A stretch of 64,000 nt of DNA from an uncultured Planctomycetota bacterium (GTDB lineage Bacteria > Planctomycetota > Planctomycetia > Gemmatales > Gemmataceae). The position numbers and the translations under genes were made by a program. Below the pieces are notes generated by a model. That model saw only the letters and a program-made list of their open reading frames with translations, did not search any database and was not told where the DNA came from. Location: positions 288,001 to 352,000 of the forward strand of contig CAWKHF010000012.1 of NCBI GenBank assembly GCA_963849325.1. Direction: 5' to 3'. Positions 1 through 64,000 of the stretch are shown one piece after another. Position 1 is the stretch's first letter; the number at the start of each line of letters is the position of its first letter.

Positions 1-303
1 GATACCAACGGCGATGCCTTCAACGACGACAGTAGCACCTTGGGCGGACGGTTCATGACCATCAACGCGCCCAACAGCGGCACCGACAACATGGGCTATT
101 GCGTCAACGACAACGTCCGCGCCCCTTGCTCCACTGCTTCGCCGTACCAGGTGGCGGCGCGCAGCCGGCACGTCAGCGGCGTCAACGCCCTCTTCTGCGA
201 CGGCTCGGTACACTTCATCACCAACAGCATCATCCCCGCTACCTGGCAAGCTCTCGGGACCACCAGCGGCGGCGAACCGATAAACGCTTCTCAGTTCAAT
301 TGA
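1..303 (+). CDS. DUF1559 / prepilin-associated H-X9-DG domain protein, C-terminal part (5' truncated by window edge)
   Basis: ARSRHVSGVNALFCDGSVHFI...W.ALGT..GGE matches the H-X9-DG-CTERM motif typical of planctomycete DUF1559 proteins. Confidence 0.9.
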   Translation, partial: DTNGDAFNDDSSTLGGRFMTINAPNSGTDNMGYCVNDNVRAPCSTASPYQVAARSRHVSGVNALFCDGSVHFITNSIIPATWQALGTTSGGEPINASQFN

Positions 304-376
304 CCCGCGTTCTTCTGCCCGCTGGCGGCATCGTTGACGCGGATAGGGACCACGACCCTGCGTTTCCTCAGCGGGG

Positions 377-439
377 CATCCGAGCCTGAAGCGTACGCGA
401 AGGGTAGGATCTCCTTCGCGTACGCTTCAGGCTCGGATG
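377..439. repeat. REP-like palindrome (ATCCGAGCCTGAAGCGTA.GCGAAG family)
   Basis: Long inverted arms CATCCGAGCCTGAAGCGTACGCGAAGG/CCTTCGCGTACGCTTCAGGCTCGGATG between convergent genes; near-identical copy at 28078-28139. Confidence 0.85.
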
Positions 440-449
440 TCGTTCCGTA

Positions 450-3400
450 TCATGGCTTGGGGGAATCGCCGAGGTTTTTCCAAACCTCCGCAGCCGGCTT
501 GCCGTTGATCGTCTCCAACGTCTTGCTCTCGCGCAGGATCGCCGTGCCGCGAAAAGCTTCGGGGTCACAAACCAATGTCTTGAGAGGCGCATCTTTCACG
601 GGCGCAAAGTCCGTGACGCGCGTTTGGGAACACATCAGCTCTTTGAGGCGCGCGGCGCCCTTCAAAGGAGCCAGGTCGGCAACGTCGGTATATCGACAGT
701 CGAGATGACTCAGGGGTAGTCCCGCGAGGGGGGCAAGATCGTGGACCCGAGTGTGATGACAAACCAAAAACCAGAAGCCCTTCTTTCCTGCAAGGGGGGA
801 GAGGTCGGAAAGAGCCGTTTGATAGCAGACCAGCCACTGGAGAGGCAAATCCTTGAGCGGCGTGAAATCGCGAACGGGGCACTCGCCGCAGTCGAGGTGT
901 TCGAGGGGGAGCCCTCGGAGCGCGGTGAGATCGGATATCGAATTGCCGGCGCAGAATAGCCAGCGTAGAGGCAATCCCTTCAAGGGCGAGAGATCCGTCA
1001 GTTTCCCCGTGCCGCTTCCCCCGCGTACTTTGCTGCCGTTGCAGCCCACACTCGTCAACTGCTTGAGCGCCCTCAGCGGAGTGAGGTCCGTCACCTCATC
1101 GCTGACGAACCGCACCCCCGTCACGACATCATTCTCGATCTTGTGATCCACCTGGCCATCGAAGCCGGGATTGCGCTTCTTCAACTCGGCGGCGACCGCT
1201 GCCACTTGCTGCATGGCCGGCATGGCGGCGACTTGCTTGCACCAGGACTCGAAACGCGCTTGCTGTGCGGCCATGTCCTTCCACAACTCCGCCACCGGCT
1301 TGTGGTTAATCGTCTCCAGCGTCTTGATGGAACGCAGGACATGGGCATCGCGCTCCGGTTTGAAATCACAGGTCAGCCACCGGAGGGGTACGTCGCGCAA
1401 GGGTGAAAAGTCCTGAATCTGCGTATAATCGCAGATCAACCTCTGGAGCGGCATTCCGCGTAGTGCTGCCAGGTCCGCGACCGGAGTTCCGCCACAGTTC
1501 AGCTTCGTCAGATTCATGCCACGCAACGGCGACAGATCCGAGATGGGCGCCCAGTGAATGTCCAGTTCCGTCAACGGCAAGCCTTTGAGGGCGCCAGATT
1601 GGAAAGCCCCTTATGTTTCTGGCTGCTGGGGCAGGTCAGCCGCTTCAGTCCCGTCAGCGCTCGTAGCGGTGAAAGGTCGGTCACTTGATCGCTGATGTAT
1701 TGCAAGCTCACGACAACGTCGCCCTCAATCTCGTGCCTCACTTGGCCATCGAAGCCGGGATTGCGTTTCTTCAACTCGGCGGCGACCCTTTCCACTTGTT
1801 TCCGCGGCGGCATGGCGGCGACCTGCTTGCACCACGCCTCGAACTCCGCCTGCTGGGCGTCCACTTCCTTCCAGAACTCGGCCACTGGCTTGTTGTTGAT
1901 CTTTGTCAACGTCTTGATGGAACGCAAGATGTCCGCGTCCCGGTAAGGCTGGAAGTCACACCACAGATCCTGCAAAGGCGAATCCCGCACGGGCGATAAA
2001 TCCGCGACCTGGGACCAACGACAGTCGAAGTACACCAGCGGCATACCATGTAGCACGGACAGGTCCGCTATCGGAATACCGTGGCATGTGAGGTTGGTTA
2101 GGGGCATCCCTTTCAAGGGGGAGAGGTCTGTCACCTTCGTCGCTTCGCAGTGAAGTTGCGTTAGGTGCATTCCTCGGAGGGGCGACAGATCGTTAACATT
2201 TGAGTGACCGCAGGAGAAATGTAGCAAAGGCATCCCTTTGAGCGGCTCAAGATCACGGACGCTGCTTTCCCTGCATTGTAGTTCGGCGAGGGACATGCCT
2301 GTTAGCGGTGTCAGATCCGCGAGCTTGCTTCTGGCAGGATACATATTCCCGCCAACGCGTAGCCTCTTCAGTCCTGGTAGTGCTCGTATCGGTGCTAGGT
2401 CAGTGATGTGGCTAGATCTCGCATCCAGCACGGTCACCGTTCCTTCCTGTATCTCATACTTCACCTTGCCATCGAAGCCGGGATTGCGCTTTTTCAACTC
2501 GGCGGCGACGGCCTTGACTTGTTCCTCCGCCGGCATGCCGGCCACGTCACGCAGCCATTGCTCGAACGAGCGTTGGCCTTCTTTCCGTGGTTTGGGCTGT
2601 TCCACGGCGACCGGCTGCGATGGGGGTTGCGGAGGATTCGCACGCCGGAGGAGAAGCCCGAACACGACCGCCAGTCCCAGCAGCAGGACGCCGCCTCCAA
2701 CCGCCGCAAGCCGCAGCTTCTGATTCTCCGCCTGCCGCCGCGAACGCTGCTCCTTCATTATCGCTTGCACGGTTTCGCCGGTCGGCCGGAAATCGAGCAC
2801 GTCGTTGACCGTCGGCTCCGTCGGAACGAGGTTGGCTCCGACCGGGCGCCACAGGGGATCGTCCGGCTGTCGTCGCTGGTCAGCGCTTCCAGTGCGCGGA
2901 CCAACTCGGCCGGCGTTTGATAGCGCTGCTGCGGTCGCTTGGCCATCAGCTTGTACACGATGTCCGCCAGCGCCGACGGCACCTCGGGCCGCACCTGTTC
3001 CAGGGGCGGCGGCTGATCGGACTGATGTTTCTTGAGCTTCTGAATCAGCGTGCCGCCGGAAAACGGCACCTTGCCCGTCAAGAGCTGATACAGCGTGCAA
3101 CCGAGACTGTACAGGTCGGCGCGGATGTCTACCGTGTGCGATTCCTCGGCCTGCTCGGGAGCCATGTAGTCGGGCGTGCCCATGATCGCTCCCTCTTGCG
3201 TCATGGTCGTGCTGGCCTCGCCGTCCTCATCGGCCACGGTCAGCCGCGCCAGGCCCATGTCGAGGATCTTGACCACGCCTTGCTTGGTCAGCAACAGATT
3301 GTGCGGCTTGATGTCGCGGTGGACCAGGCCGCGCTCGTGGGCATGTTGCAGCCCCAGCGCCGCCTGGCGAACCCAGTCGCACGCCTGCGCCACCGGCAAA

Positions 3401-3897
3401 GGCCCGTGCTGCTTGATGAGCTTGGCCAGGTCCGTGCCCTCGACGTACTCCATGGCGAAGAAGTGCGTGCCGTTGACCTCGTCGGCGTCGTAGGCCAGGA
3501 CGATGTTCGGATGCGAGAGCTGCGCCGCGGCGCGGATCTCGCGGTGAAAGCGTCGCACCGCGTCCTCGTTGCTGAGCCGTTCCTTGCGGATCAGCTTCAG
3601 GGCGACGAGGCGGCCGAGCTTCCAGTTCCTGGCCTTGAAGACCTGTCCCATGCCGCCTTCGCCAATACACTCCAGCAAGACGTAGGAGCCGAGCATCAGC
3701 TCGCCGCCGCGTCCTTGCAGGAGGAGATTGGCCTGGTAGGACGTCAGCCATCGACGGCGGACCAGTTCGGCGGCGAGAGCCTTTGGCTCGGCGAAGCGCG
3801 GCAGCAGCTCGCTTGCCAGCACGTTCTGCTGTTTCGGCTCCAGCAGCCGGCCGTGACAGAGGAAATCCGCCAAATCGCTAACGGAATCGAGCGCCAT
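450..3897 (-). CDS. Membrane Ser/Thr protein kinase with C-terminal internalin-like leucine-rich repeats (frameshifts near 2850 and 1580)
   Basis: GEGGMGQV, VALK, HRDIKPHN, DMGLAR, GTPDYMAPE kinase motifs (2758-3897); TM helix then repeated DLSPLKGMPL LRR units in ORFs 1571-3100 and 450-1580. Confidence 0.88.
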
Positions 3898-3926
3898 GAG
3901 GAACCTCTCGGCAGAGAGAACGGCCG

Positions 3927-4748
3927 CTATTGATGCGCCGCACCGGCGCGATCGAGGATGCCCTTGAACGCGGCGATGGCCTTGGGGAACAACTCCGGCC
4001 CCGTGACGCCGCCGGTGGGACCGCCACCGAGCAAATGCGGCTCCAGCGTGGCGAACCCATCATAGCTGTGGGCTACCTCGGCGACCACCTCGGGGATGCG
4101 TCCCTGACCCTCGCCGGCCAGGCAGCCGTGTTTCTCGCCAGCGATCCAGTCCTTGATGTGGAAATGCGTCGTCCACGCCTTCGTCATCTGCCAGCCCTGC
4201 CACGGATCGTAGCCGCAGAAGACGTAGTTGGCCGCGTCGTAGACCGCCCGCAGGTGCGGGCTGTTGACGCTCTGGATCAGATCGACCACGCGATGCGGAT
4301 CGTCGCCGTAAATGTTGTGCTCGTTCTCATGCAGCAGCCGCACACCAGCCTTCTCGGCGCGGCGCGTCTTCTCCGTCATGCGCGCCAGGATCTCGCTTCG
4401 CCACTTCGCCCAGTCGTCTCCGTCCGGTTTGTAATAGCTGAAAACGCGGATATTCGGCGTCCCGAACCTCTTGCAAAGCTCGATGGCCCGCTCGAAGCGC
4501 TGCAAGTGCGGCTCGAACGGCTGGTCGATCTGGACCTTGCCGATGGGCGAGCCGATGGCGCTGAGCCGAAAGTCGTGCCGGTCCAGCAGCGATTTCAGCT
4601 CCGTCACCTGCAGGTCGGTCAGGTCCAGGACATTGGTTTTCAGAATGGAGCGCAGCTCGATGTGCCGCACACCGCAGGCGCGGAGGACATCGATTTGCTC
4701 CTGCGGATCGGGAGAGATTTCATCGGCGAAGGCGCTGAGGATGAACAT
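3927..4748 (-). CDS. Sugar phosphate isomerase/epimerase (xylose isomerase-like TIM barrel)
   Basis: LSAFADEI, LLHENE, YDAANY, HIKD, TLEPHL metal-binding motifs. Confidence 0.88.
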   Translation of the reverse strand: MFILSAFADEISPDPQEQIDVLRACGVRHIELRSILKTNVLDLTDLQVTELKSLLDRHDFRLSAIGSPIGKVQIDQPFEPHLQRFERAIELCKRFGTPNIRVFSYYKPDGDDWAKWRSEILARMTEKTRRAEKAGVRLLHENEHNIYGDDPHRVVDLIQSVNSPHLRAVYDAANYVFCGYDPWQGWQMTKAWTTHFHIKDWIAGEKHGCLAGEGQGRIPEVVAEVAHSYDGFATLEPHLLGGGPTGGVTGPELFPKAIAAFKGILDRAGAAHQ

Positions 4749-4780
4749 GGCGGGTGGCTTCCTGTCAGAGTCTCGGGCGA

Positions 4781-5362
4781 TTAGGGGTCCGGTTGTTGCG
4801 TCTGGCCCGGTCGCCAGAGGATGTCGTCGCGGCCGTTATTGTTGTAGACACGGGCCAGCACGAAGAGGAGGTCCGACAGGCGATTGAGATAGACGATGGC
4901 CTGCGGATTGACCGGCTCCGCGCGGGCCAGTGTCACCACGTCGCGCTCGGCGCGGCGGCAGACGGTTCGGGCCAGGTGGCACCACGCGGCGGCACTCGAT
5001 CCGCCGGGGAGGATGAAACTGGTCAACGGCGTCAGGCCCACGTTCAAGCGGTCGATGGCTTGCTCCAGTCGTTCGACCTGCTCCGGGCGGATGCGCAGGC
5101 GGGCACCGGATGTTTCCTCGGCCGACTGCGGCAGACATAGGTCGGCGCCGACGTCGAAGAGGTCGTTCTGGATGCCGCGGAGGAGATCGACTTCGGCGGC
5201 CTGCGGTTGGTGGCTGACGAGCAGGCCGAGGGCCGCGTTCAGCTCATCGACGCTGCCATAAGCCGTGACGCGCGGATGGTCCTTGGGCACGCGGCTGCCG
5301 TCGCCGAGTCCGGTGTCGCCCTGATCGCCGGATTTAGTGTAGATGCGCGACAGGTAGACCAT
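4781..5362 (-). CDS. ATP:cob(I)alamin adenosyltransferase, PduO type
   Basis: IYTKSGDQGDTGL, AYGSVDELNA, FILPGG, RTVCRRAER, YLNRLSDLLF. Confidence 0.95.
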   Translation of the reverse strand: MVYLSRIYTKSGDQGDTGLGDGSRVPKDHPRVTAYGSVDELNAALGLLVSHQPQAAEVDLLRGIQNDLFDVGADLCLPQSAEETSGARLRIRPEQVERLEQAIDRLNVGLTPLTSFILPGGSSAAAWCHLARTVCRRAERDVVTLARAEPVNPQAIVYLNRLSDLLFVLARVYNNNGRDDILWRPGQTQQPDP

Positions 5363-5458
5363 GACAGGCGGACTCCTGCAAAAGACGACAGTCCGGGGCA
5401 CGACCGCCTCGGTGGGCCGTGCCCCGGACTGTGAGGTAGACGAGTGGGGACGGGACGT

Positions 5459-5599
5459 TTAGCACTCGCGCATTTTCCGCAGTGCGGCCCGGACGCGCTG
5501 CTTGGCCAGACGAGTTTGTCGTTCTTTCTTGCGTTGCCGGCGCTTGAGCCGCTGCAACGCGGCCAGAAACCGCGGAGTCTCTGGCTCGCCATAGATCAT
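5459..5599 (-). CDS. Small basic hypothetical protein (46 aa)
   Basis: MIYGEPETPRFLAALQRLKRRQRKKERQ... with GGAG-like SD upstream; no family recognised. Confidence 0.35.
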   Translation of the reverse strand: MIYGEPETPRFLAALQRLKRRQRKKERQTRLAKQRVRAALRKMREC

Positions 5600-5711
5600 G
5601 GCGACCGCTCCTTTCCAGGGGTATCCGCTGTTGTCCTCCCTCCGCCTATTCCATCTTATGCGATCGTTACGACACGCTGTCAATAGCCTTGTCGAAGGAT
5701 TTGTCGAGATC

Positions 5712-5741
5712 GTTTCGCCGCGCTCTGGAGCGCGGCGAAAC
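5712..5741. terminator. GC-rich hairpin immediately after the nrdJ stop
   Basis: GTTTCGCCGCGCTC-TG-GAGCGCGGCGAAAC inverted repeat. Confidence 0.5.
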
Positions 5742-8700
5742 TCAACTGCACCCCGAAGTAGCCCCACACGTATCGCACTTGCAGCAGCGCCGCTGCGCAC
5801 CAAGGTCAGTTGGCCGCACTCGCTGCACGGATCGCCCTCGTAACCTTTCAGCCGTGCTTGTCGGATCTTCTGCTCCATGCTCTGCTCGCGCAGGTCGGCG
5901 ACGTGCCGTTCTTGTGTCCGTTGCCGTTGCTCTGTTCGCGCAGCGGCGTCAGGTGGCCGCTGCGCGGCGTGGCGAACGCCTTGGATACCGGCTGCGGCTC
6001 GACGATGCGCTCCTCGACCACCTCCTCCGCCTCGAAGGCCGGCTCGTCGCGCTCGCGGTGCAGGGCGTCGCCGCGCAGATCCTCCGCCTCGACCTGGGCC
6101 AGGTCGTGCCGGCCCAGGTAGGTGATGGCCAGCTCGCGGAAGATGTAGTCGATGATCGACGTCGTCATCTTGATGTGCGGGTTGCCCTGGACCACGCCGT
6201 TCGGCTCGAAGCGCGTGAACACAAAGGCGTCCACGTACTCCTCCAGCGGTACGCCATGTTGCAGGCCGAGCGAAATGGCGATGGCGAAACAGTTGGTCAT
6301 GCTGCGGAAGGCGGCACCTTCCTTGTGCATGTCGAGGAAGATCTCGCCGAGCGTGCCGTCCTCGTACTCGCCGGTGCGCAGATACATCTTGTGGTTGCCG
6401 ATGCGGGCCTTCTGGGTGTAGCCGGCGCGGCGATCGGGCAGGCGGCGACGGTTGGCGATATAGCGATAGACGATCTTCTCGGCAATGCGAACGGCGTCGG
6501 CCTTCGGCTCGTCGTCAGCCGATTCGGCGACCTCGGCGTCGAGGTCCGGGGCGTCGGCGACGCTGTTGAGCGGCTGGCTGAGCTTGGAGCCGTCGCGGTA
6601 CAGGGCGTTGGCCTTGAGCATGAGCTGCCAACTCAGCTGGTAGGCGCTCTTAACGTCGTCGAGGGTGGCGTTGTGCGGCATATTGATCGTCTTGCTAGAT
6701 CGCACCACTGACGAACGGCTGGGCCGCCGCCATCATGCGGATGTGCGATTCCGCCGACAGGAAACGCTGGCCGAGCTTGCCGCACTTGTTGGCGCAGTCG
6801 AAGATGGGCAGGTGTTCCGGCCTGCAGGTGCGGCGCCCCCTCGACGGTCATCGTGCCGCACACGTGGTTGTTGGCCTCGGCAATCTGCTCCCGGCTGAAA
6901 CCCAGTGCCGTCAGCAGATCGAAACCGGGACGGTCGATCTGTTCGAGCGTGAAGCCGAGCCGGCCGGTCAACACATCGTCGCCGACGGTCCAGCGGTTGA
7001 AGGCGAAGGGCAACTCGAAGACGGCCGGCAGCATCGCCTCGATGCGCTGAAGCACGTCATCGGGGAAGCCCTTGGCCCGCAGCGTGGCGGCGTTGATGTG
7101 CGGACAGCCGTGCAGCGTGCCGGCCCCACGGCAGTAACGCACGATGTCCTCGATCTGCCGCGGCGTGTAGCCCAGCCGCGCCAGCGCCGGCGGGATCGAG
7201 GCGTTGATGATCTTGAAGTAGCCGCCGCCGGCCAGCTTCTTGAACTTGACCAGGGCGAAGTCCGGCTCGATGCCCGTCGTGTCGCAATCCATTACCAGAG
7301 CTATAGTCCCGGTCGGAGCAATACATGTGGATTGCGCGTTGCGATAGCCGTGCTTCTCGCCCAGTTCGACCATGCGATCCGACTCGCGCGCGAGCGGCGT
7401 CGAGCAGATAATCCGGACAGAAGCGCGGGTCGATGCCGACGGGCGTGATGGTCAGCCCCTCGTAGTCATCCTTGGGAGCGTCGTAGGCCGCCAGCCGGTG
7501 ATTGCGGACGACGCGCAGCATGGCCTCGCGGTTGGCCTCGTAGCGCGAGAACGGCCCGACCTCGGCGGCCATCTCCGCCGAGGTGGCGTAGGAGACGGCG
7601 TGCATGAGAGCGGTGACGGCGGCGCACCAGGCCCGGCCCTCATGCGAATCGTAGGGCAGCCCCTGTACCATCAAGAGCGATCCCATGTTCGCATAGCCCA
7701 ATCCCAGCGTGCGGTAATCATAAGACTTCTGCGCCACCGCCACGCTCGGGAACTGCGCCATGTAGACGGAGATCTCCAGGATCAGCGTCCACAGCCGCGT
7801 GGCGTGGCGGAAGGAACCCACGTCGAACCGGCCGGTGGCGGCGTCGTAGAACTTGAGCAAGTTCAAGGACGCGAGATTGCATGCGGTATCATCTATGAAC
7901 ATATATTCACTACAAGGATTGGACGCATTGATGCGTCCGTCGGCTGGGCAAGTGTGCCATTCGTTGACGGTGGTGTCGAACTGCACGCCGGGGTCGGCGC
8001 AGGACCAGGCCGCAAAGGTGATCTGTTCCCACAGTTCGCGGGCGCGCAGCGTCTTGCGCGGCTTGGGCGCTCGTCCCTCGGCCCGCGCTTTCTCGCTCTC
8101 CGTCCGCCAGTACAGGTGCCAGGGTCCGTCTTTCTGCGCCGCCTCCATGAAGTCGTTGGTGATGCGCACCGAGTTGTTGCTGTTCTGGCCGGAGACGGTG
8201 AAGTACGCCTTGGAGTTCCAGTCGGTGTTGTACTCCTCGATCTTCAGCGATGTGACGCCCTGCTCGGCCAGCTGCAGGACGCGCTCGACGTAGTTGAGCG
8301 GCACCAGGGCGGCGCGGGCCTCGGCAATCGCCCGGCGCAGGTCATGGTTGCGCTGGCGGTTCAGCCGTTCGTCGGCGTTGGGCCAGTTGGCGCACGCCTT
8401 GAGGATGGCGTTGAGATGGCGGTTGAGCAGCCGCGAGCCAGCGACCAGTGCCGCCACTTTGGCCTCTTCGACCATCTTCCAGCTGATGAATTCCTCGATA
8501 TCTGGATGATCGAGATCTAAAATAACCATTTTAGCCGCTCTGCGCGTGGTCCCCCCCGATTTAATCGCTCCGGCGGCGCGATCGCCGATCTTGAGAAAAC
8601 TCATCAGGCCGCTGGATTTGCCGCCGCCGGACAGTGGTTCGCCCTCACCGCGCAAAGAAGAGAAATTCGATCCCGTACCACTTCCATATTTAAAGATACG

Positions 8701-10407
8701 TGCCTCGCGGACCCACAGGTCCATGATGCCGCCTTCGTTCACGAGATCGTCCTGGATGGACTGGATGAAGCAGTTGTGTACAAGTCGGCCGGCGCACCAG
8801 AATTCGCCGGCTGCCGTCTGGAGGTCGTAAACCAACTCGGCTCCGGCCTTGCAACGTCCGTTGACCAGTACGGTAGATGGCCTGAGATGGGCTGCGGCTC
8901 CGACCAAGCTGAGCGCCATCTCCTCCTTTTTCGCTTCATGGGTGAAGCCGATTCGTTCCGCAAATAACTCACGCGAGTGCCGATCCCAGATGTTCAGGTA
9001 ATAGCAATCCTTGCGGTTGAAATCGGTGCGATCATCACTGGATTCGGCCACACAGGCGAAGATGCCGAGCGAACAGAGAAGGGCGTGCGCCTTTTCGATG
9101 ACGTCCCAACTTGTGTTGACGAGGCAAACCTTTTCTGCACTGACGTGTCCATCACTATCGAACAATCCTTGCAAAAACGGCCGTACAAAGTTTGCTCCCG
9201 AGCGAAGAACCCACTCGGGCACCATTTTGGCTGACGTGTGATTCCAGAGGCCCAGCCGCATCCAGAAGTGCCGTCCGGCCGCTCCGTAGCCGCGAATGGA
9301 ATGTCCCCAATGAAAGTCGGTCACGGTATGAGGCACGCCGTGTTTCTCGACGATGGCCAGCACCCGACGCAGTTCCGCCCCGGTGTTCACCTTCAACTCC
9401 CAGGTATCGCTGGTAGCCGAAGCGGGACGGCCGCTGAACCCATCCCCCACCATCAGGCCACTGATCCAGGCCAACTCCGCATCGACTTGCAACAGTCCGC
9501 ACGGGACGGGGAGGCACTCCGGTAGCAGCGGAACACGGGACAGGACCAGATGGTCTTTGCCAACCTCAAGGTCTCCCGCTCGTTTCTCTTGCAACTCCCC
9601 CTGGCCGTTCTGCACAAAAACAACGTGGTCCCCTGTCAATCGAATCGAGCTGCCGTCGGCCAGGTCAAGGCGGACCACAAAGCGCTTGCCGTTACAGACG
9701 GCCGCTTGGATCGGTGTCGGACGACCAAAACGGTCGAAGGCGGACAGCTTGACGCCCGATTGGACGGCCCGTACCACTTCGCCGACGGGTATCAATCCCC
9801 GATCGGTATTCACCAATTCGTCGTAAGGCAAACACGCATGCGGAGCGGGATGTTCGTATGCGGATGTGGAGCGCACGACTTGCTTGGTCTGCGGATCGAC
9901 GCGGTAATGTCCCTGGGCGGGTCCGTCGATGCCGTAGGCCCAGAACAGGCCGGTGTTGAACCACTGCGGCGAGTTCGGCGCCGCCATCTGCGCCGCCAGC
10001 ATGTAGCAGACTTCGTCGTGGAAGGCGCGGGCGTCGGCCTCCGACGAGAAGTAGCCACCCTTCCAGCCCCAGTAGCTCCAGCAGCCGGCCAGGCGGCGGA
10101 ACACCTGACGCGCGTCGGTCTCCTGGGCGTTGCGCGGATCGCCGGAGACCGGCACGCTGCGCTGCAGCCACTCCGGCACGCCCTCCTCGGCAACGCGCTG
10201 GCCCTGCACCGGCACGCCGGCCTTGCGGAAGTATTTCTGCGCCAGCACGTCCACCGCAACCTGCGACCAGCCTTCGGGGGCCAGCAGGTCTTTCAGCTCG
10301 AAGACTACCGAGCCGTCCGGGTTGACGATGCGTGAGGTCCGCGGGACGAACGCGAAAGCGGCGAACGGATCGGCCCCGGCCGTGGTGTAATGACGTGTGA
10401 TTTCCAT
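5742..10407 (-). CDS. nrdJ: Class II (B12-dependent) ribonucleotide reductase, intein-containing, several frameshifts
   Basis: [42 protein letters not shown]-terminal LRTGEYEDG and CSECG...[11 protein letters not shown]; assembled from ORFs 7057-10431, 6633-7373, 5848-6708 and the tail. Confidence 0.95.
8773..9834 (-). mobile_element. Intein with LAGLIDADG homing endonuclease in NrdJ (354 aa, in frame)
   Basis: Starts CLPYDELV, block B LTGDH, endonuclease motifs ISGLMVGDG and [10 protein letters not shown], ends LVHN followed by extein Cys (CFIQS); lower GC than host exteins. Confidence 0.95.
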
Positions 10408-10562
10408 GAGAGATTTCGCGAAGAAGGTCACTCGACCGATCGCGGCCGCCGAGGGCTGGAGTCTCGGGCCGGCCGGACGGAGGGAGCGGCTGTCGGTCTA
10501 GCGGTAAACAAGTGTACCGCAAACGGTTGACGGTTGTACACAGCAAAATTCGTGAATGGGGC

Positions 10563-12255
10563 TCACCCCGCCGGCTCGGCGCCGACGACGAACGGCAGCG
10601 TGAGTCCCTTCTGGTCTTGGTACTTGCCACGCTTGTCGCCGTAGCTGGTCTGGCACACGGCTTCGCCGCGCAGAAACAGGATCTGGGCGATGCCCTCGCC
10701 GGCATAGATCTTCGCCGGCAGGGGAGTCGTATTGGAGATCTCGATGGTCACTTTTCCGCGCCACTCGGGCTCCAGGGGCGTTACATTCACGATAATGCCG
10801 CAATTGTGCGTGAAGACCCCGGCTTCGAGCGCGAAGTTAGCGGCCTCGGGGACGGTGAGGCAGTAAACGTCGTGGATGCCGGGAACCGAGCGAATGGCAG
10901 CAACCTTGTGGTTGCGTTGGGGGCGATGGCCGCGGAACGCTTCGATCAATCCAGGGAAGCGGCGAAACACGGAGCGATCGCAGTTCAACAAACGCGCGGC
11001 GGCGCGGACGGAGCCTGTCTCGTGGAGTGCGGCTCGCACGATTTCCTCGGTAATCTCCTGTCGCGTTCGGATGGCGCGGGCCACCTCCGCTTGCTTGCGT
11101 CGGCGGCTGCCGTCATCCTTGGCCCAAGCGGAGCGCGTCAGGCCTGCGATTGCCGTTCGCGCTCGGCGGGATCGAGGTAACGGCGGAGCATGGCTTGCCG
11201 GTGCGCTTCGCGGGTGGCATCCGAGATGTCCTGACGCTGAGCCAGCAGACGGTCACGAGCGATGGCGTACTCTTCGTCGTGCCAAAAACGCATCGCACGT
11301 TCTCGTTGCGACAACGAATACCGGGCCCGCCATTCCGGATCTTCCCGCAGGGCCGCCAGCGCCGCCCGAATGGCCGCGCTGTGCTCGTCGGGGTCGAAGT
11401 CTTCTCCATAACTCTCCGCGTTATGATGGCGGATGTGCTCGTTGACGCCCATCCGCACGATGTTCCACGGACGGTTGTTGCGCCGGTCGTGATCGACGTG
11501 GTGCCGATGCGTGTCGGGAAGATTGGGATACACCTGATGGCGGAGGTTCCAATCGTCGGCCAGCCGGTGCGTCGGGTAGAGGTAGCCGTTCAATGGCTGG
11601 TAGACAATCTCATACCCGCGCGACAAGTGGCGGTACAGCGGCATGAGCGAATCGCCGGGCGCAGTTGATTCGCCTCGGTCATGCGGCCATCGCGCCGCAG
11701 GAAGAGATGGTCCGGGGTGCAAAAGATCGATTCGCCGTTGTCGAGGACGATTTCTTGTAAGGCGTCGCGGCCGATGTAGCGGGGCTGTTCGAGCAGCGTC
11801 ACCATGATCCGGCCGTGCGGGCCGATGCTATAGCCCCAGAACATCTCTCCCGCCTCAGCCCGCCGGGCCATCTCCTCCAGCGTCGGGGCGCTACCGTCCA
11901 CCAGGGCGACGCGGGTGTCGCCGCGGAAACAACGCGCATACGTCGATTTCCCGACGCAGACGCAGAGAATATCGCGTGGGATCTCCAGATACTCCACGGT
12001 TTCGGCGAGTGCGAAGCTGTTCGGGGGAATGAGACAATAATCCCCTTCAATGTCCACGAATGACGCCGGATCGAAGTTCTTGGGATCGACGACGGCGCAG
12101 CGGGCGTTGGTAAACACTTTGAAGTGCCGGCCGACGCGGACATCGTAGCCGTAGCTGGAGACGCCGTAGGAGATCACGCCCGGACGCAGGGCGCTTTCGG
12201 CGAACGGCTCAATCTTGATCTCGCGCAGGATCTGCCAGTCGGCGAGCACGCCCAT
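10563..12255 (-). CDS. dcd: dCTP deaminase, intein-containing
   Basis: [61 protein letters not shown]. Confidence 0.95.
10803..11931 (-). mobile_element. Intein with HNH endonuclease in dCTP deaminase (~375 aa, two apparent frameshifts)
   Basis: Starts [13 protein letters not shown], block B CTPDH, HNH motif [12 protein letters not shown]...EH..HH, ends [21 protein letters not shown] then extein Cys. Confidence 0.92.
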
Positions 12256-12574
12256 GGGTGTCCTCCCTTGTCGCAAGGCGCTCGTTGGTCCCCAGCACCT
12301 TACTTTGCCCTGTCCTCGCCCCCCTTGCAAGTCGAGAGCGGAGGGAGGCAACGGCGCGGCCAACGCCGCAGGCGCAGCTGTGCCGGGATTGCCCCGATTG
12401 CCTCACGGGGGGAGACGACGCCTTTTGCCAGATTCGCCAACTGTAGCGAAAACAGCGACCCTCGGCGGAGGAACGAAAGGAGATCACCCGATTGAACTTG
12501 ACTCGACGTGGAGGAAGTGCGCTACAGTTTCGGCGAGCGTCGCCGCGGCGTTAGCTCGTGAAGAGGAGGTTGTC

Positions 12575-13408
12575 ATGTCCCCGGTCCTGCCCATCCTGTG
12601 CGTCCTGCTCGGCGCCGCACCGGCCATCGAAACGCAGTTCGTCCAGGTCGCGCCGGATCGGCCGCAACGACGCTGGTGGTCCACGCCCGGACAGACGCGG
12701 GCCGTCGTGCTCATCCACGGCCTGTACGTCCATCCCTTCAGCAAGACCAACGTCACTCGCGCGCATCTGCACAGCTGGCAGACGCCGAATTGCCTGCTGG
12801 TCAAACGACTCGCCGCCGACGCGGACGTGTTCGCCTTCTCCTACGCCCAGACCGTCAGTGCCGACGAGGTCGCCGAGTGCCCGGAGCTGGAAGGGCAAGT
12901 GCGCCGACTCCGCCGCGAAGGATATCGGGAGATTGTGCTGATCGGCCACAGCGCCGGCGGCGTCATCGCCCGGCAGTTCGTCGAGGACCATCCCGACTGC
13001 GGCGTGACCAAGGTGATTCAGGTGTGTACGCCCAACGCCGGCTCGGGCTGGGCGAAGTGGCAGACGGTGCGCTCCAACCAGATCGAGTTTCTCGAATCGC
13101 TGAGCAAGCCGGTTCGCCGTCGCTGTCTCTCGGAGCGAGCGGACAAGCAGGTGCCGGCCGGGATTGAGTTCGCCTGCATCGTCGGCACCGGCACCGTCGT
13201 CGGCGATGGTCTGGTATCGACCCGTTCGCAGTACACGCCGGATCTGCAGCGTCAACTCATCCCCGTGTATCCGTTCAACGCCACGCACTGGACGGTGCTG
13301 CGCAGTCACAAGGGGGCCGAACTGGTGGCCCGCCTGGTGCGGGAACCCCAGCCGCGTTGGGATGCGGAACACGTGGCGGAAGTGTGCCGCCGTATCTGGC
13401 GCGATTGA
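12575..13408 (+). CDS. Secreted alpha/beta hydrolase (lipase-like)
   Basis: SD GAGGAGGT; signal-like N-terminus; VLIHG, LIGHSAGG nucleophile elbow, GDGLVS, H near C-terminus. Confidence 0.85.
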   Translation: MSPVLPILCVLLGAAPAIETQFVQVAPDRPQRRWWSTPGQTRAVVLIHGLYVHPFSKTNVTRAHLHSWQTPNCLLVKRLAADADVFAFSYAQTVSADEVAECPELEGQVRRLRREGYREIVLIGHSAGGVIARQFVEDHPDCGVTKVIQVCTPNAGSGWAKWQTVRSNQIEFLESLSKPVRRRCLSERADKQVPAGIEFACIVGTGTVVGDGLVSTRSQYTPDLQRQLIPVYPFNATHWTVLRSHKGAELVARLVREPQPRWDAEHVAEVCRRIWRD

Positions 13409-13423
13409 TCCGCCTCGCGGCGA

Positions 13424-13816
13424 TTAACCGACGAGCGAGGGCCAGCTGGGCGGGCGGCCGTCCTCATCGACGGAAAAGCTACAGAGGGTCTGTTCGGCCT
13501 CGAGCGTCGGCCGGTCGATGACGCCCATGCCGACGAGAATGTCGCCCAGCGACGGACTTCGCCTCACCTGGACGCGCAACAACTCCTCCAACCCCTGCTC
13601 GCTCAGAAAGCCCAACTCCACGGCGATCCGGCCAAAGGGCCGGTGTTGCTGGGCCTGGACGCTCAGGATCTTGAAGACTTGCCCCATGCTCAGGTGGCCG
13701 GTTTGCACGGCAAGTTGGCCAATGGGAGTTCGACTCTTCATCTGCTGGTCGAGCGCCTGAACCACCTGCTCTGCCTTCACCAGCCCTTTGCGCACCAACT
13801 CGGTTGCCAGCCGCAT
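13424..13816 (-). CDS. Stand-alone MshEN-like (c-di-GMP-binding type) repeat protein
   Basis: Four repeats resembling RLGxxLvxxGxxxxxxLxxxLxxQ. Confidence 0.7.
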   Translation of the reverse strand: MRLATELVRKGLVKAEQVVQALDQQMKSRTPIGQLAVQTGHLSMGQVFKILSVQAQQHRPFGRIAVELGFLSEQGLEELLRVQVRRSPSLGDILVGMGVIDRPTLEAEQTLCSFSVDEDGRPPSWPSLVG

Positions 13817-14142
13817 GGGACCAACGCCTCCTCAGGAAAGATCGGGCTTCCAAGCAGAAGCATAGCACGGGATCAAGGGAGTGGCGGCGTCGCTTATGCC
13901 ATGATGGCCCGCCGCGCCGCGGGCCGTGTCAACGATCCTCCTACCCTTCGTCGAGGATGGGTATGGAAGGACGCCCGCCACTCTCGTGGTGGCGTGGGGA
14001 ATGACAAGAACGATCAATGCGTTGCCCGCAGACGATGCGGGCGAGAATCATTCCGTATTCCGGCGACTGTGCCGAGGAAGTGGGGGCGAAAGGACGTGCT
14101 CGGGCGTTGGCAAGACGCTTCCCTGGAAGCGAATGCGCGGCC

Positions 14143-14385
14143 TCAGGTCATAACGCGCGCCCGGCGACCGCCCTTGCGACCGGCCTCGCGCGCTTCCTCC
14201 GACGTGAAACGGTGGGCCGTGCCGCGCGAATGGGCCGCCTGGCCGCCCTTGCGTCCGGCCTCCCGAGCCTCTTCGGACGTGAACTCGTGGGCCGTGCCCT
14301 TCTCGTGCGCCGCCCGGCCGCCCTTGCTGGCGATTTCCCGCTGCCGGTTCGCATCCATGCTGGCAAATCCACGCTTTCGGTTCAT
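14143..14385 (-). CDS. KGG-repeat general stress protein (YciG/GsiB/Con-10-like)
   Basis: RGFASMD..RQREIASKGG, repeated FTSEEAREAGRKGG. Confidence 0.92.
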   Translation of the reverse strand: MNRKRGFASMDANRQREIASKGGRAAHEKGTAHEFTSEEAREAGRKGGQAAHSRGTAHRFTSEEAREAGRKGGRRARVMT

Positions 14386-14558
14386 GAGAGGAACTCCTCA
14401 CCTCTATGGTTAAGGATGTGCCCCGCCCGGCCAACGCCGAGCCTGGGCGTCCACTACTACCGAGAAGTAGATGCAAACGAAGTGCCCAAAATGAGTACGA
14501 GGGACAAGAAGGCGGAGAACGCCTGCCGGATGAGTCGGCGAAGGCCCCGGAGCCGAAC

Positions 14559-14588
14559 TTGACCCGGACGAACCGGGTCTCTTAGAAT
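14559..14588 (+). promoter_or_regulatory. sigma70-type promoter, probably near-leaderless transcript
   Basis: TTGACC-18 nt-TAGAAT ending 8 nt before ATG 14597. Confidence 0.55.
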
Positions 14589-14596
14589 CCGCCCTC

Positions 14597-15365
14597 ATGA
14601 AACAGCTTCAGTACGTGGTAACGGGGACCGGCCGCTCCGGCACGGTCTACCTGGCCAATCTGTTGACCCAGTGTGGTTTGCCGTGCGGCCACGAGAGCGT
14701 GTTCACGCCCCTGGGGCTGGACGAGGCCCTTGCCGCGCCTGGAAGGCCGCTCGGCGATTCAGGTCAGCGCCATCTCGCGGCAGTCCTGCGGCGACTGGTT
14801 CGGCGGCAGCAAAGACTTGGTCGCCGATTCGAGCTACATGGCCGCTCCGTTTCTCGACCACGCCATCCTGCACGAGGCGCACGTCCTCCACGTCGTGCGC
14901 CATCCGATGGACGTCATCAACTCCTTCGTGGTGGGATTGAACTATTTCCAGCAGTGGCTCCCGTCCGACCCGTGGCACTGGTTCATCTACACGCACGTCC
15001 CGGAGTTGCGCTGGATTATCATCCGCTGGAGCGGGCCGCCCTGTACTACGTCCGCTGGAACCGCCTGATCGAGACGCGCTCGGCCGGCAAGCCGTACTTC
15101 TTCTGCCAGCTGGAGACGATTGCGAGTCCGCTGTTGGCCTACCTGGGACGGCACTGCGCCGACGAAACCTTGCTGTGGCGCGCGCAGGGTCAACAGCCGC
15201 ATGGACGGCAAGCCGGAGTATACGTTCGCGGACATTCCGTCCGGCCCCATCCGCGCGGAGCTGCGCGACCTCGCGGAGCGCTACGGCTACACCCTGCCGG
15301 GGGGCGGCTCGCGGCGTCGGAAGCTGTGGCGGCGGATGTGGGGCGCTGTGCGCATCGGGGCATAA
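14597..15365 (+). CDS. Sulfotransferase-like P-loop protein (frameshifted)
   Basis: VVTGTGRSGT PAPS-binding loop, CGHE, HVVRHPMDVINS, C-terminal LAERYGY; pieced across three frames. Confidence 0.7.
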
Positions 15366-15397
15366 AGGGCCGGCAACGAGGGACAATGCGGCCGGCA

Positions 15398-15426
15398 TTG
15401 ACAGGAAAAAGAGGGCGGGATAGGAT
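15398..15426 (+). promoter_or_regulatory. sigma70-type promoter upstream of glf
   Basis: TTGACA-17 nt-TAGGAT. Confidence 0.6.
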
Positions 15427-15553
15427 CAGCCCACTTCGTTACGATCGAATCCGGAAAGACCGGGCATCCGCCACGGATCGCGCAGACGACACACGCACTC
15501 CGTATCCGACCAACCGGCGGACGGGGACGAGTCCGAAGCCAAGGATAAGGCGC

Positions 15554-16718
15554 ATGCTCGACGACGTCGATCTTCTCATTTGCGGGGCGGGCCCGGTGGG
15601 CTGTGTTCTCGCCGAGCGTGCCGCCCGCGTGCTGGGTTGGCGTGTCCTGATCGTCGATCGCCGCCGCCACATCGCCGGCAATTGCTACGACTCCCGCCAC
15701 GCCAACGGCGTCCTCATCCACAATTACGGTCCCCATTATTTCCGAACCCGAGACGAATCGCTGCTGAAATACCTGTCGCACTTCACCGACTGGATTCCGG
15801 CACGCTACGAAGTCAAGAGCCTGGTGCGCGGCGAGCTGTTCCCCTTCCCGATCAACCTGACGACGCTGGAACAGTTCTTCAAGCGATCCGTTGACCGCCG
15901 AGGAGGCGGACGCCCTGCTCGCCCGCCACCGTCGCTTCACGCCCCAGCCGCGCAACTCCGAGGAGTACGTGCTCGGCCGTGTCGGCCGCGAATTGTACGA
16001 GGCGTTCTATCTGAATTACACGCGCAAGCAGTGGGACATGCACCCGCGCGAGCTGGAGCCGACCGTCTGCGGACGCATCCCCGTGCGCCTCAATCGGGAC
16101 AACCGCTACGTCGATCATCGCTACCAGGTGATGCCGGCCCGCGGCTTCACGGCGCTGTTCGGACGCATGCTCCGCCACCGCAATATCCGCGTCCTGCTGG
16201 ACTGCCCTTTTCAGGAGGTGCGCCACCTGGTCCGGCCGCGCCGGGCCACCGTCTATACCGGCCCCATCGATGAATACTTCGAGTGGCGGCTCGGCCGGTT
16301 GCCGTATCGCTCTTTGCGGTTCGATTGGGTTGCCTACCCGACGGAATACAAGCAGCCGTGCGTGCAGATCAACTATCCCAATGATTCGCCGTACACGCGC
16401 TCCGTCGAGATCAAGCACGTCACGGGGCAGAAGCATCCGGAAACGGTCGTCAGCTACGAACGGCCGTGCGGACAGGGCGAGCCGTATTATCCGGTGCCGA
16501 AGGCGGACAACCTCGCCCTGTATCGCCGCTATCAGCAGCTGGCCGAGGAGGAGACGCGGCGACGCCGCGTCTGGTTCTGCGGCCGGCTGGCCCAGTACCG
16601 TTATTTCAACACCGACGAGGTGATTCGGGAGGCCTTGCAGTGCTTCGAGGACATCCGCAAACGCTGTCCGAACGACGCCCCGCCATCTGCTTTGTCGCCA
16701 ATGACTTCGACTACGTGA
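15554..16718 (+). CDS. glf: UDP-galactopyranose mutase (frameshift near 15890; may be fused to the downstream glycosyltransferase)
   Basis: ICGAGPVG, HIAGNCYD, HNYGPHYF, YTRKQW, LPYRSL, EPYYPVP, GRLAQYRYFNTD. Confidence 0.92.
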
Positions 16719-19019
16719 TGCGCAACGGCGGCATCGGCACGTACAACTGGCTGATGGCGCACCTGCTGGCGCAGCCAGGGCTGGGACGTCCACGTTCTCT
16801 ACTGCGGGGGGATGCGGCAGCGCAAGGAGATGCTGGCCGTGGCGCGAGCGGCTACGCCAGGCCGGCATCGGCTGGTCCTACCTGCCGGATTTCGAGGAGT
16901 CGGTCGAGTTGGCCGTCGAGGGCATCACCGACATCGTGCAGGTCTACTTCAGCGAGCGCGTCCGCTACGCGCTGGAGGAACTGCACCGCCGGCATCGTTT
17001 CGACCTGATCGAGTTCGGCGAGTGGGGAGCGCTGGGCTTCCGCTGCGTCCAGGCCAAGCGCGCCGGCCTGGCCTTCCAGGACGTTCGCCTGATCGTCAAG
17101 CTGCACAGCTCCAGCCAGTGGATGCGCGAGGGCAACCACCAGTGGCTGGCCGACCCCAACGAGGTCGAGGTCGATTACTGCGAGCGCTACGCCTTCGAGC
17201 ACGCCGACGTTCAGCTCAGCCCCTCGCGCTACATGCTCGACTACGCCCGGCAGATCGGCTGGGACGTGCGTCCCGATGCACGGGTCATCGCCGTATCGCT
17301 TACCCGGAGCCGGAGTTCACGCCGGCGGCGGCCGCCTGGCCCTGGTGTGCCGGAGTTGGTGTTCTTCGGCCGGCTGGAGACGCGCAAGGGGCTGGAGGTA
17401 TTCGTTCGCGCCGTGCGGCAGCTGGACCCGTCCGTGAAGGTGACGTTCCTGGGCCGCGTCAACCCAGATGAACGACAGCCGTAGCTCTCTGGAGTACATC
17501 AAGGAGCAGTTGGCCGGTCGGTCGTACACGCTGCTGACCGACTACAACCGCGAGCAGGCGCTGCGTTACCTCGCGTCCGGCGATCGCCTGGCCGATCATC
17601 GCTTCGCTGGCGGAGAACTCGCCCTTCACCGTCATCGAATGCGTCCTCAACGGTCTGCCGTTTCTGGCCTCGCGCGTCGGCGGTATCCCGGAGCTGTTGC
17701 CCGACGAGTGGTTCCAGGGTCGCCTGCTGTTCGAGCCGAATGCAGCCGACCTGCTGCGCTGTCTGCACGCCTACCTGGACTTGCCGGCATCCGATCGCGC
17801 CGAACTATGGCAGGCGACGCGACGCGCCACCCACGTCGCCGAGCACAATCGCGCCGCGGCCGAACTCTATGGCGAGCTACTACGTCCGCCGAGCCGGGAG
17901 CGTCAGCGACCGGAGGAAAGTCCTCCAGTCGCTGACGCTCCCGGCTCGGCGGACGAGGAGAAACCGTTGGTGACGGTGGCCATCGCCTATTACAACCTGG
18001 GGGCGTATCTGCCGGAGACGCTGGCCTCGCTGGCGGCGCAGACGTATCCCCATCTCGAAGTGGTGGTCATCAACGACGGCTCCACGGACCCCCATTCGCG
18101 CGAGGTGTTCGAGCAGCAGCAGGCGCTGTACCCGCACTTTCGCTTCCTCAGCCAGGACAACGCCGGCATCGGCGCCACGCGCAACCGTGGATTGGCCGAG
18201 GCACGCGGGGAATACTTCATGCCGATGGACGCCGACAACGTGGCCCGTCCGGACATGATCGAGCGTTTCGTGTCGGCCCTGCGCCACAACCCGGACCTGG
18301 CCGCCCTGACGTGCTTCTGCCTGGCCTTCGAGGACTCAAGCGACCTGCAAAATCAGGAATTTCAGTACGCCTATCGCCCGACGGGTGGGCCGCACATCCT
18401 GGCCGGCGTCAAGAACGTCTACGGCGACGCCAACGCCATCTTCCGCACCGACGTTTTTCGCTCGGTCGGCGGCTACGAGACCGACCGCGACAGCTCGTGG
18501 GAAGACCTGGAGGCGTTCGTCAAGCTGGTCAACGCCGGCCATCGCCTCGACGTTCTGCCGGAGTACCTGTTTTATTACCGGCACCTGGAGACGGGCTTCT
18601 CGCGCATCACCGATACGTACCTGAATCAGCGGCGCGTGCTACGGCAGTATTTCCAGCTCAACAACCTATCCGTCGCCGAAGGCATGGCCCTGTGGACGAC
18701 CCTGGTCAGCCTGCACAAACGCAACGACGCCCTCGCCCTGCGCCTGACGTCGCTGCGCTACCGGATAGCGGACTCGGTTCACGAGTTGTTCGCCGGCGTA
18801 CCGGGCGTCAAGAAAAGCCTCAAATGGCTGCTGCAAGCGGCTGGGCGAGCCTGGCGATTCCTGACGACGCGCCGCGTCGCGGAGGAGGACGAACGTCCAC
18901 CGAAGCCGGAACGTCGTGGATCGGCGGAACCCAACCGCGAATCCGCGCCCCGGGTCGTTCGCCGCAGCGCCGTGGAGAACGGCCGGGCGGCGTTGACAGG
19001 GAACGGTCGGTTTTCGTAG
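16666..19019 (+). CDS. Bifunctional glycosyltransferase GT4 + GT2 (multiple frameshifts; no clear own start codon)
   Basis: GGIGTY, FFGRLETRKGL, SLAENSPFTVIEC...VGGIPE (GT4); VTVAIAYYN, VINDGSTD, MDADN (GT2). Confidence 0.8.
17883..17955. repeat. REP-like palindrome inside the GT4-GT2 linker, in frame
   Basis: CGTCCGCCGAGCCGGGAGCGTCAGCGAC...GTCGCTGACGCTCCCGGCTCGGCGGACG. Confidence 0.85.
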
Positions 19020-19091
19020 TATCCCGCTCGCGTTGGCCGGTTCGTCGGCGAACCGCAACTCGAAACCATTTCCCGGAAAGGACTCCGGCAC

Positions 19092-19724
19092 ATGAAATGT
19101 CTGTCGGCCCCCCTTCTGACGGCCCTGTTCGCTTCGCTCGTCGCTTTCGCCAGCCCGGCCCGAGCGGACTGGGTCTACACGACCAATCCCAGCCCACCCG
19201 GCTTGACCGTTACCAACGGCTCCGGGGCCACCGCCTCCAGCGCCTCGGTCCAGCTAACCCCTTTCAGCAATGCTACCGGCTCCTCGACGATTCCCGTTAT
19301 TGCCTACGTGACGTCGTCGGGCAGCACTCCGGTAACCTTCGACTCCGGTGATCCCAACACGCATTACCAGCTGACCCTGAACATCATGGACAATTCCACC
19401 CATGCGTCCAACACGTGGACCTTCAACGGCGCCATCACGGGGACGCTGGGGACGACGGGCTTGACGAACAGCCTCACGCCCGTCGGCAGCAGTACCTTCA
19501 GCCTGGGGAAAGACGTTTTCACCGTGACCATCCCCGACCAGGCGCTGACTGGACCGGGCCAGCAGAACATCATCGCCAACGTCACCGTCAACGGCGGCGG
19601 CGGCGGCGGGACCGTGTCCAGCACGCCGGAGCCGGCCAGCCTGGTGCTGGGCGGCCTGGGCTTCTCCTTCTTCGGCGCCGGCTGCTGGTTCAAACGCCGC
19701 CGTGATGTCACGCCGGTAGCGTGA
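19092..19724 (+). CDS. PEP-CTERM sorting-domain surface protein
   Basis: Signal peptide ending PARA-D, Ser/Thr/Gly-rich body, TPEPASLVL + TM + KRRR. Confidence 0.92.
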   Translation: MKCLSAPLLTALFASLVAFASPARADWVYTTNPSPPGLTVTNGSGATASSASVQLTPFSNATGSSTIPVIAYVTSSGSTPVTFDSGDPNTHYQLTLNIMDNSTHASNTWTFNGAITGTLGTTGLTNSLTPVGSSTFSLGKDVFTVTIPDQALTGPGQQNIIANVTVNGGGGGGTVSSTPEPASLVLGGLGFSFFGAGCWFKRRRDVTPVA

Positions 19725-19980
19725 CGGACGGAAGCGGAGGGGAGAGGAGGGGACGATTGACCCTGACCGTCTCGGCCGTTTACAATGCCCCTGGGACACT
19801 CCATGAGTCATCCCTCGGGCTGGGCCGTCGCCGACGGGTTTTGCCGGATGTCGCCCGTCGTGTGGGGCCGGCCGGGGCATCGCTCCTCCTCTCCCTCGGG
19901 TTCGCGCCCAACGGAGAGGTTGCCCGCGGGTGGAGTAGCGACCCGCAAGCGGCGACCTCGGCAGCGCGAAGGGCCTTTCG

Positions 19981-20817
19981 TTGATCCTCCTGGCGTTCTT
20001 CTTCCCCCTGGCCATCTATCTGCTCATTCTCGGCGTCCTCAACCGGCGCCGCCGTCCCCTGCTCGTCTCCGGCGTGTGGGACGGCATCGGTCTGTTATTC
20101 GGCGCCTCCGGCTTTCTCCTCTTCGCCGGCCCCGCCATCTTCAGCAGTCTCAGTGAACGCTGGCGGGCGTACTGGCTGCTCGGCCACGGCGGCGCCTCGA
20201 TGGCCGGGCCGGACGGCGCCTGGCAATTTTGGGTGTTCCTGTCGGTCCTGTATTTCCTGCTGGTTGTCGGCGGCGCCGCGTTCCTCTTGTGGCGGCAGCG
20301 CACGCTGACGGCCATCTACAACGTCGAGGCGGCGCAGGTCGAACGCGCCTTGACGCAAATCTGCGCGAAGCTGGGTCTCAACCCGGTGCAGTCCGGCGGC
20401 CTCTTCCTGTTTGGCCTGTCCCTCGGCCCGTCGTCAGAGCGGCGCGGCGCCAACGGGGAGCGCATCCAGGTGCCGCATCACCTGCCCGCCGCCGTCCGAG
20501 CCGTCGGCCGCGAACATCCGGAGACGATGCTCCAGCCGTCCGGGGAAGAACGGACGTCGCACGGCGCCGTTCTGGAACCGACGGCCATCCTGGAGTTGGA
20601 TCATTTTCCGCTGATGCGTCACGTCACGCTACGCTGGGATCCGGCGGATTGTCCTCTGCGCCCGGTCGTCGAGGCGGAGCTGAGTCAGTGCCTGGCGGAG
20701 ATGCCGGTGGGCGAAAGTCTTCTCGGCGGCTGGCTGCTGGGCCTGGGTTGTCTACTCCTCGCTTTCGAGTTCCTGGGCGCCTGTGTCGTGATCCTTCTCC
20801 ATGCGGTCCTCCGTTGA
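19981..20817 (+). CDS. Hypothetical membrane protein
   Basis: Several TM segments, host-like codon usage; TTGACC-18-TACAAT promoter-like site at 19757-19786. Confidence 0.7.
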   Translation: MILLAFFFPLAIYLLILGVLNRRRRPLLVSGVWDGIGLLFGASGFLLFAGPAIFSSLSERWRAYWLLGHGGASMAGPDGAWQFWVFLSVLYFLLVVGGAAFLLWRQRTLTAIYNVEAAQVERALTQICAKLGLNPVQSGGLFLFGLSLGPSSERRGANGERIQVPHHLPAAVRAVGREHPETMLQPSGEERTSHGAVLEPTAILELDHFPLMRHVTLRWDPADCPLRPVVEAELSQCLAEMPVGESLLGGWLLGLGCLLLAFEFLGACVVILLHAVLR

Positions 20818-20830
20818 CGGTTACTGCCTT

Positions 20831-20901
20831 CTCGTTTAGCCGCGACGCGCAGCGGAGCGCGGGACAGACCCGCGCTCCGCTGCGCGTCGCGGCTAAACGA
20901 G
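20831..20901. repeat. REP-like palindrome (GTTTAGCCGCGACGCG family)
   Basis: Long inverted arms; second copy at 21689-21748. Confidence 0.85.
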
Positions 20902-21042
20902 GAGGGAATGAGAAATTCACCGCCGCGCTCTTGCAACGGGTCGAGCCGGTTGAAATAATAATCCCTCTCCCATAGAACGTAAGTTCGGGACACCCGCGCG
21001 GTCGTGTGGTGTCCCCTTTATGTTTGTCAGCGAGACGCGAAC

Positions 21043-21687
21043 ATGGCCGAGTCCGTGGTACTGGTGACCGAAAAACGGGACACGCGCGGCACGCGCACGG
21101 CCCGCCGATTGCGCGGGCAGGGCCGAGTGCCCGGCGTGGTGTACGGGCACAAGGAAGAAACCCTGTCGGTGTCCGTGGCCACCGACGATCTGGTGTCGGC
21201 GATCCGCCACGGGGCGCGCGTCGTCGATCTGCGCTCCGATGCCGGCTTGCAGAAGGCGCAGATCGCCGAATTGCAGTGGGACCATCTGGGCCACGAGGTA
21301 CTGCACGTCGATTTCCGCCGTGTCGCGGCCGACGAGCGCATCCACGTCACGGTCCCGATCGAGGTGCGCGGCATCGCCCCCGGCGTGACCGCCGGCGGCG
21401 TGCTCGATCAGCCGATCCACACGTTGTCCGTCGAGTGTCCGGCCGACAGCGTGCCGGAGTCGATCCGCGTCAACATCAACGAACTGCAGCTCGGCGGCGC
21501 CATCCACGTGCGCGATCTGCATCTGCCGGACGGCGTCAAGGCGCTGGCCGACCCCGACGCCATCGTGGTCCACGTGACGGCCCCGCAGGCCGAGCCGGAA
21601 GCCGCCGCGGCGCCGGGCGCCGAACAGGCCGAGCCGGAAGTCATCGGACGCAAGGCCGCCGCCGAGGAAGGCGAAGAGGAGAAGTAA
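21043..21687 (+). CDS. rplY: 50S ribosomal protein L25/general stress protein Ctc
   Basis: ARRLR..GRVPGVVYG, LHVDF, GGVLDQ, EPEVIGRK. Confidence 0.96.
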   Translation: MAESVVLVTEKRDTRGTRTARRLRGQGRVPGVVYGHKEETLSVSVATDDLVSAIRHGARVVDLRSDAGLQKAQIAELQWDHLGHEVLHVDFRRVAADERIHVTVPIEVRGIAPGVTAGGVLDQPIHTLSVECPADSVPESIRVNINELQLGGAIHVRDLHLPDGVKALADPDAIVVHVTAPQAEPEAAAAPGAEQAEPEVIGRKAAAEEGEEEK

Positions 21688-21688
21688 G

Positions 21689-21748
21689 GTTTAGCCGCGA
21701 CGCGAAGCGGAGCGCAGGCACGCGCTCCGCTGCGCGTCGCGGCTAAAC
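21689..21748. repeat. REP-like palindrome (GTTTAGCCGCGACGCG family)
   Basis: Inverted arms matching 20831-20901. Confidence 0.85.
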
Positions 21749-21760
21749 GAAGTGATTCCC

Positions 21761-22342
21761 ATGAAGGTCGTCGTCGGTCTGGGCAACCCCGGCAAGCGCT
21801 ACGACGGCACGCGGCACAACGTCGGCTTCGCCGTCCTCGACAGCCTGGCGTCGGGTCCGCGGGCCGGCCGCTTTCAGTCGCGCTTCCAGGCCCAGGTGGG
21901 CGAGCTGGTCGAGGACGCGGGCAAGCTCTTGCTGGTCAAGCCGGAGACGTTCATGAACCTGAGCGGCCGCTGCGTCCGCGAGGTCATGGATTTCTACCAA
22001 TTGCCGCTGACCGACCTGCTGGTGGTCTGCGACGACATCAACCTGCCGCTGGGCAAGCTGCGCGTCCGGGCCAAGGGAACGCATGGCGGCCACAACGGCC
22101 TGCGCGACATTCAGAACCACCTGGGTACGACGGAATACGCTCGCCTGCGCCTCGGCGTCGATGCTCCTCGCGAGGACGCGGTCGATCACGTGCTCGGCCG
22201 CTTCAACGCCTCCGAGCGTGCCGTGATCGACGATGCGGTTGCGCTGGCCGCCCAGGCGGTGATGGTCTGGGCGGTCCAGGGTGTCGAGACGTGCATGAAC
22301 CAGTATAACGGTCCCAAGGAGCGAGGCGGAGATAACGGTTGA
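21761..22342 (+). CDS. pth: Peptidyl-tRNA hydrolase
   Basis: VGLGNPG..Y..TRHNVGF, KPETFMNLSG, GGHNGL. Confidence 0.97.
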   Translation: MKVVVGLGNPGKRYDGTRHNVGFAVLDSLASGPRAGRFQSRFQAQVGELVEDAGKLLLVKPETFMNLSGRCVREVMDFYQLPLTDLLVVCDDINLPLGKLRVRAKGTHGGHNGLRDIQNHLGTTEYARLRLGVDAPREDAVDHVLGRFNASERAVIDDAVALAAQAVMVWAVQGVETCMNQYNGPKERGGDNG

Positions 22343-22398
22343 GCCGCGGGCGGCTTAGCGCTGAGGCGCCGGCGGCCGGATAGATAAGTGAGCCACGA

Positions 22399-22845
22399 AT
22401 GCCAGCCAACGTCTACGAGTGCATGTTCCTTCTGGACACCAACAAGGTCGCCGGCGACGTCCACGCCGCCGCCAAGCAGCTGCACACCATCCTGGAACGC
22501 AACCAGGCCGAGGTGCTGGCCAGCCGGCCGTGGGACGAACGCCGTTTGGCCTATCCCATCAGCGGCCACAAGAAGGGGCTGTATTACTTGACCTACTTCC
22601 GCACCGAGGGCAAGAACCTCGCCACCATCGAGCACGACTTCGCCCTCAACGAAACCGATCCTGCGCGCGCTGATCTCAAGGTCGATCCCAAGCAGGTGGA
22701 CATCATGCTGCAGCTGGCCCGCGACGAGCACGCCGTCGCCCTGCAGACCGTCACCGAGCCGCCGGCCGACGAGACCGGCCTGGGCGACGAAGGTGATCGC
22801 GGACATCGCCGCGGTCCACGCCGCAAGGACGAAAAGGAGGGGTAA
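22399..22845 (+). CDS. rpsF: 30S ribosomal protein S6
   Basis: YECMFLL, W.ERRLAYPI, KGLYYL; short compensated frameshift near 22655-22672. Confidence 0.93.
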   Translation: MPANVYECMFLLDTNKVAGDVHAAAKQLHTILERNQAEVLASRPWDERRLAYPISGHKKGLYYLTYFRTEGKNLATIEHDFALNETDPARADLKVDPKQVDIMLQLARDEHAVALQTVTEPPADETGLGDEGDRGHRRGPRRKDEKEG

Positions 22846-22846
22846 G

Positions 22847-22903
22847 ACAAGCCCCGAGCGCCAGCGACGGGTCTGTATATCCCGTCGCTGGCTCGGGGCT
22901 TGT
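22847..22903. repeat. REP-like hairpin after rpsF
   Basis: ACAAGCCCCGAGCGCCAGCGACGGG...CCCGTCGCTGGCTCGGGGCTTGT. Confidence 0.7.
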
Positions 22904-23101
22904 GGGCAAAAGAGCGAAGATGAACACACTTTGGGGTTTGCGAGACCTCCAAGGGAGGAAAAAATCGGCACGAATCCGCTACCGTGCTTGCACATGCCTA
23001 CCAAACGGATGTATAGTACCCGTTGGTGATCGGAGTGAGGGAGTGGGGTGATTCGACCCGGCGAACGGGCCTCTCCCCTCCCCGTGCAGGAGATGCCCCC
23101 A

Positions 23102-23621
23102 ATGGCGAACCTCAACAAAGTGATGCTCATCGGCCGTCTGACGCGCGACCCGGAAGTGCGGACCTTCGGCAACGGCGGCAAGGTGGCCAAGTTTGGCTTC
23201 GCGGTGAACAACAAGAAGAAGAACCCCCAGACGGGGCAGTGGGAAGATGAGCCGGTCTTTCTGGATATTGAAGCGTTCAACCGGCAGACAGGACGGCAAG
23301 CTGGCCGACCTGGTGGAACAATACTTCAAAAAGGGGGCGCAGGTCTACCTCGAAGGCCACCTCCGGTTAGACCAGTGGAAGGACAAGAACGATGGCGCGA
23401 AGCGCTCCAGGTTGAAGATTGTCCTTGATGACTTCCAGTTTTTCGAGCCGCGCACCGACGGTGGCGGCGATGGGGGGATGAGGTCGCAGCGCTCAACCGC
23501 GGCGCCGGCCGCTCCGCGCAAAGCGGAACCCAACTACTCCAACGGCGGCGGTCACGGCGGTTTCGACGAACCGGAGCCGGGGCCGTCGGAAGGCAACCGA
23601 GAGGACGACATCCCGTTCTGA
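23102..23621 (+). CDS. ssb: Single-stranded DNA-binding protein (frameshift near 23290)
   Basis: MANLNKVMLIGRLTRDPE...KGAQVYLEG...DDIPF. Confidence 0.95.
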
Positions 23622-23655
23622 GTCGGACGGGAGCAGCTAGACAGGCAGGTATCTC

Positions 23656-24153
23656 ATGGCCAAGCAGCGGAATCAGATGCTCCGGGGAACGCACGGCGGC
23701 ATGCAGCTGGTGCTGACCGAGGACGTGGCCCACCTGGGCAAGCAGGGCGACGTGGTCGAGGTCAAGCCAGGCTACGGGCGCAACTACCTGCTGCCGCGCG
23801 GCCTGGCCACCGTGCCGACCGAGCACAACCTCCGCCTGCTGGAGCGCTACAAGATCCGCGTCAGGCAGGCCCGCGAGGCGCGCATCGCCGACCTCAAGGG
23901 GCTGGCCGAGCAGATCGCCAAGATGGCCGGCATCACCATCGAGGCCAACGCCAACGACGAAGGCCACCTGTACGGCTCCGTCGCCGCCCCCGAAATCTCG
24001 CAGCGGTCTCAAGGCCAAGGGCATGCTCATCGAGCCGGACATGGTCGCCTGGAAGGGCCGATCAAGGAGACCGGCCTGTACGCCATCAAGCTGAACCTCG
24101 GCTACGACATCGAGACCGAGGTCAAGGTCGCCGTCATCAAGACGCAGAAGTGA
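23656..24153 (+). CDS. rplI: 50S ribosomal protein L9
   Basis: LGKQGDVVEVKPGYGRNYLLP, GHLYGSV. Confidence 0.96.
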   Translation: MAKQRNQMLRGTHGGMQLVLTEDVAHLGKQGDVVEVKPGYGRNYLLPRGLATVPTEHNLRLLERYKIRVRQAREARIADLKGLAEQIAKMAGITIEANANDEGHLYGSVAAPEISQRSQGQGHAHRAGHGRLEGPIKETGLYAIKLNLGYDIETEVKVAVIKTQK

Positions 24154-24212
24154 TCGTCCGCCCGCCTCCGGCATGGATGCCCGGAGCGCGCAGGCCACAG
24201 GGAGGTGGGACC

Positions 24213-25567
24213 ATGTCGCCGGAAGCCATCGGGCCGGAACGTCTGCCGCCGCAGAACCTCGACGCCGAGCGTTCCGTCCTCGGCAGCATGTTGCGCGACA
24301 ACGACGCCATCAGCGTCGTCGTGCAGATCATCACCGCCGAGAGCTTCTACGCCGACGCCCATCGCAAAATCTTCCAGGCCATCTCCGATATCAACGACAA
24401 GGGCGGCCAACCCGTCGATCTGGTCATCCTCGCCGAAGAGCTAAGCAAGCGCGGCCAGCTGGAGGACGTCGGCCGCGCCGCCTACCTGGCGGAGCTGTGG
24501 GACGCGGCCCCGACGGCGGCCAACGCCGAGTATTACGCCCAGATCGTCCGCGACAAGGCCATCGTCCGCAGCCTCATCCACGCCAGCACCGAGATCCTCC
24601 GCGACGCCTACGAGCAGGGCCAGCCCGCCGAGGAACTGCTGGAGGGGGCCGAGCGCAAGATCCTCGACGTGGCCCAGATGGGCGTCACCGGCCAGACGAT
24701 CACGCTGGAGCAGGCGATCACCGAGACGTATCGCCGCATCGACGATCGCGCCAGCGGCAAGCAGAAGGCGGGCGGCCTCTCGACCGGCTTCGCCGACCTC
24801 AACGAGATCACGGCCGGCCTGCACGACGGCGAACTGGTCATCATCGCGGCGCGGCCGAGCGTCGGAAAAACGGCCTTTGCGCTCGGCTATTGTCCGTAAT
24901 ATCATCGTCGAGGAAAAGGAGCCGGTCTTCTTCGTCAGTCTGGAGCAGTCGCGCATCGAGTTGGCCGAGCGCCTGCTGTGTTCGCAGGCCCGCGTGGACA
25001 GCCATCGCCTGCGCAAGGGCACGCTCGGCTCGCGACGACATGGATCGTCTCATCGACGCCGGCGGCGTGCTGCGCAACGGCAAGCTGTTCATCGACGACT
25101 CGCCGGTGCAGAGCATGTTGCGCATCGCGGCCAACGCCCGGCGTCTGAAACTGCGGCACGGCATCAAGCTCATCGTGATCGATTACTTGCAGCTGATCGA
25201 GCCGGACAACCGCCGCGATCCGCGTCAGGAGCAGGTGGCGCAGATCAGCCGCCGTCTCAAGGCGCTGGCCAAGGAATTGCAGATCCCGCTGGTCGCTCTG
25301 GCCCAGGTCAACCGCTCCTCGGAGGATCGTCAGGACCATCGGCCGCGATTGGCGGACTTAAGGGAGTCGGGAAGTATTGAGCAGGATGCGGACACCGTCA
25401 TGCTGCTGCACCGGCCCGATCGCTACGAACCGGGCCAGCACGAGGGCATCATCGAGGTGATTATCGGCAAGCAGCGCAACGGCCCGACCGGCGAGATCAC
25501 CCTCGCCTACCTCAAGCAGTTCATGCGTTACGAGGACTACGCCGCCGGCACGCCCTTCGACAGCTGA
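24213..25567 (+). CDS. dnaB: Replicative DNA helicase (frameshifts near 24890 and 25030)
   Basis: PPQNLDAERSVLG, AARPSVGKT, IVIDYLQL, LADLRESGSIEQDAD, KQRNGPTG. Confidence 0.96.
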
Positions 25568-25578
25568 CAGCAACGCTC

Positions 25579-25844
25579 AGAGTCTGTCCCAAAAGCCCCT
25601 CTCCCCCGCTTCGGGGGAGAGGGGTTGGGGTGAGGGGGCGAGAAACTCGCGGAAAGCGCACCCCCCTCACCCCAACCCCTCTCCCCCGCTTCGGGGGAGA
25701 GGGGTTGGGGTGAGGGGTTGGGGGTGAGGGGTTGGGGGTGAGGGGTTGGGGGTGAGGGGGCGAGAAACCCGCGGAAAGCGCACCCCCTCACCCCAACCCC
25801 TCTCCCCCGGAGTACCGGGGAGAGGGGCTTACCGGACAGACTCT
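25579..25844. repeat. Composite palindromic repeat/MITE-like element between convergent dnaB and CPBP genes
   Basis: Outer inverted repeat AGAGTCTGTCC...AAGCCCCTCTCCCC / GGGGAGAGGGGCTT...GGACAGACTCT enclosing CCCCTCTCCCCC-N-GGGGAGAGGGG hairpins and tandem GGTTGGGG(G)TGAGGG units. Confidence 0.75.
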
Positions 25845-27320
25845 CGGCGCATCGTGGCAAACAGCAGCAGCGTGGCCAGGGCGTTGTTGACGCCGTGGGC
25901 AATCATCGGGGGCAACAGCGTGCCGCGCCACTCGCGCATCAGCGCGAAGGCCAGGGCAAGACGCCATCAGCACCGGCACTCCCAGGAACCCTTGCGGGTG
26001 GATGACCGCGAACACAAAGCTCACCACGAGCGCACTGAAGACCACACTCAACGCCGGCCGCAGTCGGGAGCTGGCCTCGCGCAGATGGCGATACAGCACG
26101 CCGCGGAACATCGTCTCTTCCACCACCGGCGCGACCACGCTGGCCACGAACACCACTTCCAGCCACACCCACCAGCCGGCCCGCGCCGCCCAGAAGACGA
26201 TCGGATGCCCCGGCGCGTCGCTCGGCCCGAACTCGTCGGGACCGAGACCGAGTTGATCGCGCAGTTTCGTCAGGCCGAGCATGAGGAGCAGGCCGACGAG
26301 CAGGAGAGGCAGGGCCATGGCATAGCAGCCGAAGCCGAGCAGCGTATCCACGGCCGGCCGTCGGCCGAAGTGCCAGCCGATGTCCTGGCGCACCTGTCGC
26401 CAGGGGATGCCGCGCAGCACCGGCCAGCCCAGTGCGGCCAAACTGCCCAGCGCGGCCAGACCGCTCAGGGCCAGCGACCCCTGGCGGAGCGAAAACCAGT
26501 CCACGACATAGTGAGCGCCATGACTGAAGCCCAGAAAGAGCAGCATGTACAGGGCGAACGTCTCGGCGTAGAGACCGCCGGACGACGAACCGAGGCGCAG
26601 ACCGCCGCGCAGCAAACCCAGCATCCACAGCACCAACAGCGTGACGAGCAGGACCAGCCCCAGCCCTCCCACACCCAGCAGGACGGCCTCGGCCGCCAGC
26701 ACCGACCACGCGGCCCGATACGCCGGCGCCAGCACCGCCGCTCGATCCGCGTCATCGCCCGCGCCGGCCGGCGCCAGGGCCAGTTCGCCGAACCAACCGA
26801 GCCGCTGACGCAACTCCTGTCGATCATCCTCCGGCAGCGAAGCCGCCGCGTCCGGCTCCTTCTCGCGCACGGCGTAGAGGCGATCCAGAACCTCCGCAGT
26901 CCGGGCGTCCTCGGCGGGCGGATCGCAGGACTGAGACTCATGCCAGCGTTCGTTGATCTGGCGCAACTGCTCGCGGGCCTCGTCCGGTCCCTTCAACTCG
27001 CCGGCCAGCACGACAAAGCGCAGCCGCTGATCGTAAGGCCCACGGTTGAGGGTCTGCCGCGCATCGTCGTACAGGGTCGAGCCGAGGCCTTTGGCGAAAG
27101 ATAAGTCCTTGCCAATCTGGGCCAGGCCAACAAAGCAGCGGCCCTGCAAGCGCGTGACCAGTAGATCATAGCGCGGGCGGTCCAGCGGGCCTACCGTCGC
27201 ATAGCGCCACAGGATAAAGCCGATCGCGGCAAGGATGACGAGCCAGGCCAGAAGCGGCCGGCCCTTGGGCACGGCGGGGATGACCGGCGGTTCCAGCGTG
27301 ACGGCGAAGGGACCAGACAT
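25829..27320 (-). CDS. CPBP (CAAX protease/Abi) family intramembrane metalloprotease (frameshift near 25960)
   Basis: APVVEETMFRG, FAVIH, and AHGVNN in the alternate frame. Confidence 0.88.
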
Positions 27321-27346
27321 GCCTTATCTCCGCGGGTCCGATCAGC

Positions 27347-28006
27347 TCACGACTTCGTGTCGCCCCACAGACGCAGGCCGCCGAGGAAGGCGTTGCTGTT
27401 GTCGCCCATGCGGCAGGCGGGCGGCAGCTCGTCGAGCTTCTTGACGTTGCCGCCACCCAGCACGACATAGTCGGACAGAAAGGCGTTGCGCAGGCGTTCC
27501 ACCACGTCGAAGACCGCGTGTTGCCACTTGCGCCGCCCCAATCGCTTCAAGGCGGCCTGCCCCACGTACTCCTCGAAGGTGAGGTCCTTCTTGTACGGCA
27601 GATGTCCCAGCTCCATCGGCAGCAGGAAATTGTTGTACACCAGCGCCGAACCCAGACCGGTGCCCAGGCCGAGAAAGAGCATCCGGCCGCCCTCGTAACT
27701 GCCCAGCGCCTGCATGGCCGCGTCGTTGACCAGCTTGACCGCGTGCTCGAACGCCTTCTCGAAATCGAAGCCGACCCAACCGCCGCCCAGGTTGACCGGC
27801 TCTTTCTGGATCACGCCGTCCACCACCGCCCCCGGGTAGCCGATGCTGATGCGATCGTAACGCCAATCCTCGGTCGCCGCCCGCACCTGGTCGATCATCT
27901 CCGCCGGCGTCAGGCTCGGACCCGAGGGACACTTGCGTACCTCGTCGTGGCCCTGCACCCGCAGCTTGACGTGCGACCCACCCACGTCGATTACGAGAAC
28001 CTTCAT
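27347..28006 (-). CDS. ROK family kinase / polyphosphate glucokinase-like
   Basis: VIDVGGSHVK, SIGYPG, VNDAAMQA, LGTGLGS, MELGHL, LGGGN. Confidence 0.88.
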   Translation of the reverse strand: MKVLVIDVGGSHVKLRVQGHDEVRKCPSGPSLTPAEMIDQVRAATEDWRYDRISIGYPGAVVDGVIQKEPVNLGGGWVGFDFEKAFEHAVKLVNDAAMQALGSYEGGRMLFLGLGTGLGSALVYNNFLLPMELGHLPYKKDLTFEEYVGQAALKRLGRRKWQHAVFDVVERLRNAFLSDYVVLGGGNVKKLDELPPACRMGDNSNAFLGGLRLWGDTKS

Positions 28007-28077
28007 GACACTCCTCGTCTGCGCCGGGATGCTCCTTCCGATCATTGTACGCGGAGGGTGGGGACGACAGGATAATC

Positions 28078-28139
28078 TATCCGAGCCTGAAGCGTAAGCG
28101 AAGATGGCCATCTCTTCGCTTACGCTTCAGGCTCGGATA
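28078..28139. repeat. REP-like palindrome, same family as 377-439
   Basis: TATCCGAGCCTGAAGCGTAAGCGAAGA...TCTTCGCTTACGCTTCAGGCTCGGATA. Confidence 0.85.
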
Positions 28140-28148
28140 AGACCTTGT

Positions 28149-28880
28149 TTATTTCTTTAACATGCCCTCCAGCGTCGGCCCCATGGCGTCGGCCCAGATC
28201 TGATACCCCTTGGGCGTCAGGTGCAGGTAATCGTACATGATGTTCTTGCTCAGCGAGCCGTCCGATTCGAGGAACTTGTCGCCGATGTCCAGGTACTTGA
28301 CGTGCTTGCCGTCGTCCAGCTTGGCGAGGCGTCCGTTGACGTCCTTGATCTTTCCGCGCGCCTTATCGTCGGCCTTGGCGGCGCGGGGGAAGATGCCCAG
28401 CAGAAGGACTTTCATGTCCGGCTTTTGGCGGCGCAGCTCGGCGACGATGGCCTGGACGCCGTCGGCGATCTCCTCGACGCTGTTATTGCTCATGTTATTG
28501 GTGCCGATCATGAGCACGGACGCCTTCGGCGCGATGCCCTCCAGTTCCTTGCCTTCGGTGATGCGCCAGAGCACGTGCTGAGTGCGATCGCCGCCGATGC
28601 CGAAATTGGCGGCCTTGAGCGGCTCGAAGTATTTCTTCCATACGTCCTTGCCGTTGCCTTCCCAGCCTTGCGTGATGGAATCGCCCAGGAAGAGCACCTC
28701 GACGCCGCCCTTCTTGGCGCGTTCGAGGAAGCGCTGATGCCGGGCCTCCGGCCCCTTGCCCTTGTGCTCCTCCGCCTTGACGGCGCTGTGGGATGGTTTC
28801 TTGTCCTCGGCCTGGAGCGCGGCCACGGCCAGCACGGCCAGCAAGCCGGTGGTCCCAGCCAGCAAGCGATAACGTGTCAC
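28149..28880 (-). CDS. Secreted GDSL/SGNH hydrolase (PAF-acetylhydrolase-like)
   Basis: GTG start after AAAGGGGGA; FLGDSIT, NFGIGGDRT, IGTNN, DYLHL. Confidence 0.9.
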   Translation of the reverse strand: MTRYRLLAGTTGLLAVLAVAALQAEDKKPSHSAVKAEEHKGKGPEARHQRFLERAKKGGVEVLFLGDSITQGWEGNGKDVWKKYFEPLKAANFGIGGDRTQHVLWRITEGKELEGIAPKASVLMIGTNNMSNNSVEEIADGVQAIVAELRRQKPDMKVLLLGIFPRAAKADDKARGKIKDVNGRLAKLDDGKHVKYLDIGDKFLESDGSLSKNIMYDYLHLTPKGYQIWADAMGPTLEGMLKK

Positions 28881-29074
28881 GAGCAGAGTCCCCCTTTGTT
28901 GCGCGGTGTGCCGCTCCCTGGCCAGATGATGCGACGGGCAGCCTGGTCCCATCGTCCCGTGGTCGGACAGGGAGGAATGTAGGCCGGCCGCGTCGTTTCG
29001 TCCACGCGGCGCCGCGGAAAGCACAACGTCCCCGCGAGGAGGCGGTCTCGCGGGGACGTTGGCTTGCGCACGAG

Positions 29075-31265
29075 TTATCGACGAGGCGATCGGTTTCTCG
29101 GCTGGGTGGGAGAGGAAGAGGGCATACGGGGGTTCGTTCGCGGCGACTGCGGATAAGTACCCTGCTGCGGGTAAGCACCTGGCTGGGGGTAGCGCCTGGT
29201 TGCGGGTAAGCGCCGGCGCGAAGGGCCTGCCGGTGGTGGGGTCAATCGGTCCCTGGCCGGCGGTGGCCGCGGCGGCCTGGGACTCCTTCAACTTTTTCTG
29301 GAAGGTTTCGCGGATCTTCTTCATCGTGCTTTCCGACTCGAACTTGATGTTGCCCACGTAGCTGAACCACTCCTTCTCCAGGGCCGCCAGCTTGGCCTTG
29401 TCCGGCTTGTTGCCAGCATCCACCTTGCCAAAAGCGCGGGCGAAGCAGCCCAGCAGGACTTCGTCGTCCAACTCGATGTCGCGCGGCATCCGGCTCAACT
29501 CCTTAAAGTAACGTTGCAGCCCGTCGAGCTTCTGCTTGGCCAGGAAGTAGGTCAAGGACCAGGAGGAGGTACGGGCCTTGCGAAGGGCCAGATCGTGGGC
29601 GTGACGAAGGGGGGTGTCGGGCGGTCCCTCGGGCGGCAAGCCGCGGAAGTAAGCGTCGGTGACCACCTGGCGCAGCGTCGCGCCGCTCTCCTTCTCGAAG
29701 CCCTTGTTCTTCAGCTCCTGCCAGCGCGGCAGGTAGTAGGCGCTGGGAGCGCCGATGCCGGGCCACGGCGATTGCAAGGGCGTCTCGAAGAAGCTGCCCA
29801 TGCCGAACAGCAGCCACTCGGGAGCCGCCACGTTGCGCGGCAGCAGGCCAGAGGAGAAAAGCAGTTGGCGGCTGGCGTCGTGGCTGATGGTGGCCAGTTC
29901 CGACTCCTGCTGCAGCGCCTTGAGCATCAGGGCCAACATTTCCGCCGTGTAGATCAGTGCCACCTGACCCTCAGCAGCCACGGGGTAGCCCTTTTTCTTC
30001 CCGGTAGCACGGAGGAGTTCATTGTGCCTGAAACCCTTGTCTTCCCAGTTCTTCCAGTATTTGTTCAGCACGTCATACGTTTCGTCCTGACGTTGGTCGG
30101 TCATCACCGCCACGTTCTCGCGGCGAGCGAAGAAACCATCCACCACGACCGGGCCGGACGTGAGGATCTTCCGCAAGTGCTGGAAGTCCTTGTCCTGCCC
30201 GGTGGTGATCACGACCAGCTGCCGCTGCTTCGGCACGGGCAGGGCGACGCTCTTGAGGGCGAACCAGTAGTAGAAACCGCGGAAGGAGTTCTCCAGAAGC
30301 TCCAGGTGCGATTGTACCGAGACCTTACCGGAACCCGTCGAGTGATGCACGACCGTGTAATGGGGTCCTTCCGTCGCCTTGTAGCCATTGAGGAGCTTGC
30401 CGCGCCAGGCGGCGCCGGTGTCATCCGCAGTCAACGGCCTATCGAGGTCGGCCTTGACCTTCAGGTAGGCGACGGCGGCCGGATGGCCCTTGTCGATCTC
30501 CACGAGCTTGTCCATGACCTGCGGGAACTTGTCCACCAGGCCGTGTCCCAGGGTCCAGTCGGCCAATTCCAGGACGAGTTCGGTCGAGGGCTTGGTGTCG
30601 AAGGTTTTCTTGAACTTGTCGTTGAAGCGGCGCAGGGTGGTCGGCAAGGGTTTGTGGTTGGAGTCGTCCTTGAGGACGATGGTCTCGGCGAAATCGGTCT
30701 TATGCAGCAAGTCGCACGTCTCGCCGAGCCGAGGCGGGAGCTTGACCTTGGCGAAGCCTTTGTTGGGGTCTTCCAGCTTTTTGGCCAGGTCGCCGATCGA
30801 CTCGACCTCGACGACGACCGTGATGAAGTAGGGCACGTCATCGACGTCGGTAGGCTCGCCCATGCCCATCATGCCGAATCCACCGGCCATGCCCATCATG
30901 CCGCCGCCCATGCCGCGCATCCCCATACCACCGGCCATGCCGCGCATGCCTGCGCCGCCGGCCATGCCGCGCATGCCCGTGCCGCTGGCCATGCCCGGTC
31001 GCATCGTGTAGGGGCCCATGCCCGGCTGCACGCCGCCCGGCTGCACGCCGCCCGGCCGCACGCCGCCCGGTTGCACGCCGCCCGGTTGGGGGCTGCTGGG
31101 GTAGCCGCCGGTCGCTCCGGCCCCGGGGTAGCCCGGTATCCCAGAGCCAGCCTGGGCCTCCGCTTCCTTGTTGGCGCCGACGTTGGCGATAATAATCACG
31201 TAATCCGCCGAGGTCAGACCGGCACTCGTCAACAGGAGTATCGCGGCCAGGAACCAGCGTTTCAT
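29075..31265 (-). CDS. Secreted DUF1570-like protein with Gly/Met/Pro-rich N-terminal region (frameshift near 29190)
   Basis: Signal peptide; ATISHDASRQLLF..G, PEW..FGMGSFFET, SWSLTYFL; true C-terminus (GAYPQ repeats...SPRR*) lies in the alternate frame ending at 29075. Confidence 0.75.
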
Positions 31266-31370
31266 GATGGCAACCTCCGCCAAGACCGTTCGTGGTTTCG
31301 TCCCGCACGGGAGCATCTTGTTATTGTGGCGACCAGAGCGCGAAACCGCAAATGGATTCCTCGCCCCGTC

Positions 31371-32030
31371 TCATAATCGCTGTCCGTGCAACTGGCGGAA
31401 GGTGGCTTCGTCGATGCGCGTGAAGCGAACGCGGTCGCCGGTACGCAGGGGGAAGTAACCGTCGGCGACGTGGACCAGCTCCAGCGGTGTGCGGCCGACC
31501 AGGTTCCAGCCGCCCGGCCGCGCTTCGGTATAGATGCCGGTCTGTCGGCCCGTCAGGCCGACACTGCCCGCCTCGACGCGCAACCGCGGCGCGGACAACC
31601 GGGGCACGCCGCACAGACGAGCCGGCAGATAGCCCAGGTACGGGAAGCCGGGACAGAAGCCGATGGCGTAGACGGTGTACTCGGTATCGACATGCAGACG
31701 GATGACCTCGTCCTCCGTCAAGCCTGTGGTCTCGGCGATTCGCGGCAAGTCCAGCGAAAACTCGTAACAGCACGGGAGCCGATGCAGGCGTGCCTCCCGG
31801 ATCGCGTCGGCGATGCCTTCGGTTACGAGCCGATCGAGAGCTGACGTGACGGCGGCGAGCGTGATTTGATCGAGGTCGAAGTAGACGGCCACGCCGCGGT
31901 ACGCCTGGACGACATCGACGAGCCAGGGCGGCGCCAGGCGGCGCACGGCCGCCGCCCAGCGCAACGCATCGTCCTCGGCGGCGAAAGAAGCCAGCACCGC
32001 CTGATCGCCCAGCGGTCGCAGCGAAATCAT
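31371..32030 (-). CDS. pxpB: 5-oxoprolinase subunit B / allophanate hydrolase subunit 1
   Basis: PLGDQA, YAIGFCPGFPYLG, PRL..PR, GSVG..G.QTGIY...PGGWNLVGRT. Confidence 0.9.
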   Translation of the reverse strand: MISLRPLGDQAVLASFAAEDDALRWAAAVRRLAPPWLVDVVQAYRGVAVYFDLDQITLAAVTSALDRLVTEGIADAIREARLHRLPCCYEFSLDLPRIAETTGLTEDEVIRLHVDTEYTVYAIGFCPGFPYLGYLPARLCGVPRLSAPRLRVEAGSVGLTGRQTGIYTEARPGGWNLVGRTPLELVHVADGYFPLRTGDRVRFTRIDEATFRQLHGQRL

Positions 32031-32255
32031 GCGCGGCTCCGGAAATGTCCACAAGGAAACGCTGGGGAGCAGGATACGGTCAAATGTCTACGCCGGACAC
32101 CATTCGCCGCGAAACACGGCCGCGCCGCTGCTCCGTTGCGGACGCTCGCGCACTTCCCGGACTGTGGTTCTGTATGGCCGCCGATTTGCTAGAATGACGG
32201 TCTTCGGAGCGGTCCCGACGGTGGGGACGCCGGAGCCGGAAGCCCGATTGAGAGC

Positions 32256-33043
32256 ATGATGGCCCAACCGCGTACCTTCACTTTCCTCGGCACCGGCACC
32301 TCGGTCGGCGTGCCCATGATCGGCTGCGACTGCGCCGTCTGCCGCTCGACCGACCCGCGCAACCACCGCTATCGCTGCGCCGTCCTCATCCGCACGCCGC
32401 AGGGCAATCTGCTCATCGACACGCCGCCCGAGCTGCGCCTGCAACTGCTCCGCGAGCGCGTCGGCGTCATCCACGCCGTGCTGTTCACGCACTACCACGC
32501 CGACCACCTGTTCGGCCTCGACGACCTGCGGCCCATCGCCGCGCACGCTGGGCGGCCCGGTGCCGCTGTACTGCACCGCCGAGGTCGAGGGCAAGATCCG
32601 CACCGCCTTCTCCTACGCCTTCGGCCCCGAGGCCGAGTCGCTGCCGGCCGGCATGATCCCCAAGCTGGTCTTCCAGCGCATCGGCACCGAGCCGTTCCCC
32701 GTCCTCGGCCAGCTGGTGACGCCCATCCCGCTCATCCACGCCCATTTCGACGTGTTCGGCTTCCGCATCGGCGACGTGGCTTATTGCACCGATGTCAGCC
32801 AGATTCCGCGCGACGAGCTGGCCGCGCCTGGAAGGGCTGCGCGTGCTGGTGCTCGACGCCCTGCGCTTCAAGCCGCACCCGGCCCACTTCGGGCTGGAGC
32901 AGGCGCTCGACGTCATTCGCCAGTTCCGGCCGGAGCGCGCCTACCTGACGCACATGAGCCACGAGATGGAGCACGAGACGGTCAACCGCCTGCTGCCGCC
33001 CAACGTGCAGCTGGCCTACGATGGGTTGAGCTTCGAGTTTTAG
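32256..33043 (+). CDS. MBL-fold metallo-hydrolase, PhnP-like (frameshifted)
   Basis: LGTGTSVGVP.IGC.C.VC, THYHADH..GLDDLR, AYCTD, HF, THMSH, AYDG. Confidence 0.9.
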
Positions 33044-33064
33044 CTCTTTTCATGGGAGGTCCTC

Positions 33065-34481
33065 ATGGCGGACCCCTCGATGAACGTGCCCGACGACCTG
33101 CAGCCAAGCGTTACGGCGGCACCGGCAGGAGCACGTCCTGGCCTGGTGGGACCGCCTCGACGACGCCGGCCGCCGCGGCCTGGTCGAGCAGCTGCAGCGC
33201 CATCGACCTGGACCGCCTGGCCCAGCTCTACGCCGAGCGCGACCGCACCTACCAGGTCCCCGATCGTCGGCGCATCAAGCCGGTCGCCGATCGTGCCGGC
33301 CGACGCGCCGGACAACGCGGCCATGCGCGCGGCCGGCGAGGAGGCGCTGCGGCGCGGCGAGGTGGCCGTGCTCGTCGTGGCCGGCGGACAGGGCAGCCGG
33401 CTCGGCTTCGAGCACCCCAAGGGCATGTATCCCGTCGGCCCGGTCAGCCGCAAGAGCCTGTTCCAGATCCACGCCGAGAAGGTGCTGGCCCTGGGCCGCC
33501 GCTACGGCCAGCAGCCGCCGCTGCTGGTCATGACCAGCCCGGCCACCGACGCCGAGACGAAAGAGTTCTTCGCCGAACAGCGCTATTTCGGACTGCCGAA
33601 GGAGGAAGTATTCTTCTTCTGCCAGGGCACGATGCCGGCCCTGGACCTGGCGACGGGCAAGCTGCTGCTGGAGGCGCCGGGCCGGCTGTTCCTCAGTCCC
33701 GACGGCCACGGCGGCACGCTGACGGCCCTGGCCAAAAGCGGCCTGCTCGAACGCTTGCAGCGAGCGCGGCATCCGCCACCTGTTCTACTTCCAGGTGGAC
33801 AACCCGCTCGTGAAGGTGGCCGACCCGATCTTCCTGGGCCGCCACCTGTCGCAGCGCTCCGAGGCGTCGTCCAAGATCGTGCCCAAGCAGGGGCCGAAGG
33901 ACCGGCTGGGCAACCTCGTGCTGGTCGAGGGCCGCTGTACCATGATCGAGTATTCCGACCTGCCCGACAGCGCTGGCCCACGAGACGGACGAGAACGGCC
34001 GGCTGCGTCTGTGGGCAGGCAGCCCGGCGATCCACATCTTCGACATGGATTTCCTGGCCCGGCTGACCGAAGGGGCCGGCAAGCTGCCGTTCCACGTCGC
34101 CCGCAAGAAGGTGCCGTACCTCGACGACAACGGGCAGACCGTGCAGCCGGCGAAGGAGAACGCCCTGAAGTTCGAGCGCTTCATCTTCGACGTGCTGCCG
34201 CTGGCCGAGCGCTGGCTGGTGATGGAGACGTCGCACCGCGAGGAGTTCGCGCCGCTGAAGAACGCCGAGGGGGCCGATTCGCCGGAGGCGGTCGAGGCAG
34301 GCGCTGAGCAACCTGGCCGCCGACTGGCTGACGCGGGCCGGCGTCGAGGTGCCGCGCAGCGCCGAGCGGCGACGCCGGCGGTGCCGCTGGAGATCAGCCC
34401 GCTGTTCGCGCTGGACGCGGAGGAATTGGCCGCCCGCGTGGATCGCGGCACACGCATCGACGGGCCGACGTATTTCGATAG
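33065..34481 (+). CDS. UDP-N-acetylglucosamine pyrophosphorylase, UDPGP/eukaryote-like family (frameshifted)
   Basis: AGGQGSRLG..PKG, QG.MP, PDGHGG, QVDNPL, IEYSD, KFERFIFD, EFAPLKN. Confidence 0.88.
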
Positions 34482-34482
34482 G

Positions 34483-34521
34483 GACGCTTCGCAGGAGCGT
34501 CTGACGCTTCTGCGAAGCGTC
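34483..34521. repeat. Intergenic palindrome
   Basis: GACGCTTCGCAGGAGCGTC-T-GACGCTTCTGCGAAGCGTC. Confidence 0.6.
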
Positions 34522-34554
34522 GCTAACGCTACGATTATTAGAAAGGGCAAAGGA

Positions 34555-35637
34555 ATGCTTCACGCGATGATCATGGCGGGCGGCGGCGGCACGCGGTTCT
34601 GGCCGCGCAGCCGGCAGCAGCGGCCCAAGCAGTTCCTCGCCCTGGGCGGCGACCGCACGCTGTTGCAGCAGGCCATGGACCGCATCGAGGGGCTGCTGCC
34701 TGCCGAACACGCCTGGGTCATCACCGGCCAAGCCTATCAGGCGGAGACGGCCCGGCAACTGCCGCAGCTGCCGGCCGATCACATCGTCGGCGAGCCGTGC
34801 GGCCGCGACACCGCCGCCTGCATCGGCCTGGGCGCGGCCCTGATCGCCCGCCGCGATCCGTCGGCGATCATGCTGGTGACGCCGGCCGATCACGTCATCG
34901 AGCCGGTGCACGAGTTCGAGCGCGCGGCCCACGTCGCCGCCGCGATGGCCGAGGAGCACCCCTCCGCCCTCGTCACCTTCGGCATCCCGCCGACGTTCCC
35001 GTCCACCGGCTACGGCTACATCCATCGCGGCCCGGAGGTCGGCCAGCGCCAGGGCGTCAGCGTCTTCCGCGTGCAGGCGTTCGAGGAGAAGCCGCCCGCC
35101 GACCGCGCCGAGCAGCTTCGTCGCCTCCGGCGAGTACTACTGGAACAGCGGCATCTTCGTCTGGCGGGCCGCCACGGTGCTGGAGGAACTGCGGCGACAG
35201 CAGCCGAAGCTGCACGACGGCGTGCGGCGCATCGCCGACGCCTGGGACACGCCGCAGCGCGACGCCGTGCTGCGCCAGCGAATACGAGGCGATGCCGAAG
35301 GTCAGCATCGACTACGCCGTCATGGAGCACGCCCGCGAGGTGCTGGTGGTCAAGGCGCCGTACCGCTGGGACGATGTCGGCAGCTGGCTGGCCCTGGAAC
35401 GCATGCACCCGCAGGACGCCGACGACAACACCGTGCTGGCCGACGCACTGCGGCCTGAAGACGAATCATTGCGTCATCGTCGGCGACGCCGGCCGGCTCA
35501 TCGCCACCATCGGCGTGGAGAACCTGCTCATCGTGCAGGACGGCGACGCCACGCTGGTCGCCGACCGCCGCGACGAGGGCACGGTCAAGCAGCTGGTCGA
35601 GCTGCTGAAAAAGAAAGGGCTGGAGCAATACCTGTGA
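34555..35637 (+). CDS. manC: Mannose-1-phosphate guanylyltransferase (frameshifted)
   Basis: IMAGGGGTRFWPRSR..PKQFL, EP.GRDTA, PADH, TGYGYI, F.EKP, SIDYAVME, WDDVGSW. Confidence 0.9.
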   Translation: MLHAMIMAGGGGTRFWPRSRQQRPKQFLALGGDRTLLQQAMDRIEGLLPAEHAWVITGQAYQAETARQLPQLPADHIVGEPCGRDTAACIGLGAALIARRDPSAIMLVTPADHVIEPVHEFERAAHVAAAMAEEHPSALVTFGIPPTFPSTGYGYIHRGPEVGQRQGVSVFRVQAFEEKPPADRAEQLRRLRRVLLEQRHLRLAGRHGAGGTAATAAEAARRRAAHRRRLGHAAARRRAAPANTRRCRRSASTTPSWSTPARCWWSRRRTAGTMSAAGWPWNACTRRTPTTTPCWPTHCGLKTNHCVIVGDAGRLIATIGVENLLIVQDGDATLVADRRDEGTVKQLVELLKKKGLEQYL

Positions 35638-36093
35638 GCGACGCCGCACGCGTCTGCTCGGCGTGGACTACGGCACCGTCCGCGTCGGCCTGGCCGTCAG
35701 CGACCCCGACCGCCGGCTGGCCTCGCCGCTGGCCGTGTACCGAACGGCGCGGCCGCGACAGCGACGCCGCGTACTTCCGCGCCGTCGTGGCCGCGGAGGA
35801 AGTCGTCGGCCTCGTCGTCGGCCTGCCGGTCCATCTCGACGGCCGCGAGGGACAGAAGGCCGGCGAGGCGCGCGCCTTCGGCGCGTGGCTGGCCGAGACG
35901 ACCGGGTTGCCGGTGACGTTCTGGGACGAGCGCTTCAGCACGGTCGAGGCCGAGTCGGCGCTGTGGCAAGCGGGACTGACGCACAAGAAGCGCAAGGCGC
36001 GCCGCGATCGCGTGGCGGCGCAGATTCTGCTTGCAGGCGTATCTCGACGCCGGCTGTCCGGCCGAGTCCGCCGCCGGCCCGTTAGAAGGATGA
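35634..36093 (+). CDS. ruvX: Holliday junction resolvase RuvX / YqgF (frameshifted)
   Basis: GVDYGTVRVGLAVSD, VVGLP, WDERFST, DRVAAQILLQAYLD. Confidence 0.88.
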
Positions 36094-36315
36094 TCCGCGA
36101 GAGGGACGCCTATCGCATGGCTCGTCTGCTCGCTGGCTGGTTCGGTGGTTCACCGGCACTATCTTTGCGGCGAGCAGGCAGCGCCCGGACCTCGGGGGCA
36201 AGCTCTGCCTTCACACGTTTCTCGTCCCAGCCGGGGGGAAATGTCTGCTTGTTCATTCCGCATCCGCTTGTTGGACCAACCGTTCCTCCGCGGCGATGGG
36301 TTAGGAGCTGTCGTT

Positions 36316-37041
36316 TCATCGACTCTGACGCTTCCACCAGACGGTCCACTTGTCGGGATCATCCCCGAGCCTCTGCTCGGTAAGAACTTCCAGACCTTGT
36401 TGCGCTGATTCTTTGAGGTCCGGGTCGCGCAAGAGTTCGATGAGAACGGGGACCGCCCGCCTGTCGCCCAGCGCACCTAAGGCGTAACAGGCCAGGTCAG
36501 CTGGCGAGGAACGGATGCAGTTGAGCGTCTTGCCGTTCGTATCGCCGCCCCGGCCTTCCTTGTCCTTGGTAAGGGCCACGATTTCCGCATACGCTTCTCC
36601 GGCTTTCATCTCTCCCAAAGCGGCCACGGCGATGCTTCGCACGTATGGAGACTTGTCCTTGAGAGCGTTTCGGAGGGTGGGGATCGCCCGCCGATCCTTG
36701 AGGACACGTAACGCGACCACAACATTGTCGCGGTCCCGGCCGCTGACCTGGGGAAGATCGACCATCATGACGGGGACGCCACGGAAGTCGCCCAGCTTAC
36801 CGAGAGCCAGGGCCGCTCTCCGTCGGATCTCAACCTCTGGGGACTTCAAGCATTCGTGAAGACGTTTCAGGGCCATCTCTTTTTGCTCTCCGGCCAGATC
36901 GGCAATCGACTTCGCAAAGGGATCGGTCAGAAGGACCGCCTTGGGGTCATGGAACGCATCCCAGTCAATCGCTTTGCACGTCTGGGCAAAGGCGAGCACG
37001 ACGAGTAGAGCACTCGCCATCAATACGTGTACGAATCGCAT
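36316..37041 (-). CDS. Secreted HEAT-repeat protein
   Basis: Signal peptide; VRRRAALALGKLGD-type repeats, AVPVLIELLRD, W..WW C-terminus; lower GC3 than neighbours. Confidence 0.8.
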   Translation of the reverse strand: MRFVHVLMASALLVVLAFAQTCKAIDWDAFHDPKAVLLTDPFAKSIADLAGEQKEMALKRLHECLKSPEVEIRRRAALALGKLGDFRGVPVMMVDLPQVSGRDRDNVVVALRVLKDRRAIPTLRNALKDKSPYVRSIAVAALGEMKAGEAYAEIVALTKDKEGRGGDTNGKTLNCIRSSPADLACYALGALGDRRAVPVLIELLRDPDLKESAQQGLEVLTEQRLGDDPDKWTVWWKRQSR

Positions 37042-37220
37042 CCTCTTACTCCTTCCCTCTGGTTTGCTCACGCCTGGAGCAACCTGTCGCGGTTGCCGCG
37101 CAACCTTCACGGACTCGCGCAGCCTATCCCTATTTTCCCTTGTATCCCGTCCGAAACCATCTCGTCAAGGAAAGAATGATGTTCCGCGTTCCGTTCCGCG
37201 GAGATTGGGTGCTGCGCGGT

Positions 37221-40128
37221 TCACCAGCGTAATGGCTTCTGCCACGCTTCCTTGAGGGCCGCCAGCGGTGCCCAGATGATCCATTCGCCGCTCGCCCCGG
37301 CGATGCGCAGGCGCGGTTCCTCGCACGTCTGCCCAATTGGTGTCAACGGGGTGTCACTTCCGAAGCACGAGCGGAACGCGGCCTCCTTGTCGGGTCGCAC
37401 CTCGACGACGAAGCGCGTCGTCGATTCGCTGAACAGCAGCACGTCGTCCGGCAGGCGCGGCATCGCCCAGGCGCGTCACGTCGGCGCCGATGCCGCCGGC
37501 GAAGGCCATCTCCGCCACGGCGACGGCCAGGCCGCCCTCGCTCAGGTCGTGGCACGAACGCACCAGACCGGCCATGATCGCCTCGTGCAGCTTGCGGAAG
37601 ATGCGCGGCGCCAGTTCCAGGTCCGGCCGCGGCACCGTCCCGCCGTCGAGTCCGTGCACGAGGTGGTAGTGCGAGCCGCCCATCTCGTCCCTGCGTCGCG
37701 CCGACGAGGAACAGGAGGTTGCCCGGCTCCTTCAGGTCCATCGTCACGCAGCGGCGCACGTCCGGGACGCGGCCCAGGGCGCTGATGAGCAGCGTCGGCG
37801 GGATGACGATGTTGCCGGCCGCCGGAGTGATATTCGTTCTTGAGGCTGTCCTTGCCGCTGATGAACGGCATGCCGTAGGCCAGGGCCACGTCGCGGCACG
37901 CCTCGGCCGCGCGCACCAGCGAGCCGAGCACCTCCGGCCGGTCGGTGTTGCCCCAGCAGAAGTTGTCGAGCAGGGCGATCCGCGACGGGTCGGCGCCGAC
38001 GGCGACGACGTTGCGCACCGCCTCGTCGATGGCGGCGGCGGCCATCGCGTAGGGGTCGAGGTCGCCGTAACGCGGGTTGATGCCGCAGCCGACCGCCAGG
38101 CCGGTCCACGAGCCGAGCACCGGCATGACCACCGCCGCGTCGCCGGGGCCGTCGTCGTCGACGCCGACCAGCGGCTTGACGACGCTGCCGCCCTGGACCT
38201 CGTGGTCGTACTGGCGGATGATCCATTCCTTGCTGCACACGTTCGGCGAGGCGAGGATTTTCAGCAGGACGTCGTTGAAATTCTCGGGGCGAGCGGGGGG
38301 CGTCAGCCCCCTGTTGGGTGTCAACAGGGGGCTGACACCCCCCGCTCGCCAAGTCGCCTGGCGCACCACCGGCGGCCGGCCGTCGTGCAGGAAGTGCAGG
38401 TCGAGGTCGGCGACCTGCTGCCCCTGGTAGAACAGCCGCAACCGGCCGGTCGCCTCGAAACGGCCGAGGACCGTCGCCTCCACGTCTTCGCCGGCGCACA
38501 GTTCCTGTAACTGCGGCCACGTCTCGGGCGGCACGGCCAGGACCATGCGCTCCTGCGCCTCGCGAGATCCAGATTTCCGTGTACGACAGGCCGGCGTACT
38601 TCAGCGGCGCCTGCTCGAGCTGCACCGCCGCGCCGAGCTCCTCGCCCATCTCGCCGACGGCGGAGCTGAAGCCGCCGGCGCCGCAGTCGGTGATGGCGTG
38701 ATACAGCCCCTGGTCGCGCGCCTGCAGCAGCACGTCCAGCAGCTTCTTCTCGGCGATGGCGTTGCCGATCTGCACCGCGCCGCCGCTGACCTTCTCCGAC
38801 TCCGCGGTCAGCTCGACCGAGGAGAACGTCGCGCCGTGGATGCCGTCGCGGCCGGTGCGGCCGCCGACGGCCACGATCAGGTCGCCGTCGCGCGGCTCCT
38901 TGTGGCAGCGGTCCACCGGGAGCAGGCCGACCGTGCCGCAGTAGACGAGCGGGTTGCCGAGGTAGCGGTCGTCGAAGCAGACGGCGCCGTTGACGGTCGG
39001 GATGCCCATGCGATTGCCGTAGTCGCGCACGCCGGCGACGACGCCCTTCATCACCTTCAGCGGGTGCAGCACGCCCGGCGGCAGCGACTCCGGCGGCGTG
39101 TCCGGCGGCGCGAAGCAGAAGACGTCGGTGTTGCAGATCGGCTTGGCCCCCAGGCCGGTGCCGAGCGGGTCGCGGATGACGCCGCCCAGGCCGGTGTTGG
39201 CGCCGCCGTAGGGCTCGATGGCCGACGGATGGTTGTGCGTCTCCACCTTGAAGCAGACGTGATAGCGGTCGTCGAAGCGCACGACGCCGGCGTTGTCCTC
39301 GAAGACGCTGACGCACCAGTCGTCGGCGCCGAGCCGGCGGCGGACCTCCTGCGTGGCGGCGAAGATCGTCTCCTTGAGCAGGTTGTCGTAGCGCCGAACG
39401 CTGCCGTCCTCTCGCTGGAACTCGATGCGGCCCTTGAGCGTCTTGTGCGAGCAGTGCTCCGACCACGTCTGGGCCAGCGTCTCCAGCTCCACGTCGGTCG
39501 GGTCGCGGCCCAGCTCGCGGAAATGGGCCTGGATGGTCCGCATCTCGGCGAGGCTGAGGGACAGCTGGCCGTCGCGGCTGAGCTTCTCCAGGGCCGCGTC
39601 GTCCAGGTCGCGCAGCGGCACGGTGACGAGCCGGAAGCGAGTAATCGGAGCCGAGGCTCAGGTGATCCAGGGTCAGCGGGCCGGCGACGACCTGCTCGAT
39701 CGCCTCGTTGGCGAGCACCTTGCGGAAGAGGACGGCCCGCGCCTCGGGCGGCGCCGGCGGGCCGAAGTAGCGGCGGAAGGTGCGCACCGACGCCGACGGG
39801 GATGCCGAGGTCGCGGGCGGCCTCGACGACGCTCAGCGCGGTCGGGTCCATCACGCCAGGCTTGAGCAGGACCGTGGCCAGGTGGTCGGGCGCAGGTGTT
39901 CGTTGAGGGTGCCCAGCCGGCCGGACTCGACGAGCGGATCGACCAGCAATTCGTCGGCCAGGCGCTTCGCCTGCGGCGCGACAACTCGCCCTCGACGAGA
40001 TAGCCGCGCGCCGTGCCGGTGATCCGCTCGGCGCCGTCGCCTGTGTGCGTCAGCAGGTCGTATTCTTCACCGACGCGCCGGCGCTCCCCATCGTCGCCCC
40101 TGGGCTGAATCTCGATCTCCCAGAACAT
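37221..40128 (-). CDS. purL: Phosphoribosylformylglycinamidine synthase subunit PurL (several frameshifts)
   Basis: [71 protein letters not shown]. Confidence 0.95.
38288..38350. repeat. 63-bp palindromic element in frame within purL
   Basis: GGCGAGCGGGGGGCGTCAGCCCCCTGTTG-GGTGT-CAACAGGGGGCTGACACCCCCCGCTCGCC; translates as [21 protein letters not shown]. Confidence 0.85.
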
Positions 40129-40173
40129 GCTGTCGTCTCCGTCGCACTCCGCCGCAGGCGGCTGGGTTGGATC

Positions 40174-40776
40174 TCACAAGAACCAGAGCCGGAAGACGTA
40201 GATACCGATGAAGGCGCCCACGAACAATCCGCTGATAATCAGGCCGCTGGTGGCCACGATCATGTGATGGCCGCGCGTGCGTAAGGCGGCCGCGGCCTGT
40301 CCCAGGCCGAGCACGCCCAATAGCGCGGCGCCCAGGATCAGGACCAGGGCCAGCAGGGCGACGGCAATCGTCATGCCCACGGCGGCGACGGTGATCGCCG
40401 CAATCACTTCGCCGACGACCATCAGGACCCAGGCGCCGATGCCCATTGCCAGGCCGAGGACGGCCTGGCGGAAGTGGGCACGGGCCTGCTCGGGAGCGGC
40501 CTCGCGGGATTCCAGAGCACGCTCGACGCAGGCGGCACACAGGACCTGGTCGCACCAGCGTGTGCGGCAGACTTCGCAGAAGTAATTGCCGCAACGGCCG
40601 CAGGTGCCGACCGCCTCCTGTCCGGCGTGAACGGCGCAGGCGCCCTCGCCTTCGCGGGCCGGTCGGCCGGTGCGACCCGGCGGTTCGTACAGCGGATCGC
40701 GGCAGTTAGGGCAGCGCGCACCGAGGCGCTCGCGGTCAACCGGCAAGGGATAGTCACAGGAGGGACAACGGTTCAT
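40174..40776 (-). CDS. Zinc-finger (B-box-like) membrane protein
   Basis: CPSC..CPNC; C..H...C..C...FC..C...C..C; three TM helices. Confidence 0.75.
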   Translation of the reverse strand: MNRCPSCDYPLPVDRERLGARCPNCRDPLYEPPGRTGRPAREGEGACAVHAGQEAVGTCGRCGNYFCEVCRTRWCDQVLCAACVERALESREAAPEQARAHFRQAVLGLAMGIGAWVLMVVGEVIAAITVAAVGMTIAVALLALVLILGAALLGVLGLGQAAAALRTRGHHMIVATSGLIISGLFVGAFIGIYVFRLWFL

Positions 40777-40779
40777 GGC

Positions 40780-41519
40780 CTAGCCCTGCCATTGCTTGAC
40801 GATGCTGAGCAGGGCGATCGCCGACGACCACACGACGCCGGCCAGCCCCGCCGTCACGCCGGTCATGGCCAGTCCCCTTCCGGCCAGGTGTGCCTTGCCG
40901 TCGATCTGCCGCAACGCCAGCCAACCGAGGACCAGCTCGCCGCTCGCCAGGACCAGGGCGATCAGACAAAATACCAGCGCCACGACGACCCCATTCTCCA
41001 GGGTCATGTAGACACCGATGGCCATGAAGGTCAGGAACAGGCTGACCACGGTGCTGACCAGAGCGAGGATGAAGGCGAGGAGGGCGAGCGGCGCCAGGCG
41101 GGCCGGCCGACTCAGGCCGCGGACGCGGAAGTTCTTGCACGGCCCGCACAGTGTCTGCCCTTGCAATGCGACCACACAGGCGGAGCAAAACGAGGCGTGG
41201 CAGGCGTCGCAGGTCGCTTCCCTGGGCGTCTCGTCGTGGTTGAGACAGTAAGCGGGGTTGGGACGGTGTCGGGCGCGCACGCGGCGCGGCGGCAAGGCTT
41301 CCGGCTCGGGCCAATCATCCTCGGCGGTCGGCCGGGGGTGCGCGGCCGAGACGACGGCGGCATCGGCTGGGCCTCCTCCGGTTCCGGCTCGGGGACCGTG
41401 CTCGACCACGGCACGCGATTGCCGTGGCCACATTCGCAGAAAACGAGCGTGCCGGACAGGTGCTCGGCCCGGCCGTGGCGCTTTCCGCATTGCTTGCAGG
41501 CGAACCAAATATGTCTCAT
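40780..41519 (-). CDS. Zinc-ribbon/B-box-like membrane protein; target gene of the integrated element (frameshifted)
   Basis: MRHIWFACKQCGK...FCECG..NRVP, CLNH..CDAC..FC..C, TM helices; first codons lie across the left att repeat. Confidence 0.75.
41490..41507. repeat. att site (left direct repeat)
   Basis: TTGCTTGCAGGCGAACCA. Confidence 0.9.
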
Positions 41520-41557
41520 AATAGATCGTCCTAGCCGCTCCCGAAAGGAGGAATAGA

Positions 41558-43216
41558 ATGGGCGACATGCCAAGACGCGCGTACTCCTACCTTCGGTTTT
41601 CCCACCCCAAGCAGGCTACCGGGGACACCATCCGAAGGCAAGAAGAATGGACCGCGAGCCTGTGCCGGCGGCACAGCTGGTATCTCGATGACACCCTACG
41701 CTTTGCAGACAAGGGGAGGTCCGCGTTTCACGGCGGACTCAAGGCGCTAGGGCAGTTCCGCGACCTGGTGCGACGCGAACGCATCGCGCCCGGCTCGGTG
41801 CTCGTCGTGGAGGTGCTCGACCGCATCTCCCGCGAGGAGGTTGATGATGCTTACGACATCTTCCGAGAGATCATCCGGGCCGGCATATGGATCGCTACGC
41901 GGGAACCGGAGCGCATCTATACCCGCGAGACGTGTGCTGGGAACATGCTCAATCTGCTGGAACCGCTCTTCATCTTTGCACGTGCCCACGATGAGAGCCG
42001 TGCAAAGTCTATGCGTATCCGGGAGGCGTGGGTGCATCAGCACCGAAAAGCGAGAGAGGAAAAGCAGCCGATCCAATCGCGGCCCCCTTGGTGGCTAAGG
42101 AAGGGGCAGCACGGTTATGAGTTGATCCCAGAGCACGCCGAGGCGATACGGCAGATGCGAACGCTCTGCCTATCCGGGCACGGGTACACCCAGACCGCAG
42201 GGGAATTGGCCCGGCGGCTGTTTCGCCCGCCCGGACGGAACTGGTGTATCGAGACCATCCGAAGTACGCTGAAATCTCGTCGCACGCTCGGCGAGCACCA
42301 GCCGGGACACAAGATCAAAGGCCGGCTGGTGCCGGACGGACCACCGATCCAGGGATACTACCCGACTATCTTCACTCCGGAGGAGTGGGAGGCCATACAA
42401 GGGGCGATCCAGCGCAGACAACGCAACAAGCCGGGACGGCCAGCGAAGGAATGCGCCAACCTCTTTACCGGGTTGGTATTCGAGGCGAATTCCCGGCTAC
42501 CTATGTCAAAGGGGTCCGCACGGCCGCAGCATGGGGGGAAGAAATACAACAGCCTCAAGTGTAGGAACGCTTATTATGGGATGCCGCTCTGCCGCGTTCC
42601 CTACGAGTCGCGTAGGGGACAGCCGGGATTTGAGGGGTGCGTGTTAGACACCATCGCGATGCTACGTCCCCAGGACGTGCTTGACGACGAGCGGCGATCC
42701 GACGAGCGGGAGCACCGCATCGACGCACTGACCAAACGTGTAACGGCCCTGGCACATCGCCGGGGACAACTGCAGGCGGCGGCAGCCGACCCAGAGCAGG
42801 ACGCCGCAGACATTCTACCAGCCCTGGCGACAGTACGTCGGGAGTTGGAAACGGCGGCGAAGGAGTTGAATGCCCTCAAGCTCGAAAGCCAGACAGGCCG
42901 GGCGGAAGCGCTAGCAGAGTGCCAGACGCTACAGGAACTGCGGCAACGCGCCCAGGGCGAGGAGCGGCAGGAGTTAGACCGCCGCATCAAGGCGGCGCTA
43001 CCGTCGATCATGGAATCCATCTGGATACAGTGCCAGAGAGTATCTACCCGGCATCAGATCGTACACATCCAGATATGGCTACACAGCGGCTCCATGCGCT
43101 ATGTGCAGATGCTGCCACCGAACCTCCACGGCGTCAAGCCGTGGCAGCTGGAGGAACACGACCTACGCAAGGGGCATTATGTAGGCGACGCTACAAATAT
43201 GGCCCAACCGGCGTAG
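41558..43216 (+). CDS. Large serine recombinase (integrase)
   Basis: AYSYLRFS..KQ catalytic Ser, D.GRSAF, VEVLDRISR, ESRAKS.R, YYPTIFTPEEW, NLFTGL, coiled coil; SD AGGAGG. Confidence 0.93.
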   Translation: MGDMPRRAYSYLRFSHPKQATGDTIRRQEEWTASLCRRHSWYLDDTLRFADKGRSAFHGGLKALGQFRDLVRRERIAPGSVLVVEVLDRISREEVDDAYDIFREIIRAGIWIATREPERIYTRETCAGNMLNLLEPLFIFARAHDESRAKSMRIREAWVHQHRKAREEKQPIQSRPPWWLRKGQHGYELIPEHAEAIRQMRTLCLSGHGYTQTAGELARRLFRPPGRNWCIETIRSTLKSRRTLGEHQPGHKIKGRLVPDGPPIQGYYPTIFTPEEWEAIQGAIQRRQRNKPGRPAKECANLFTGLVFEANSRLPMSKGSARPQHGGKKYNSLKCRNAYYGMPLCRVPYESRRGQPGFEGCVLDTIAMLRPQDVLDDERRSDEREHRIDALTKRVTALAHRRGQLQAAAADPEQDAADILPALATVRRELETAAKELNALKLESQTGRAEALAECQTLQELRQRAQGEERQELDRRIKAALPSIMESIWIQCQRVSTRHQIVHIQIWLHSGSMRYVQMLPPNLHGVKPWQLEEHDLRKGHYVGDATNMAQPA

Positions 43217-43628
43217 GCAACTGACCGCGAGCGCACAGTCGGCGTAAGCATCGGGAGGCCCGGAAAACCGCCGGGCCTTCGCCATCTCGGCGACCCAGGA
43301 ATCCCCATCCCAGAAGAAGCCGAACGAAGAGAGGACCACGAAGCAACCGCCAAGCATGATGCACCCCCTCGGTAGCAATCATGCACGCGCCACACCGCGT
43401 TTTCGTCACCACATCCTACCAAGCCCAACCAGATTCTCAGGACCAACGCCGGTAACTGTCAAGCAAGGGTAAGAATCCGCAACGCTGGAGCACTCAACCG
43501 CACGACACGGCCTGCCCTAACAACCGGGCTTTCCACACGCTTGTCCGCAACTATCAGTTTGCACCCGACCGGGTAGGTTGTAGTCTTGGTGAGTCCTGAA
43601 CGCTCCCTTACCCACGGCAGAGGTTGAC

Positions 43629-43865
43629 ATGAAACCAAAATTGCTGACCATCGCCGAGGCGAGCAAGAGACTAAACGTGTCCGGCACCACGCTACGGCGG
43701 ATGATCCGCACCGGCGAATTCCCGCCGCCCGTTCGGCGGAACAGCCGCTGGGTCCGTGTCCCGGCATCGGACATCGAAAACTACCTGACCAAACTGGCGG
43801 AACGCCGCCAGACCGAGCAACCCCGACACCAGGCCGACACCACCGGCCGCCAATTGGAGACATGA
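43629..43865 (+). CDS. AlpA/excisionase-type HTH DNA-binding protein
   Basis: LLTIAEASKRLNVSGTTLRRMIRTGEFPPPVR...RVPASDIENYL. Confidence 0.85.
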   Translation: MKPKLLTIAEASKRLNVSGTTLRRMIRTGEFPPPVRRNSRWVRVPASDIENYLTKLAERRQTEQPRHQADTTGRQLET

Positions 43866-43868
43866 ACC

Positions 43869-45114
43869 ATGAAAGCCCGCGTTTTGAAAGCCTTCGACGA
43901 TTGCAAGGCCGGCGACATCATCGACGTGCCGCGAGCCACGAGCAATTTCGCCGTGCAGAGAGGCGATTTGGAGGAAATCAAGGACGCTGAAACCCTACTC
44001 GCGCAAAAGGTCCGTCGCGCGATCGAAAGGCGCACGATCAGGAAAAAAGTCAGGTCGCTGGAGAGGCCCGCGTTGAGCTTCGGCCAGTTCCTGACCCTGC
44101 TAGCCAAGAGTGGAGGCCGCGACTTCCCCGCGCTCGCCCAGAAGGCGGCGCTGAACGAAGCGTCTGGGATCGAGGGCGGTTATCTCGCGCCACAGGGCTT
44201 CGCCAAAACTATTTTCCAGGCCAGCGAGCGGGGCCGAATCCTGCGCCGGAGCTACCCTATTCCCCACGAGCCACCGTGAAGAGTTAATCCCCTTGTGGGA
44301 TATGACAACTCCACAGACGGCCGGCACAACGCCGTTCTTCGGCGGGCTGAAATTGCAGTGGTACGAGGAAGGAGTCGAACCGGCCGAAAGTGAACCGGCG
44401 ACCAAGCAGCTGGCGATGGTCCCGAACTATCTAGGCGCGCTGGTGTTGGCCTATAACGCTTGGCTCGCGGACGCCGCTCGAGGGACCGTAGAAGCGTGGC
44501 TCTTGGCCCTGTTCGGAGAAGCCGTGGCGTGGTACGAGGAATACGGCTTCCTCCAGGGCAAGGGGGCGGGCCAACCGCTCGGCATCCTCAACAGCGGCGC
44601 AACCATCAACGTCAGCCGCGCTGTCGCCGGCGACATCGAGTTCGCCGACATTGGCGGGATGCTCAACAAGCTACTTCCGGAGTCCATCAATCGCTGTTTC
44701 TGGATGTACTCGCCGACCTGTCAAAGCGCCCTGATGCAACTCAAGGACGGCGCGAATCGGGCCGTGATGCTGCAAGTCGGAGCGACGCCCGCCGGACGCG
44801 GACAGTGGACCATCGCCGGAATCCCTGCTTATCCGACCGAGAAGTTGCCAGCCCTAGGGACCAAGGGAGACCTCGTACTCATCGACCCGCGCTGGTATGC
44901 AATCAGTGACTTCATAGCCGAGGAGGGACAGCCGGCGGGCGGCGGTCGTAGCCTAGCCGTAAGTTTCTCTGGCGAGGCGAGTCAGACGGTCTTCACCAAG
45001 AACCAGACGGTCTTTATGATTTCACAGCGCCTCGACGCACGGCCGGTTATCGACAGCCCCATCACCTTGCAGGACGGCGTGACGCAGGTGTCGCCGTTCG
45101 TGGCCCTTAACTAA
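43869..45114 (+). CDS. HK97-family phage major capsid protein (frameshift at C-run ~44261)
   Basis: ALNEASGIEGGYLAPQ, W.EEG....ES.P, FLQGKGAGQPLGILN, LMQLKD, G.P.Y.TE.LPALG..GD..L.D, F.KNQT.F....R.D..P, SPFVAL. Confidence 0.88.
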
Positions 45115-45240
45115 GACATTTGGGCTCCGCGAACACGGCGAGGCGACGGATTGCCTAGCCGTGGAGTCGCGCCACGGTGATGCTGAACCTTTTCGTGCAA
45201 TCCACATCGAAAACTACCCGCAAGCCTTGAGGGAGAAGAC

Positions 45241-46215
45241 ATGAGCAGCCTGGCCGACGAAATCATTGCCGCGATGGAAGCGGGCGGAACCAAGAAGGAA
45301 CCCGCAACGTTCGACGAGGTAGACGCTTTCCATCTCCAAAACGAGGCCGAACAAGTGTTGAAGTACCTCCCGCTACTCGGACAAAGCGGCTACCTCGTCG
45401 AGGGCTGGTCGCACCTACTCGCCGGCTTCCCCCGCGTCGGCAAGTCCGAATTACTCTACGCCTGCATGGTCGAATGGTTACGAGCGGGCCAGACCATTCT
45501 CTACTTCACCGAGGAGGGCCGTGAGCTATGGCGGCAACGACTTCAGCGCCAACGAGTACCCGCCGAGGGATTACAACTGGTGTTCGCGCTCGGTGGCAAG
45601 TCCCTGGACCTCCTAACGCGGATGAGGAAGAGTGGGGAGCCTATCGTTGTGATCGACACCATCCGCAGCCTGCAAGTCCTGCCGGCCGACGAGAACGACA
45701 ACGCCGCCGTCGCCCGCGCCCTCGAACCCTGGGTGACTGCCGCACGCGAGATGAGCAAGACCCTGATTCTCAGCCACCATGCCCGCAAGGGAGGCGGCGA
45801 GCACGGCGAGGGCATCTCCGGCGGTCATGCCCTCTTCGGGGCCGTGGACGTGGCCCTGGAAGTCTGCCGCAGTACGACACCGGCTCGGCGGATCATCAAG
45901 GCCCATGCTCGCCTAATCCAGCCCGCCGACCTCCTCTACGAGCGGGACGAGGATGGCAGCCTGGCCGCTCTCGGCGATCCCAGCGGCGTCGGCCTGGCGG
46001 AAGTCGGCCGCCGCATCCTCGACGTGATGGATCACCAATGGGCCAAGACGGCCGACGTACACGACCGCCTGGAGGAACCCCGGCCCAGCGCGGAACAACT
46101 TCGCCTCGCTCTGGCCGCCGAGGCCCGCTGCGGCCGCCTGGAACGCGATCCGCCCATCAGCGTCGCCAACGTCCAGGGCAAGACCACTCGCTGGCGGCTC
46201 CTCGGAGGCGAGTAA
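45241..46215 (+). CDS. AAA/RecA-like (RepA/SF4-type) helicase-like replication protein
   Basis: Walker A AGFPRVGKS, YFTEE, Walker B VVIDT, LSHHARKG...SG..AL.GAVD; probable C-terminal wHTH. Confidence 0.82.
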   Translation: MSSLADEIIAAMEAGGTKKEPATFDEVDAFHLQNEAEQVLKYLPLLGQSGYLVEGWSHLLAGFPRVGKSELLYACMVEWLRAGQTILYFTEEGRELWRQRLQRQRVPAEGLQLVFALGGKSLDLLTRMRKSGEPIVVIDTIRSLQVLPADENDNAAVARALEPWVTAAREMSKTLILSHHARKGGGEHGEGISGGHALFGAVDVALEVCRSTTPARRIIKAHARLIQPADLLYERDEDGSLAALGDPSGVGLAEVGRRILDVMDHQWAKTADVHDRLEEPRPSAEQLRLALAAEARCGRLERDPPISVANVQGKTTRWRLLGGE

Positions 46216-46332
46216 CTTCACTTCCCACCTATAGGAGAGACCCCCTTGTATGTGAGGTGAAGAAAAGTGAAGCGAAGCGTTTACGCTTCACTTTCTTCCC
46301 ACAGTCCCTCTCTTAAGGAGGGAAGTTCAGTT
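46214..46332. repeat. Long imperfect inverted repeat directly after the helicase (candidate origin)
   Basis: AACTTCACTTCCC...GAAGAAAAGTGAAGCG / CGCTTCACTTTCTTC...GGGAAGTTCAGTT. Confidence 0.55.
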
Positions 46333-46363
46333 CATCCAGCGCTCGACACCAACCGGAGGCATC

Positions 46364-46606
46364 ATGTCTGAACTGAAAGACGTTGTAAACAAACTGTGCA
46401 AAGAGCTTGACCGGCTCTTCCACACGCCGGACCTCTTGCACCGCGAGCAAGGTTATCCCAATCTAGCCGAACTTCTGGCTAGCATTAACGCAGGCATCCA
46501 CCGAGCCGCCGACGCTCTCGACCGGATGAACCCGCCGCCACAACCGCCGCCGTTCGTGCCGGAGGGCTTCACGGACGCGGAGTTGCTGGCCGGCAAGGTC
46601 AAGTAG
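46364..46606 (+). CDS. Small hypothetical protein (80 aa)
   Basis: SD GGAGG, ATG, helical sequence with Pro-rich tail; same strand as element genes. Confidence 0.6.
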   Translation: MSELKDVVNKLCKELDRLFHTPDLLHREQGYPNLAELLASINAGIHRAADALDRMNPPPQPPPFVPEGFTDAELLAGKVK

Positions 46607-47221
46607 TGTCCGTCCGCCGCACTCACGGCCCCAAGCGATGTCGTCCAGGCGTCGTTTCGGGGCCGATTCCTGCACCGCCAGCAGGCCAAGCTGCACCTTT
46701 CCTGTCGTCCCGCTGCACACCCTCGACAAAACCTCCACAACCGGCATCGCAGCCTTTTCTTGTCCATATACCGATCAAATGTTCACTAAAGCGATAAACA
46801 AGAGGAGTGAAGGTAGATCGTGTTGCCGGGATGGCCGCGTTTTCCGGGCTGGGAGGGTAGGTTGCGTCCGGCAGCTGGGAGGCGCGTGCGGGGGTGCGTG
46901 CGGCCCCTGCGCCGCCCTCCGCGTCCCGGCGGCCGTGGCCCGCACGGACGCTCTGGGCGGCTCCGGGCCTACGGTGCGCCGGGACGTATCCGCCGCCCCC
47001 TGCGGCCGTCTGTCCCGCTGCCCTCACGGCGACGGACAGACGGCCTGCGGGCGGCTCGGTGGTGCGTGTGTGTGTGTGTGTGCGGGGCTGTACGCCCCCT
47101 GGTGTCGCGCAGCGACACCGCCGTCGCTGCGCGACGGCTGCCGGCCCTTACAGGCCGGCGGGGGCTGCGGTGTGCGTGCTGCGGGACACATCGCGGTGAG
47201 ACCCTGCCTTGCGTGCCCGGC

Positions 47222-47404
47222 TGCCTGCTGCTGCCGGCCCAGGTGGTGCGCGACATCACGGCTGTTCGTGTTGATGGCCGGCAGCAGCAGGCAACTCGGG
47301 CTCGTGTGGGGCAGACCGTGCCTTGCGGGCGCACCGGCATCTGGCTGCGGCCCAGGTAGTGCGCGACATCCCGGTTGTTCGAGCTACGGCCGCAGCCAGA
47401 TGCC
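47222..47404. other. Two tandem hairpins with different stems and a conserved ~35-nt apical motif (candidate structured RNA/ssDNA)
   Basis: 18-bp and 17-bp perfect stems enclosing CAGGTRGTGCGCGACATCMCGGYTGTTCG. Confidence 0.6.
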
Positions 47405-47543
47405 ACCACGTCTACATTCGGCAACCGCATCCATGCGGGGTTCGAGGCGGGCAGGACGCCCGCCAGCTGGCCCATGACGACGAGGATGCGGCTCCAGCAG
47501 ACCCAAGGCCACGGGTGGCCTTGGGCTGCTGAGCTTCCTACGG

Positions 47544-47757
47544 ATGCAGGGACGCAGCCTGCGGAGCATTGCCGAGGAGGAGGGGGTGAGTCAGGAACAG
47601 GTACGCAAGGATTCTCGATCCTGCTGTCAACCAGTTGACACCTGACCTACCACCCGCCCAGGTGCTCGGCAAGGACGGCAAGGCGTATCCGGCGGACAAC
47701 TCCGCACGCAAGCCCGCGCTACCCGGTCCCGTCGTGGACAACGCCGCCGCTCCGTAG
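47544..47757 (+). pseudogene. HTH fragment with G.DGK.YP motif (frameshift near 47610)
   Basis: MQGRSLRSIAEEEGVSQEQVRKD / ...VNQLTP...VLGKDGKAYPA. Confidence 0.45.
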
Positions 47758-48587
47758 TCGGCTCCTCAGCATTTTCTTATTTATAAGACCGCTAGCACCC
47801 GTGCTTGCCTATCTTCGTTCCGTTCCCCCACGTCATCACGCCCAGCCTTCCCGCTGTCACGCCCTCTCGTGTTCACCGCGTCGCGTCATGGGCCATCCTG
47901 GCCCATAGTCGCGTCGCGGCGGGCCATCCTGGCCCTCAAGCTGTGGGCGGGTGCCCCGCCCCTGTTTGTCTCCGCGTCACTCGCGGTCGGGTTGTGACGG
48001 TGTATCGTGACCCTACCCGTCCTGCTGCTACCGCCGTGCCCTAGCAGATGCTTACCCGGTTTCCACGGCGTCGTAAGACAGACTAGCCTATGAGGTCCGC
48101 AGAGCACACCCGGCCAGACAGAAGCATTTTGAGGTCGTTCGTGTCGTACTGGCTGACGAGTCGTCACGTCCTCCCCCGCCCGCGACAGATTCCGCCAGTG
48201 TCGCGGGCGGCCTTTTTGGCCCCCGCGACACTGGCGGCTTCCGCCCAGGGGGGCGGAAGTGCGGTAGTGCGTAACGGTGTGTCGTGCTGTGACGCTCAGC
48301 ACGTCGTCTCGCCCTCCCCCCCGCGTAAGAACGCCGCCGGAGCGCGGGTTGTCCCCGCGTCCGGCGGCGTCGCAGCCCTTGCAGGCTGCGAAGAAGCTAC
48401 CAGGCGACGTCGTGACAGCCCTATTCGATGCTGCGAGGTTGACGGGTCATCATGCGCTGCTCTTTTCTTTTCTTTTCTCTTTTGAGTACAAAAGAGAAAA
48501 GAAAAGAAACAAAAGAAAAGAGAAAACAAAGACAGACACTCACACGCCCCAAGGGACAGGATGACGGTCAAACCCGTGAAATGATCG

Positions 48588-48760
48588 CGTTTTGTCCAAG
48601 TGCCCTAGGTGCTGTTGTAGCAGGTATGTCAAGGTAGGTTGATTAAAAGCAATTTTGCTGTCAGAGAAGTTGTACGGTCAATGAAACTAGGCAAAATTGC
48701 TTTTAATCATTCCACCTTGACTACCTGCTATTACATCATCAGGGGCACTTGAACAAAACG
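48588..48760. repeat. AT-rich ~70-bp imperfect inverted repeat with 32-nt spacer
   Basis: Arms 48588-48658 and 48691-48760; innermost TGATTAAAAGCAATTTTGC/GCAAAATTGCTTTTAATCA perfect. Confidence 0.85.
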
Positions 48761-49030
48761 GGTTAGACTTGCACGGGGAGGCGAGTGCGACCCGCCATTA
48801 CACGCCGGGTCGGAGAGGGAGGAGGAGGAGGAGGAGGAGTGGGGTGGGGGTGGCGCGGGCCGCAAGCGGCTCATATGTTCATGTGTTCATAGTTCATCGT
48901 GGGTCGTTGGCCGGTCTCCCCGCTGGGTGCCGCTGCGCTGGGCTGGGATGGGTGGTTACGGTCGGGGGCTGGGCGGCGGCCGCCTCCGGCGGCCGCCCGG
49001 TGTCTCCTTGTGCTCTCCGCCTTGTCCGTG

Positions 49031-49099
49031 TTTTTGTGCGGTTTTTGCGGGTTTTTCTGCATTTTCCTCTTGACAGCTACATGTCGTTTGTGGTAGAAT
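49031..49099 (+). promoter_or_regulatory. Near-consensus sigma70 promoter with phased T-tracts upstream
   Basis: TTGACA(49070)-18 nt-TAGAAT(49094) with TG extension; T4-5 tracts at ~10-11 bp spacing. Confidence 0.7.
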
Positions 49100-49177
49100 C
49101 GCTGTCTGCAATGGCGATGGGGGGCGGTTGGCCCCGCCCCCCATCTAACCCGAACCCCGTGCTAGCGGAGTCGAGTC

Positions 49178-49507
49178 ATGTCTAAGGGTATCCGTTCGTC
49201 GTCGGTCTGTCTATTCCACATTACCCCCCGCCGCAATCTCCAATCGATCTACAAGTTCGGCTTGCTGCCGTGCTTCGCTCGGGGCGTGTTGCGTGCCGTC
49301 TGGCTGTGCTCGGCTTCCCGCCGCCGCTGGGCCGCCGTCCACGTCGAGGACCAAAACTGGACTTCGGACATCGTTGTCATCCGCCTCATCCTGCCGCGTG
49401 CCTGGCTCCGCCGCTTCCGTCGCGGCATCTGGCATTGCTCGCAGCCGATCCCCCCCTCGTGCATTGTGTCCGTCTCCGCCCCGTCCCCGCTGTCCCCCGC
49501 CGCCTGA
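49178..49507 (+). CDS. Small ADP-ribosyltransferase-fold-like protein (Tpt1/KptA C-domain or DarT-like signature)
   Basis: LFHITPRRNLQSIYKFGLLP...VWL...IW....IPP..I pattern; SD GGAG. Confidence 0.55.
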   Translation: MSKGIRSSSVCLFHITPRRNLQSIYKFGLLPCFARGVLRAVWLCSASRRRWAAVHVEDQNWTSDIVVIRLILPRAWLRRFRRGIWHCSQPIPPSCIVSVSAPSPLSPAA

Positions 49508-49564
49508 ACTCTTGGCCCGCCCGATCCGCCGCCCAGCGGATCGGCCTTCTTGGAGTATTCGGAT

Positions 49565-49936
49565 ATGTCTACTCGTTCATATCGTCTGTGCTTGCGCATC
49601 GACAACGGCGTGGAACGCCACTACGCCGTCCGCCCGCTGGCAGCTGCCGACCTGGAAACGCCGTTCCTGTGCGGCTATGCCCTAACGGAACGCACGCAAA
49701 ATTCACACCCGACCTACCATGTCCGCCTTGCCGCCGATGGCATTGTCAACTGCTCGTGTCCGCAGTGGAACAAGGCCGAGACCTGCAAGCACGCCGACGC
49801 CCTCGTGGCCGCCGGCCTGCTGCCGGTGCGGCTCGTCGAAGTGCTCGCCGCCACCCGCCACTTGCTCGACCTCGCCGAAGCGAAGATCGCCGCCATGCCC
49901 AAGCCCCGATCCCGCAAGAAGAAGACGGACAACTGA
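49565..49936 (+). CDS. SWIM zinc-finger protein
   Basis: Y.V......CSCP......CKH..AL. Confidence 0.75.
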   Translation: MSTRSYRLCLRIDNGVERHYAVRPLAAADLETPFLCGYALTERTQNSHPTYHVRLAADGIVNCSCPQWNKAETCKHADALVAAGLLPVRLVEVLAATRHLLDLAEAKIAAMPKPRSRKKKTDN

Positions 49937-49988
49937 TCGTCGCCACGCGGACCGGCCGCAAGGCCGGTCCCCTCGACACGGAGGAAAC

Positions 49989-50342
49989 ATGGCCCGACAC
50001 CGCAGACCGAACACCGCCGACGACCGCCGCCAGCTACTGGCCGCTGCCGCCGCCGTCCTCGGTGTCGCCGCCGACGCAGTTATTCTCGTCGCCGGCGCCG
50101 TCGAGATCGTCCGCCCCGAGCCGCAGCCGGTTCGTCCTGGCCGACTGCCCGAGGGCATGAGCGCCTACGATGCCGCCATTCTGGGGGCGCTCGCTGACAG
50201 GCCATTGTCAGCCCAGCAGATCGCCCACCGCAGCGGACACCGCCACAACAGCTACTTTCGTGGCCGTCTCGCCGCTCTTGTCGAGGCAGGCCACGTCCGA
50301 CAAACCCGCCGAGGGTACAGTCTCGGCGGGCCTGGCAGGTAG
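49989..50342 (+). CDS. Winged-helix DNA-binding protein
   Basis: SD GGAGG; ILGALADRPLSAQQIA.RSG....YFRGRLAALVEAGHV....GYSL. Confidence 0.7.
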   Translation: MARHRRPNTADDRRQLLAAAAAVLGVAADAVILVAGAVEIVRPEPQPVRPGRLPEGMSAYDAAILGALADRPLSAQQIAHRSGHRHNSYFRGRLAALVEAGHVRQTRRGYSLGGPGR

Positions 50343-50416
50343 CAGCTGGCAATCGTCTACTTGTTCCTGCCGGCGGGGCGGGTATCCTCGCCGGCATCAC
50401 TCACAGGAGGTTTCCC

Positions 50417-50635
50417 ATGCTAACCATCGAACGCCGCGCCTTCCTCGAAGCGATCGTGCTTGCCGCCCTCATCCCCAACTGGCAGCGAACCAACCCCTTC
50501 GAGCCACCCGAGCAGACCCGGCAACGCCTTGCCGTCGAGGCGCTCAAGATTGTCGATTCGTTCCTACGCGTGACCGGCGACGCGAACTTGCCGCCCCTCG
50601 GCGTGCCGGCCAACGACCCCAGCGTTCCCTTTTGA
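50417..50635 (+). CDS. Small hypothetical protein (72 aa)
   Basis: SD AGGAGG, ATG, co-oriented with cargo operon. Confidence 0.6.
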   Translation: MLTIERRAFLEAIVLAALIPNWQRTNPFEPPEQTRQRLAVEALKIVDSFLRVTGDANLPPLGVPANDPSVPF

Positions 50636-50708
50636 ACGATCCGCTCCGCGCCCTCGGCGACGTTCGCCCAGGGCCGGGCGCTTCCCATCGCCCACGGAGG
50701 TTTGCACC

Positions 50709-51038
50709 ATGAAGAAGCTCGTTGCCGTCGCCGTAGCCCTCGCCGCCCTGGGCGCTGGTCGCGCCGAGGACAAGACCGCCACCCAGAAGCCCGACGAGCC
50801 AGCCCCGGTCATCGTCAAGACCCAGCTGCCCCGGTACTTCAAGCAGCTCGGCTTGACCGACAAGCAGCGGAAGGAGGTCTACAGGGTCCGTGCTGGCTAC
50901 GCCGCCAAGATCGCCAAGCTCAACGAGGAGATCGCTACCTTGCGGTTGAAAGAGAAGGGCGAGGTCGAGGGCGTTCTGACCGAGGCTCAACGGAAACGCC
51001 TCCAGGAGATGCGGGCCGGCTCCGATTCCAAGAAGTGA
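50709..51038 (+). CDS. Small secreted LTxxQ (Spy/CpxP-like) helical protein
   Basis: Signal peptide; LP.YFKQLGLTDKQ...VLTEAQRKRL; SD GGAGG; GCAA-loop hairpin follows at 51052-51077. Confidence 0.7.
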   Translation: MKKLVAVAVALAALGAGRAEDKTATQKPDEPAPVIVKTQLPRYFKQLGLTDKQRKEVYRVRAGYAAKIAKLNEEIATLRLKEKGEVEGVLTEAQRKRLQEMRAGSDSKK

Positions 51039-51115
51039 CACACCAGGCATCGACCGGCCGGGGCAACTCGGCCGGTCCCCATAAGAGGGCAATGATGAGA
51101 ACAAAGTCCCAAACC

Positions 51116-51133
51116 TTGCTTGCAGGCGAACCA
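51116..51133. repeat. att site (right direct repeat)
   Basis: TTGCTTGCAGGCGAACCA followed by GATCAT (original host ATG at 51139 on minus strand). Confidence 0.9.
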
Positions 51134-51135
51134 GA

Positions 51136-51924
51136 TCATGATGTTTTCTCGCTCGAACGCACGGCGTCACCGGGACGTTCGCCGAGGACCGCCGCCATTT
51201 GCAGCACGAACTTCTCGGCGCTCTCGTACTCGCCCGGCGTCAGGTCGAGGCGCTTCTCGAAGAACTGGGCGGCGGCCTGGAACAGCCGGGCGCGTTCGAG
51301 GACGCGCAGCTGATCGCGGCGCAAGCACAAGTCGAGCAACGTCTGCTTCTGCTCGCGGTCGAGCTGGACGAGGCGTTGACGGAGCAGCGCCAACCGCTGA
51401 CGGTCGGCCTCGCTGCGCGCGTCGGGCAGGGCCAGGATCGGCTGGACGTTGCGCTCGACGTGAACCACGAGGGTATCCGCGGCCAGGTCGCCGAGGCGGC
51501 GCTGCTCGCGATTGCCGGCGGCGACGGCGAAGCCGAGCAGTCCCGGACCCAGAGGCAGCGGCACGGGCAAGCTGTCGGCGACGCGCAGCAGATTGCGAAC
51601 CGCCGACTGAAAGAAGGTGATGGACGTGCCGCGCCACTGGATGACGCGAATGCCGAGCAGGTACTTGCCCGGTGTTTGTCCGTGCCAGAGCCATTCAAAA
51701 AAGATGAAATAACCCCACAGGACCACGAACTGTCCGATCACGATCACCGCCATGCCCAGGCCGGGCCGGCCGAGCGTGAGGACGCCACCGACGACGGCGC
51801 CCATGACGATCAGCAGCAGCACCGCCAGCGCATCGATCAGCCAGGCCAGGAAGCGCGAACCCAGCCCGGCGACGCGGTAGCGGAACGGCACTTTCTCGGT
51901 GGTGAGCACCTCATGGCGGATCAC
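51136..51924 (-). CDS. RDD family membrane protein
   Basis: AGLGSRFLAWLID, GQTPGK..LGIRV, RNLLR..D, RRLGDLAADTLVV. Confidence 0.92.
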   Translation of the reverse strand: MIRHEVLTTEKVPFRYRVAGLGSRFLAWLIDALAVLLLIVMGAVVGGVLTLGRPGLGMAVIVIGQFVVLWGYFIFFEWLWHGQTPGKYLLGIRVIQWRGTSITFFQSAVRNLLRVADSLPVPLPLGPGLLGFAVAAGNREQRRLGDLAADTLVVHVERNVQPILALPDARSEADRQRLALLRQRLVQLDREQKQTLLDLCLRRDQLRVLERARLFQAAAQFFEKRLDLTPGEYESAEKFVLQMAAVLGERPGDAVRSSEKTS

Positions 51925-52919
51925 GCCTGGTCCTCCCGCGCCGCCGCTCGGCCCCAGCCGAGCAACAGAATGTAGGCCAGAAACAGCAGGGCGAAGACGG
52001 CGGCGACGGCCAACTTCAATCCCTTGCCGAGAAACCAGTCCGGCGCCCGCGCCACGCCAGCCTCCAGACACGCAGCCACGGCCAGAAGCGGCACACAGCC
52101 GAATAGCATCAGCACCGACTGCTTGCCTAGGCGAGCCAACTCCTCGCGCCGCGGCCACGGCCGCGCTCGCAGGAAGCCCTGCGCCAGCACGAAGCCGGCC
52201 GCTCCGCCGATGAGGCAAGCCGGGATCTCCAGCACGCCATGCGGCAGGATGCCGGTGGCGTAGGCCGTCAGCTGATGGGCCTCGGCGAAGACGGAGCCGA
52301 GAGCGCCCAGAAGAACGCCATTATAGAACATCAGCCAGGCCGTGCCGAGTCCGAGCGTGATGCCCAGGGCGAAGGCGACCAGGCTGACGCTGACGTTGTG
52401 CGTGAACAAAAAGCTCGAAAACGCGGTCAGGTCATCCGTCGTGTACATGGGCGCGGCCTGCTCCTCGCCCTCGGCCGGCGGCTGGATGGTCGGCATGTCC
52501 GTGGGCAGCAGGTAGGCGCGGGCAACCTCCTTGTCGTAGGTGCAGGCCAGGTAGCCGAAGACGGCGCCCGCCGCGAACAGCAGCGTGGCCAACAGGAAGT
52601 GCGGCAGGTAACGACGAAAGACGGCCGGGTAGCCCCAGAAGAGATAACGCAGCAAGCCCCGCACCTCGACGCGCGTTTTGCCATAAATGGCGAGGTAAGC
52701 GCGGGCAACCAAATCATTCAAATAGCGCTCGGTGGCCTCGCCGCTGACGAAGGTCTGGGCCTGGTTTAAGTCCGAGGCGGCGCGGCGATAGAGGCGGCCG
52801 AACTCGACGGCTTGCTCGTCGTCCAGTGAGGCCAGACCGCTGCCCTCGACACGCTGAAGGATTGCTTCGAGGCGTTTCCAGTCGGGGCGGCGCTGCCGGA
52901 GAAACGTCGCCAAATCCAT
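51921..52919 (-). CDS. Stage II sporulation protein M (SpoIIM/DUF95) family membrane protein
   Basis: W.RLE, LYR..ASDL, YLN.LV.RA, THN..V, NG..LG, ILPHGVLEI, LEA. Confidence 0.9.
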   Translation of the reverse strand: MDLATFLRQRRPDWKRLEAILQRVEGSGLASLDDEQAVEFGRLYRRAASDLNQAQTFVSGEATERYLNDLVARAYLAIYGKTRVEVRGLLRYLFWGYPAVFRRYLPHFLLATLLFAAGAVFGYLACTYDKEVARAYLLPTDMPTIQPPAEGEEQAAPMYTTDDLTAFSSFLFTHNVSVSLVAFALGITLGLGTAWLMFYNGVLLGALGSVFAEAHQLTAYATGILPHGVLEIPACLIGGAAGFVLAQGFLRARPWPRREELARLGKQSVLMLFGCVPLLAVAACLEAGVARAPDWFLGKGLKLAVAAVFALLFLAYILLLGWGRAAAREDQA

Positions 52920-52955
52920 ACCAGTCACCTCATCGCGGACCACGAAGACAATTCA

Positions 52956-53098
52956 TTCACCACGGAAAACACGGAAAGCACGGAAAAAAGACAAAAAGAG
53001 AGGAAAAGAATAAAAAGTGCCGCCTCTCCTTTGACTCTTAAGTCTTCCCAGTTCTTCTTTGTCTTTTTTCCGTGTTTTCCGTGCTTCCCGTGGCGGAA
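52956..53098. repeat. Inverted-repeat element (ACCACGGAAAACACGGAAAGCACGG family) with A-rich/T-rich interior
   Basis: CACGGAAA tandem units mirrored by TTCCGTG units. Confidence 0.75.
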
Positions 53099-53107
53099 AG
53101 GTTTTTC

Positions 53108-54462
53108 TTACATCCGTACCCCTGTTTTCAGAGCCAGGTAGCGATTCACGGCGTCAATCGTCAATCGATCCGGCACGGTATCGAGCACCAGGACGCCCTG
53201 TCGTTCGAGGCTACGTAACAATTCGGTGCGTCCATCGAGCAGGTCGCGGGCCACGAGGACGTCATACAGTTCGTCGGCGTCTTCGGGCTGACGAGCGGCC
53301 AATTCCTGCAGAGCCACGTCGGCCACGGCCAGCGTCAGCGGGAGGTGAAAGCGGCGCAGCAGTGCCGCCGCGTCGAGATACTCGCGCGATACTACATCGT
53401 CGAGCATGTCCGTGAAAACCATCGTCAGGGCGCGCTTGGGGTGCTGGGCGATGAGATGGCCGAACGCCTCGCGGTAGTTGACGTAGCACAGCTCCGGCTT
53501 GATGCTGTACAGCGCTTGCAGGAAGCGAGCGTGCTGGCGCGGCCCTTGGCCGGCGGTAAATACAGATGGACCGTGTGCGAGAACACCAGCAGACCGAGAT
53601 TGTCCTGGAACGTCTGGCTGACGTGCGCCAGCATGAGGACGGCGTTGATGGCGTGGTCGAGCTTGGTCAGCGTGCCGACGCGGGCCGCCATCATGCGGCC
53701 AACGTCCAGGCAGAAAAGGATGTCCTGGCTGTGCTCGCTCTCGAAGACGCTGGTGATCGGCTTGTTGTGGCGGGCCGTCGCCTTCCAGCTGACGTGGCGA
53801 TAATCGTCGTCTGGCGTGTAATCGCGGTAATGGCTGAACTCGCGGCCGGTGCCCGGCAGACGCTTGGCTCGATAGCCGCCAGCGCGGACAAGGGTGGTGC
53901 GCACCAGAGCTTCATAGCGGCGCACCTCGAACAGGTTGGGATAGACCTGAACGCCCTCCGCGGCGGGCAGAAGGCGATCGACGCAAGCCAGGCCAAGCGG
54001 ACCCCGGCAGCGCACGGCCACGTCGCCGAAGGCGAAGTTGCCGCGCTCGGTCGGCAAGAGCCGATAGCGAAGGCGAGCCCAGCCGTGGGCCGGCACGTCC
54101 GCGTCCAGGAGCGGCGGCTCGGCCCGGAAGCTCGGCGGCGGCTGATCGCGCAACCGCAGCCGCAAGCGCCGCCGGCCGTGATTTTCGACGACGATCATCA
54201 CGTCGTTGTCCACGCCCAGCGACAGGCGGGCCGGCCGTTCTCGCCGCACGCGCAAACACGCCGGCCGGCTCCTTCGCCGGGCCAACAAAGCATCCAGACC
54301 GAGGAGCAGAAAGATGCCGGCGTCGAAGCCGAACACCAGCCCGCGGACACCCCCGGCGAACTCTCCGGCGTGAGCCAGCGGAAGCAGCGGGAGGACGTAC
54401 CCGGTCAGCCACAGCACCAGGCCGAACAGGAGTAACCAGACCGTCGCGCGCGTCGGGACCAT
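53108..54462 (-). CDS. DUF58 (vWA-associated) domain protein (frameshift near 53530)
   Basis: RG.F.FG, VYPN, G.EF...RDY.P.DD.RHVSWKATAR, LDVGR.M, FTD. Confidence 0.9.
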
Positions 54463-54706
54463 CGGCGAAATACTTCCGAAGGAGCATCGAGCTTCCGGGT
54501 ACTTTGTACTTCTCTCGCGCTGGTTTGTCCGTCCGCCAACGTGGCTCGTTCGCTGGCCGCCCCCATCCCCGAACGCCTCCCCCTACCTCCTCGTCCTATC
54601 CTTGATTGTGCCGGCGAACCGTCTACAAAGGATAGGAGGTACAACCAAGGTCCGGCCGAGGACTCGGCTCGCCGCCGCGAGATTATGCCAGGGAGGATTG
54701 CTGGGC

Positions 54707-55336
54707 ATGCCTGATTCCGCCGCTCGTCCCCGACGATCCGGATCGTCCGCGCGCAACGGCGCGGCGGCGAAGACGGTCGATGCCGCGCGCATCGAGGCGG
54801 CCGTCCGCGAAATCCTGCTGGCCGTCGGCGAGGATCCCGACCGCGAGGGTTTGCAAGAGACGCCCGCCCGCGTCGCCCGCATGTACGCCGAAATCTTCTC
54901 CGGCCTGCATGCCGACCCCCGCCTGCTGCTGGCCAAGACGTTCACCCAGAAGTACGACGAAATGGTGCTGGTGCGCGACATCGAGTTCGCTTCGACGTGT
55001 GAGCATCATTTGCTGCCGTTTCTGGGCAAGGCCCACATCGCCTACCTGCCCGCCGGCAAGATCGTCGGCCTGAGCAAGCTGCCGCGCGTCGTCGAGGTGC
55101 TGGCCCATCGGCCGCAGGTCCAGGAACGCATGACGGAAGAGCTGGCCGACCTGCTCATGGAGGAACTCAAGCCGCGCGGCGTCGGCGTCGTGCTCGAGGC
55201 CACGCACACCTGCATGACTATCCGCGGCGTGCGCAAGCCCGGCAGCGTCTGCACCACCAGCGCCATGCGCGGCGTCTTCCGCGAGAACCAGGCCACGCGC
55301 AACGAGCTGATGGCGCTGATCTACGGCCCGCGGTGA
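54707..55336 (+). CDS. folE: GTP cyclohydrolase I
   Basis: GEDPDREGL.ETP.RVA, CEHH.LPF.G, GLSKL.R, QVQER, H.CM..RG. Confidence 0.96.
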   Translation: MPDSAARPRRSGSSARNGAAAKTVDAARIEAAVREILLAVGEDPDREGLQETPARVARMYAEIFSGLHADPRLLLAKTFTQKYDEMVLVRDIEFASTCEHHLLPFLGKAHIAYLPAGKIVGLSKLPRVVEVLAHRPQVQERMTEELADLLMEELKPRGVGVVLEATHTCMTIRGVRKPGSVCTTSAMRGVFRENQATRNELMALIYGPR

Positions 55337-55340
55337 TGCC

Positions 55341-56084
55341 ATGCTCGCCGTCTTCTGCCTCCGCCTCGCCGCCGGCATGATCGCCTGTCTGTTGCTGCTG
55401 CCCTCCGCCGTCGTCAACCCGCGCTTCTTCCGCACTCACTTCCTGACGGCCCTGGCCCTCGCGGGCGTGGCCTTCGTCAGCATGCCGCGAGATCGCTCCC
55501 GAAGCCGTTCTGCTTCTGCTCGGCGGGGCGATGGTCCTGGCGTTCGTCGGCTCGCTGGTCTGGGGACTGGAGGGAGCGCCCGGCGGACGCACGATCGCGT
55601 GCTGACGGCACTGGCGTTGGCGGCGGCGCTGGGCTGGCTGGAAGCGGCCAACTCCGAGCGGCCGGCGCTGGCCGTGGTGCTGCTGGGCGACCTGACTTCC
55701 GCCGCCGTGCTCGGCTCGGCGCTGACGGCGATGCTGCTGGGCCACTCCTACCTGATCGCGCCGACGATGTCGCTGACGCCGCTGATGCGTCTACTGGCCG
55801 CACTGGCCGTCGCCACGCTGGCCCGCCTGGGCGCGGATGCCTACGCCCTGGGGTGCTGGACCTCGACGCATTCCCTCGTTAGTCTGAATGATGCGGCCTT
55901 GTGGCTGCCGTTGCGCTGGCTGCTGGGCTTCCTCGCCCCTCTGGGATTGGACTGGATGGCCTGGCAGACGGCCCGCATCCGTTCGACGCAGTCGGCCACC
56001 GGCATTCTGTACGTCGTCGTGATCTTCTGCTTCCTCGGCGAGCTGACCAGTCAGCTACTGCGCAAGGACGGAATGACGCTGTGA
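55341..56084 (+). CDS. Hypothetical membrane protein (internal compensated frameshifts)
   Basis: Multiple TM segments; AMLLGHSYL.AP.M, RSTQSATGILY conserved-looking motifs. Confidence 0.7.
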   Translation: MLAVFCLRLAAGMIACLLLLPSAVVNPRFFRTHFLTALALAGVAFVSMPRDRSRSRSASARRGDGPGVRRLAGLGTGGSARRTHDRVLTALALAAALGWLEAANSERPALAVVLLGDLTSAAVLGSALTAMLLGHSYLIAPTMSLTPLMRLLAALAVATLARLGADAYALGCWTSTHSLVSLNDAALWLPLRWLLGFLAPLGLDWMAWQTARIRSTQSATGILYVVVIFCFLGELTSQLLRKDGMTL

Positions 56085-56123
56085 CCATTACTTCCCCCTG
56101 TGCTGGGGATTATCGAGGTATCC

Positions 56124-56580
56124 GTGAACATTCGCTTTGACTGTCCCGTGTGCGAGCAGCCCGGCCGCCTCGACGTGCCGGGGCGTCCACAATGGCAGTG
56201 TCCGCATTGCGATCACCTGCTCCACCTGCCGGCGGTACGCGGATGCCGCTCTGCCCGTTTGCACCGTCTGCGGCAACCACGAGTTATACAAAAAAAAGGA
56301 CTTCCCGCATGGCCTGGGCATGGGCCTTCTCGTGCTGGCCTGCCTGGCCTCGACGGTGACGTATTGGCTCTATGACAAGTGGCTGACGTGGGCCATCCTT
56401 CTCGGCTCCGCCGCGTTCGATGGTCTCTTGTATCTGTGGGTCAAGGACGTCATTGTCTGTTATCGCTGTCACGCGCATTTCCGCGGTGTCCTCGACAATC
56501 CCGAGCACAAGCCCTTCGAGTTGACCATTCACGAGCGTTACCGGCAGGAACGACTGCGCCGCGAACAGTTGAAAAGGTGA
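56124..56580 (+). CDS. Zinc-ribbon membrane protein (frameshift near 56240)
   Basis: CPVC, CPHC, CTVCG..LY.KKDFP, two TM, CYRC. Confidence 0.7.
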
Positions 56581-59528
56581 TGGCCGTGGACCCGCCGCAG
56601 GACGAACGCATCCGCGACGACCTCAAAGGCATCGTCAAGGGCGAACTGCTGTTCGATGACTTGTCGCGGATTCTGTACAGCACCGACGCCTCGATCTTCG
56701 AGGTCCGGCCGGCCGGCGTGGTCGTGCCGCGCGACGAAGAGGACGTGCAGGCGCTGGTCCGCTACGCCGGCGAACATCAGCTGCCGCTGATCGCCCGCGG
56801 GGCCGGTACGGGCGTGGCCGGCGAGTCGCTCGGCGCCGGGCTGATCGTCGATCTGAGCAAGCACTTCCGCGCCATTCTCGACGTGGGCGCCGATACGGTA
56901 CGGGTCCAGCCGGGCGTGGTCTATCGGGACCTGGCCCGCGAGTTGGCGCGTGTGGGCCGGCGCTTCGCGCCGGACCCGGCCAGCCTCGAATGCACCGTCG
57001 GCGGCATGTTGGCCACCAATGCCTCGGGCGGCCGCGCTTTCCGCCACGGCTTCACACGCGATCACGTCGTCCGCCTCCGCGCCGTGCTCGACAACGGCGA
57101 CGCCGCCGACGTCGGCCGGCAGCTCCCGCTGGCCCACCGCCGAAGCCGGTCATGGCCGACTCGGAGGACATCGTCTCCTCGGTCGTGACACTGCTGGAAC
57201 AGCACGCCGGGACCATCGCGGCGTGCCGGCCGCGCACGCGCTTCAATCGCTGCGGCTACCTGCTGCACGACGTGCTCGACGCCGAACAGCTCGACCTGGC
57301 GCGTCTGCTGGTCGGCTCGGAGGGCACGCTGGCGCTGTTCACCGAGGCGACGCTGCGGACCATCCCGCTGCCGGGCGGTCGAGGCGGTGGTCCTGCTCGG
57401 CTTCGCCAGCCTGGACGCGGCCCTGCGCGCGCTCGCAACTCTTGCTGCCGACGGGACCGGCGGCCTGCGAGTTGATCGACCGCCGTTTGCTGCGGCTGGC
57501 GCGCGGCAGTGACGCCGCGCTGGCCGAGTTGGTTCCGGCCGCGGTCGAGGCCGTGCTGCTCGTCGAGTACGAGGCCGACACTCCCCGCGAGGCGTTCGGC
57601 CTGGCCCACGACCTGGCCGATCGCCTTCACCGCGACGAACGTCTGGCGCTGTTCGCCCGCGTCGCGGACGATGAGGAGCATCGAGCGCTTCTGGCAGGTG
57701 CGCGAGGCCGCCCTGCCCAGCCTGTACGGCCTGCGCGGCACGGCCCAGCCGCTGGCGTTCGTCGAGGACGTGGGCGTGCCGCCCGAATTGCTGCCGGGCT
57801 ACCTGCACCGCGTCCAGGAGATCCTGCAACGGCACGAGACGACAGCGTCCTACCTCGTCCATGCCGCCACCGGCCAGGTCCACATGCGGCCCTTCCTCGA
57901 CTGGCGTCGCCCCGAGGACGTCTCGCGCCTGTGGGCCTTGGCCGACGACGTGTACCGCATCGTCCTCGACCTCGGCGGCACCATCAGCGCCCAGCACGGC
58001 ACCGGCCTGGCCCGCACTCCCTGGGTTGCCCGGCAGGCAGGATCTCTCTTCCCGGTCTTCCGCGAGCTGAAGGCCATATTCGATCCGCGTCATCTGTTCA
58101 ATCCCGGCAAGATCGTCGGCCCGACGCCGGACCCGTCGGCCTGGCCTCTGCGCCGCCGTCAGACGCGGGGCGAAGAGACGACCAACGGCGCCTCCTCGCC
58201 GGTGCTGCTGCGCTGGCCCTCGGACGGCGTGGCGGCCGAGAGTCATAGCTGCAACGGCTGCGGCCAGTGCCGCACCGAGTCGCCCGGCCGGCGCATGTGC
58301 CCGATCTTCCGCGCCAGCGCACGACGAGGCGGCCACGCCGCGCGCCAAGGCCAACCTGATGCGCCATCTGCTCCAGCCGGACACCGACCCGCGGCTGCTG
58401 CCCTCCGACGAGGTCCGCGCCGTGGCCGACCTGTGCGTCAACTGCAAGATGTGCGCGATCGAGTGCCCCGCCCAGGTGAACGTGCCCAAGATGATGCTGG
58501 AGGCCAAGGCGGCCAACGTGGCCGAGCACGGCCTGGACCGCACCGACTGGGCCATGGCGCGGACGGAGGCGTTCGCCCGTCTGGGCAGCGCCCTGGCGCC
58601 GCTGGCCAACGTCATGCTGGCCAACCCACCGGCCCGCTGGCTGCTGGAGAAGCTGTTCGGTCTATCGCGCCGCCGTCGTCTGCCGGCCTTCGCCGCTCGC
58701 AGCTTTCTGCGGCAGGCGCATCGGCGCGGCTGGACGCGAAGGCCGCGCTCGGCCCGGCCGCGCGTCGCCTACTTCGTGGACGTTTTCGCCAACTACAACG
58801 ACCCGCTCATCGCCGAGGCCGTCGTCGCCGTGCTGCATCACAACGGCATCGAGGTATACGTGCCGCCGCGCCAGGGCGGCTGCGGCATGGCGCCGTTGGC
58901 CTACGGCGACCTGGAGACGGCCCGCGAGGCCGTGCAGAACAACCTGCTTGTCCTGGCCGACCTGGCCCGCGAGGGCTACCCGATCCTCTGCTCGGAGCCG
59001 ACCGCCGCCCTCATGCTCCGCCACGACGCCCTCGATCTACTCGACGACGCCGACGCTCGCCTGGTGGCGGCGCAGACGGTCGAGTGCACCGCCTTCCTGT
59101 GGGACCTGCACCAGCAAGGGCACCTGCGCACCGACTTCCTACCGTTACCGTTGGGCGTCGGCCATCATGTCCCCTGTCATCTCAAGGCGCTGGGCCGACC
59201 GCCGGTAGGCCCGGCCCTGCTGTCCATGATCCCGCAATTGCGCGTACATACGATCGACGTGAGCTGTTCGGGCATGGCCGGCACGTTCGGGCTGAAGGCG
59301 GCGAACTACGCCGCGTCCCTGGCGGCCGGCCGGCCGATGCTGGAGGAGATGGGCCGGCCGCGCGTGCTGTTCGGCTCGACCGAGTGCAGCACGTGCCGGA
59401 TGCAGATGGAGGACGGCGCCGGCAAGCGCACGCTGCACCCGGCCCAGTATCTCGCCCTGGCCTACGGCTATCTGCCCGAGCTGCGCGAACGTCTGCGTCA
59501 ACCCATCGGCAAACTGGTGCTGCGATGA
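56580..59528 (+). CDS. FAD-binding / 4Fe-4S oxidoreductase (GlcD/GlpC-like fusion; frameshifted)
   Basis: YSTDAS, RGAGT..AG, PDPAS, VGSEGTL, HG.G, CNGCG.C, C..C..C..EC, CG, CSGMAG.FG. Confidence 0.88.
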
Positions 59529-59770
59529 TTCTCCACGTCCGCCTGTTCGCCCGCGCCCGCGACCTCGCCGGCGCCGACACCGTCCGCGTCGAGCTTCCCG
59601 AGGGCGCGAACGTGGCCGATCTGCGCCGCCGCCTCGCCGCCGACTGTCCGGCGCTGGCGTCGCTGCTGGAGCGCTCCGCGCTCGCGGTCGAGAACGAATT
59701 CGCCGCCGATTGCCGGGTGCTGTCCGCGAATGCGGAGATTGCTCTGCTGCCGCCCGTCAGCGGCGGATAG
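59525..59770 (+). CDS. moaD: MoaD/ThiS family sulfur carrier
   Basis: VRLFA..RDLAG ... EIALLPPVSGG C-terminus. Confidence 0.9.
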   Translation: MILHVRLFARARDLAGADTVRVELPEGANVADLRRRLAADCPALASLLERSALAVENEFAADCRVLSANAEIALLPPVSGG

Positions 59771-59786
59771 ACGGACGCCGTCCCGG

Positions 59787-60611
59787 TCAGGGGAGTTTCA
59801 GTTCACCTTCGGCCACTTCGACCGAGAGGCCGTCTTTTGGGATCGGCTGTTTCAGCGTCCAAAGGATGCCTTGCGCGACCAGTCGGCGATACGCGGACAA
59901 ACGCCAATTATCGTGGAAGTGCAGACCGCTGAAACCAAACGATCGGCCGCCATCGGGGCGCTCCCAGCACCAGGCCACGGTCTCCGGCTGACCCTCGATG
60001 GTCACGCGCAGAAGCGGATGGATCCTCTTCTCGTCCTTGACAAACTTGAGTCGATAGTAGAATTCATCGCGGACGTGGAAATTCGTGATGCCGGTGGCGA
60101 TCGGATGTTTGCGATCCGCGAGGACGGCATCGGTTTCAAGAATCTTGTACTTGCGATCGGGACCACCGTGACAGCCGCCCAGCAGCTGGAGACAGCTCTC
60201 GATATTCTTGGCATCCTTTGTCCCTATCGCCCAGTGCAGGGCGACGATGCCGCCGCCGCGGGCCGCCAGTTTCGTCAAGGCCGCGCGGCGTTTCGCATCG
60301 TGATTCATCCAGCGCGCACCCTCGGAGAGAAACAACACCACGCCATCGGCACGGTCGAGCAGTTCCGGGCCTTCTTTCCACGGCCCTTCGGCGCGAACAG
60401 TATGGACCTCCAGACCGGGTACGTCCTGGAGGCATTTCGCCACAATCTTCAGGCCGGCCATGTATTCGTGCGTCTGAGGAGGATGACCGTCCGGTCCCGA
60501 GCCGACGAGCAGGAGCTTGGTAGACACGGCAGAGGGTGGGGCGCTGTCCGCCCGCTGTCGTGGTCCCAGCAGGACGGCAGAGAGCAGAAGCGCGAGAACG
60601 ACACGTTTCAT
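59787..60611 (-). CDS. Secreted ThuA-domain (class I GAT-like) protein
   Basis: Signal peptide; HP..THEY.AG, GGG.VALH, HPI..G, DEFYY, GGRSFGFSGLH. Confidence 0.85.
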   Translation of the reverse strand: MKRVVLALLLSAVLLGPRQRADSAPPSAVSTKLLLVGSGPDGHPPQTHEYMAGLKIVAKCLQDVPGLEVHTVRAEGPWKEGPELLDRADGVVLFLSEGARWMNHDAKRRAALTKLAARGGGIVALHWAIGTKDAKNIESCLQLLGGCHGGPDRKYKILETDAVLADRKHPIATGITNFHVRDEFYYRLKFVKDEKRIHPLLRVTIEGQPETVAWCWERPDGGRSFGFSGLHFHDNWRLSAYRRLVAQGILWTLKQPIPKDGLSVEVAEGELKLP

Positions 60612-60697
60612 GATGGACTCCGGAGTCAAACCCGCAGCGGTCCTCGCCGAGCAAACGATCCGCCCATAGATTATGAAGTCGTAAGAGTTAAAACGAA

Positions 60698-60725
60698 GAT
60701 AGCTTCGGATTCCTCCGAAGCTATC
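60698..60725 (-). terminator. Intrinsic terminator downstream of tRNA-Glu
   Basis: 12-bp stem GATAGCTTCGGA/TCCGAAGCTATC followed by TTCGTTTT on the minus strand. Confidence 0.65.
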
Positions 60726-60731
60726 GGGCAT

Positions 60732-60804
60732 TACCCCCAAGGGGACTCGAACCCCTGTCTTAGCCGTGAGAGGGCTACGTCCTAGGCCACTAGACGATGG
60801 GGGC
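60732..60804 (-). tRNA. tRNA-Glu (anticodon CTC), CCA not encoded
   Basis: GCCCCCA acceptor pairs with TGGGGGT; anticodon arm TAGCC-CT CTC AC-GGCTA; T-loop GGTTCGAGTCC. Confidence 0.95.
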
Positions 60805-61004
60805 CTGCATTCCCTTCTTTCTTAGTCCCTCCACGCGGGGCTGTCAAGAAGACTCGAAACCATCACGGGCCAATCCCTCCGCGGAGACCAGCGCAGCCGT
60901 AGAAGCCCCACGCTCTCTCCTTCGCGAGCGGCGCGCTGGCCGTGTCGCCGGGCGCTGTTATAATGTGCGGCATCAATCGCCCACTCCAGGATTCGGGGGA
61001 TGGC

Positions 61005-64000
61005 ATGATCTGCCGCCGCACTCCGTCTCGATGCCGCGCCACCGACCTGCGAATGACCCTCCTGCTGGTGGGACTGACCCTTGCCGGGGCGACGCACGCC
61101 GACGAACCGTCCGCGGTGGTCCTCAGCGGCGAGAGCAAAGCGACGGCCCTCCGACTCGCCGACGCCCGCAAACGACTCGACGAGCAGAAATGGTCCGAGG
61201 CCATCGAAGCACTGCAAGCGATCCTCAACACCGCCGGCAACGACCTGGTTGCCCTCACGCCCACGCACAGCGTCCAGGCCCGGCACCTGTGCCAAATTCA
61301 TCTCGCCTCGCTACCTCCGGAGGCGCTGCGGCTGTATCGGCAGCGCTACGAGACGCCCGCGCGCAAAAAGCTGGAGCCGGCGGAGGCTGGCCAAGACAGA
61401 CAGCAGCTGCGCAAGGTCGTGGACGAGGCGTTCGTGACGCGGACGGCGGAGAAGGCCATCGACCGCCTCGGCGATCTCGCCTTCGAGCGCGGTCGCTTTG
61501 ACGAAGCCGAGGAGTGGTGGCGGCTGCTGTCGCCCTTGCCGGACGCTCACCGCGAGGAGGCGACGCGCGGACTCGCCCTCGTTTACCCCGATCTGAGTCT
61601 CGACCCGGCCCGCATCCAGGCCAAGCAACTGCTGGCTCGCCTCTACCGCGATCCCGAAAGCGGCTGGGCGACGGAACTCGACGGCTTCCGCGCCCGTCAC
61701 GGCAAGACGGAAGGATCCCTGGCTGGCCGCAAAGGGCGTTACGCCGATTTGCTGCAGGCGCTCGCCAATGAAAAGTCGAAGACAGCAAGGGCCGCCGATT
61801 CGGACTGGCCGACCTTCGGCGGCTCGCCGGGCGCGGCCGGGTGGTCCCGGCCCCGGACGACATCCTCGATGGTCTCAGCGACCTGTGCCGCGCCGGCCCG
61901 ACCTGGCGCTTCAACCTGGAGGAACGTGGCCGGCAGGACGGACCTCCGCCGACACCTGCCGTCAACGCCACGCAGGCGCGCACGCTCGCTTTTCATCCGG
62001 TCCTTGTCGGCCATCAAGTCCTGGTGGCCGATGCCCGGTACGTGACGGCTTACGATCTGCGCACCGGCCAGAGCAGCCAGTGGTACGACCTCATCGAGGT
62101 TGGCCGTAACGGCGGGGTGAATCCGAACCTGACACTGCCGGCCCCGCCGGACCTGCGCTACACGTTGACCGTCGCCGGCGACCATGCCTACGTGCGGCTC
62201 GGTGCCCAGGACATTGGCGCCGAGGCAGCGCCAATGCCGCCCCTGATTGGACAGGTGCCCAAGGCCCGCCGCGACAACGAAACGTTCCTGGCCTGCCTGG
62301 GTCTGCATCCCAACGGCGCGAACAACCATTTCCGCTGGCGCATCCGCGGCATCGTCCAGGACAACGCCGTTTTCGAGGGCGCCCCGCTTGTCTCCGCCGG
62401 ACAGATCTGGATCGCTTCCACCCGCTACAATGGCGGGCGCTGCCTCACATCCATCGATTGTTACCCGACCGACGATACGAGCGAACCGCCGCTGCGCTGG
62501 CGGCGCGAAGTGTGCGCGCGCGACGTCAAGCTCGGCGAGCCACGCTACCGCCATCATTTGTTGACGTTGGACGGCACCCAACTCGTCTACTGCTCGCACA
62601 GCGGGGTGGTCGTCGCGGTCGATGCCCTGACGGGGCGGACCAACTGGGGCGTCCGTTACCCGCGCCGCGCCGTCGACAAAGACGTCGTGGCGCAACCGGA
62701 CACGAATACCGTGGAGGGATCTGGCGCCGGTGCTGTTCGCGGCCGGCCGGCTGTACGTCGCGCCGGCCGACTCGGATCGTCTGCTGTGCCTGGATCCCGC
62801 CACGGGACGGACACTCTGGGAACGCGAGGCGATGAAAGTCGTGGACCTGCTCGGCGTCGGCCAGGGACGCCTGATTTTCAGCACCGCCCGGGGACTGCGT
62901 GCGGTGGGTGCGGCCGATGGCAGCGATGCGGAAGGCTGGATCGTCCCCGATGACAGCGACGGGCAGACGGCGGGAGGCGGTTTGACGCCGGCGGGTCGTG
63001 GACTGCTGATCGGCGATCTAGTGCTGTTCCCGACCACCCAGCACGACGGCTTTTCGCCGTCGATTCAGACGAAGGTTTACGCGATCCGTCAGCGCGACGG
63101 CCGGCCGGCGGGCGATCCGGCCCTGCTGCGCGGTCTGCCGGCCGGCAATCTCGCCTATGCCAACGGCTGTCTCGCCGTGGCCGACCGGCATACGCTATCG
63201 GTTTTCGTCGCCCCCCGGCTACAACTGCCTCAGCGCGAGGCTGAGGCGCGGCGTCATCCCGAATCGGCCTCGGTCCTGCTGGAACTGGCCCACGCCCAGG
63301 CGGACGCTGGGCAGACGACTGGGCCCTGCGGACGTTTGCGCAAGCGGAAGCGAAGGCGCGAGACCTGCCGGACTCACGCCGCCGGCGGCATCTGCTGCAA
63401 CAGGCACGCACGGGGCGGCAACAAACTCTGCTGGGAACCGCCCGGCACGCCGCCGAAGCGGAAGAGTGGGGGCGAGTGGATGCGGCACTTCGACAGGCTG
63501 CCGCGGTGCCGTTGCCCGCCCGAGGTCGTCTCCACGCACTCACGCGGGCGGCGCAGATCTGGCAAGCGGCGGGGCAGCTCGATCGCGCATGCGCCGTGTG
63601 GGAAAGCATTCGCGCCGACGAGGCGCTGCGGCAGGTCCAGGGGATCGACCGCAAGGGCACGCCCGCCTCGGCCGGCGATTACGCGGCCGCTATCCTCGCT
63701 CGCTTGGGCGGCGAGCGGCAGATGGGCCTCGTCCGTTCGGAACTGCGTCAACAGGCGCGCGAGCACGAGCAAGCCAAACGCCACGGCGCCGCCGCATACG
63801 CGTACCGCCGCTTGCTGGCGGCCGGCATCGAAGACGAGGGGCAGGCTACCGTTCTGGTCGCTCTGGCTCGGGTGTACGAGCGCGAACCATGCTGGCGTGC
63901 GGCCCGCGAAGTTTGGGAGCGGTTGGCTCACGACCACGGCGACCGTGTCCTCGCCGACCTCGACGCCCATCGACCCGTGCGCAACGTCGTGGCCGATCGC
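61005..64000 (+). CDS. Large secreted PQQ-like beta-propeller/TPR protein (frameshifted, runs off window)
   Basis: Signal-like N-terminus; DWPTFGG, AYDLRTG, G.VVAVDALTG..W, CLDPATG..LW; TG-TATAAT at 60956-60964. Confidence 0.8.

Follow-up and report, generated by a model that had tools for sequence, protein, structure and literature searches.

This locus raises the question of why the few A/T-ending codons of a class II ribonucleotide reductase gene, nrdJ, should be packed into short islands on its conserved motifs. The window, by which we mean the whole 64,000-nucleotide stretch of Gemmataceae DNA that was analysed, had been reported by a first-pass annotation to contain five such patches, which were proposed to mark sites of past or avoided intein insertion. 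All five were found to be real and to lie on the minus strand, the one on the RTLGLGY motif being weak.

The nrdJ gene and its resident intein

The class II ribonucleotide reductase (NrdJ) domain set is complete, comprising the barrel (Ribonuc_red_lgC, PF02867, 3.4e-85 and 1.6e-15), the class II N-terminal domain (Ribonuc_red_2_N, PF08471, 3.5e-38) and the C-terminal TSCPD domain (PF12637, 3e-11). The gene is not a single intact frame in the window: it is broken into at least five frame pieces, which the first-pass annotation had missed. The frame changes (at least four) are located near 7389, 6821, 6697 and about 5900, with another in the C-terminal zinc ribbon. The frame breaks in nrdJ are assembly errors (indels): dnaB, dnaE and recA of the same assembly are likewise split over frames, which is also why a pseudogene was rejected, and in relatives the gene is an uninterrupted open frame of 1200-1650 aa. 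The assembly consists of 14 contigs, with a completeness of 84.7% and many indels. No sequencing run containing the stretch was found, only small shares of it (at most 0.09), in soil metagenomes.

At site a the gene carries an intein of 354 residues (HA/C...HN/CFIQ, the slash marking the splice junctions), which had also been overlooked. It starts with Cys, ends with His-Asn and is followed by Cys as the first C-extein residue. It matches LAGLIDADG_3 (1.6e-12, 47.9 bits, cut-off 22.5), while the Intein_splicing score of 26.2 bits is under the cut-off of 35.8. A/T-ending codons represent 33.4% of its 354 codons. The site-a intein is present in the homologs L002, L003, L007 and L008 and absent in L004, L005, L006 and L009, and site a is occupied in 52-54 of 120 multi-intein homologs (BLAST mapping). 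A sixth island, missing from the first-pass annotation, lies on the upstream flank of the resident intein, the only side of site a that is enriched in A/T-ending codons.

Islands and recurrent intein sites

Recurrent NrdJ intein sites were mapped, independently of the islands, from 120 multi-intein homologs of 2016-3228 aa. This gave seven sites: a (HA/CF), b (GSG/TG), c (GGT/TR), e (NP/CS), f (TA/CN), g (TG/TI) and h (SK/TI). The islands coincide with real intein insertion sites. Strong islands are present at sites b, c, e, f and g (Table 1), and in the 120 homologs an intein was found at the exact peptide bond of the empty site in 37 cases for b, 11 for c, 73 for e, 48 for f, 71 for g and 21 for h. 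The earlier equation of patches with intein sites holds for four of the five patches, which contain a site occupied in homologs, and fails for RTLGLGY, where none of the 120 multi-intein homologs has an intein. Island c is strongly asymmetric, stretching about 18 codons downstream, and the codon windows of sites e and f overlap. Site h shows no enrichment, and an assembly frameshift adjoins it.

Table 1. Positions in the window of nrdJ, its resident intein, the codon islands and the empty intein sites (slash, insertion point; +, A/T-ending codon)
Feature	Position	Strand	Remarks
nrdJ, class II (B12-dependent) ribonucleotide reductase	about 5735-10431	-	Pfam matches; 3' end approximate
Empty site h, GAISK/TIN (boundary 6691/6690)	6676..6714	-	3/15 codons A/T-ending
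Island g, empty site APTG/TIA (boundary 7308/7307)	7287..7334	-	9/15 codons A/T-ending
Weak island on RTLGLGY	7681..7725	-	pattern +++....+..+...+
Island e/f, empty sites NP/CS (7915/7914) and TA/CN (7882/7881)	7876..7929	-	10/15 and 6/15 A/T-ending
Island c, empty site GGT/TR (boundary 8548/8547)	8494..8571	-	7/15 flanking codons A/T-ending
Island b, empty site GSG/TG (boundary 8677/8676)	8638..8703	-	11/16 flanking codons A/T-ending
Resident intein, 354 aa, LAGLIDADG endonuclease, site a	8773..9834	-	HA/CLPYDEL...LVHN/CFIQ
Upstream-flank island of occupied site a	9835..9882	-	A/T-ending codons: 4/8 before intein, 0/8 after

Relatives of the same family have inteins at b, e and g. Site b is occupied in L034, L125 and L130, site e in L031, L032, L033 and L129-L134, and site g in L120, L121, L123-L126 and L128. 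In close relatives (up to 84% identity), nrdJ contains two to four inteins, and invasion is therefore frequent. A further candidate, 'site d' (GVQ/FD), had 22 cases in the BLAST map, which proved to be alignments stopping early before site e, and by motif it was occupied in 0 of 105; it is excluded from the near-site count of 47/107 and the odds ratio of 6.7 given below and was included in one earlier conserved-column comparison.

A/T-ending codons account for 15.5% of the 1156 extein codons of nrdJ. When the codons for each amino acid were permuted 5000 times among its positions, the observed 47 A/T-ending codons among the 107 near the sites were never reached (15.9 +/- 3.3 in the shuffles, 0/5000). 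The same was true of the four non-overlapping 14-codon windows in which nine or more codons are A/T-ending (shuffle mean 0.01, 0/5000), and the best window, with 11 of 14, was attained in one shuffle of 5000. Equal dips at other conserved motifs would have counted against the first-pass proposal, but they are not seen: near the sites the A/T-ending share is 0.46, compared with 0.11 over 468 further conserved columns (OR 6.7, p 4.7e-14), and equally conserved nrdJ columns away from the sites are at 11-12%. The share amounts to 0.43-0.57 within +/-10 codons of a site and to 0.11-0.29 at 16-20 codons. At four-fold codons, the counts are C6 G15 T9 A7 near the sites and C208 G122 T17 A20 elsewhere, the preferred C falling from 208/367 to 6/37 and G rising along with A and T.

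The genome control covered 4325 stop-to-stop ORFs picked by GC3 (1,741,483 codons), a crude set, made with no gene caller, which may include antisense frames whose third positions coincide, and it gave a total of 225 windows that reach the same threshold of 9 in 14. Four of these belong to the nrdJ ORF fragment, three in the extein and one in the intein endonuclease domain (Poisson probability of 4 windows in 1146 codons, 1.8e-5). One other ORF has two windows and all remaining ORFs have one or none, which leaves nrdJ as the only ORF of the 4325 with more than two islands. This stricter count replaced a first genome-wide scan that had returned mostly out-of-frame peptides from stop-to-stop ORFs. 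Some other genes of the genome have one island on a conserved motif.

Enrichment at the sites (p<1e-3) was found in 9 of 85 homolog rows, corresponding to eight distinct sequences (L040 is identical to L004), all of them kin within the family; these homologs are not independent of one another, and the per-sequence p-values overstate the case. It is absent from the other 76 rows, which include most other GC-rich rows and all 39 A/T-richer ones. Islands are also present in the independent same-genus assemblies L002, L003 and L004. Islands are confined to a, e and f in L013 (background 0.05), to g in L052 and to e in L046. The e island is missing from the close relative L002 but common to the window, L003 and L015, a member of another genus, and the stretch shared with L003 and L015 includes a rare ATA Ile codon. 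In L011 and L013, islands are present though only 4-5% of the codons elsewhere in the gene are A/T-ending. The islands are lineage-specific and mosaic, both by site and by lineage.

Origin of the islands

The islands may well be footprints of homing-endonuclease attack, those at empty sites most likely being recoded targets that would resist cleavage; we assign this reading a probability of about 0.5. Intein homing endonucleases would act on the recurrent nrdJ homing sites, around which the usual C/G-ending codons would be swapped for other synonymous codons over roughly 10 codons on either side, leaving the protein unchanged. The replacement could occur through repair of endonuclease breaks from divergent, A/T-richer nrdJ alleles, or through stepwise synonymous mutations retained by selection, and both routes may contribute. 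The outcome for each site would be an intein or a recoded sequence. As a silent change at a two-fold G/C-ending codon must go to A/T, this could explain the composition of the islands. From these patterns, we infer both the cleavage resistance of the islands and the way in which the tracts formed. Somewhat more tentatively, the islands could be selected, heritable immunity alleles, with a GC-rich bacterium silently rewriting the targets and lineages swapping patches.

The main rival is that inteins from A/T-richer donors co-converted their flanks and subsequently disappeared; the 'ghost' tracts they left would be decaying and have no effect on cleavage. The data do not separate this explanation from resistance and both are live, even if we regard neutral scars as less likely. 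The inteins (0.16-0.33 A/T-ending) and the occupied flanks (0.29, n=29) are indeed richer in A/T than the host genes (0.16), in a comparison that covers sites a, b, e and g, occupied c, f and h sites being absent from the DNA loci under the motif rules used. On average, the A/T enrichment of occupied flanks (+0.13, n=29) exceeds that of empty flanks (+0.047, n=314), which is what co-conversion predicts. The islands adjoin insertion sites, as co-conversion tracts should, and conversion would likewise account for their length, tens of bases, and for the asymmetric shape of island c. The frequent invasion and the blocks common to different genera also agree with neutral scars. Codons are partially shared with occupied alleles at b and g, and the intein-bearing site-b alleles L034 and L125 have several in common with the window island (TTT AAA ... 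GGA ... AAT); the closest occupied flank has a different third base in 6-9 of 16 codons. Empty flanks rich in A/T lie at a greater distance from occupied ones (rho 0.5-0.74), which composition alone also predicts.

Nevertheless, neutral scars would require four or five recent invasions and an equal number of precise losses in a lineage that now has one intein. Loss via recombination with an empty allele should overwrite the nearest flanks too, and we know of no mechanism for a precise DNA-level loss that spares the immediate flanks. No A/T-rich donor was found among the 85 homologs, in which the closest island matches are from the same genus, plus L015 for e/f; the low-GC homologs included no outlier matching the islands, and exact 20- and 23-base island strings gave 0 matches each in viral contigs. 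Resistance is favoured over scars by the composition of the empty-site islands in the window (0.45-0.7 A/T-ending), which are richer in A/T than the family's inteins and occupied flanks. It is also favoured by the depletion of the preferred C at near-site four-fold codons, where G, A and T are all raised, and by the persistence of islands in genes at 95% GC3 (L011 and L013).

Cleavage resistance faces counterpoints of its own. The islands are 45-80 bases long and exceed the typical LAGLIDADG recognition site of about 20-30 bases. Homing endonucleases are also described as tolerating single synonymous changes (PMC3024317). In favour of resistance, 8 of 24 synonymous target changes conferred it against yeast WHO elements, whose target is under selection (bioRxiv 10.64898/2026.08.13.744650), and resistant mcm alleles exist in haloarchaea (PMC10643990).

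Codon-level adaptation with no link to inteins, in which rare codons at catalytic motifs would slow translation or shape the mRNA, is improbable. The islands lie on functionally central motifs, such as the NPCSE thiyl-radical loop and APTGT, and some other genes have single islands on conserved motifs, both of which speak for this explanation. However, equally conserved nrdJ motifs elsewhere lack islands (11-12% A/T-ending), the 76 homolog rows unenriched at the same motifs include most of the GC-rich ones, and GC-rich NrdJ rows show no consistent, lineage-independent preference for rare codons. Close relatives also differ site by site, and an Rfam search of window positions 5500-12000 matched no family. 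An assembly or polishing artefact, which the many indels, the split genes and the incompleteness of this long-read assembly might suggest, can practically be dismissed because the changes are protein-preserving substitutions and separately assembled members of the genus and family have the same island codons.

Significance and comparison with known systems

Inteins are usually regarded as nearly neutral passengers, with hosts not fighting back. The nrdJ patches would be sequence-level evidence for empty sites shaped by endonuclease attack. If resistance is true, an arms race between a host and a selfish element inside an essential enzyme would be visible without any experiment. A third-position scan of GC-rich genomes could then locate homing sites, occupied or not, and the composition map would cover past and present sites, including those with elements not yet known, for instance RTLGLGY. 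Our literature searches turned up no account of islands of this kind at unoccupied intein sites, the closest topics being amino-acid-level resistance and the yeast WHO elements.

Multi-intein ribonucleotide reductase genes, one of which was reportedly described in Trichodesmium erythraeum by Liu et al. in 2003, belong to the same gene family and share the same catalytic-motif hot spots; there the sites are occupied, whereas the nrdJ finding concerns empty ones. The exonic co-conversion tracts of the group I intron in plant mitochondrial cox1, said to have been recognized as footprints of gain and loss by Cho et al. in 1998 and Sanchez-Puerta et al. in 2008, are comparable in that a homing element is taken to have left its trace in a short tract next to an empty homing site. 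In contrast, the cox1 tract matches the donor exon and is accepted as a neutral scar, while for the nrdJ tracts, which stand out by their base composition, no donor match was found.

In haloarchaeal MCM, intein homing co-converts the extein flanks and invasion-resistant alleles exist (PMC10643990). The likeness to nrdJ lies in several intein sites close together in one essential gene; in MCM, flanking codons also travel with the intein and some empty alleles resist invasion, as may be the case in nrdJ. In that report, resistance and co-conversion concern the amino-acid level (Pro/Ser after the site), whereas the NrdJ protein is unchanged and the signal consists of synonymous, compositionally odd codon runs spread over five or six sites in a single bacterial gene. 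The arms race between WHO elements and FBA1 in Torulaspora is similar in that alleles differ in the sequence targeted by a LAGLIDADG endonuclease; in Torulaspora, target variation decides cleavage and some synonymous changes lead to resistance (bioRxiv 10.64898/2026.08.13.744650). WHO is, however, a eukaryotic element that is not an intein and for which resistance was assayed, whereas the nrdJ case is bacterial, involves inteins and is known from sequence alone.

Codon islands and intein sites in nrdJ

Short islands of A/T-ending synonymous codons were found in nrdJ, which encodes a class II ribonucleotide reductase; five of the six include a recurrent intein insertion point. Its codons were read across frame changes before third positions were counted. 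A/T-ending codons account for 15.5% of the extein (1156 codons), compared with 33.4% of the 354-residue element that is the only intein in this gene. When synonymous codons were exchanged among positions of the same residue, four 14-codon segments with at least 9 A/T-ending codons were reached in none of 5000 shuffles (mean 0.01), and the best segment (11 of 14) was matched in one. Genome-wide, 225 segments of at least 9/14 were counted in 1.74 million codons from 4325 ORFs, with four in the nrdJ fragment, two in one other ORF and at most one in each remaining ORF; this control is rough, as the ORFs were picked by GC3 without a gene caller. The islands reported in the first-pass annotation are therefore real.

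Coordinates of the features (window positions, unless a genome and contig are named; G000 is the source assembly, G014 a relative)
Feature	Position	Strand	Remark
nrdJ	10431 down to ~5735	minus	Pfam: RNR barrel, class II N-terminal domain, TSCPD
Resident intein	8773-9834	minus	LAGLIDADG endonuclease; HA|CLPYDEL...LVHN|CFIQ; site a
Island, 16 codons preceding the intein	9835-9882	minus	clustered A/T-ending codons
Island b	8638-8703	minus	clustered A/T-ending codons
Island c	8494-8571	minus	clustered A/T-ending codons
Island e/f	7876-7929	minus	clustered A/T-ending codons
Weak island (RTLGLGY)	7681-7725	minus	clustered A/T-ending codons
Island g	7287-7334	minus	clustered A/T-ending codons
dCTP deaminase gene (43-residue stretch)	~10560-11800	minus	just upstream of nrdJ
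Intein_splicing C-terminal block	10803-10922		in dCTP deaminase gene
dnaB	~24300-25700	plus	
Split dnaB	G000 C12:312774-313537		two reading frames
Split dnaE	G000 C5:218887-219694		two reading frames
Split recA	G000 C6:92901-93685		two reading frames
SpoVR-like ORF	G000:C8:173795-176506		outside the window
nrdJ locus L034	G014:C3:95000-103000		

The nrdJ frame shifts near 7389, 6821, 6697 and ~5900, and once more in the C-terminal zinc ribbon. We read these changes as assembly indels rather than gene decay, because the nrdJ frames of relatives are unbroken (1200-1650 aa), the assembly is 84.7% complete in 14 contigs, and dnaB, dnaE and recA, all three of the other housekeeping genes looked up, are split as well. 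Given these many small indels, any 'pseudogene' call in the source genome requires care. The same splitting of housekeeping genes was observed in three relatives (G002 and G007, which have few contigs, and G014).

Intein sites were defined without reference to composition. A search for long homologs yielded 225 proteins of at least 2016 aa, and the best 120, all of which are NrdJ with several inteins, were used. The closest homolog with a name bears the source label Gemmataceae, which is only a hint as to the host. Their insertions were placed on the window's extein by BLAST and by flank motifs, giving seven recurrent sites. A minor site, SMT|NC, was seen in two cases among these best 120 of 225, and an apparent eighth, GVQ|FD, was an alignment artefact (0/105 occupied by motif).

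Recurrent intein sites in NrdJ, with A/T-ending codons at most 8 codons from each site in the window (about 2 expected each; the e and f intervals overlap)
Site	Junction	Occupied (best 120 of 225)	A/T-ending in window
a	HA|CF	52-54/120 (BLAST map)	4/16, all four upstream
b	GSG|TG	37/120	11/16
c	GGT|TR	11/120	7/15
e	NP|CS	73/120	10/15
f	TA|CN	48/120	6/15
g	TG|TI	71/120	9/15
h	SK|TI	21/120	3/15

Pooled over the seven sites, 47 of 107 codons end in A/T, against 15.9 +/- 3.3 after shuffling (maximum 31; 0/5000 reach 47). Other columns of at least equal conservation (457-468 columns) have a share of only 0.11-0.12, so the islands are not produced by conservation as such. Long invariant nrdJ motifs, for example a 25-residue one and SGQNSNNSV, contain none. 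Hence the dips are significant and are not equalled at conserved motifs. The proposal that islands mark intein sites is supported by this enrichment, with the exception of RTLGLGY, where the best 120 of 225 multi-intein homologs have no intein. This weak island may be due to chance, or may be the site of an unsampled element such as an intron or a rare intein.

Relatives and other intein-bearing genes

In the DNA from the family search (121 genomes, match in 118) and the fetched loci, sites a, b, e and g proved occupied in some alleles; the motif rules detected no intein at c, f or h in this set. One locus, L034, has inteins at b and e and a last third full of frameshifts and stops, which reflects either a second indel-rich assembly or a decaying copy. 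Flanks were compared in 55 sequences, leaving out L032 (another family) and skipping sites unplaceable by the rules. The A/T-ending share was 0.29 against a background of 0.16 at occupied sites (n=29), 0.25 against 0.20 at empty sites (n=314), and 0.16-0.33 in intein bodies. At site b, one intein-bearing allele has TTT AAA (TAT) ... GGA ... AAT in common with the window's b island.

Codon alignments comprised the window's nrdJ, 29 genome relatives and 55 of 80 metagenome loci, all of at least 900 aa. Nine of the 85 rows, which are related so that p-values are descriptive and not a test, showed near-site enrichment at p<1e-3: the window, L002, L003, L004 (identical to L040), L011, L013, L015 and L042, all family kin or metagenome kin at 79% identity. 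This level was missed by all of the other 37 rows with a background of at most 0.30 and by all 39 A/T-richer rows. The distribution is mosaic: in L013, whose background is 0.05, islands lie at a, e and f and b shows 0/16, L052 has its sole island at g and L046 at e, and L002, despite 91% protein identity to the window, lacks the e island (2/15). That island is nearly codon-for-codon common to the window, L003 and L015, which belongs to another genus, including a rare ATA Ile. Compared with its other A/T-ending codons, the window's island codons are shared more often with L002, L003 and L015 and less often with L007-L009. It follows from this uneven sharing that the islands are replaced more quickly than the gene itself and pass between lineages.

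With regard to other genes, the dCTP deaminase gene is also intein-bearing; the intein body is scattered over three frames, and its C-terminal block scores 24.1 bits, below the cut-off. A LAGLIDADG intein interrupts the SpoVR-like ORF (904 aa) at YGH|C...VVHN|CDFFKNN (LAGLIDADG_3, 47.9 bits). The extein on either side of it is not enriched in A/T-ending codons; therefore, not all occupied sites in the source genome have an island. By eye, dnaB shows small A/T-ending clusters at two canonical DnaB intein sites, the P-loop (PSVGKTAFAL...) and RESG|SIEQDAD, and recA, viewed alongside, shows none.

Origin of the islands

An intein-related origin of the islands is well supported, and the evidence is split between resistance recoding and neutral scars. 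We give a probability of roughly 0.5 to the islands being sites converted to putatively cleavage-resistant sequence under recurring endonuclease breaks. Such breaks would recur until the site is either occupied by an intein or converted to a putatively uncleavable sequence, and the islands would represent this second outcome at empty sites. Several observations argue for recoding. In the window, the islands at empty sites reach A/T-ending shares of 0.45-0.7, above any intein or average occupied flank. Near sites, four-fold codons use the preferred C less often and G, as well as A and T, more often (C6 G15 T9 A7 near; C208 G122 T17 A20 far). Islands also persist where the gene has 95% GC3.

Neutral co-conversion scars alone are a less probable explanation, although inteins and occupied flanks are A/T-richer than host genes, some island codons are in common with an intein-bearing allele, conversion tracts fit both the length of the blocks and the asymmetric shape of island c, and the same blocks occur across genera. 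Besides the A/T excess of empty-site islands, which speaks against scars, a one-intein lineage would have to have gained inteins recently, and lost them precisely, four or five times, and if an intein is lost through recombination with an empty copy, the codons next to it should be overwritten too. A/T-rich empty flanks are more distant from occupied flanks than GC-rich ones (rho 0.5-0.74); this counts for neither reading because composition alone would give it. The remaining probability falls to other causes. A general codon preference at catalytic motifs is not well supported, since most GC-rich homologs lack the enrichment, and an assembly artefact is excluded by independent assemblies.

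Comparison with known homing systems

Co-conversion tracts left by the cox1 intron of plant mitochondria serve as footprints of its loss. Four inteins are present in the RNR gene of Trichodesmium. For haloarchaeal MCM inteins, flank co-conversion and resistant alleles are described at the amino-acid level (PMC10643990), whereas the changes in nrdJ are silent. Single synonymous target changes are tolerated by intein endonucleases, according to PMC3024317. For yeast WHO elements, one study reports resistance from 8/24 synonymous target changes and positive selection on the target (bioRxiv 10.64898/2026.08.13.744650). Within the literature searched, mostly titles and the starts of abstracts, no paper was found to describe empty intein sites marked by synonymous codon islands of unusual composition. 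In nrdJ, the probable homing footprint takes the form of synonymous changes with deviant base composition, spread over many sites of a single bacterial gene.

Follow-up and report, generated by a model that had tools for sequence, protein, structure and literature searches.

In the SatelliteFinder definition, the core of a PICI consists of an integrase, a regulator, a primase-replicase, a capsid-morphogenesis gene and a small terminase gene, terS (PMC10085698). The definitions in that source have cfPICI additionally encoding portal, protease, head-tail adaptor and connector, terS and terL (PMC10085698). PICI-like tycheposons of Prochlorococcus include elements in which the major capsid protein (MCP) or terS is the only packaging gene, and the description of these elements presents them as one evolutionarily linked group with its own hallmark gene set (10.1101/2020.12.28.424599). 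As outlined in another source, serine recombinases are known in the PLE satellites of Vibrio cholerae and in marine VEIMEs (PMC9618062). Our full-text literature search found no publication linking phage satellites to Planctomycetota or Planctomycetes.

Here we analyzed a window of 64,000 nucleotides from an uncultured Planctomycetota bacterium, a soil-type planctomycete, in which exact 18-bp direct repeats bound a 9,626-bp insertion (the island). From its genes, we interpret the island as a phage satellite, an integrative and self-replicating element exploiting a helper phage, with a probability of roughly 0.55. The features are collected in Table 1.

Table 1. Features of the island and its insertion site, in window coordinates; values following family names are those of the profile matches
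Feature	Position	Strand	Details
Target gene, Zn-ribbon/DUF4190 membrane protein	40780..41519	-	Interrupted at 5' codons
attL core, left copy of 18-bp repeat TTGCTTGCAGGCGAACCA	41490..41507		Within codons 3-8 of minus-strand Zn-ribbon gene
Large serine recombinase (LSR), 552 aa	41558..43216	+	51 bp inside attL
HTH_17/excisionase-like DNA-binding protein (AlpA-like), 78 aa	43629..43865	+	HTH_17 1e-11
HK97-type MCP gene	43869..45114	+	Two frames: 43869-44279, then 44293-45114
AAA_25 RepA/DnaB-like ATPase, 324 aa	45241..46215	+	AAA_25 9.4e-15
80-aa ORF	46364..46606	+	GC periodicity coding-like; no family match
ORF-poor, hairpin-rich stretch, about 2.5 kb	46607..49177		Lacks codon periodicity
(GT)n run in ORF-poor stretch	near 47068-47084
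GC-rich hairpins	47120-47163, 48335-48366, 48977-49001		Conserved with L064
Direct repeats in ORF-poor stretch	47199-47268 and 47313-47381
Small HTH gene in ORF-poor stretch	about 47.5-47.76 kb		Frameshifted
Perfect 21-bp stem	48464-48509
Nested inverted repeats	48588-48760
Strong promoter-like site	49070-49099		TTGACA-18-TAGAAT
KptA/Tpt1-like (ADP-ribosyltransferase-type) fold protein, 109 aa	49178..49507	+	Conserved; AF2 model, Foldseek
SWIM-type zinc-finger protein, 128 aa	49550..49936	+	Conserved; SWIM 0.015
Winged-helix (wHTH) DNA-binding protein	49719..50342	+	phrog_2440 regulator 2.2e-4; weak HVO_A0261_N
72-aa ORF	50417..50635	+	Coding-like periodicity; 47% identical homologue in L243
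LTXXQ (Spy/CpxP-like) secreted protein, 109 aa	50709..51038	+	LTXXQ 1.5e-4, below gathering score
attR core, right copy of 18-bp repeat TTGCTTGCAGGCGAACCA	51116..51133		Exact copy of attL core

The flanking repeats of the original prediction are real; the match reaches 21 nt if one mismatch is allowed, and by an arithmetic estimate about 0.001 exact 18-mer pairs are expected by chance per 12-kb stretch. The first codons of the target gene are now island derived (MRHIWFACKQC vs the original MIWFACKQC), and its original ATG lies 3' of attR, overlapping the stop of an RDD gene (ATGA). The proposed empty-site check located an uninterrupted site in all seven same-genus genomes having the left flank; in each of them the left and right flanks directly adjoin and share precisely the core, which is present once with 0-3 mismatches. 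The island occurs in one copy in its own genome, has a GC content below that of the 10-kb flanks (0.631 vs 0.688 and 0.669), and has no tRNA genes around it (38000-54000). The repeats, the empty sites and the single copy demonstrate that the island is mobile and that the LSR inserted its 9.6 kb site-specifically into the first codons of the Zn-ribbon gene, duplicating the 18-bp core. The element had been called compact and intact. It is discrete, compact and site-specifically inserted, but the frameshift of the capsid gene in the present assembly leaves its intactness in doubt.

Searches of Pfam and PHROGs confirmed the predicted order, on the plus strand, of LSR, HTH_17, HK97 capsid and AAA_25 genes. 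The LSR matched Pfam Resolvase (2e-11) and Recombinase (1.5e-10) and the phrog_95 integrase (6e-54), and it has the Resolvase catalytic and Recombinase domains and the att core duplicated at both ends that characterize phage-type LSRs. A Zn_ribbon_recom domain was detected in the LSR of the related element L064 but not in that of the island, and the relative L246 has an LSR 49% identical to the island LSR in the same position. The name AlpA for the next gene product is correct insofar as the protein is HTH_17/MerR-type and excisionase-like (MerR, 3.6e-7; phrog_66 excisionase/regulator, 1.8e-12; weak phrog_57 small terminase match, 3.5e-5), but its listed Pfam matches do not include Phage_AlpA. 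The AAA_25 protein, in which Pfam detected no primase domain, is presumed to be a replication initiator or helicase. Some of its 62 homologues are fused to DnaB_N (PF00772) or PrimPol (PF09250), and a 745-aa ORF in genome G034, a primase-polymerase fusion by eye, is 51% identical to it in its C-terminal part.

The MCP gene contains a single one-base frameshift near 44245-44255, with the second frame open from about 44236. This second frame matched PF05065 (7.5e-23, profile positions 48-276) and the phrog_10 major head protein, and alignment to intact relatives identified the first frame as the N-terminal part, with a short domain of about 100 aa preceding the capsid fold. One intact relative (P0066) has 402 aa and 58% identity to the island MCP, and the L064 MCP is a single open frame of 417 aa. 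The HK97 assignment is a sequence match, the AF2 model being too poor (pLDDT 44.7) to support the fold. The frameshift is probably an assembly artefact because rpoB (frames 2/0/1/2) and rpoC (2/0/1) are also frameshifted in the same assembly, but it could be genuine. In two short-read-type assemblies, the MCP is full-length and open. Identity between elements is 37-43%, and element MCPs sit on long branches in our tree (2.28 and 1.86 substitutions per site vs a median of 0.088). The element capsid gene is under selection, its frame being kept open despite this divergence.

Among the island ORFs, Pfam and PHROGs gave no match to families of the terminase large subunit or of portal, protease, tail or lysis proteins, and together with a six-frame scan of the ORF-poor stretch these searches bear out the claim of a lone capsid gene. 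The weak phrog_57 match of the HTH_17 protein was the only indication of terS among the ORFs and in the six-frame PHROG scan, and a pac or cos site was not found in the island.

The island MCP branches from a terminase-portal-protease-capsid phage lineage and is evolving fast; it is 43-50% identical to the MCP of clusters with the order TerL-portal-protease-MCP-adaptor. By MCP match, this lineage occurs in 100 of 251 family genomes, and also in viral contigs of IMG/VR. In the genome of the island (G000), the cluster occurs once, on another contig, and holds the sole Phage_portal and Terminase_6N matches, making it a candidate for the helper. All four hosts of MCP-bearing elements have a helper-lineage capsid gene, with TerL and portal genes adjoining in G000, G504 and G616; the G612 locus comprises only MCP, a 170-aa protein and an adaptor within the 20 kb examined. 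Besides capsid-gene homology, we found no sequence common to the island and the candidate helper cluster, and tail genes were not recognisable in the cluster.

Three other Gemmataceae genomes share with the island a core of MCP-AAA_25, an ORF-poor stretch, and KptA-like, SWIM and wHTH genes, which answers the concern that no other genome might show this gene set. The L064 element in G504 is an intact-MCP counterpart with AlpA-like (69% identity), AAA_25 (65%), SWIM (55%), wHTH (49%) and LTXXQ (50%) proteins, a 2.4-kb ORF-poor stretch, a 132-aa protein and a different LSR, and its insertion site is empty in G000. The elements in G612 (L187) and G616 (L204) have the order MCP, AAA_25, gap, 133-aa protein and SWIM, with a wHTH match in both, and the L187 integrase is a tyrosine integrase. 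Insertion sites and integrases (another serine recombinase, or tyrosine) differ among the MCP-bearing elements, and no terminase, portal or adaptor match was present in the surrounding sequence examined for any of the four; the three relatives of the island lack tail genes as well. As the gene set recurs with different integrases and sites, the island is not a one-off deletion remnant. The family is small and known so far from Gemmataceae only.

The small downstream genes had been labelled cargo; their presence in relatives places them instead in the conserved core of the family. The AF2 model of the 109-aa KptA-like protein has a pLDDT of 83.7, and its best Foldseek PDB matches are KptA/Tpt1 (E 6e-5, TM 0.62-0.65 by query), which an Atlas search also indicated; the protein is present in 21 of 267 genomes of the order. 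SWIM was matched at 0.0018 in the L064 homologue and at 8.4e-4 in that of L187. The true start of the wHTH gene is probably inside the ORF, with the conserved part at roughly 49950-50342, and the L064 homologue matched HTH_20 (1.5e-5). The LTXXQ protein has a signal-peptide-like N terminus by eye and homologues in L064, L187, L243 and L246.

A terminator-like hairpin (46274-46289) lies upstream of the 80-aa ORF that precedes the ORF-poor stretch. Comparable stretches of 1.4-2.7 kb occur in L064, L187 and L204. An Rfam scan of the island stretch returned sub-threshold hairpin matches only, and a six-frame PHROG scan of the stretches in the island and L064 gave one weak HTH match in all.

If the island is a phage satellite, it would excise when a helper of the terminase-portal-protease-capsid lineage infects the cell or is induced, and the AAA_25 protein would replicate it from an origin within the ORF-poor stretch. 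The island would supply its own divergent HK97 MCP, with an N-terminal scaffolding-type domain that appears about 40 aa shorter than that of the helper type. This MCP would assemble on the helper portal, with helper protease and terminase, into particles carrying the element, possibly with heads reduced in size to match 10-14 kb. The KptA-like, SWIM and wHTH genes under the strong promoter may form a regulatory or interference module. A more specific proposal, which we regard as doubtful when all its parts are taken jointly, combines takeover of helper machinery by the MCP only, small heads, a structured origin and packaging element, and end modification by the KptA-like protein. Here, a phage lineage resident in Gemmataceae would provide the portal, protease and terminase, which the fast-evolving MCP with its shortened scaffolding domain would commandeer to form small heads fitting 10-14 kb. 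As a long structured RNA or DNA element, the 1.4-2.7-kb hairpin-rich stretch would serve as both origin and packaging signal, and the substrates of the KptA-like enzyme would be nucleic-acid ends of the helper or host.

It is possible, although we think it unlikely, that the island resembles a plasmid able to integrate and replicate, and that its capsid-fold gene is not a means of transfer but accessory cargo open to exchange. The MCP might then act in defence as a decoy disrupting capsid assembly in infecting phages of the related lineage, or as an encapsulin-like shell, and transfer of the element would rely on vesicles, transformation, generalised transduction or the like. At least six relatives have the backbone or the ART-SWIM module without a capsid match (one in G507, one on contig C36 of G615, and two each in G614 and G616). 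Small unrelated ORFs occupy the slot between AlpA-like and AAA_25 genes in G507 and G615. The capsid gene is therefore dispensable for element persistence and could be accessory. Likewise, the AAA_25 family is widespread without capsid genes, which accompany it at 2 of 88 loci, both of one sequence. In G615, lone copies of a related capsid gene with 96-98% nucleotide identity lie beside an FGE-sulfatase gene and IS transposases, indicating a capsid family prone to non-phage contexts, and fast MCP evolution is compatible with an arms-race or decoy role. However, the MCP gene adjoins the replicase gene in each of the four elements that carry it, and in G000 and G504 it immediately follows the AlpA-like gene; alignments reveal that the MCP retains the N-terminal scaffolding-type domain and the strongly conserved C terminus of the phage family. 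Encapsulin nanocompartments have a shell gene without a scaffolding domain, located beside a cargo enzyme and outside mobile or phage contexts. The island MCP has an N-terminal extension of ~100 aa and is encoded between HTH and replicase genes in a mobile element, with no encapsulin-type cargo enzyme adjoining. Further arguing against cargo, conjugation and mobilisation genes were not found among island ORFs in Pfam or PHROGs, and PICIs and tycheposons, in the accounts cited above, are likewise variable in carrying a capsid-related gene.

Descent by decay from a small temperate terminase-portal-capsid phage that lost its packaging and tail genes is improbable. The MCP does belong to such a phage family, at least one cluster of that lineage (L196) adjoins an LSR 27% identical to that of the island, and the capsid gene is frameshifted in the present assembly, for which assembly quality probably accounts. 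Four elements in four genomes nevertheless have one reduced gene set in common, combined with three different integrases at different sites, and independent decay would not be expected to converge in this way. It had been considered that homologues might always sit in full prophages; most do adjoin terminase and portal genes, but the island-type synteny is separate and recurring. This synteny was absent from the best 80 IMG/VR loci with related capsid genes. None of these loci had a KptA-like, SWIM, wHTH, LTXXQ, AlpA-like or LSR match, and one had a weak AAA_25 match (26% identity). AAA_25, KptA-like, SWIM, wHTH and LTXXQ genes were also absent beside the MCP in 20 genome loci, and the island boundaries are clean.

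A minimal autonomous virus-like element, in which the MCP alone packages the replicon and the ORF-poor stretch may hide genes, might be entertained given about 2.5 kb without assigned function and several unannotated small ORFs, but is very improbable, as HK97-fold tailed-phage capsids require portal and terminase for dsDNA packaging, codon periodicity is missing from the stretch in the window and in a short-read relative alike, and six-frame searches (36 window and 33 L064 frames) found no structural-protein PHROGs there.

A phage satellite at this locus, if true, would bring into satellite biology a phylum from which very few phages are known and provide a natural case of a satellite carrying a coat protein alone, making it testable how far a capsid protein and its scaffolding domain set head assembly and size. 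Because the replicase and small-gene module pairs with integrases of either the serine or the tyrosine class and occurs both with a capsid gene and without one, the family would also offer a compact system for studying gain and loss of hijacking modules. The LSR pair with mapped attachment sites may interest builders of Planctomycetota genetic tools.

The island resembles PICIs, as defined in the SatelliteFinder source, in size, in its order of integrase, AlpA-type regulator, replication protein and capsid-related gene, and in having no tail, holin or portal gene. Four of the five functional core roles of that definition appear to be filled. The integrase is at one end, although of the serine rather than the usual tyrosine class; the HTH_17 protein corresponds to the AlpA/MerR/Stl-type regulator; and a helicase-type AAA_25 ATPase without a primase domain may take the primase-replicase role. 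Unlike in a PICI so defined, no terS was found in the island, and its capsid-related gene is a full MCP rather than a capsid-morphogenesis or redirection gene. It encodes its own capsid protein as cfPICI do, but of their gene set in that source only PF05065 was matched, with no portal, protease, adaptor or connector, terS or terL.

PLEs remodel helper capsids by using other proteins. Integration via a large serine recombinase is common to the island, PLEs and serine-recombinase VEIMEs, whereas the island has a capsid gene and the description of those elements mentions none (PMC9618062). The island has in common with the tycheposons, as described, a small size (roughly 10-20 kb), an integrative nature, an integrase, an HTH protein of excisionase type, a replication helicase or primase, a lone structural gene, siblings that have the backbone but not that gene, and a satellite lifestyle deduced from gene content. 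By comparison with that description, the island differs in its LSR (a tyrosine integrase in one relative), protein-coding target, AAA_25 protein and Planctomycetota host, and its KptA-like/SWIM/wHTH module and long ORF-poor stretch do not appear in it. The assertion in the original prediction that this combination was unrecognised from described families was therefore overstated, since lone-MCP tycheposons and serine-recombinase PLE and VEIME satellites appear in these sources. Lone-capsid PICI-like elements have already been predicted in Prochlorococcus. The most probable placement of the island is in a new, small family of helper-exploiting elements.

The island is an insertion that is mobile and integrates site-specifically. 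Repeat searching and reading of the sequence confirmed that it is bounded, as the original prediction had claimed, by an exact 18-bp direct repeat (TTGCTTGCAGGCGAACCA, at 41490-41507 and 51116-51133), giving a length of 9,626 bp with one core copy included. The window (contig C12, 288001-352000) belongs to the 8.16-Mb, 14-contig host genome G000, which named relatives assign to Gemmataceae (Planctomycetota) and in which the island is single-copy and has a GC content of 0.631 vs 0.688 and 0.669 for its flanks. When the left flank was searched in 10 other genomes of the genus, seven matched, and all seven had an empty site at which the left and right flanks were contiguous and overlapped by exactly the core, with zero to three mismatches. 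The core falls within a Zn-ribbon gene on the minus strand (codons 3-8). This gene's first ATG overlapped the end of the RDD gene lying upstream, at its stop codon, and the new start comes from the island end. No tRNA genes were found near the island.

Family matches bore out the predicted order of integrase, AlpA-like, HK97 capsid and AAA genes, and all genes between the repeats lie on one strand. No island ORF matched terminase large subunit, portal, protease, tail or lysis families in Pfam or PHROGs, nor did the ORF-poor stretch in any of its 36 stop-to-stop frames, so the predicted absence of these genes held in both the ORF and six-frame scans. Of the genes for a phage particle, the island contains only that for the capsid, in one copy. 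We also observed a promoter-like site (TTGACA-18-GAGAAT, 10/12) on the minus strand at window positions 43433-43462, between the large serine recombinase (LSR) and HTH_17 genes; it points into the LSR gene and might drive an antisense transcript or may have arisen by chance.

Features of the island between the direct repeats (window coordinates)
Feature	Position	Strand
Large serine recombinase, 552 aa	41558-43216	+
HTH_17 excisionase-like protein, 78 aa	43629-43865	+
HK97-type capsid gene	43869-45114	+
AAA_25 ATPase	45241-46215	+
80-aa ORF	between AAA_25 gene and ORF-poor stretch	+
Stretch without convincing reading frames, ~2.5 kb	46607-49177	
Five small genes: 109-aa protein, SWIM zinc-finger, winged-helix, 72-aa ORF, secreted LTXXQ	3' of ORF-poor stretch	+

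The capsid gene is split over two frames by a one-base shift near 44245-44255. Alignment to two intact relatives, a 402-aa metagenome protein (58% identity) and the 417-aa protein of a related element (locus L064), revealed nothing else missing from it. In the same assembly, matches to rpoB fell in frames 2/0/1/2 and those to rpoC in 2/0/1 (G000 contig C1, 334967-343005), an indel rate of ~1 per 1.6 kb of essential gene. These frameshifts indicate that the G000 assembly is rich in indel errors, of which the capsid frameshift is most simply one, and a completeness of 84.7% despite high contiguity fits such an assembly. A small HTH gene at ~47.5-47.76 kb is also split, probably by a second assembly error. 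Thus, apparent gene disruptions in this genome should be checked against polished sequence before pseudogenes are called.

Scans with single proteins (AAA_25 against genome contigs and capsid against viral contigs) gave no close relatives, which were instead found by alignment-based searches. An alignment (A1) of 19 of the 62 database homologues of the AAA_25 protein retrieved 8 genome and 80 metagenome loci, 30 of the 88 being at least 6 kb long. Island-type neighbors occurred at only two of these 88 loci, L064 and L072, which are the same sequence. L064 lies on a Gemmataceae MAG contig of genome G504, which shares its genus with G000. Its gene order starts with an AlpA-like gene (69% identity), followed by an intact capsid gene, AAA_25 (65%) and a 94-aa ORF. 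After 2.4 kb in which codon periodicity is slight come a homologue (132 aa) of the island's 109-aa protein, SWIM (55%), winged-helix (49%) and LTXXQ (50%) genes and, at the far end, a different LSR. Comparison with G000 showed an insert of ~14.3 kb that includes a 1629-aa kinase/WD40 gene. The empty sites are reciprocal, G000 being empty for the G504 element and G504 for the island. The ends of the G504 element showed no direct repeat, and only the G000 empty site defines its limits.

Searching all 267 genomes of the order with the capsid protein gave matches in 101, G000 among them, and we examined 40 of the matching places. At the 20 best, a portal gene lay beside the capsid gene in 11 (TerL too in 8 of those), five held only the capsid, a 170-aa protein and a head-tail adaptor, and four, all in genome G615, were lone capsid genes; LSR, AlpA and AAA_25 had no match at any of these 20. 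The other 20 included two further island-type elements. L187 (G612 contig C99) contains MCP, AAA_25, LTXXQ, a 1.4-kb gap, a 133-aa protein, SWIM, an AAA_24 ATPase, winged-helix and a tyrosine integrase, and L204 (G616 contig C20) contains MCP, AAA_25, a 2.7-kb gap, a 133-aa protein, SWIM and winged-helix. Of the LSR-AlpA-MCP-AAA_25 synteny, for which a genome search had been proposed with the original prediction, the capsid-AAA_25 pair recurs in L064, L187 and L204.

With a profile built from the 109-133-aa protein, we obtained matches in 21 of the 267 genomes, several in some, and examined ten places. On G615 contig C36, we found the backbone without a capsid match, in the order LSR (49% identical to that of the island), AlpA, a 1.9-kb slot, AAA_25, LTXXQ, small protein, SWIM and winged-helix. 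Genome G507 has a backbone without a capsid match, spanning two contigs taken as adjacent, with a tyrosine integrase and 130- and 145-aa ORFs in the slot. In both genomes the slot, located between the AlpA-like and AAA_25 genes, holds small ORFs, some coiled-coil-like. Slot ORFs of the MCP-less loci L165 and L246 were considered as stand-alone capsid N-terminal domains, which alignment A4 did not support. The small-protein/SWIM module also occurs at two places each in G616 and G614, with no capsid match within the 20 kb examined. These elements are one modular family, with the capsid gene directly beside the presumed replicase gene in at least four members. Separately, a 745-aa ORF in another planctomycete (L014; G034 contig C17, 1015-4985) has a C-terminal AAA_25 region 51% identical to that of the island and an N-terminal part that is primase-polymerase-like by eye. 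Translations read by eye place it between HTH and tyrosine integrase genes, with a capsid gene absent. This locus resembles a related integrative replicon whose primase-helicase is complete.

AF2 modeled the 109-aa protein with confidence (pLDDT 83.7), and the best solved matches to the model were KptA/Tpt1 RNA 2'-phosphotransferases (Foldseek E 6e-5, TM 0.62-0.65 by query, 22-26% identity), in agreement with the protein Atlas lead. The model suggests a KptA-like protein at the level of fold only. Atlas clusters resembling it also occur in viruses, and its gene is apparently common among mobile elements. KptA-like proteins of 100-130 aa are multi-copy in several Gemmataceae (seven places in G409, six in G413 and five in G616). 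The SWIM match was weak but repeated in three members. Just upstream of the small-gene block is a strong sigma-70-like promoter sequence (11/12 matches, extended TG). The only features shared by the ORF-poor stretches of the island and L064 are collinear GC-rich hairpins, all short, of which one has paired changes on both arms; the island stretch also has a perfect 21-bp stem and nested inverted repeats. An Rfam scan (E<=1) over both elements returned only sub-threshold miRNA-type hairpin matches. Simple repeats, (GT)n at 47068-47084 and (GGA)n at 48815-48840, lie inside this stretch, and their lengths are unreliable because the assembly is error-prone.

The nearest genome relatives of the island capsid (43-50% identity) are capsid proteins of a compact phage-type cluster, annotated on a short-read relative as large terminase, portal, likely protease, MCP, a 157-170-aa protein, head-tail adaptor, ParB-like protein, ABC-like ATPase and unknowns, with no recognizable tail genes. 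Its proteins are 80-90% identical within the genus, its chromosomal flanks vary between genomes, it appears in IMG/VR as viral contigs, and at locus L196 it adjoins an LSR distantly related to that of the island. G000 has one copy of ~14 kb (contig C6, ~25200-39200; L008/L009, with relatives L046-L055 and L251-L255), which provides the only Phage_portal and Terminase_6N match and the only other PF05065 match in the genome. The cluster capsid type was matched in 100 of 251 family genomes, and the cluster may represent a lineage of small temperate phages or a GTA-like element. Beyond capsid-gene homology, the island had no sequence in common with this cluster or the rest of G000, so the comparison yielded no pac/cos candidate. 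In one phage-type cluster (L195; G409 contig C3), an AlpA/HTH_17 homologue at 15242-15424 lies directly upstream of the large terminase gene, the usual place of the small terminase. This position hints at a possible role for HTH_17 proteins of this lineage in packaging recognition.

Maximum-likelihood analysis of 33 capsid sequences placed cluster-type capsids on short branches that followed genera. Branches were very long for the capsids of the island (2.28 substitutions per site) and L064 (1.86), making their placement unsure. Both nevertheless retain the conserved C-terminus of the family and an N-terminal domain, which measures ~100 aa in the island type vs ~140 aa in the cluster type. An AF2 model of the L064 capsid, built from an 11-row alignment, was poor (pLDDT 44.7, pTM 0.26). 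Among the best 80 IMG/VR loci, a portal match was present in 35 and TerL in 14, and island neighbors were absent from all 80. The four lone 424-aa capsid genes of G615 (contigs C28, C4, C7 and C5; L057-L060), each near position 10000-11270, have 96-98% nucleotide identity between copies and no portal or terminase match within 20 kb around each copy. The L057 copy adjoins an FGE-sulfatase-family gene, an AAA ATPase and IS4/IS5 transposases. These capsids group with that of the G504 element on long branches that leave the grouping unsure.

We infer, with a probability of about 0.55, that the island acts as a satellite of the terminase-portal lineage, with a capsid protein of its own. This reading is weakened by the failure to find terS or a pac site, by the capsid-less siblings and by a candidate helper without recognizable tail genes. 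Those siblings would suit an integrative replicon with an accessory capsid gene, acting as decoy or shell; the recurrent pairing of capsid and replicase genes counts against this, and we regard the accessory-gene explanation as rather unlikely. A decayed prophage, to which a split capsid gene lends itself, is improbable: the split is probably an assembly error, and four elements in four genomes have the reduced gene set in common, with three different integrases and different sites. Most capsid homologues do adjoin terminase and portal genes, but island-type contexts recur in L064, L187 and L204. A minimal autonomous element, for which the ~2.5-kb ORF-poor stretch leaves room, sits poorly with the missing portal and terminase genes and is the least credible reading.

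Full-text searches found no literature tying satellites to Planctomycetota/Planctomycetes. For comparison of the proposed satellite with systems from other hosts, lone-MCP PICI-like elements have been predicted among Prochlorococcus tycheposons (10.1101/2020.12.28.424599), and serine recombinases are described in PLEs and marine VEIMEs (PMC9618062). Relative to cfPICIs as defined in PMC10085698, all extra cfPICI genes are absent from the island. Relative to PICIs as outlined in the same paper, terS was not found, and the island fills four of the five core roles by function if its AAA_25 ATPase, which has no primase domain, is taken as the replicase.

Follow-up and report, generated by a model that had tools for sequence, protein, structure and literature searches.

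A phage-satellite-like island inserted at the 5' end of a planctomycete zinc-ribbon gene brings a replacement start codon

SpyCI islands of Streptococcus pyogenes integrate site-specifically at the 5' end of mutL, within a co-directional gene cluster, and in SpyCIM5 a cryptic promoter inside int rescues the downstream genes, as described in the excerpts available of three reports (PMC3430984, PMC4129442, PMC4689407). According to the available part of a survey of Streptococcus ICEs, elements found in the 5' ends of ftsK, rbgA and ebfC keep the coding frame, with upstream or promoter sequence replaced in some (PMC4701971). Elements that encode large serine recombinases (LSRs) are also found inside genes, with SPbeta in spsM, A118 in comK and skin in sigK (PMC5499854, PMC7397523 and 10.1101/2021.11.22.469490, in the sections available). 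In SPbeta-like phages the overlap between attP and attB measures 2 to 16 bp; at the glnA site, the only target left intact in the available text of that study, the overlap is 106 bp and the integrase is of a different type, not an SprA orthologue (10.1101/2021.11.22.469490). Here, we describe an LSR-encoding island in a planctomycete genome, on which our literature search found no paper.

Extent of the island, its junctions and the empty sites

The window (the whole stretch of 64,000 nucleotides analysed) contains an island of ~9.6 kb flanked by an 18-bp direct repeat (41490-41507 and 51116-51133; 20 of 21 positions agree when the next bases are included), with the features listed in Table 1. 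An independent repeat search returned the same pair as family D19 (41490-41510 versus 51116-51136, 95% identity, spacing 9626). Across the 8,163,468-bp genome there are exactly two copies of the 18-mer, with up to two mismatches allowed, and none of its reversed control. The GC content is 0.59-0.63 within the island and 0.66-0.72 outside and, relative to 11 genomes in which the site is empty, the insertion is precise and without extra bases.

Table 1. Features of the island and of its host locus, in window coordinates
Feature	Position	Strand	Remarks
purL (FGAM synthase), single-copy	37224..40140	-	at least 7 frame pieces
ZnF2, paralogous B-box-like membrane protein	40174..40776	-	71% identical to the ZnF1 neighbours in G009 and G002
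ZnF1: N-terminal zinc ribbon, Pro/Arg linker, B-box-like zinc finger, DUF4190-like membrane domain	40780..41519	-	frame change at ~41322-41340
attL copy of the 18-bp core common to attB and attP	41490..41507		identical to 51116-51133; only two genomic copies
Predicted crossover dinucleotide (+ strand TT; gene strand AA, within Lys codon 7)	41494..41495; twin at 51120-51121		from arm register versus G135 attP arms
P' arm of attP, LSR-proximal element end; minus strand encodes M-R-H-I-W-F-A-C	41496..41525		proximal 12 nt identical to host B' arm; distal TGTCTCAT mirrors P arm
Element-supplied ATG of the rebuilt zinc-ribbon gene	41517..41519	-	AGGA 9 nt upstream of ATG
Large serine recombinase (LSR), 552 aa, intact ORF	41558..43216	+	AAGGAGG 6 nt before ATG
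Capsid region, two ORFs in different frames (43869-44279, 44293-45114)	43869..45114	+	PF05065 E 7.5e-23; phrog_10 major head protein
AAA_25 / helicase-like replication protein	45241..46215	+	PF13481 E 9.4e-15; weak primase/helicase PHROGs
Winged-helix regulator-like segment	50136..50342	+	in G135 element, 58% over 62 aa; phrog_2440 E 2.2e-4; weak HVO_A0261_N
Remnant of native ZnF1 start (MIWFACKQ), 50 codons/50 aa, running into the element	50987..51139	-	ATG overlaps RDD stop
P arm of attP, far element end	51090..51119		includes ATGAGAACA at 51095-51103; 17/30 identical to G135 arm
attR copy of the 18-bp core	51116..51133		twin of attL core
RDD-family membrane protein	51136..51873	-	PF06271 E 4.1e-22; longest ORF extends to 52218
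SpoIIM-family protein	51921..52943	-	PF01944 E 1.3e-36
DUF58/VWA protein	53111..54477	-	one frame change at ~53540

Read on the minus strand, the right junction has an ATG at 51139-51137, followed by ATC TGG TTC GCC TGC AAG CAA GGT, and this ATG overlaps the TGA (51138-51136) with which the RDD ORF ends at 51136, in the form ATGA. The left junction has an ATG at 41519-41517, followed by AGA CAT ATT and then by TGG TTC GCC TGC AAG CAA TGC GGA, which yields the product MRHIWFACKQCG; this reading, MRHIWFACKQCGKRHGR, lies in the frame of ORF 41112..41573. The target ORF is open across this junction, with the element's own start codon in frame at 41519, and the N-terminus of the encoded protein changes from MI to MRHI, all 34 empty copies beginning with M/V/L-I. 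The new ATG and that of the LSR are only 38 nt apart.

Uninterrupted ZnF1 genes, each with an M/V/L-I-(W/R)-F start, were found in 11 related genomes and on 23 metagenome contigs. The sequence M/V-I-W-F-A-C-K-Q-C-G stands directly after the RDD orthologue in G009, G007, G003, G008, G004, G022 and G002 (genomes are designated by G numbers), as does MIRFACKQCG in G012, and the ZnF1 copies of G006, G118 and G108 also begin MIWF. The metagenome search gave 25 matches, 23 of them to ZnF1, with 21 ATG-ATY, one GTG-ATT and one TTG-ATT start. Within the genus, the RDD stop and the ZnF1 start overlap or lie no more than ~30 nt apart; in the congener G006, the zinc-ribbon gene is located elsewhere and has its own upstream region of ~210 bp. 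An exact-pattern scan matched just 8 of 252 family genomes, and no other element was seen to occupy the ZnF1 attB in the 11 genomes or the 23 metagenome copies.

A first-pass annotation of this DNA had read MRHIWFACKQ at the left junction and MIWFACKQ, overlapping the RDD stop, at the right, and had proposed that the element integrated in the start-codon region and gave the zinc-ribbon gene a replacement N-terminus. The sequence bears out both readings, and the junctions and empty sites together support this proposal, the insertion being site-specific. A native MRHIWF start, which that annotation had named as grounds for refutation, occurs in 0 of the 11 genomes and 0 of the 23 metagenome copies, and the RDD/zinc-finger adjacency that it expected was found in eight of the nine relatives with an RDD orthologue, where the zinc-ribbon gene follows directly. 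We conclude that a 9.6-kb phage-satellite-like island (~41496-51119 plus the shared core) was very probably inserted by its own LSR into an attB centred on Lys codon 7 of ZnF1, and that attL keeps the full-length ZnF1 frame. Of this explanation, the sequences establish that the island is inserted, where it ends, that the site is empty in relatives and that the fusion frame is open.

The recombinase, its relatives and the attachment sites

The LSR carries a resolvase-type catalytic domain (PF00239, residues 8-163, E 2e-11) and a PF07508 domain (191-287, E 1.5e-10), and it matches the phrog_95 integrase family (E 6e-54). Residues R13, S15 and Q19 are invariant across eight relatives, and S15 would be the serine nucleophile by the YxRxSxxxQ motif. 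A profile of the LSR matches the SPbeta integrase 9dxh (E 6.8e-13, aligned positions 81-440); a phmmer search with the single protein gave no PDB match. The C-terminal region has no Pfam zinc-ribbon match, and its only sign of a coiled coil is a weak SMC-like match at 375-474. Among the 12 island ORFs scanned, PHROG matches were confined to the LSR, the major head protein, the helicase-like protein and the regulator; Pfam and PHROG matches identified no directionality factor among the island ORFs, and a stretch of 2.6 kb is without a convincing ORF.

Searches for close relatives of the LSR gave a single match in genome contigs (28% identical, in a Bacteroidales MAG) and none in metagenome or viral contigs, the 20-nt element-side junction string likewise being absent from viral contigs. 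Within the genus, 0 of 10 other species carry the LSR, the best match being 37% identical. In a sample of 201 genomes from the family, homologues (E <= 1e-20) occur in 57 genomes, the only close ones being in G135 (51% identical) and G109 (where the 51% identity covers the N-terminal 216 residues). The zinc-ribbon motif was not found within 1.5 kb of any of the 19 non-self LSR loci. The ends of the G109 element were not resolvable. The G135 element is collinear with the window island and, checked against four empty congeners, is a clean LSR insertion with perfect 21-bp arms around a GT and an overlap of just 2 bp.

We compared the arms of the window element with this palindromic attP. In the best register, 15/30 and 17/30 positions agree (32/60 in total); the next best register reaches 23, 0 of 5000 shuffles reach 32, and in the best register all four half-sites begin GCA. 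The insertion is precise relative to the empty sites, and its arms are homologous to those of G135 in one register only, in keeping with an LSR that uses a short attP with inverted arms around a central dinucleotide and costs the host no bases. This register places the crossover probably at the AA of Lys codon 7, and the island would therefore supply eight codons rather than four. The replacement N-terminus proposed in the first-pass annotation accordingly stands, its extent being probably the eight codons ATG AGA CAT ATT TGG TTC GCC TGC and not the four that were suggested. Because the LSR-proximal attP arm would bring these eight codons to ZnF1, attL would encode the full-length protein after recombination, with MI to MRHI as the sole change, and the native ZnF1 start, still coupled to RDD, would remain at attR as a stub of 50 codons.

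Direct symmetry between P and P' is weak (9/30 identical). The best ungapped symmetry of the modelled attP, 11/28, is matched by 1637 of 2000 shuffles, and the modelled attB is likewise no more symmetric, ungapped, than shuffles. The mirrored arm motif noted earlier is present (TGTCTCAT at 41512-41519 and ATGAGAACA at 51095-51103); it is not significant alone and acquires meaning only through the register derived from G135. Finally, the 12 crossover-proximal nucleotides of the P' arm equal the host sequence, not the other arm or the arms of G135.

Fate and expression of the rebuilt gene

ZnF1 and ZnF2 belong to no curated family in Pfam or NCBIfam, having sub-threshold DUF4190 and B-box matches only, and an Atlas look-up (score 0.96) grouped ZnF1 with hypothetical proteins that are found most often in Planctomycetota. 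Each ZnF1 orthologue is one ORF, 240-246 aa long; the copy in the window aligns with the orthologues first in frame -1 (41510-~41290) and then in frame -3 (41337/41370-40783), with a frame break at ~41322-41340, and purL has at least six such breaks. If real, these breaks would mean that the genes are dead. Other points also weigh against a function of the rebuilt frame for the host: the new ATG is part of the distal motif, which the other arm mirrors, and may serve recombinase binding and not the host gene; an in-frame start ahead of any stop is, by our estimate, about a coin flip in random sequence; and no second copy of the element or close LSR relative was found in the searches made, which leaves conservation of the feature unsupported.

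A rival reading is that the open frame is incidental. The ATG would then belong to an attP arm motif found in both arms, the target would have lost its function or its expression, and ZnF1 and purL would owe their breaks to decay after a polar insertion. We consider this unlikely. It would account for the contrast between the 4.4 kb that follow the insertion downstream, with seven frame changes, and RDD plus SpoIIM, with none, and it would be in line with the available part of the Streptococcus ICE survey, in which 29 of 29 serine-integrase elements disrupt their targets (PMC4701971). However, frame changes are found elsewhere too, with one in DUF58 upstream and two within 0.5 kb in an unrelated + strand gene at 35.1-35.6 kb; the purL pieces are still 63-91% identical to G009 in amino acid sequence and are for the most part free of internal stops; indels of one base are seen repeatedly next to CG dinucleotides, as in C(T)CG; and the genome, in 14 contigs, is only 84.7% complete. 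All of this fits assembly indel errors, and the frame break in ZnF1 looks like one. Moreover, the 12 host-identical nucleotides of the P' arm preserve W-F-A-C, an identity that the recombination mechanism does not need. Returning to the reading in which the island rebuilds ZnF1, we infer that the new ATG at 41519 is the start used.

The insertion lies at the 5' end of a gene inside what spacing suggests to be an operon, given the ATGA overlap with RDD and the arrangement in G009, where DUF58, SpoIIM, RDD, ZnF1, ZnF2 and purL are six contiguous genes on one strand. With this geometry, it is plausible that ZnF1, ZnF2 and purL no longer share the DUF58-SpoIIM-RDD transcript and would now have to be transcribed from a promoter in the recombinase end of the island or within the genes themselves. 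Since ZnF1 of G006 lies elsewhere with an upstream region of its own, co-transcription with RDD is not obligatory. The outward minus-strand promoter that had been suggested near 41520-41700 was not found: scans that inform little for this phylum returned no sigma-70-like promoter on either strand of 40000-43400 and no sigma-70 match of at least 8/12 on the minus strand of 41500-41900, and so lend no support to use of the new start or to downstream transcription. In G006 a TAARATAAC motif precedes ZnF1, as it precedes DUF1015 in the G135 group; no copy lies close to the end of the island or to the ZnF and purL genes, and the window has 4 occurrences where 2.2 are expected.

The negative promoter scans would also suit an excision-dependent switch (active lysogeny of the SpyCI/mutL type), in which the integrated island silences ZnF1, ZnF2 and purL, and regulated excision restores the operon and purine synthesis. 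The geometry is that described for SpyCI in the text available, a small phage-like island at a gene 5' end in a co-directional cluster with the integrase adjoining the target (PMC3430984, PMC4129442, PMC4689407); the contiguity of the six genes in G009, the tight spacing of the RDD stop and ZnF1 start in the genus, and an LSR ORF that is intact within an assembly rich in frame errors point the same way. Against this, the island ORFs include no identified directionality factor, and the upstream region of ZnF1 in G006 makes internal or alternative promoters plausible. In addition, purL is single-copy in G000 and the island is integrated in the assembled consensus, such that silencing would make a purine auxotroph the majority state. 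We regard such a switch as rather improbable.

We give little credence to a broader conjecture, that this planctomycete LSR clade is specialised for the 5' edge of transcription units in the host and takes over their control, one attP arm of the window element having evolved to mimic host codons so that the gene survives, with ZnF1, ZnF2 and purL island-dependent and integration and excision acting as a reversible switch of purine biosynthesis. Three related LSRs do adjoin gene starts, each reading away from the start: at ZnF1 codon 7 in the window, 48 nt upstream of a DUF1015 gene and just past a conserved TAAGAT in G135, and ~90 nt from the 5' end of a tRNA-Trp-Thr-Arg cluster in G109. Lastly, it is scarcely credible that the repeat is a transposon target-site duplication or a misassembly, general possibilities to which only the weak ungapped P/P' symmetry lends anything, given ends placed precisely by comparison with 11 empty genomes and without added bases, an LSR gene 63 nt from the predicted crossover, arms that share homology with attP in a related LSR element and a 51%-identical collinear element in G135.

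Comparison with described elements

The locus offers a clean natural case in which one attP arm of a serine recombinase doubles as the first codons, probably eight, of the interrupted host gene, and it illustrates how highly conserved coding sequence can be used as a landing site without destruction of the gene. The related pair of att sites, perfectly palindromic with a GT centre in G135 and asymmetric with a predicted TT centre in the window, could help to map how this LSR clade reads DNA.

The window island shares its recombinase family with SPbeta, A118 and skin, as the profile match to the SPbeta integrase indicates, and also has short att sites. In the accounts available of those elements, the target ORF is broken and is rebuilt on excision, whereas the window ORF is open while the island is integrated and its 5' end is preserved. 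Like the Streptococcus ICEs at ftsK, rbgA and ebfC, the island enters the conserved 5' end of a gene and keeps the coding frame; the N-terminus is unmodified there, in the part of the survey available, and changed from MI to MRHI here (PMC4701971). Its open ORF also sets it apart from the serine-integrase ICEs in the same part of that survey, all 29 of which disrupt their targets (PMC4701971).

The likeness to SpyCI, as far as the available descriptions go, extends to a small, phage-like element at the very start of a gene in a co-directional cluster, an integrase beside the target, a highly conserved target sequence and downstream genes parted, plausibly so in the window, from their upstream promoter, and the rescue seen in SpyCIM5 is the mechanism proposed in the earlier annotation. 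The window island, which uses an LSR, differs in having a planctomycete host and, as its target, an uncharacterised zinc-ribbon membrane protein upstream of purL, and in changing the N-terminus by two residues. If the downstream genes, including the only purL, do need the island for their transcription, operon control of the SpyCI type would extend to Planctomycetota. The start-codon-supplying insertion described here adds a further case to a strategy that other mobile elements are already known to use.

Insertion at the start of a zinc-ribbon gene

The sequence at the two island junctions, read directly in the window, is as the first-pass annotation had described it. On the minus strand, the left junction (attL) reads ATG AGA CAT ATT followed by codons for WFACKQCGK (MRHIWFACKQCGKRHGR), and the right junction (attR) reads ATG ATC TGG TTC GCC TGC AAG CAA in a frame that continues for 50 codons into foreign sequence, its ATG overlapping the TGA of RDD as ATGA. 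An independent repeat finder recovered the junction repeats (95% identity, spacing 9626), and, allowing up to two mismatches, the 8.16-Mb genome contains exactly two copies of the 18-mer, against zero for its reversed control, which is far beyond chance.

Features of the island and flanking host genes (window positions)
Feature	Position	Strand	Description
purL	37224-40140	-	at least 7 frame pieces (at least 6 frame changes)
ZnF2 end	40174	-	
ZnF1 frame change	~41322-41340	-	1, within linker
Repeats	41490-41510, 51116-51136		
Centre TT	41494-95, 51120-21		best register
Rebuilt ZnF1 ATG	41519-41517	-	
ZnF1-LSR gap	41520-41557		38 nt
LSR	41558..43216	+	552 aa, directly inside left end; Resolvase and Recombinase domains; phrog_95 integrase, E 6e-54
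Major head protein	43869-44279, 44293-45114	+	two ORFs, different frames; PF05065 match in second only
AAA_25 helicase-like protein		+	
Winged-helix regulator-like segment		+	
ORF-poor stretch	46600-49200		~2.6 kb; GC dip to 0.52
AT-rich hairpin	48464-48509		perfect, 21 nt
Inverted repeats	48588/48722, 48628/48691		39 nt, 31 nt
Right-junction ORF	50987..51139	-	ATG 51139-51137
RDD ORF end	51136	-	
DUF58 frame change	~53540	-	1
Unrelated gene	35111-35634	+	2 frame changes

GC content is 0.59-0.63 over most of the island interval and 0.66-0.72 outside, and sequence matches indicate a small island with phage-satellite-like content. A profile built from the LSR and seven relatives matched the SPbeta (E 6.8e-13) and phiC31 (3e-4) integrases; the single LSR sequence gave no match in the PDB, and no tRNA gene was found near the island. 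The split capsid ORFs may represent a single gene that an assembly indel has interrupted. Further along, a stretch without a convincing ORF contains two long inverted repeats and a hairpin.

RDD orthologues were sought in 40 relatives and were clear in nine (59-87% identity). In eight of these, ZnF1 lies directly 3' of RDD, ~0-30 nt from its stop codon, and starts M/V-I-W-F-A-C-K-Q-C-G in seven (G009, G007, G003, G008, G004, G022 and G002) and MIRFACKQCG in the eighth (G012). In the ninth, G006, RDD ends at a strong hairpin beside a convergent oxidoreductase gene (L003, G006:C377), and the ZnF1-ZnF2 pair, starting MIWF, is found on another contig (L079, G006:C156) behind ~210 bp of non-coding DNA. 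This DNA contains TAAAATAACC, which resembles TAAGATAACC upstream of DUF1015 in the group of G135, a genome carrying a related LSR. Two more genomes of the family (G118 and G108) also have the MIWF start. A metagenome search with a degenerate pattern over ZnF1 codons 3-10 matched 25 stretches, two of them unrelated; the 23 ZnF1 copies start ATG-ATY (21), GTG-ATT (one) or TTG-ATT (one), and seven are preceded by the RDD 3' end. No empty-site copy, in the relatives' genomes or among the metagenome copies, starts MRHI. The proposed insertion with a replaced N-terminus is thus borne out, as is, with the exception of G006, the expected adjacency of RDD and the gene in the relatives with a clear RDD orthologue. 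We regard both the insertion and the replacement as established.

Predicted crossover point and element-derived codons

Large serine recombinases exchange strands at a central dinucleotide between inverted arms. In the modelled island attP alone, ungapped symmetry was not significant (11/28, reached by 1637 of 2000 shuffles). The closest LSR relative (51% identity) lies in a collinear island of G135, whose ends (L038, G135:C36, 4907-4929 and 14311-14333) form a perfect inverted repeat with 21-bp arms, each next to a shared GT; its empty site in four congeners is of equal length, with no other duplication. When the window's two element arms were slid against the G135 arms, the best register gave 15/30 and 17/30 matches, 32 together, compared with 23 for the next best, and 32 was reached by none of 5000 shuffles. 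In this register the centre falls within TGC-AA-GCA on the gene strand, GCA begins all four window half-sites, and the mirrored motif starts equally far out in either arm (TGT at +17 to +19), the far arm having one extra base. Since this is the single outstanding register against the G135 arms, strand exchange most probably takes place at the AA of Lys codon 7.

A crossover at this codon would make the attL codons 5' of it, ATG AGA CAT ATT TGG TTC GCC TGC, island-derived. The earlier structural reading, in which the element replaces the N-terminus, is right but is sharpened in its extent: the predicted contribution is eight codons, not ATG AGA CAT ATT alone, with the crossover in codon 7. The 12 nt adjoining the centre on the LSR-proximal arm match the host half-site exactly and differ from the opposite arm and from those of G135; this identity is not demanded by the mechanism, yet W-F-A-C is preserved.

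The G135 island sits 48 nt upstream of the start of a DUF1015 gene, only a few bases past a TAAGAT hexamer that all four congeners share, and may separate this gene from its promoter. Another related LSR, in G109 (L039, G109:C11, 6176-6500; 51% over the N-terminal 216 residues), is apparently frameshifted and starts ~90 nt away from a divergently oriented cluster of tRNA-Trp, tRNA-Thr and tRNA-Arg genes, measured to the cluster's 5' end; the ends of the G109 element were sought and not found.

Frame breaks in the rebuilt gene and its neighbours

Each ZnF1 orthologue is encoded by one uninterrupted ORF (240-246 aa) and combines a zinc ribbon, a linker rich in Pro and Arg, a B-box-like finger and a membrane domain resembling DUF4190; in the window the orthologue match changes frame. 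This break looks like an assembly error, because single-copy purL is in pieces (63-91% identical to their G009 counterpart and for the most part free of internal stops), DUF58, on the upstream side of the island, and an unrelated plus-strand gene are also broken, indels of one base turn up repeatedly next to CG dinucleotides (purL and ZnF1, for instance, each lack a T in C(T)CG), and genome completeness is only 84.7% in 14 contigs, a combination that fits long-read assembly with indel errors. Against this, RDD, SpoIIM and the LSR are unbroken, so that errors are unevenly distributed, and real decay of the genes is a possible alternative. Assembly error is nonetheless the reading we prefer. The frame changes, many of them beside CG dinucleotides, look like a systematic long-read error, possibly at a methylated motif.

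Transcription and comparison with known systems

In G009, DUF58, SpoIIM, RDD, ZnF1, ZnF2 and purL follow one another without interruption on a single strand, their frames abutting or overlapping, and in the window purL begins at most ~46 nt from the end of ZnF2. Because the island genes are oriented opposite to these host genes and 9.6 kb now lie between RDD and ZnF1, it is reasonable to suggest a polar cut of ZnF1 and the downstream genes from the RDD transcript. The separate location of the ZnF1 unit in G006 shows that it need not adjoin RDD. Scans of both strands of 40000-43400 gave no sigma-70-like site, and the minus strand of 41500-41900 gave none at ≥8/12, although scans of this kind say little for Planctomycetota. 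The rebuilt ZnF1 and the LSR start divergently across a very short gap, and any ZnF1 promoter would therefore have to sit inside the recombinase gene. The LSR promoter would have to be in host DNA in the integrated state, and in the circular form would span attP, in the island's far end; such an arrangement, if true, would tie recombinase expression to the state of the element.

A regulatory, switch-like role is a conjecture with good precedent. SpyCI islands are described as inserted where mutL begins, between this gene and mutS, blocking the operon and excising in early growth; in the case of one decayed island, mutL is driven by a cryptic promoter in int (PMC3430984, PMC4129442, PMC4689407); the ZnF1 promoter position that we infer resembles this SpyCIM5 promoter (PMC3430984). 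Streptococcus ICEs in the 5' ends of ftsK, rbgA and ebfC are described as leaving the N-terminus unchanged, whereas in the window MI becomes MRHI; the same survey counts 29 of 29 serine-integrase ICEs as disrupting their targets (PMC4701971). For SPbeta-like phages, attP and attB overlap by 2 to 16 bp in the account cited, which assigns the 106-bp overlap at glnA, described as the one target to stay intact, to a different integrase type (10.1101/2021.11.22.469490). Gene-start insertion by mobile elements is already known; what distinguishes the window case is its host phylum, its altered N-terminus and an asymmetric attP with an arm that doubles as coding sequence.
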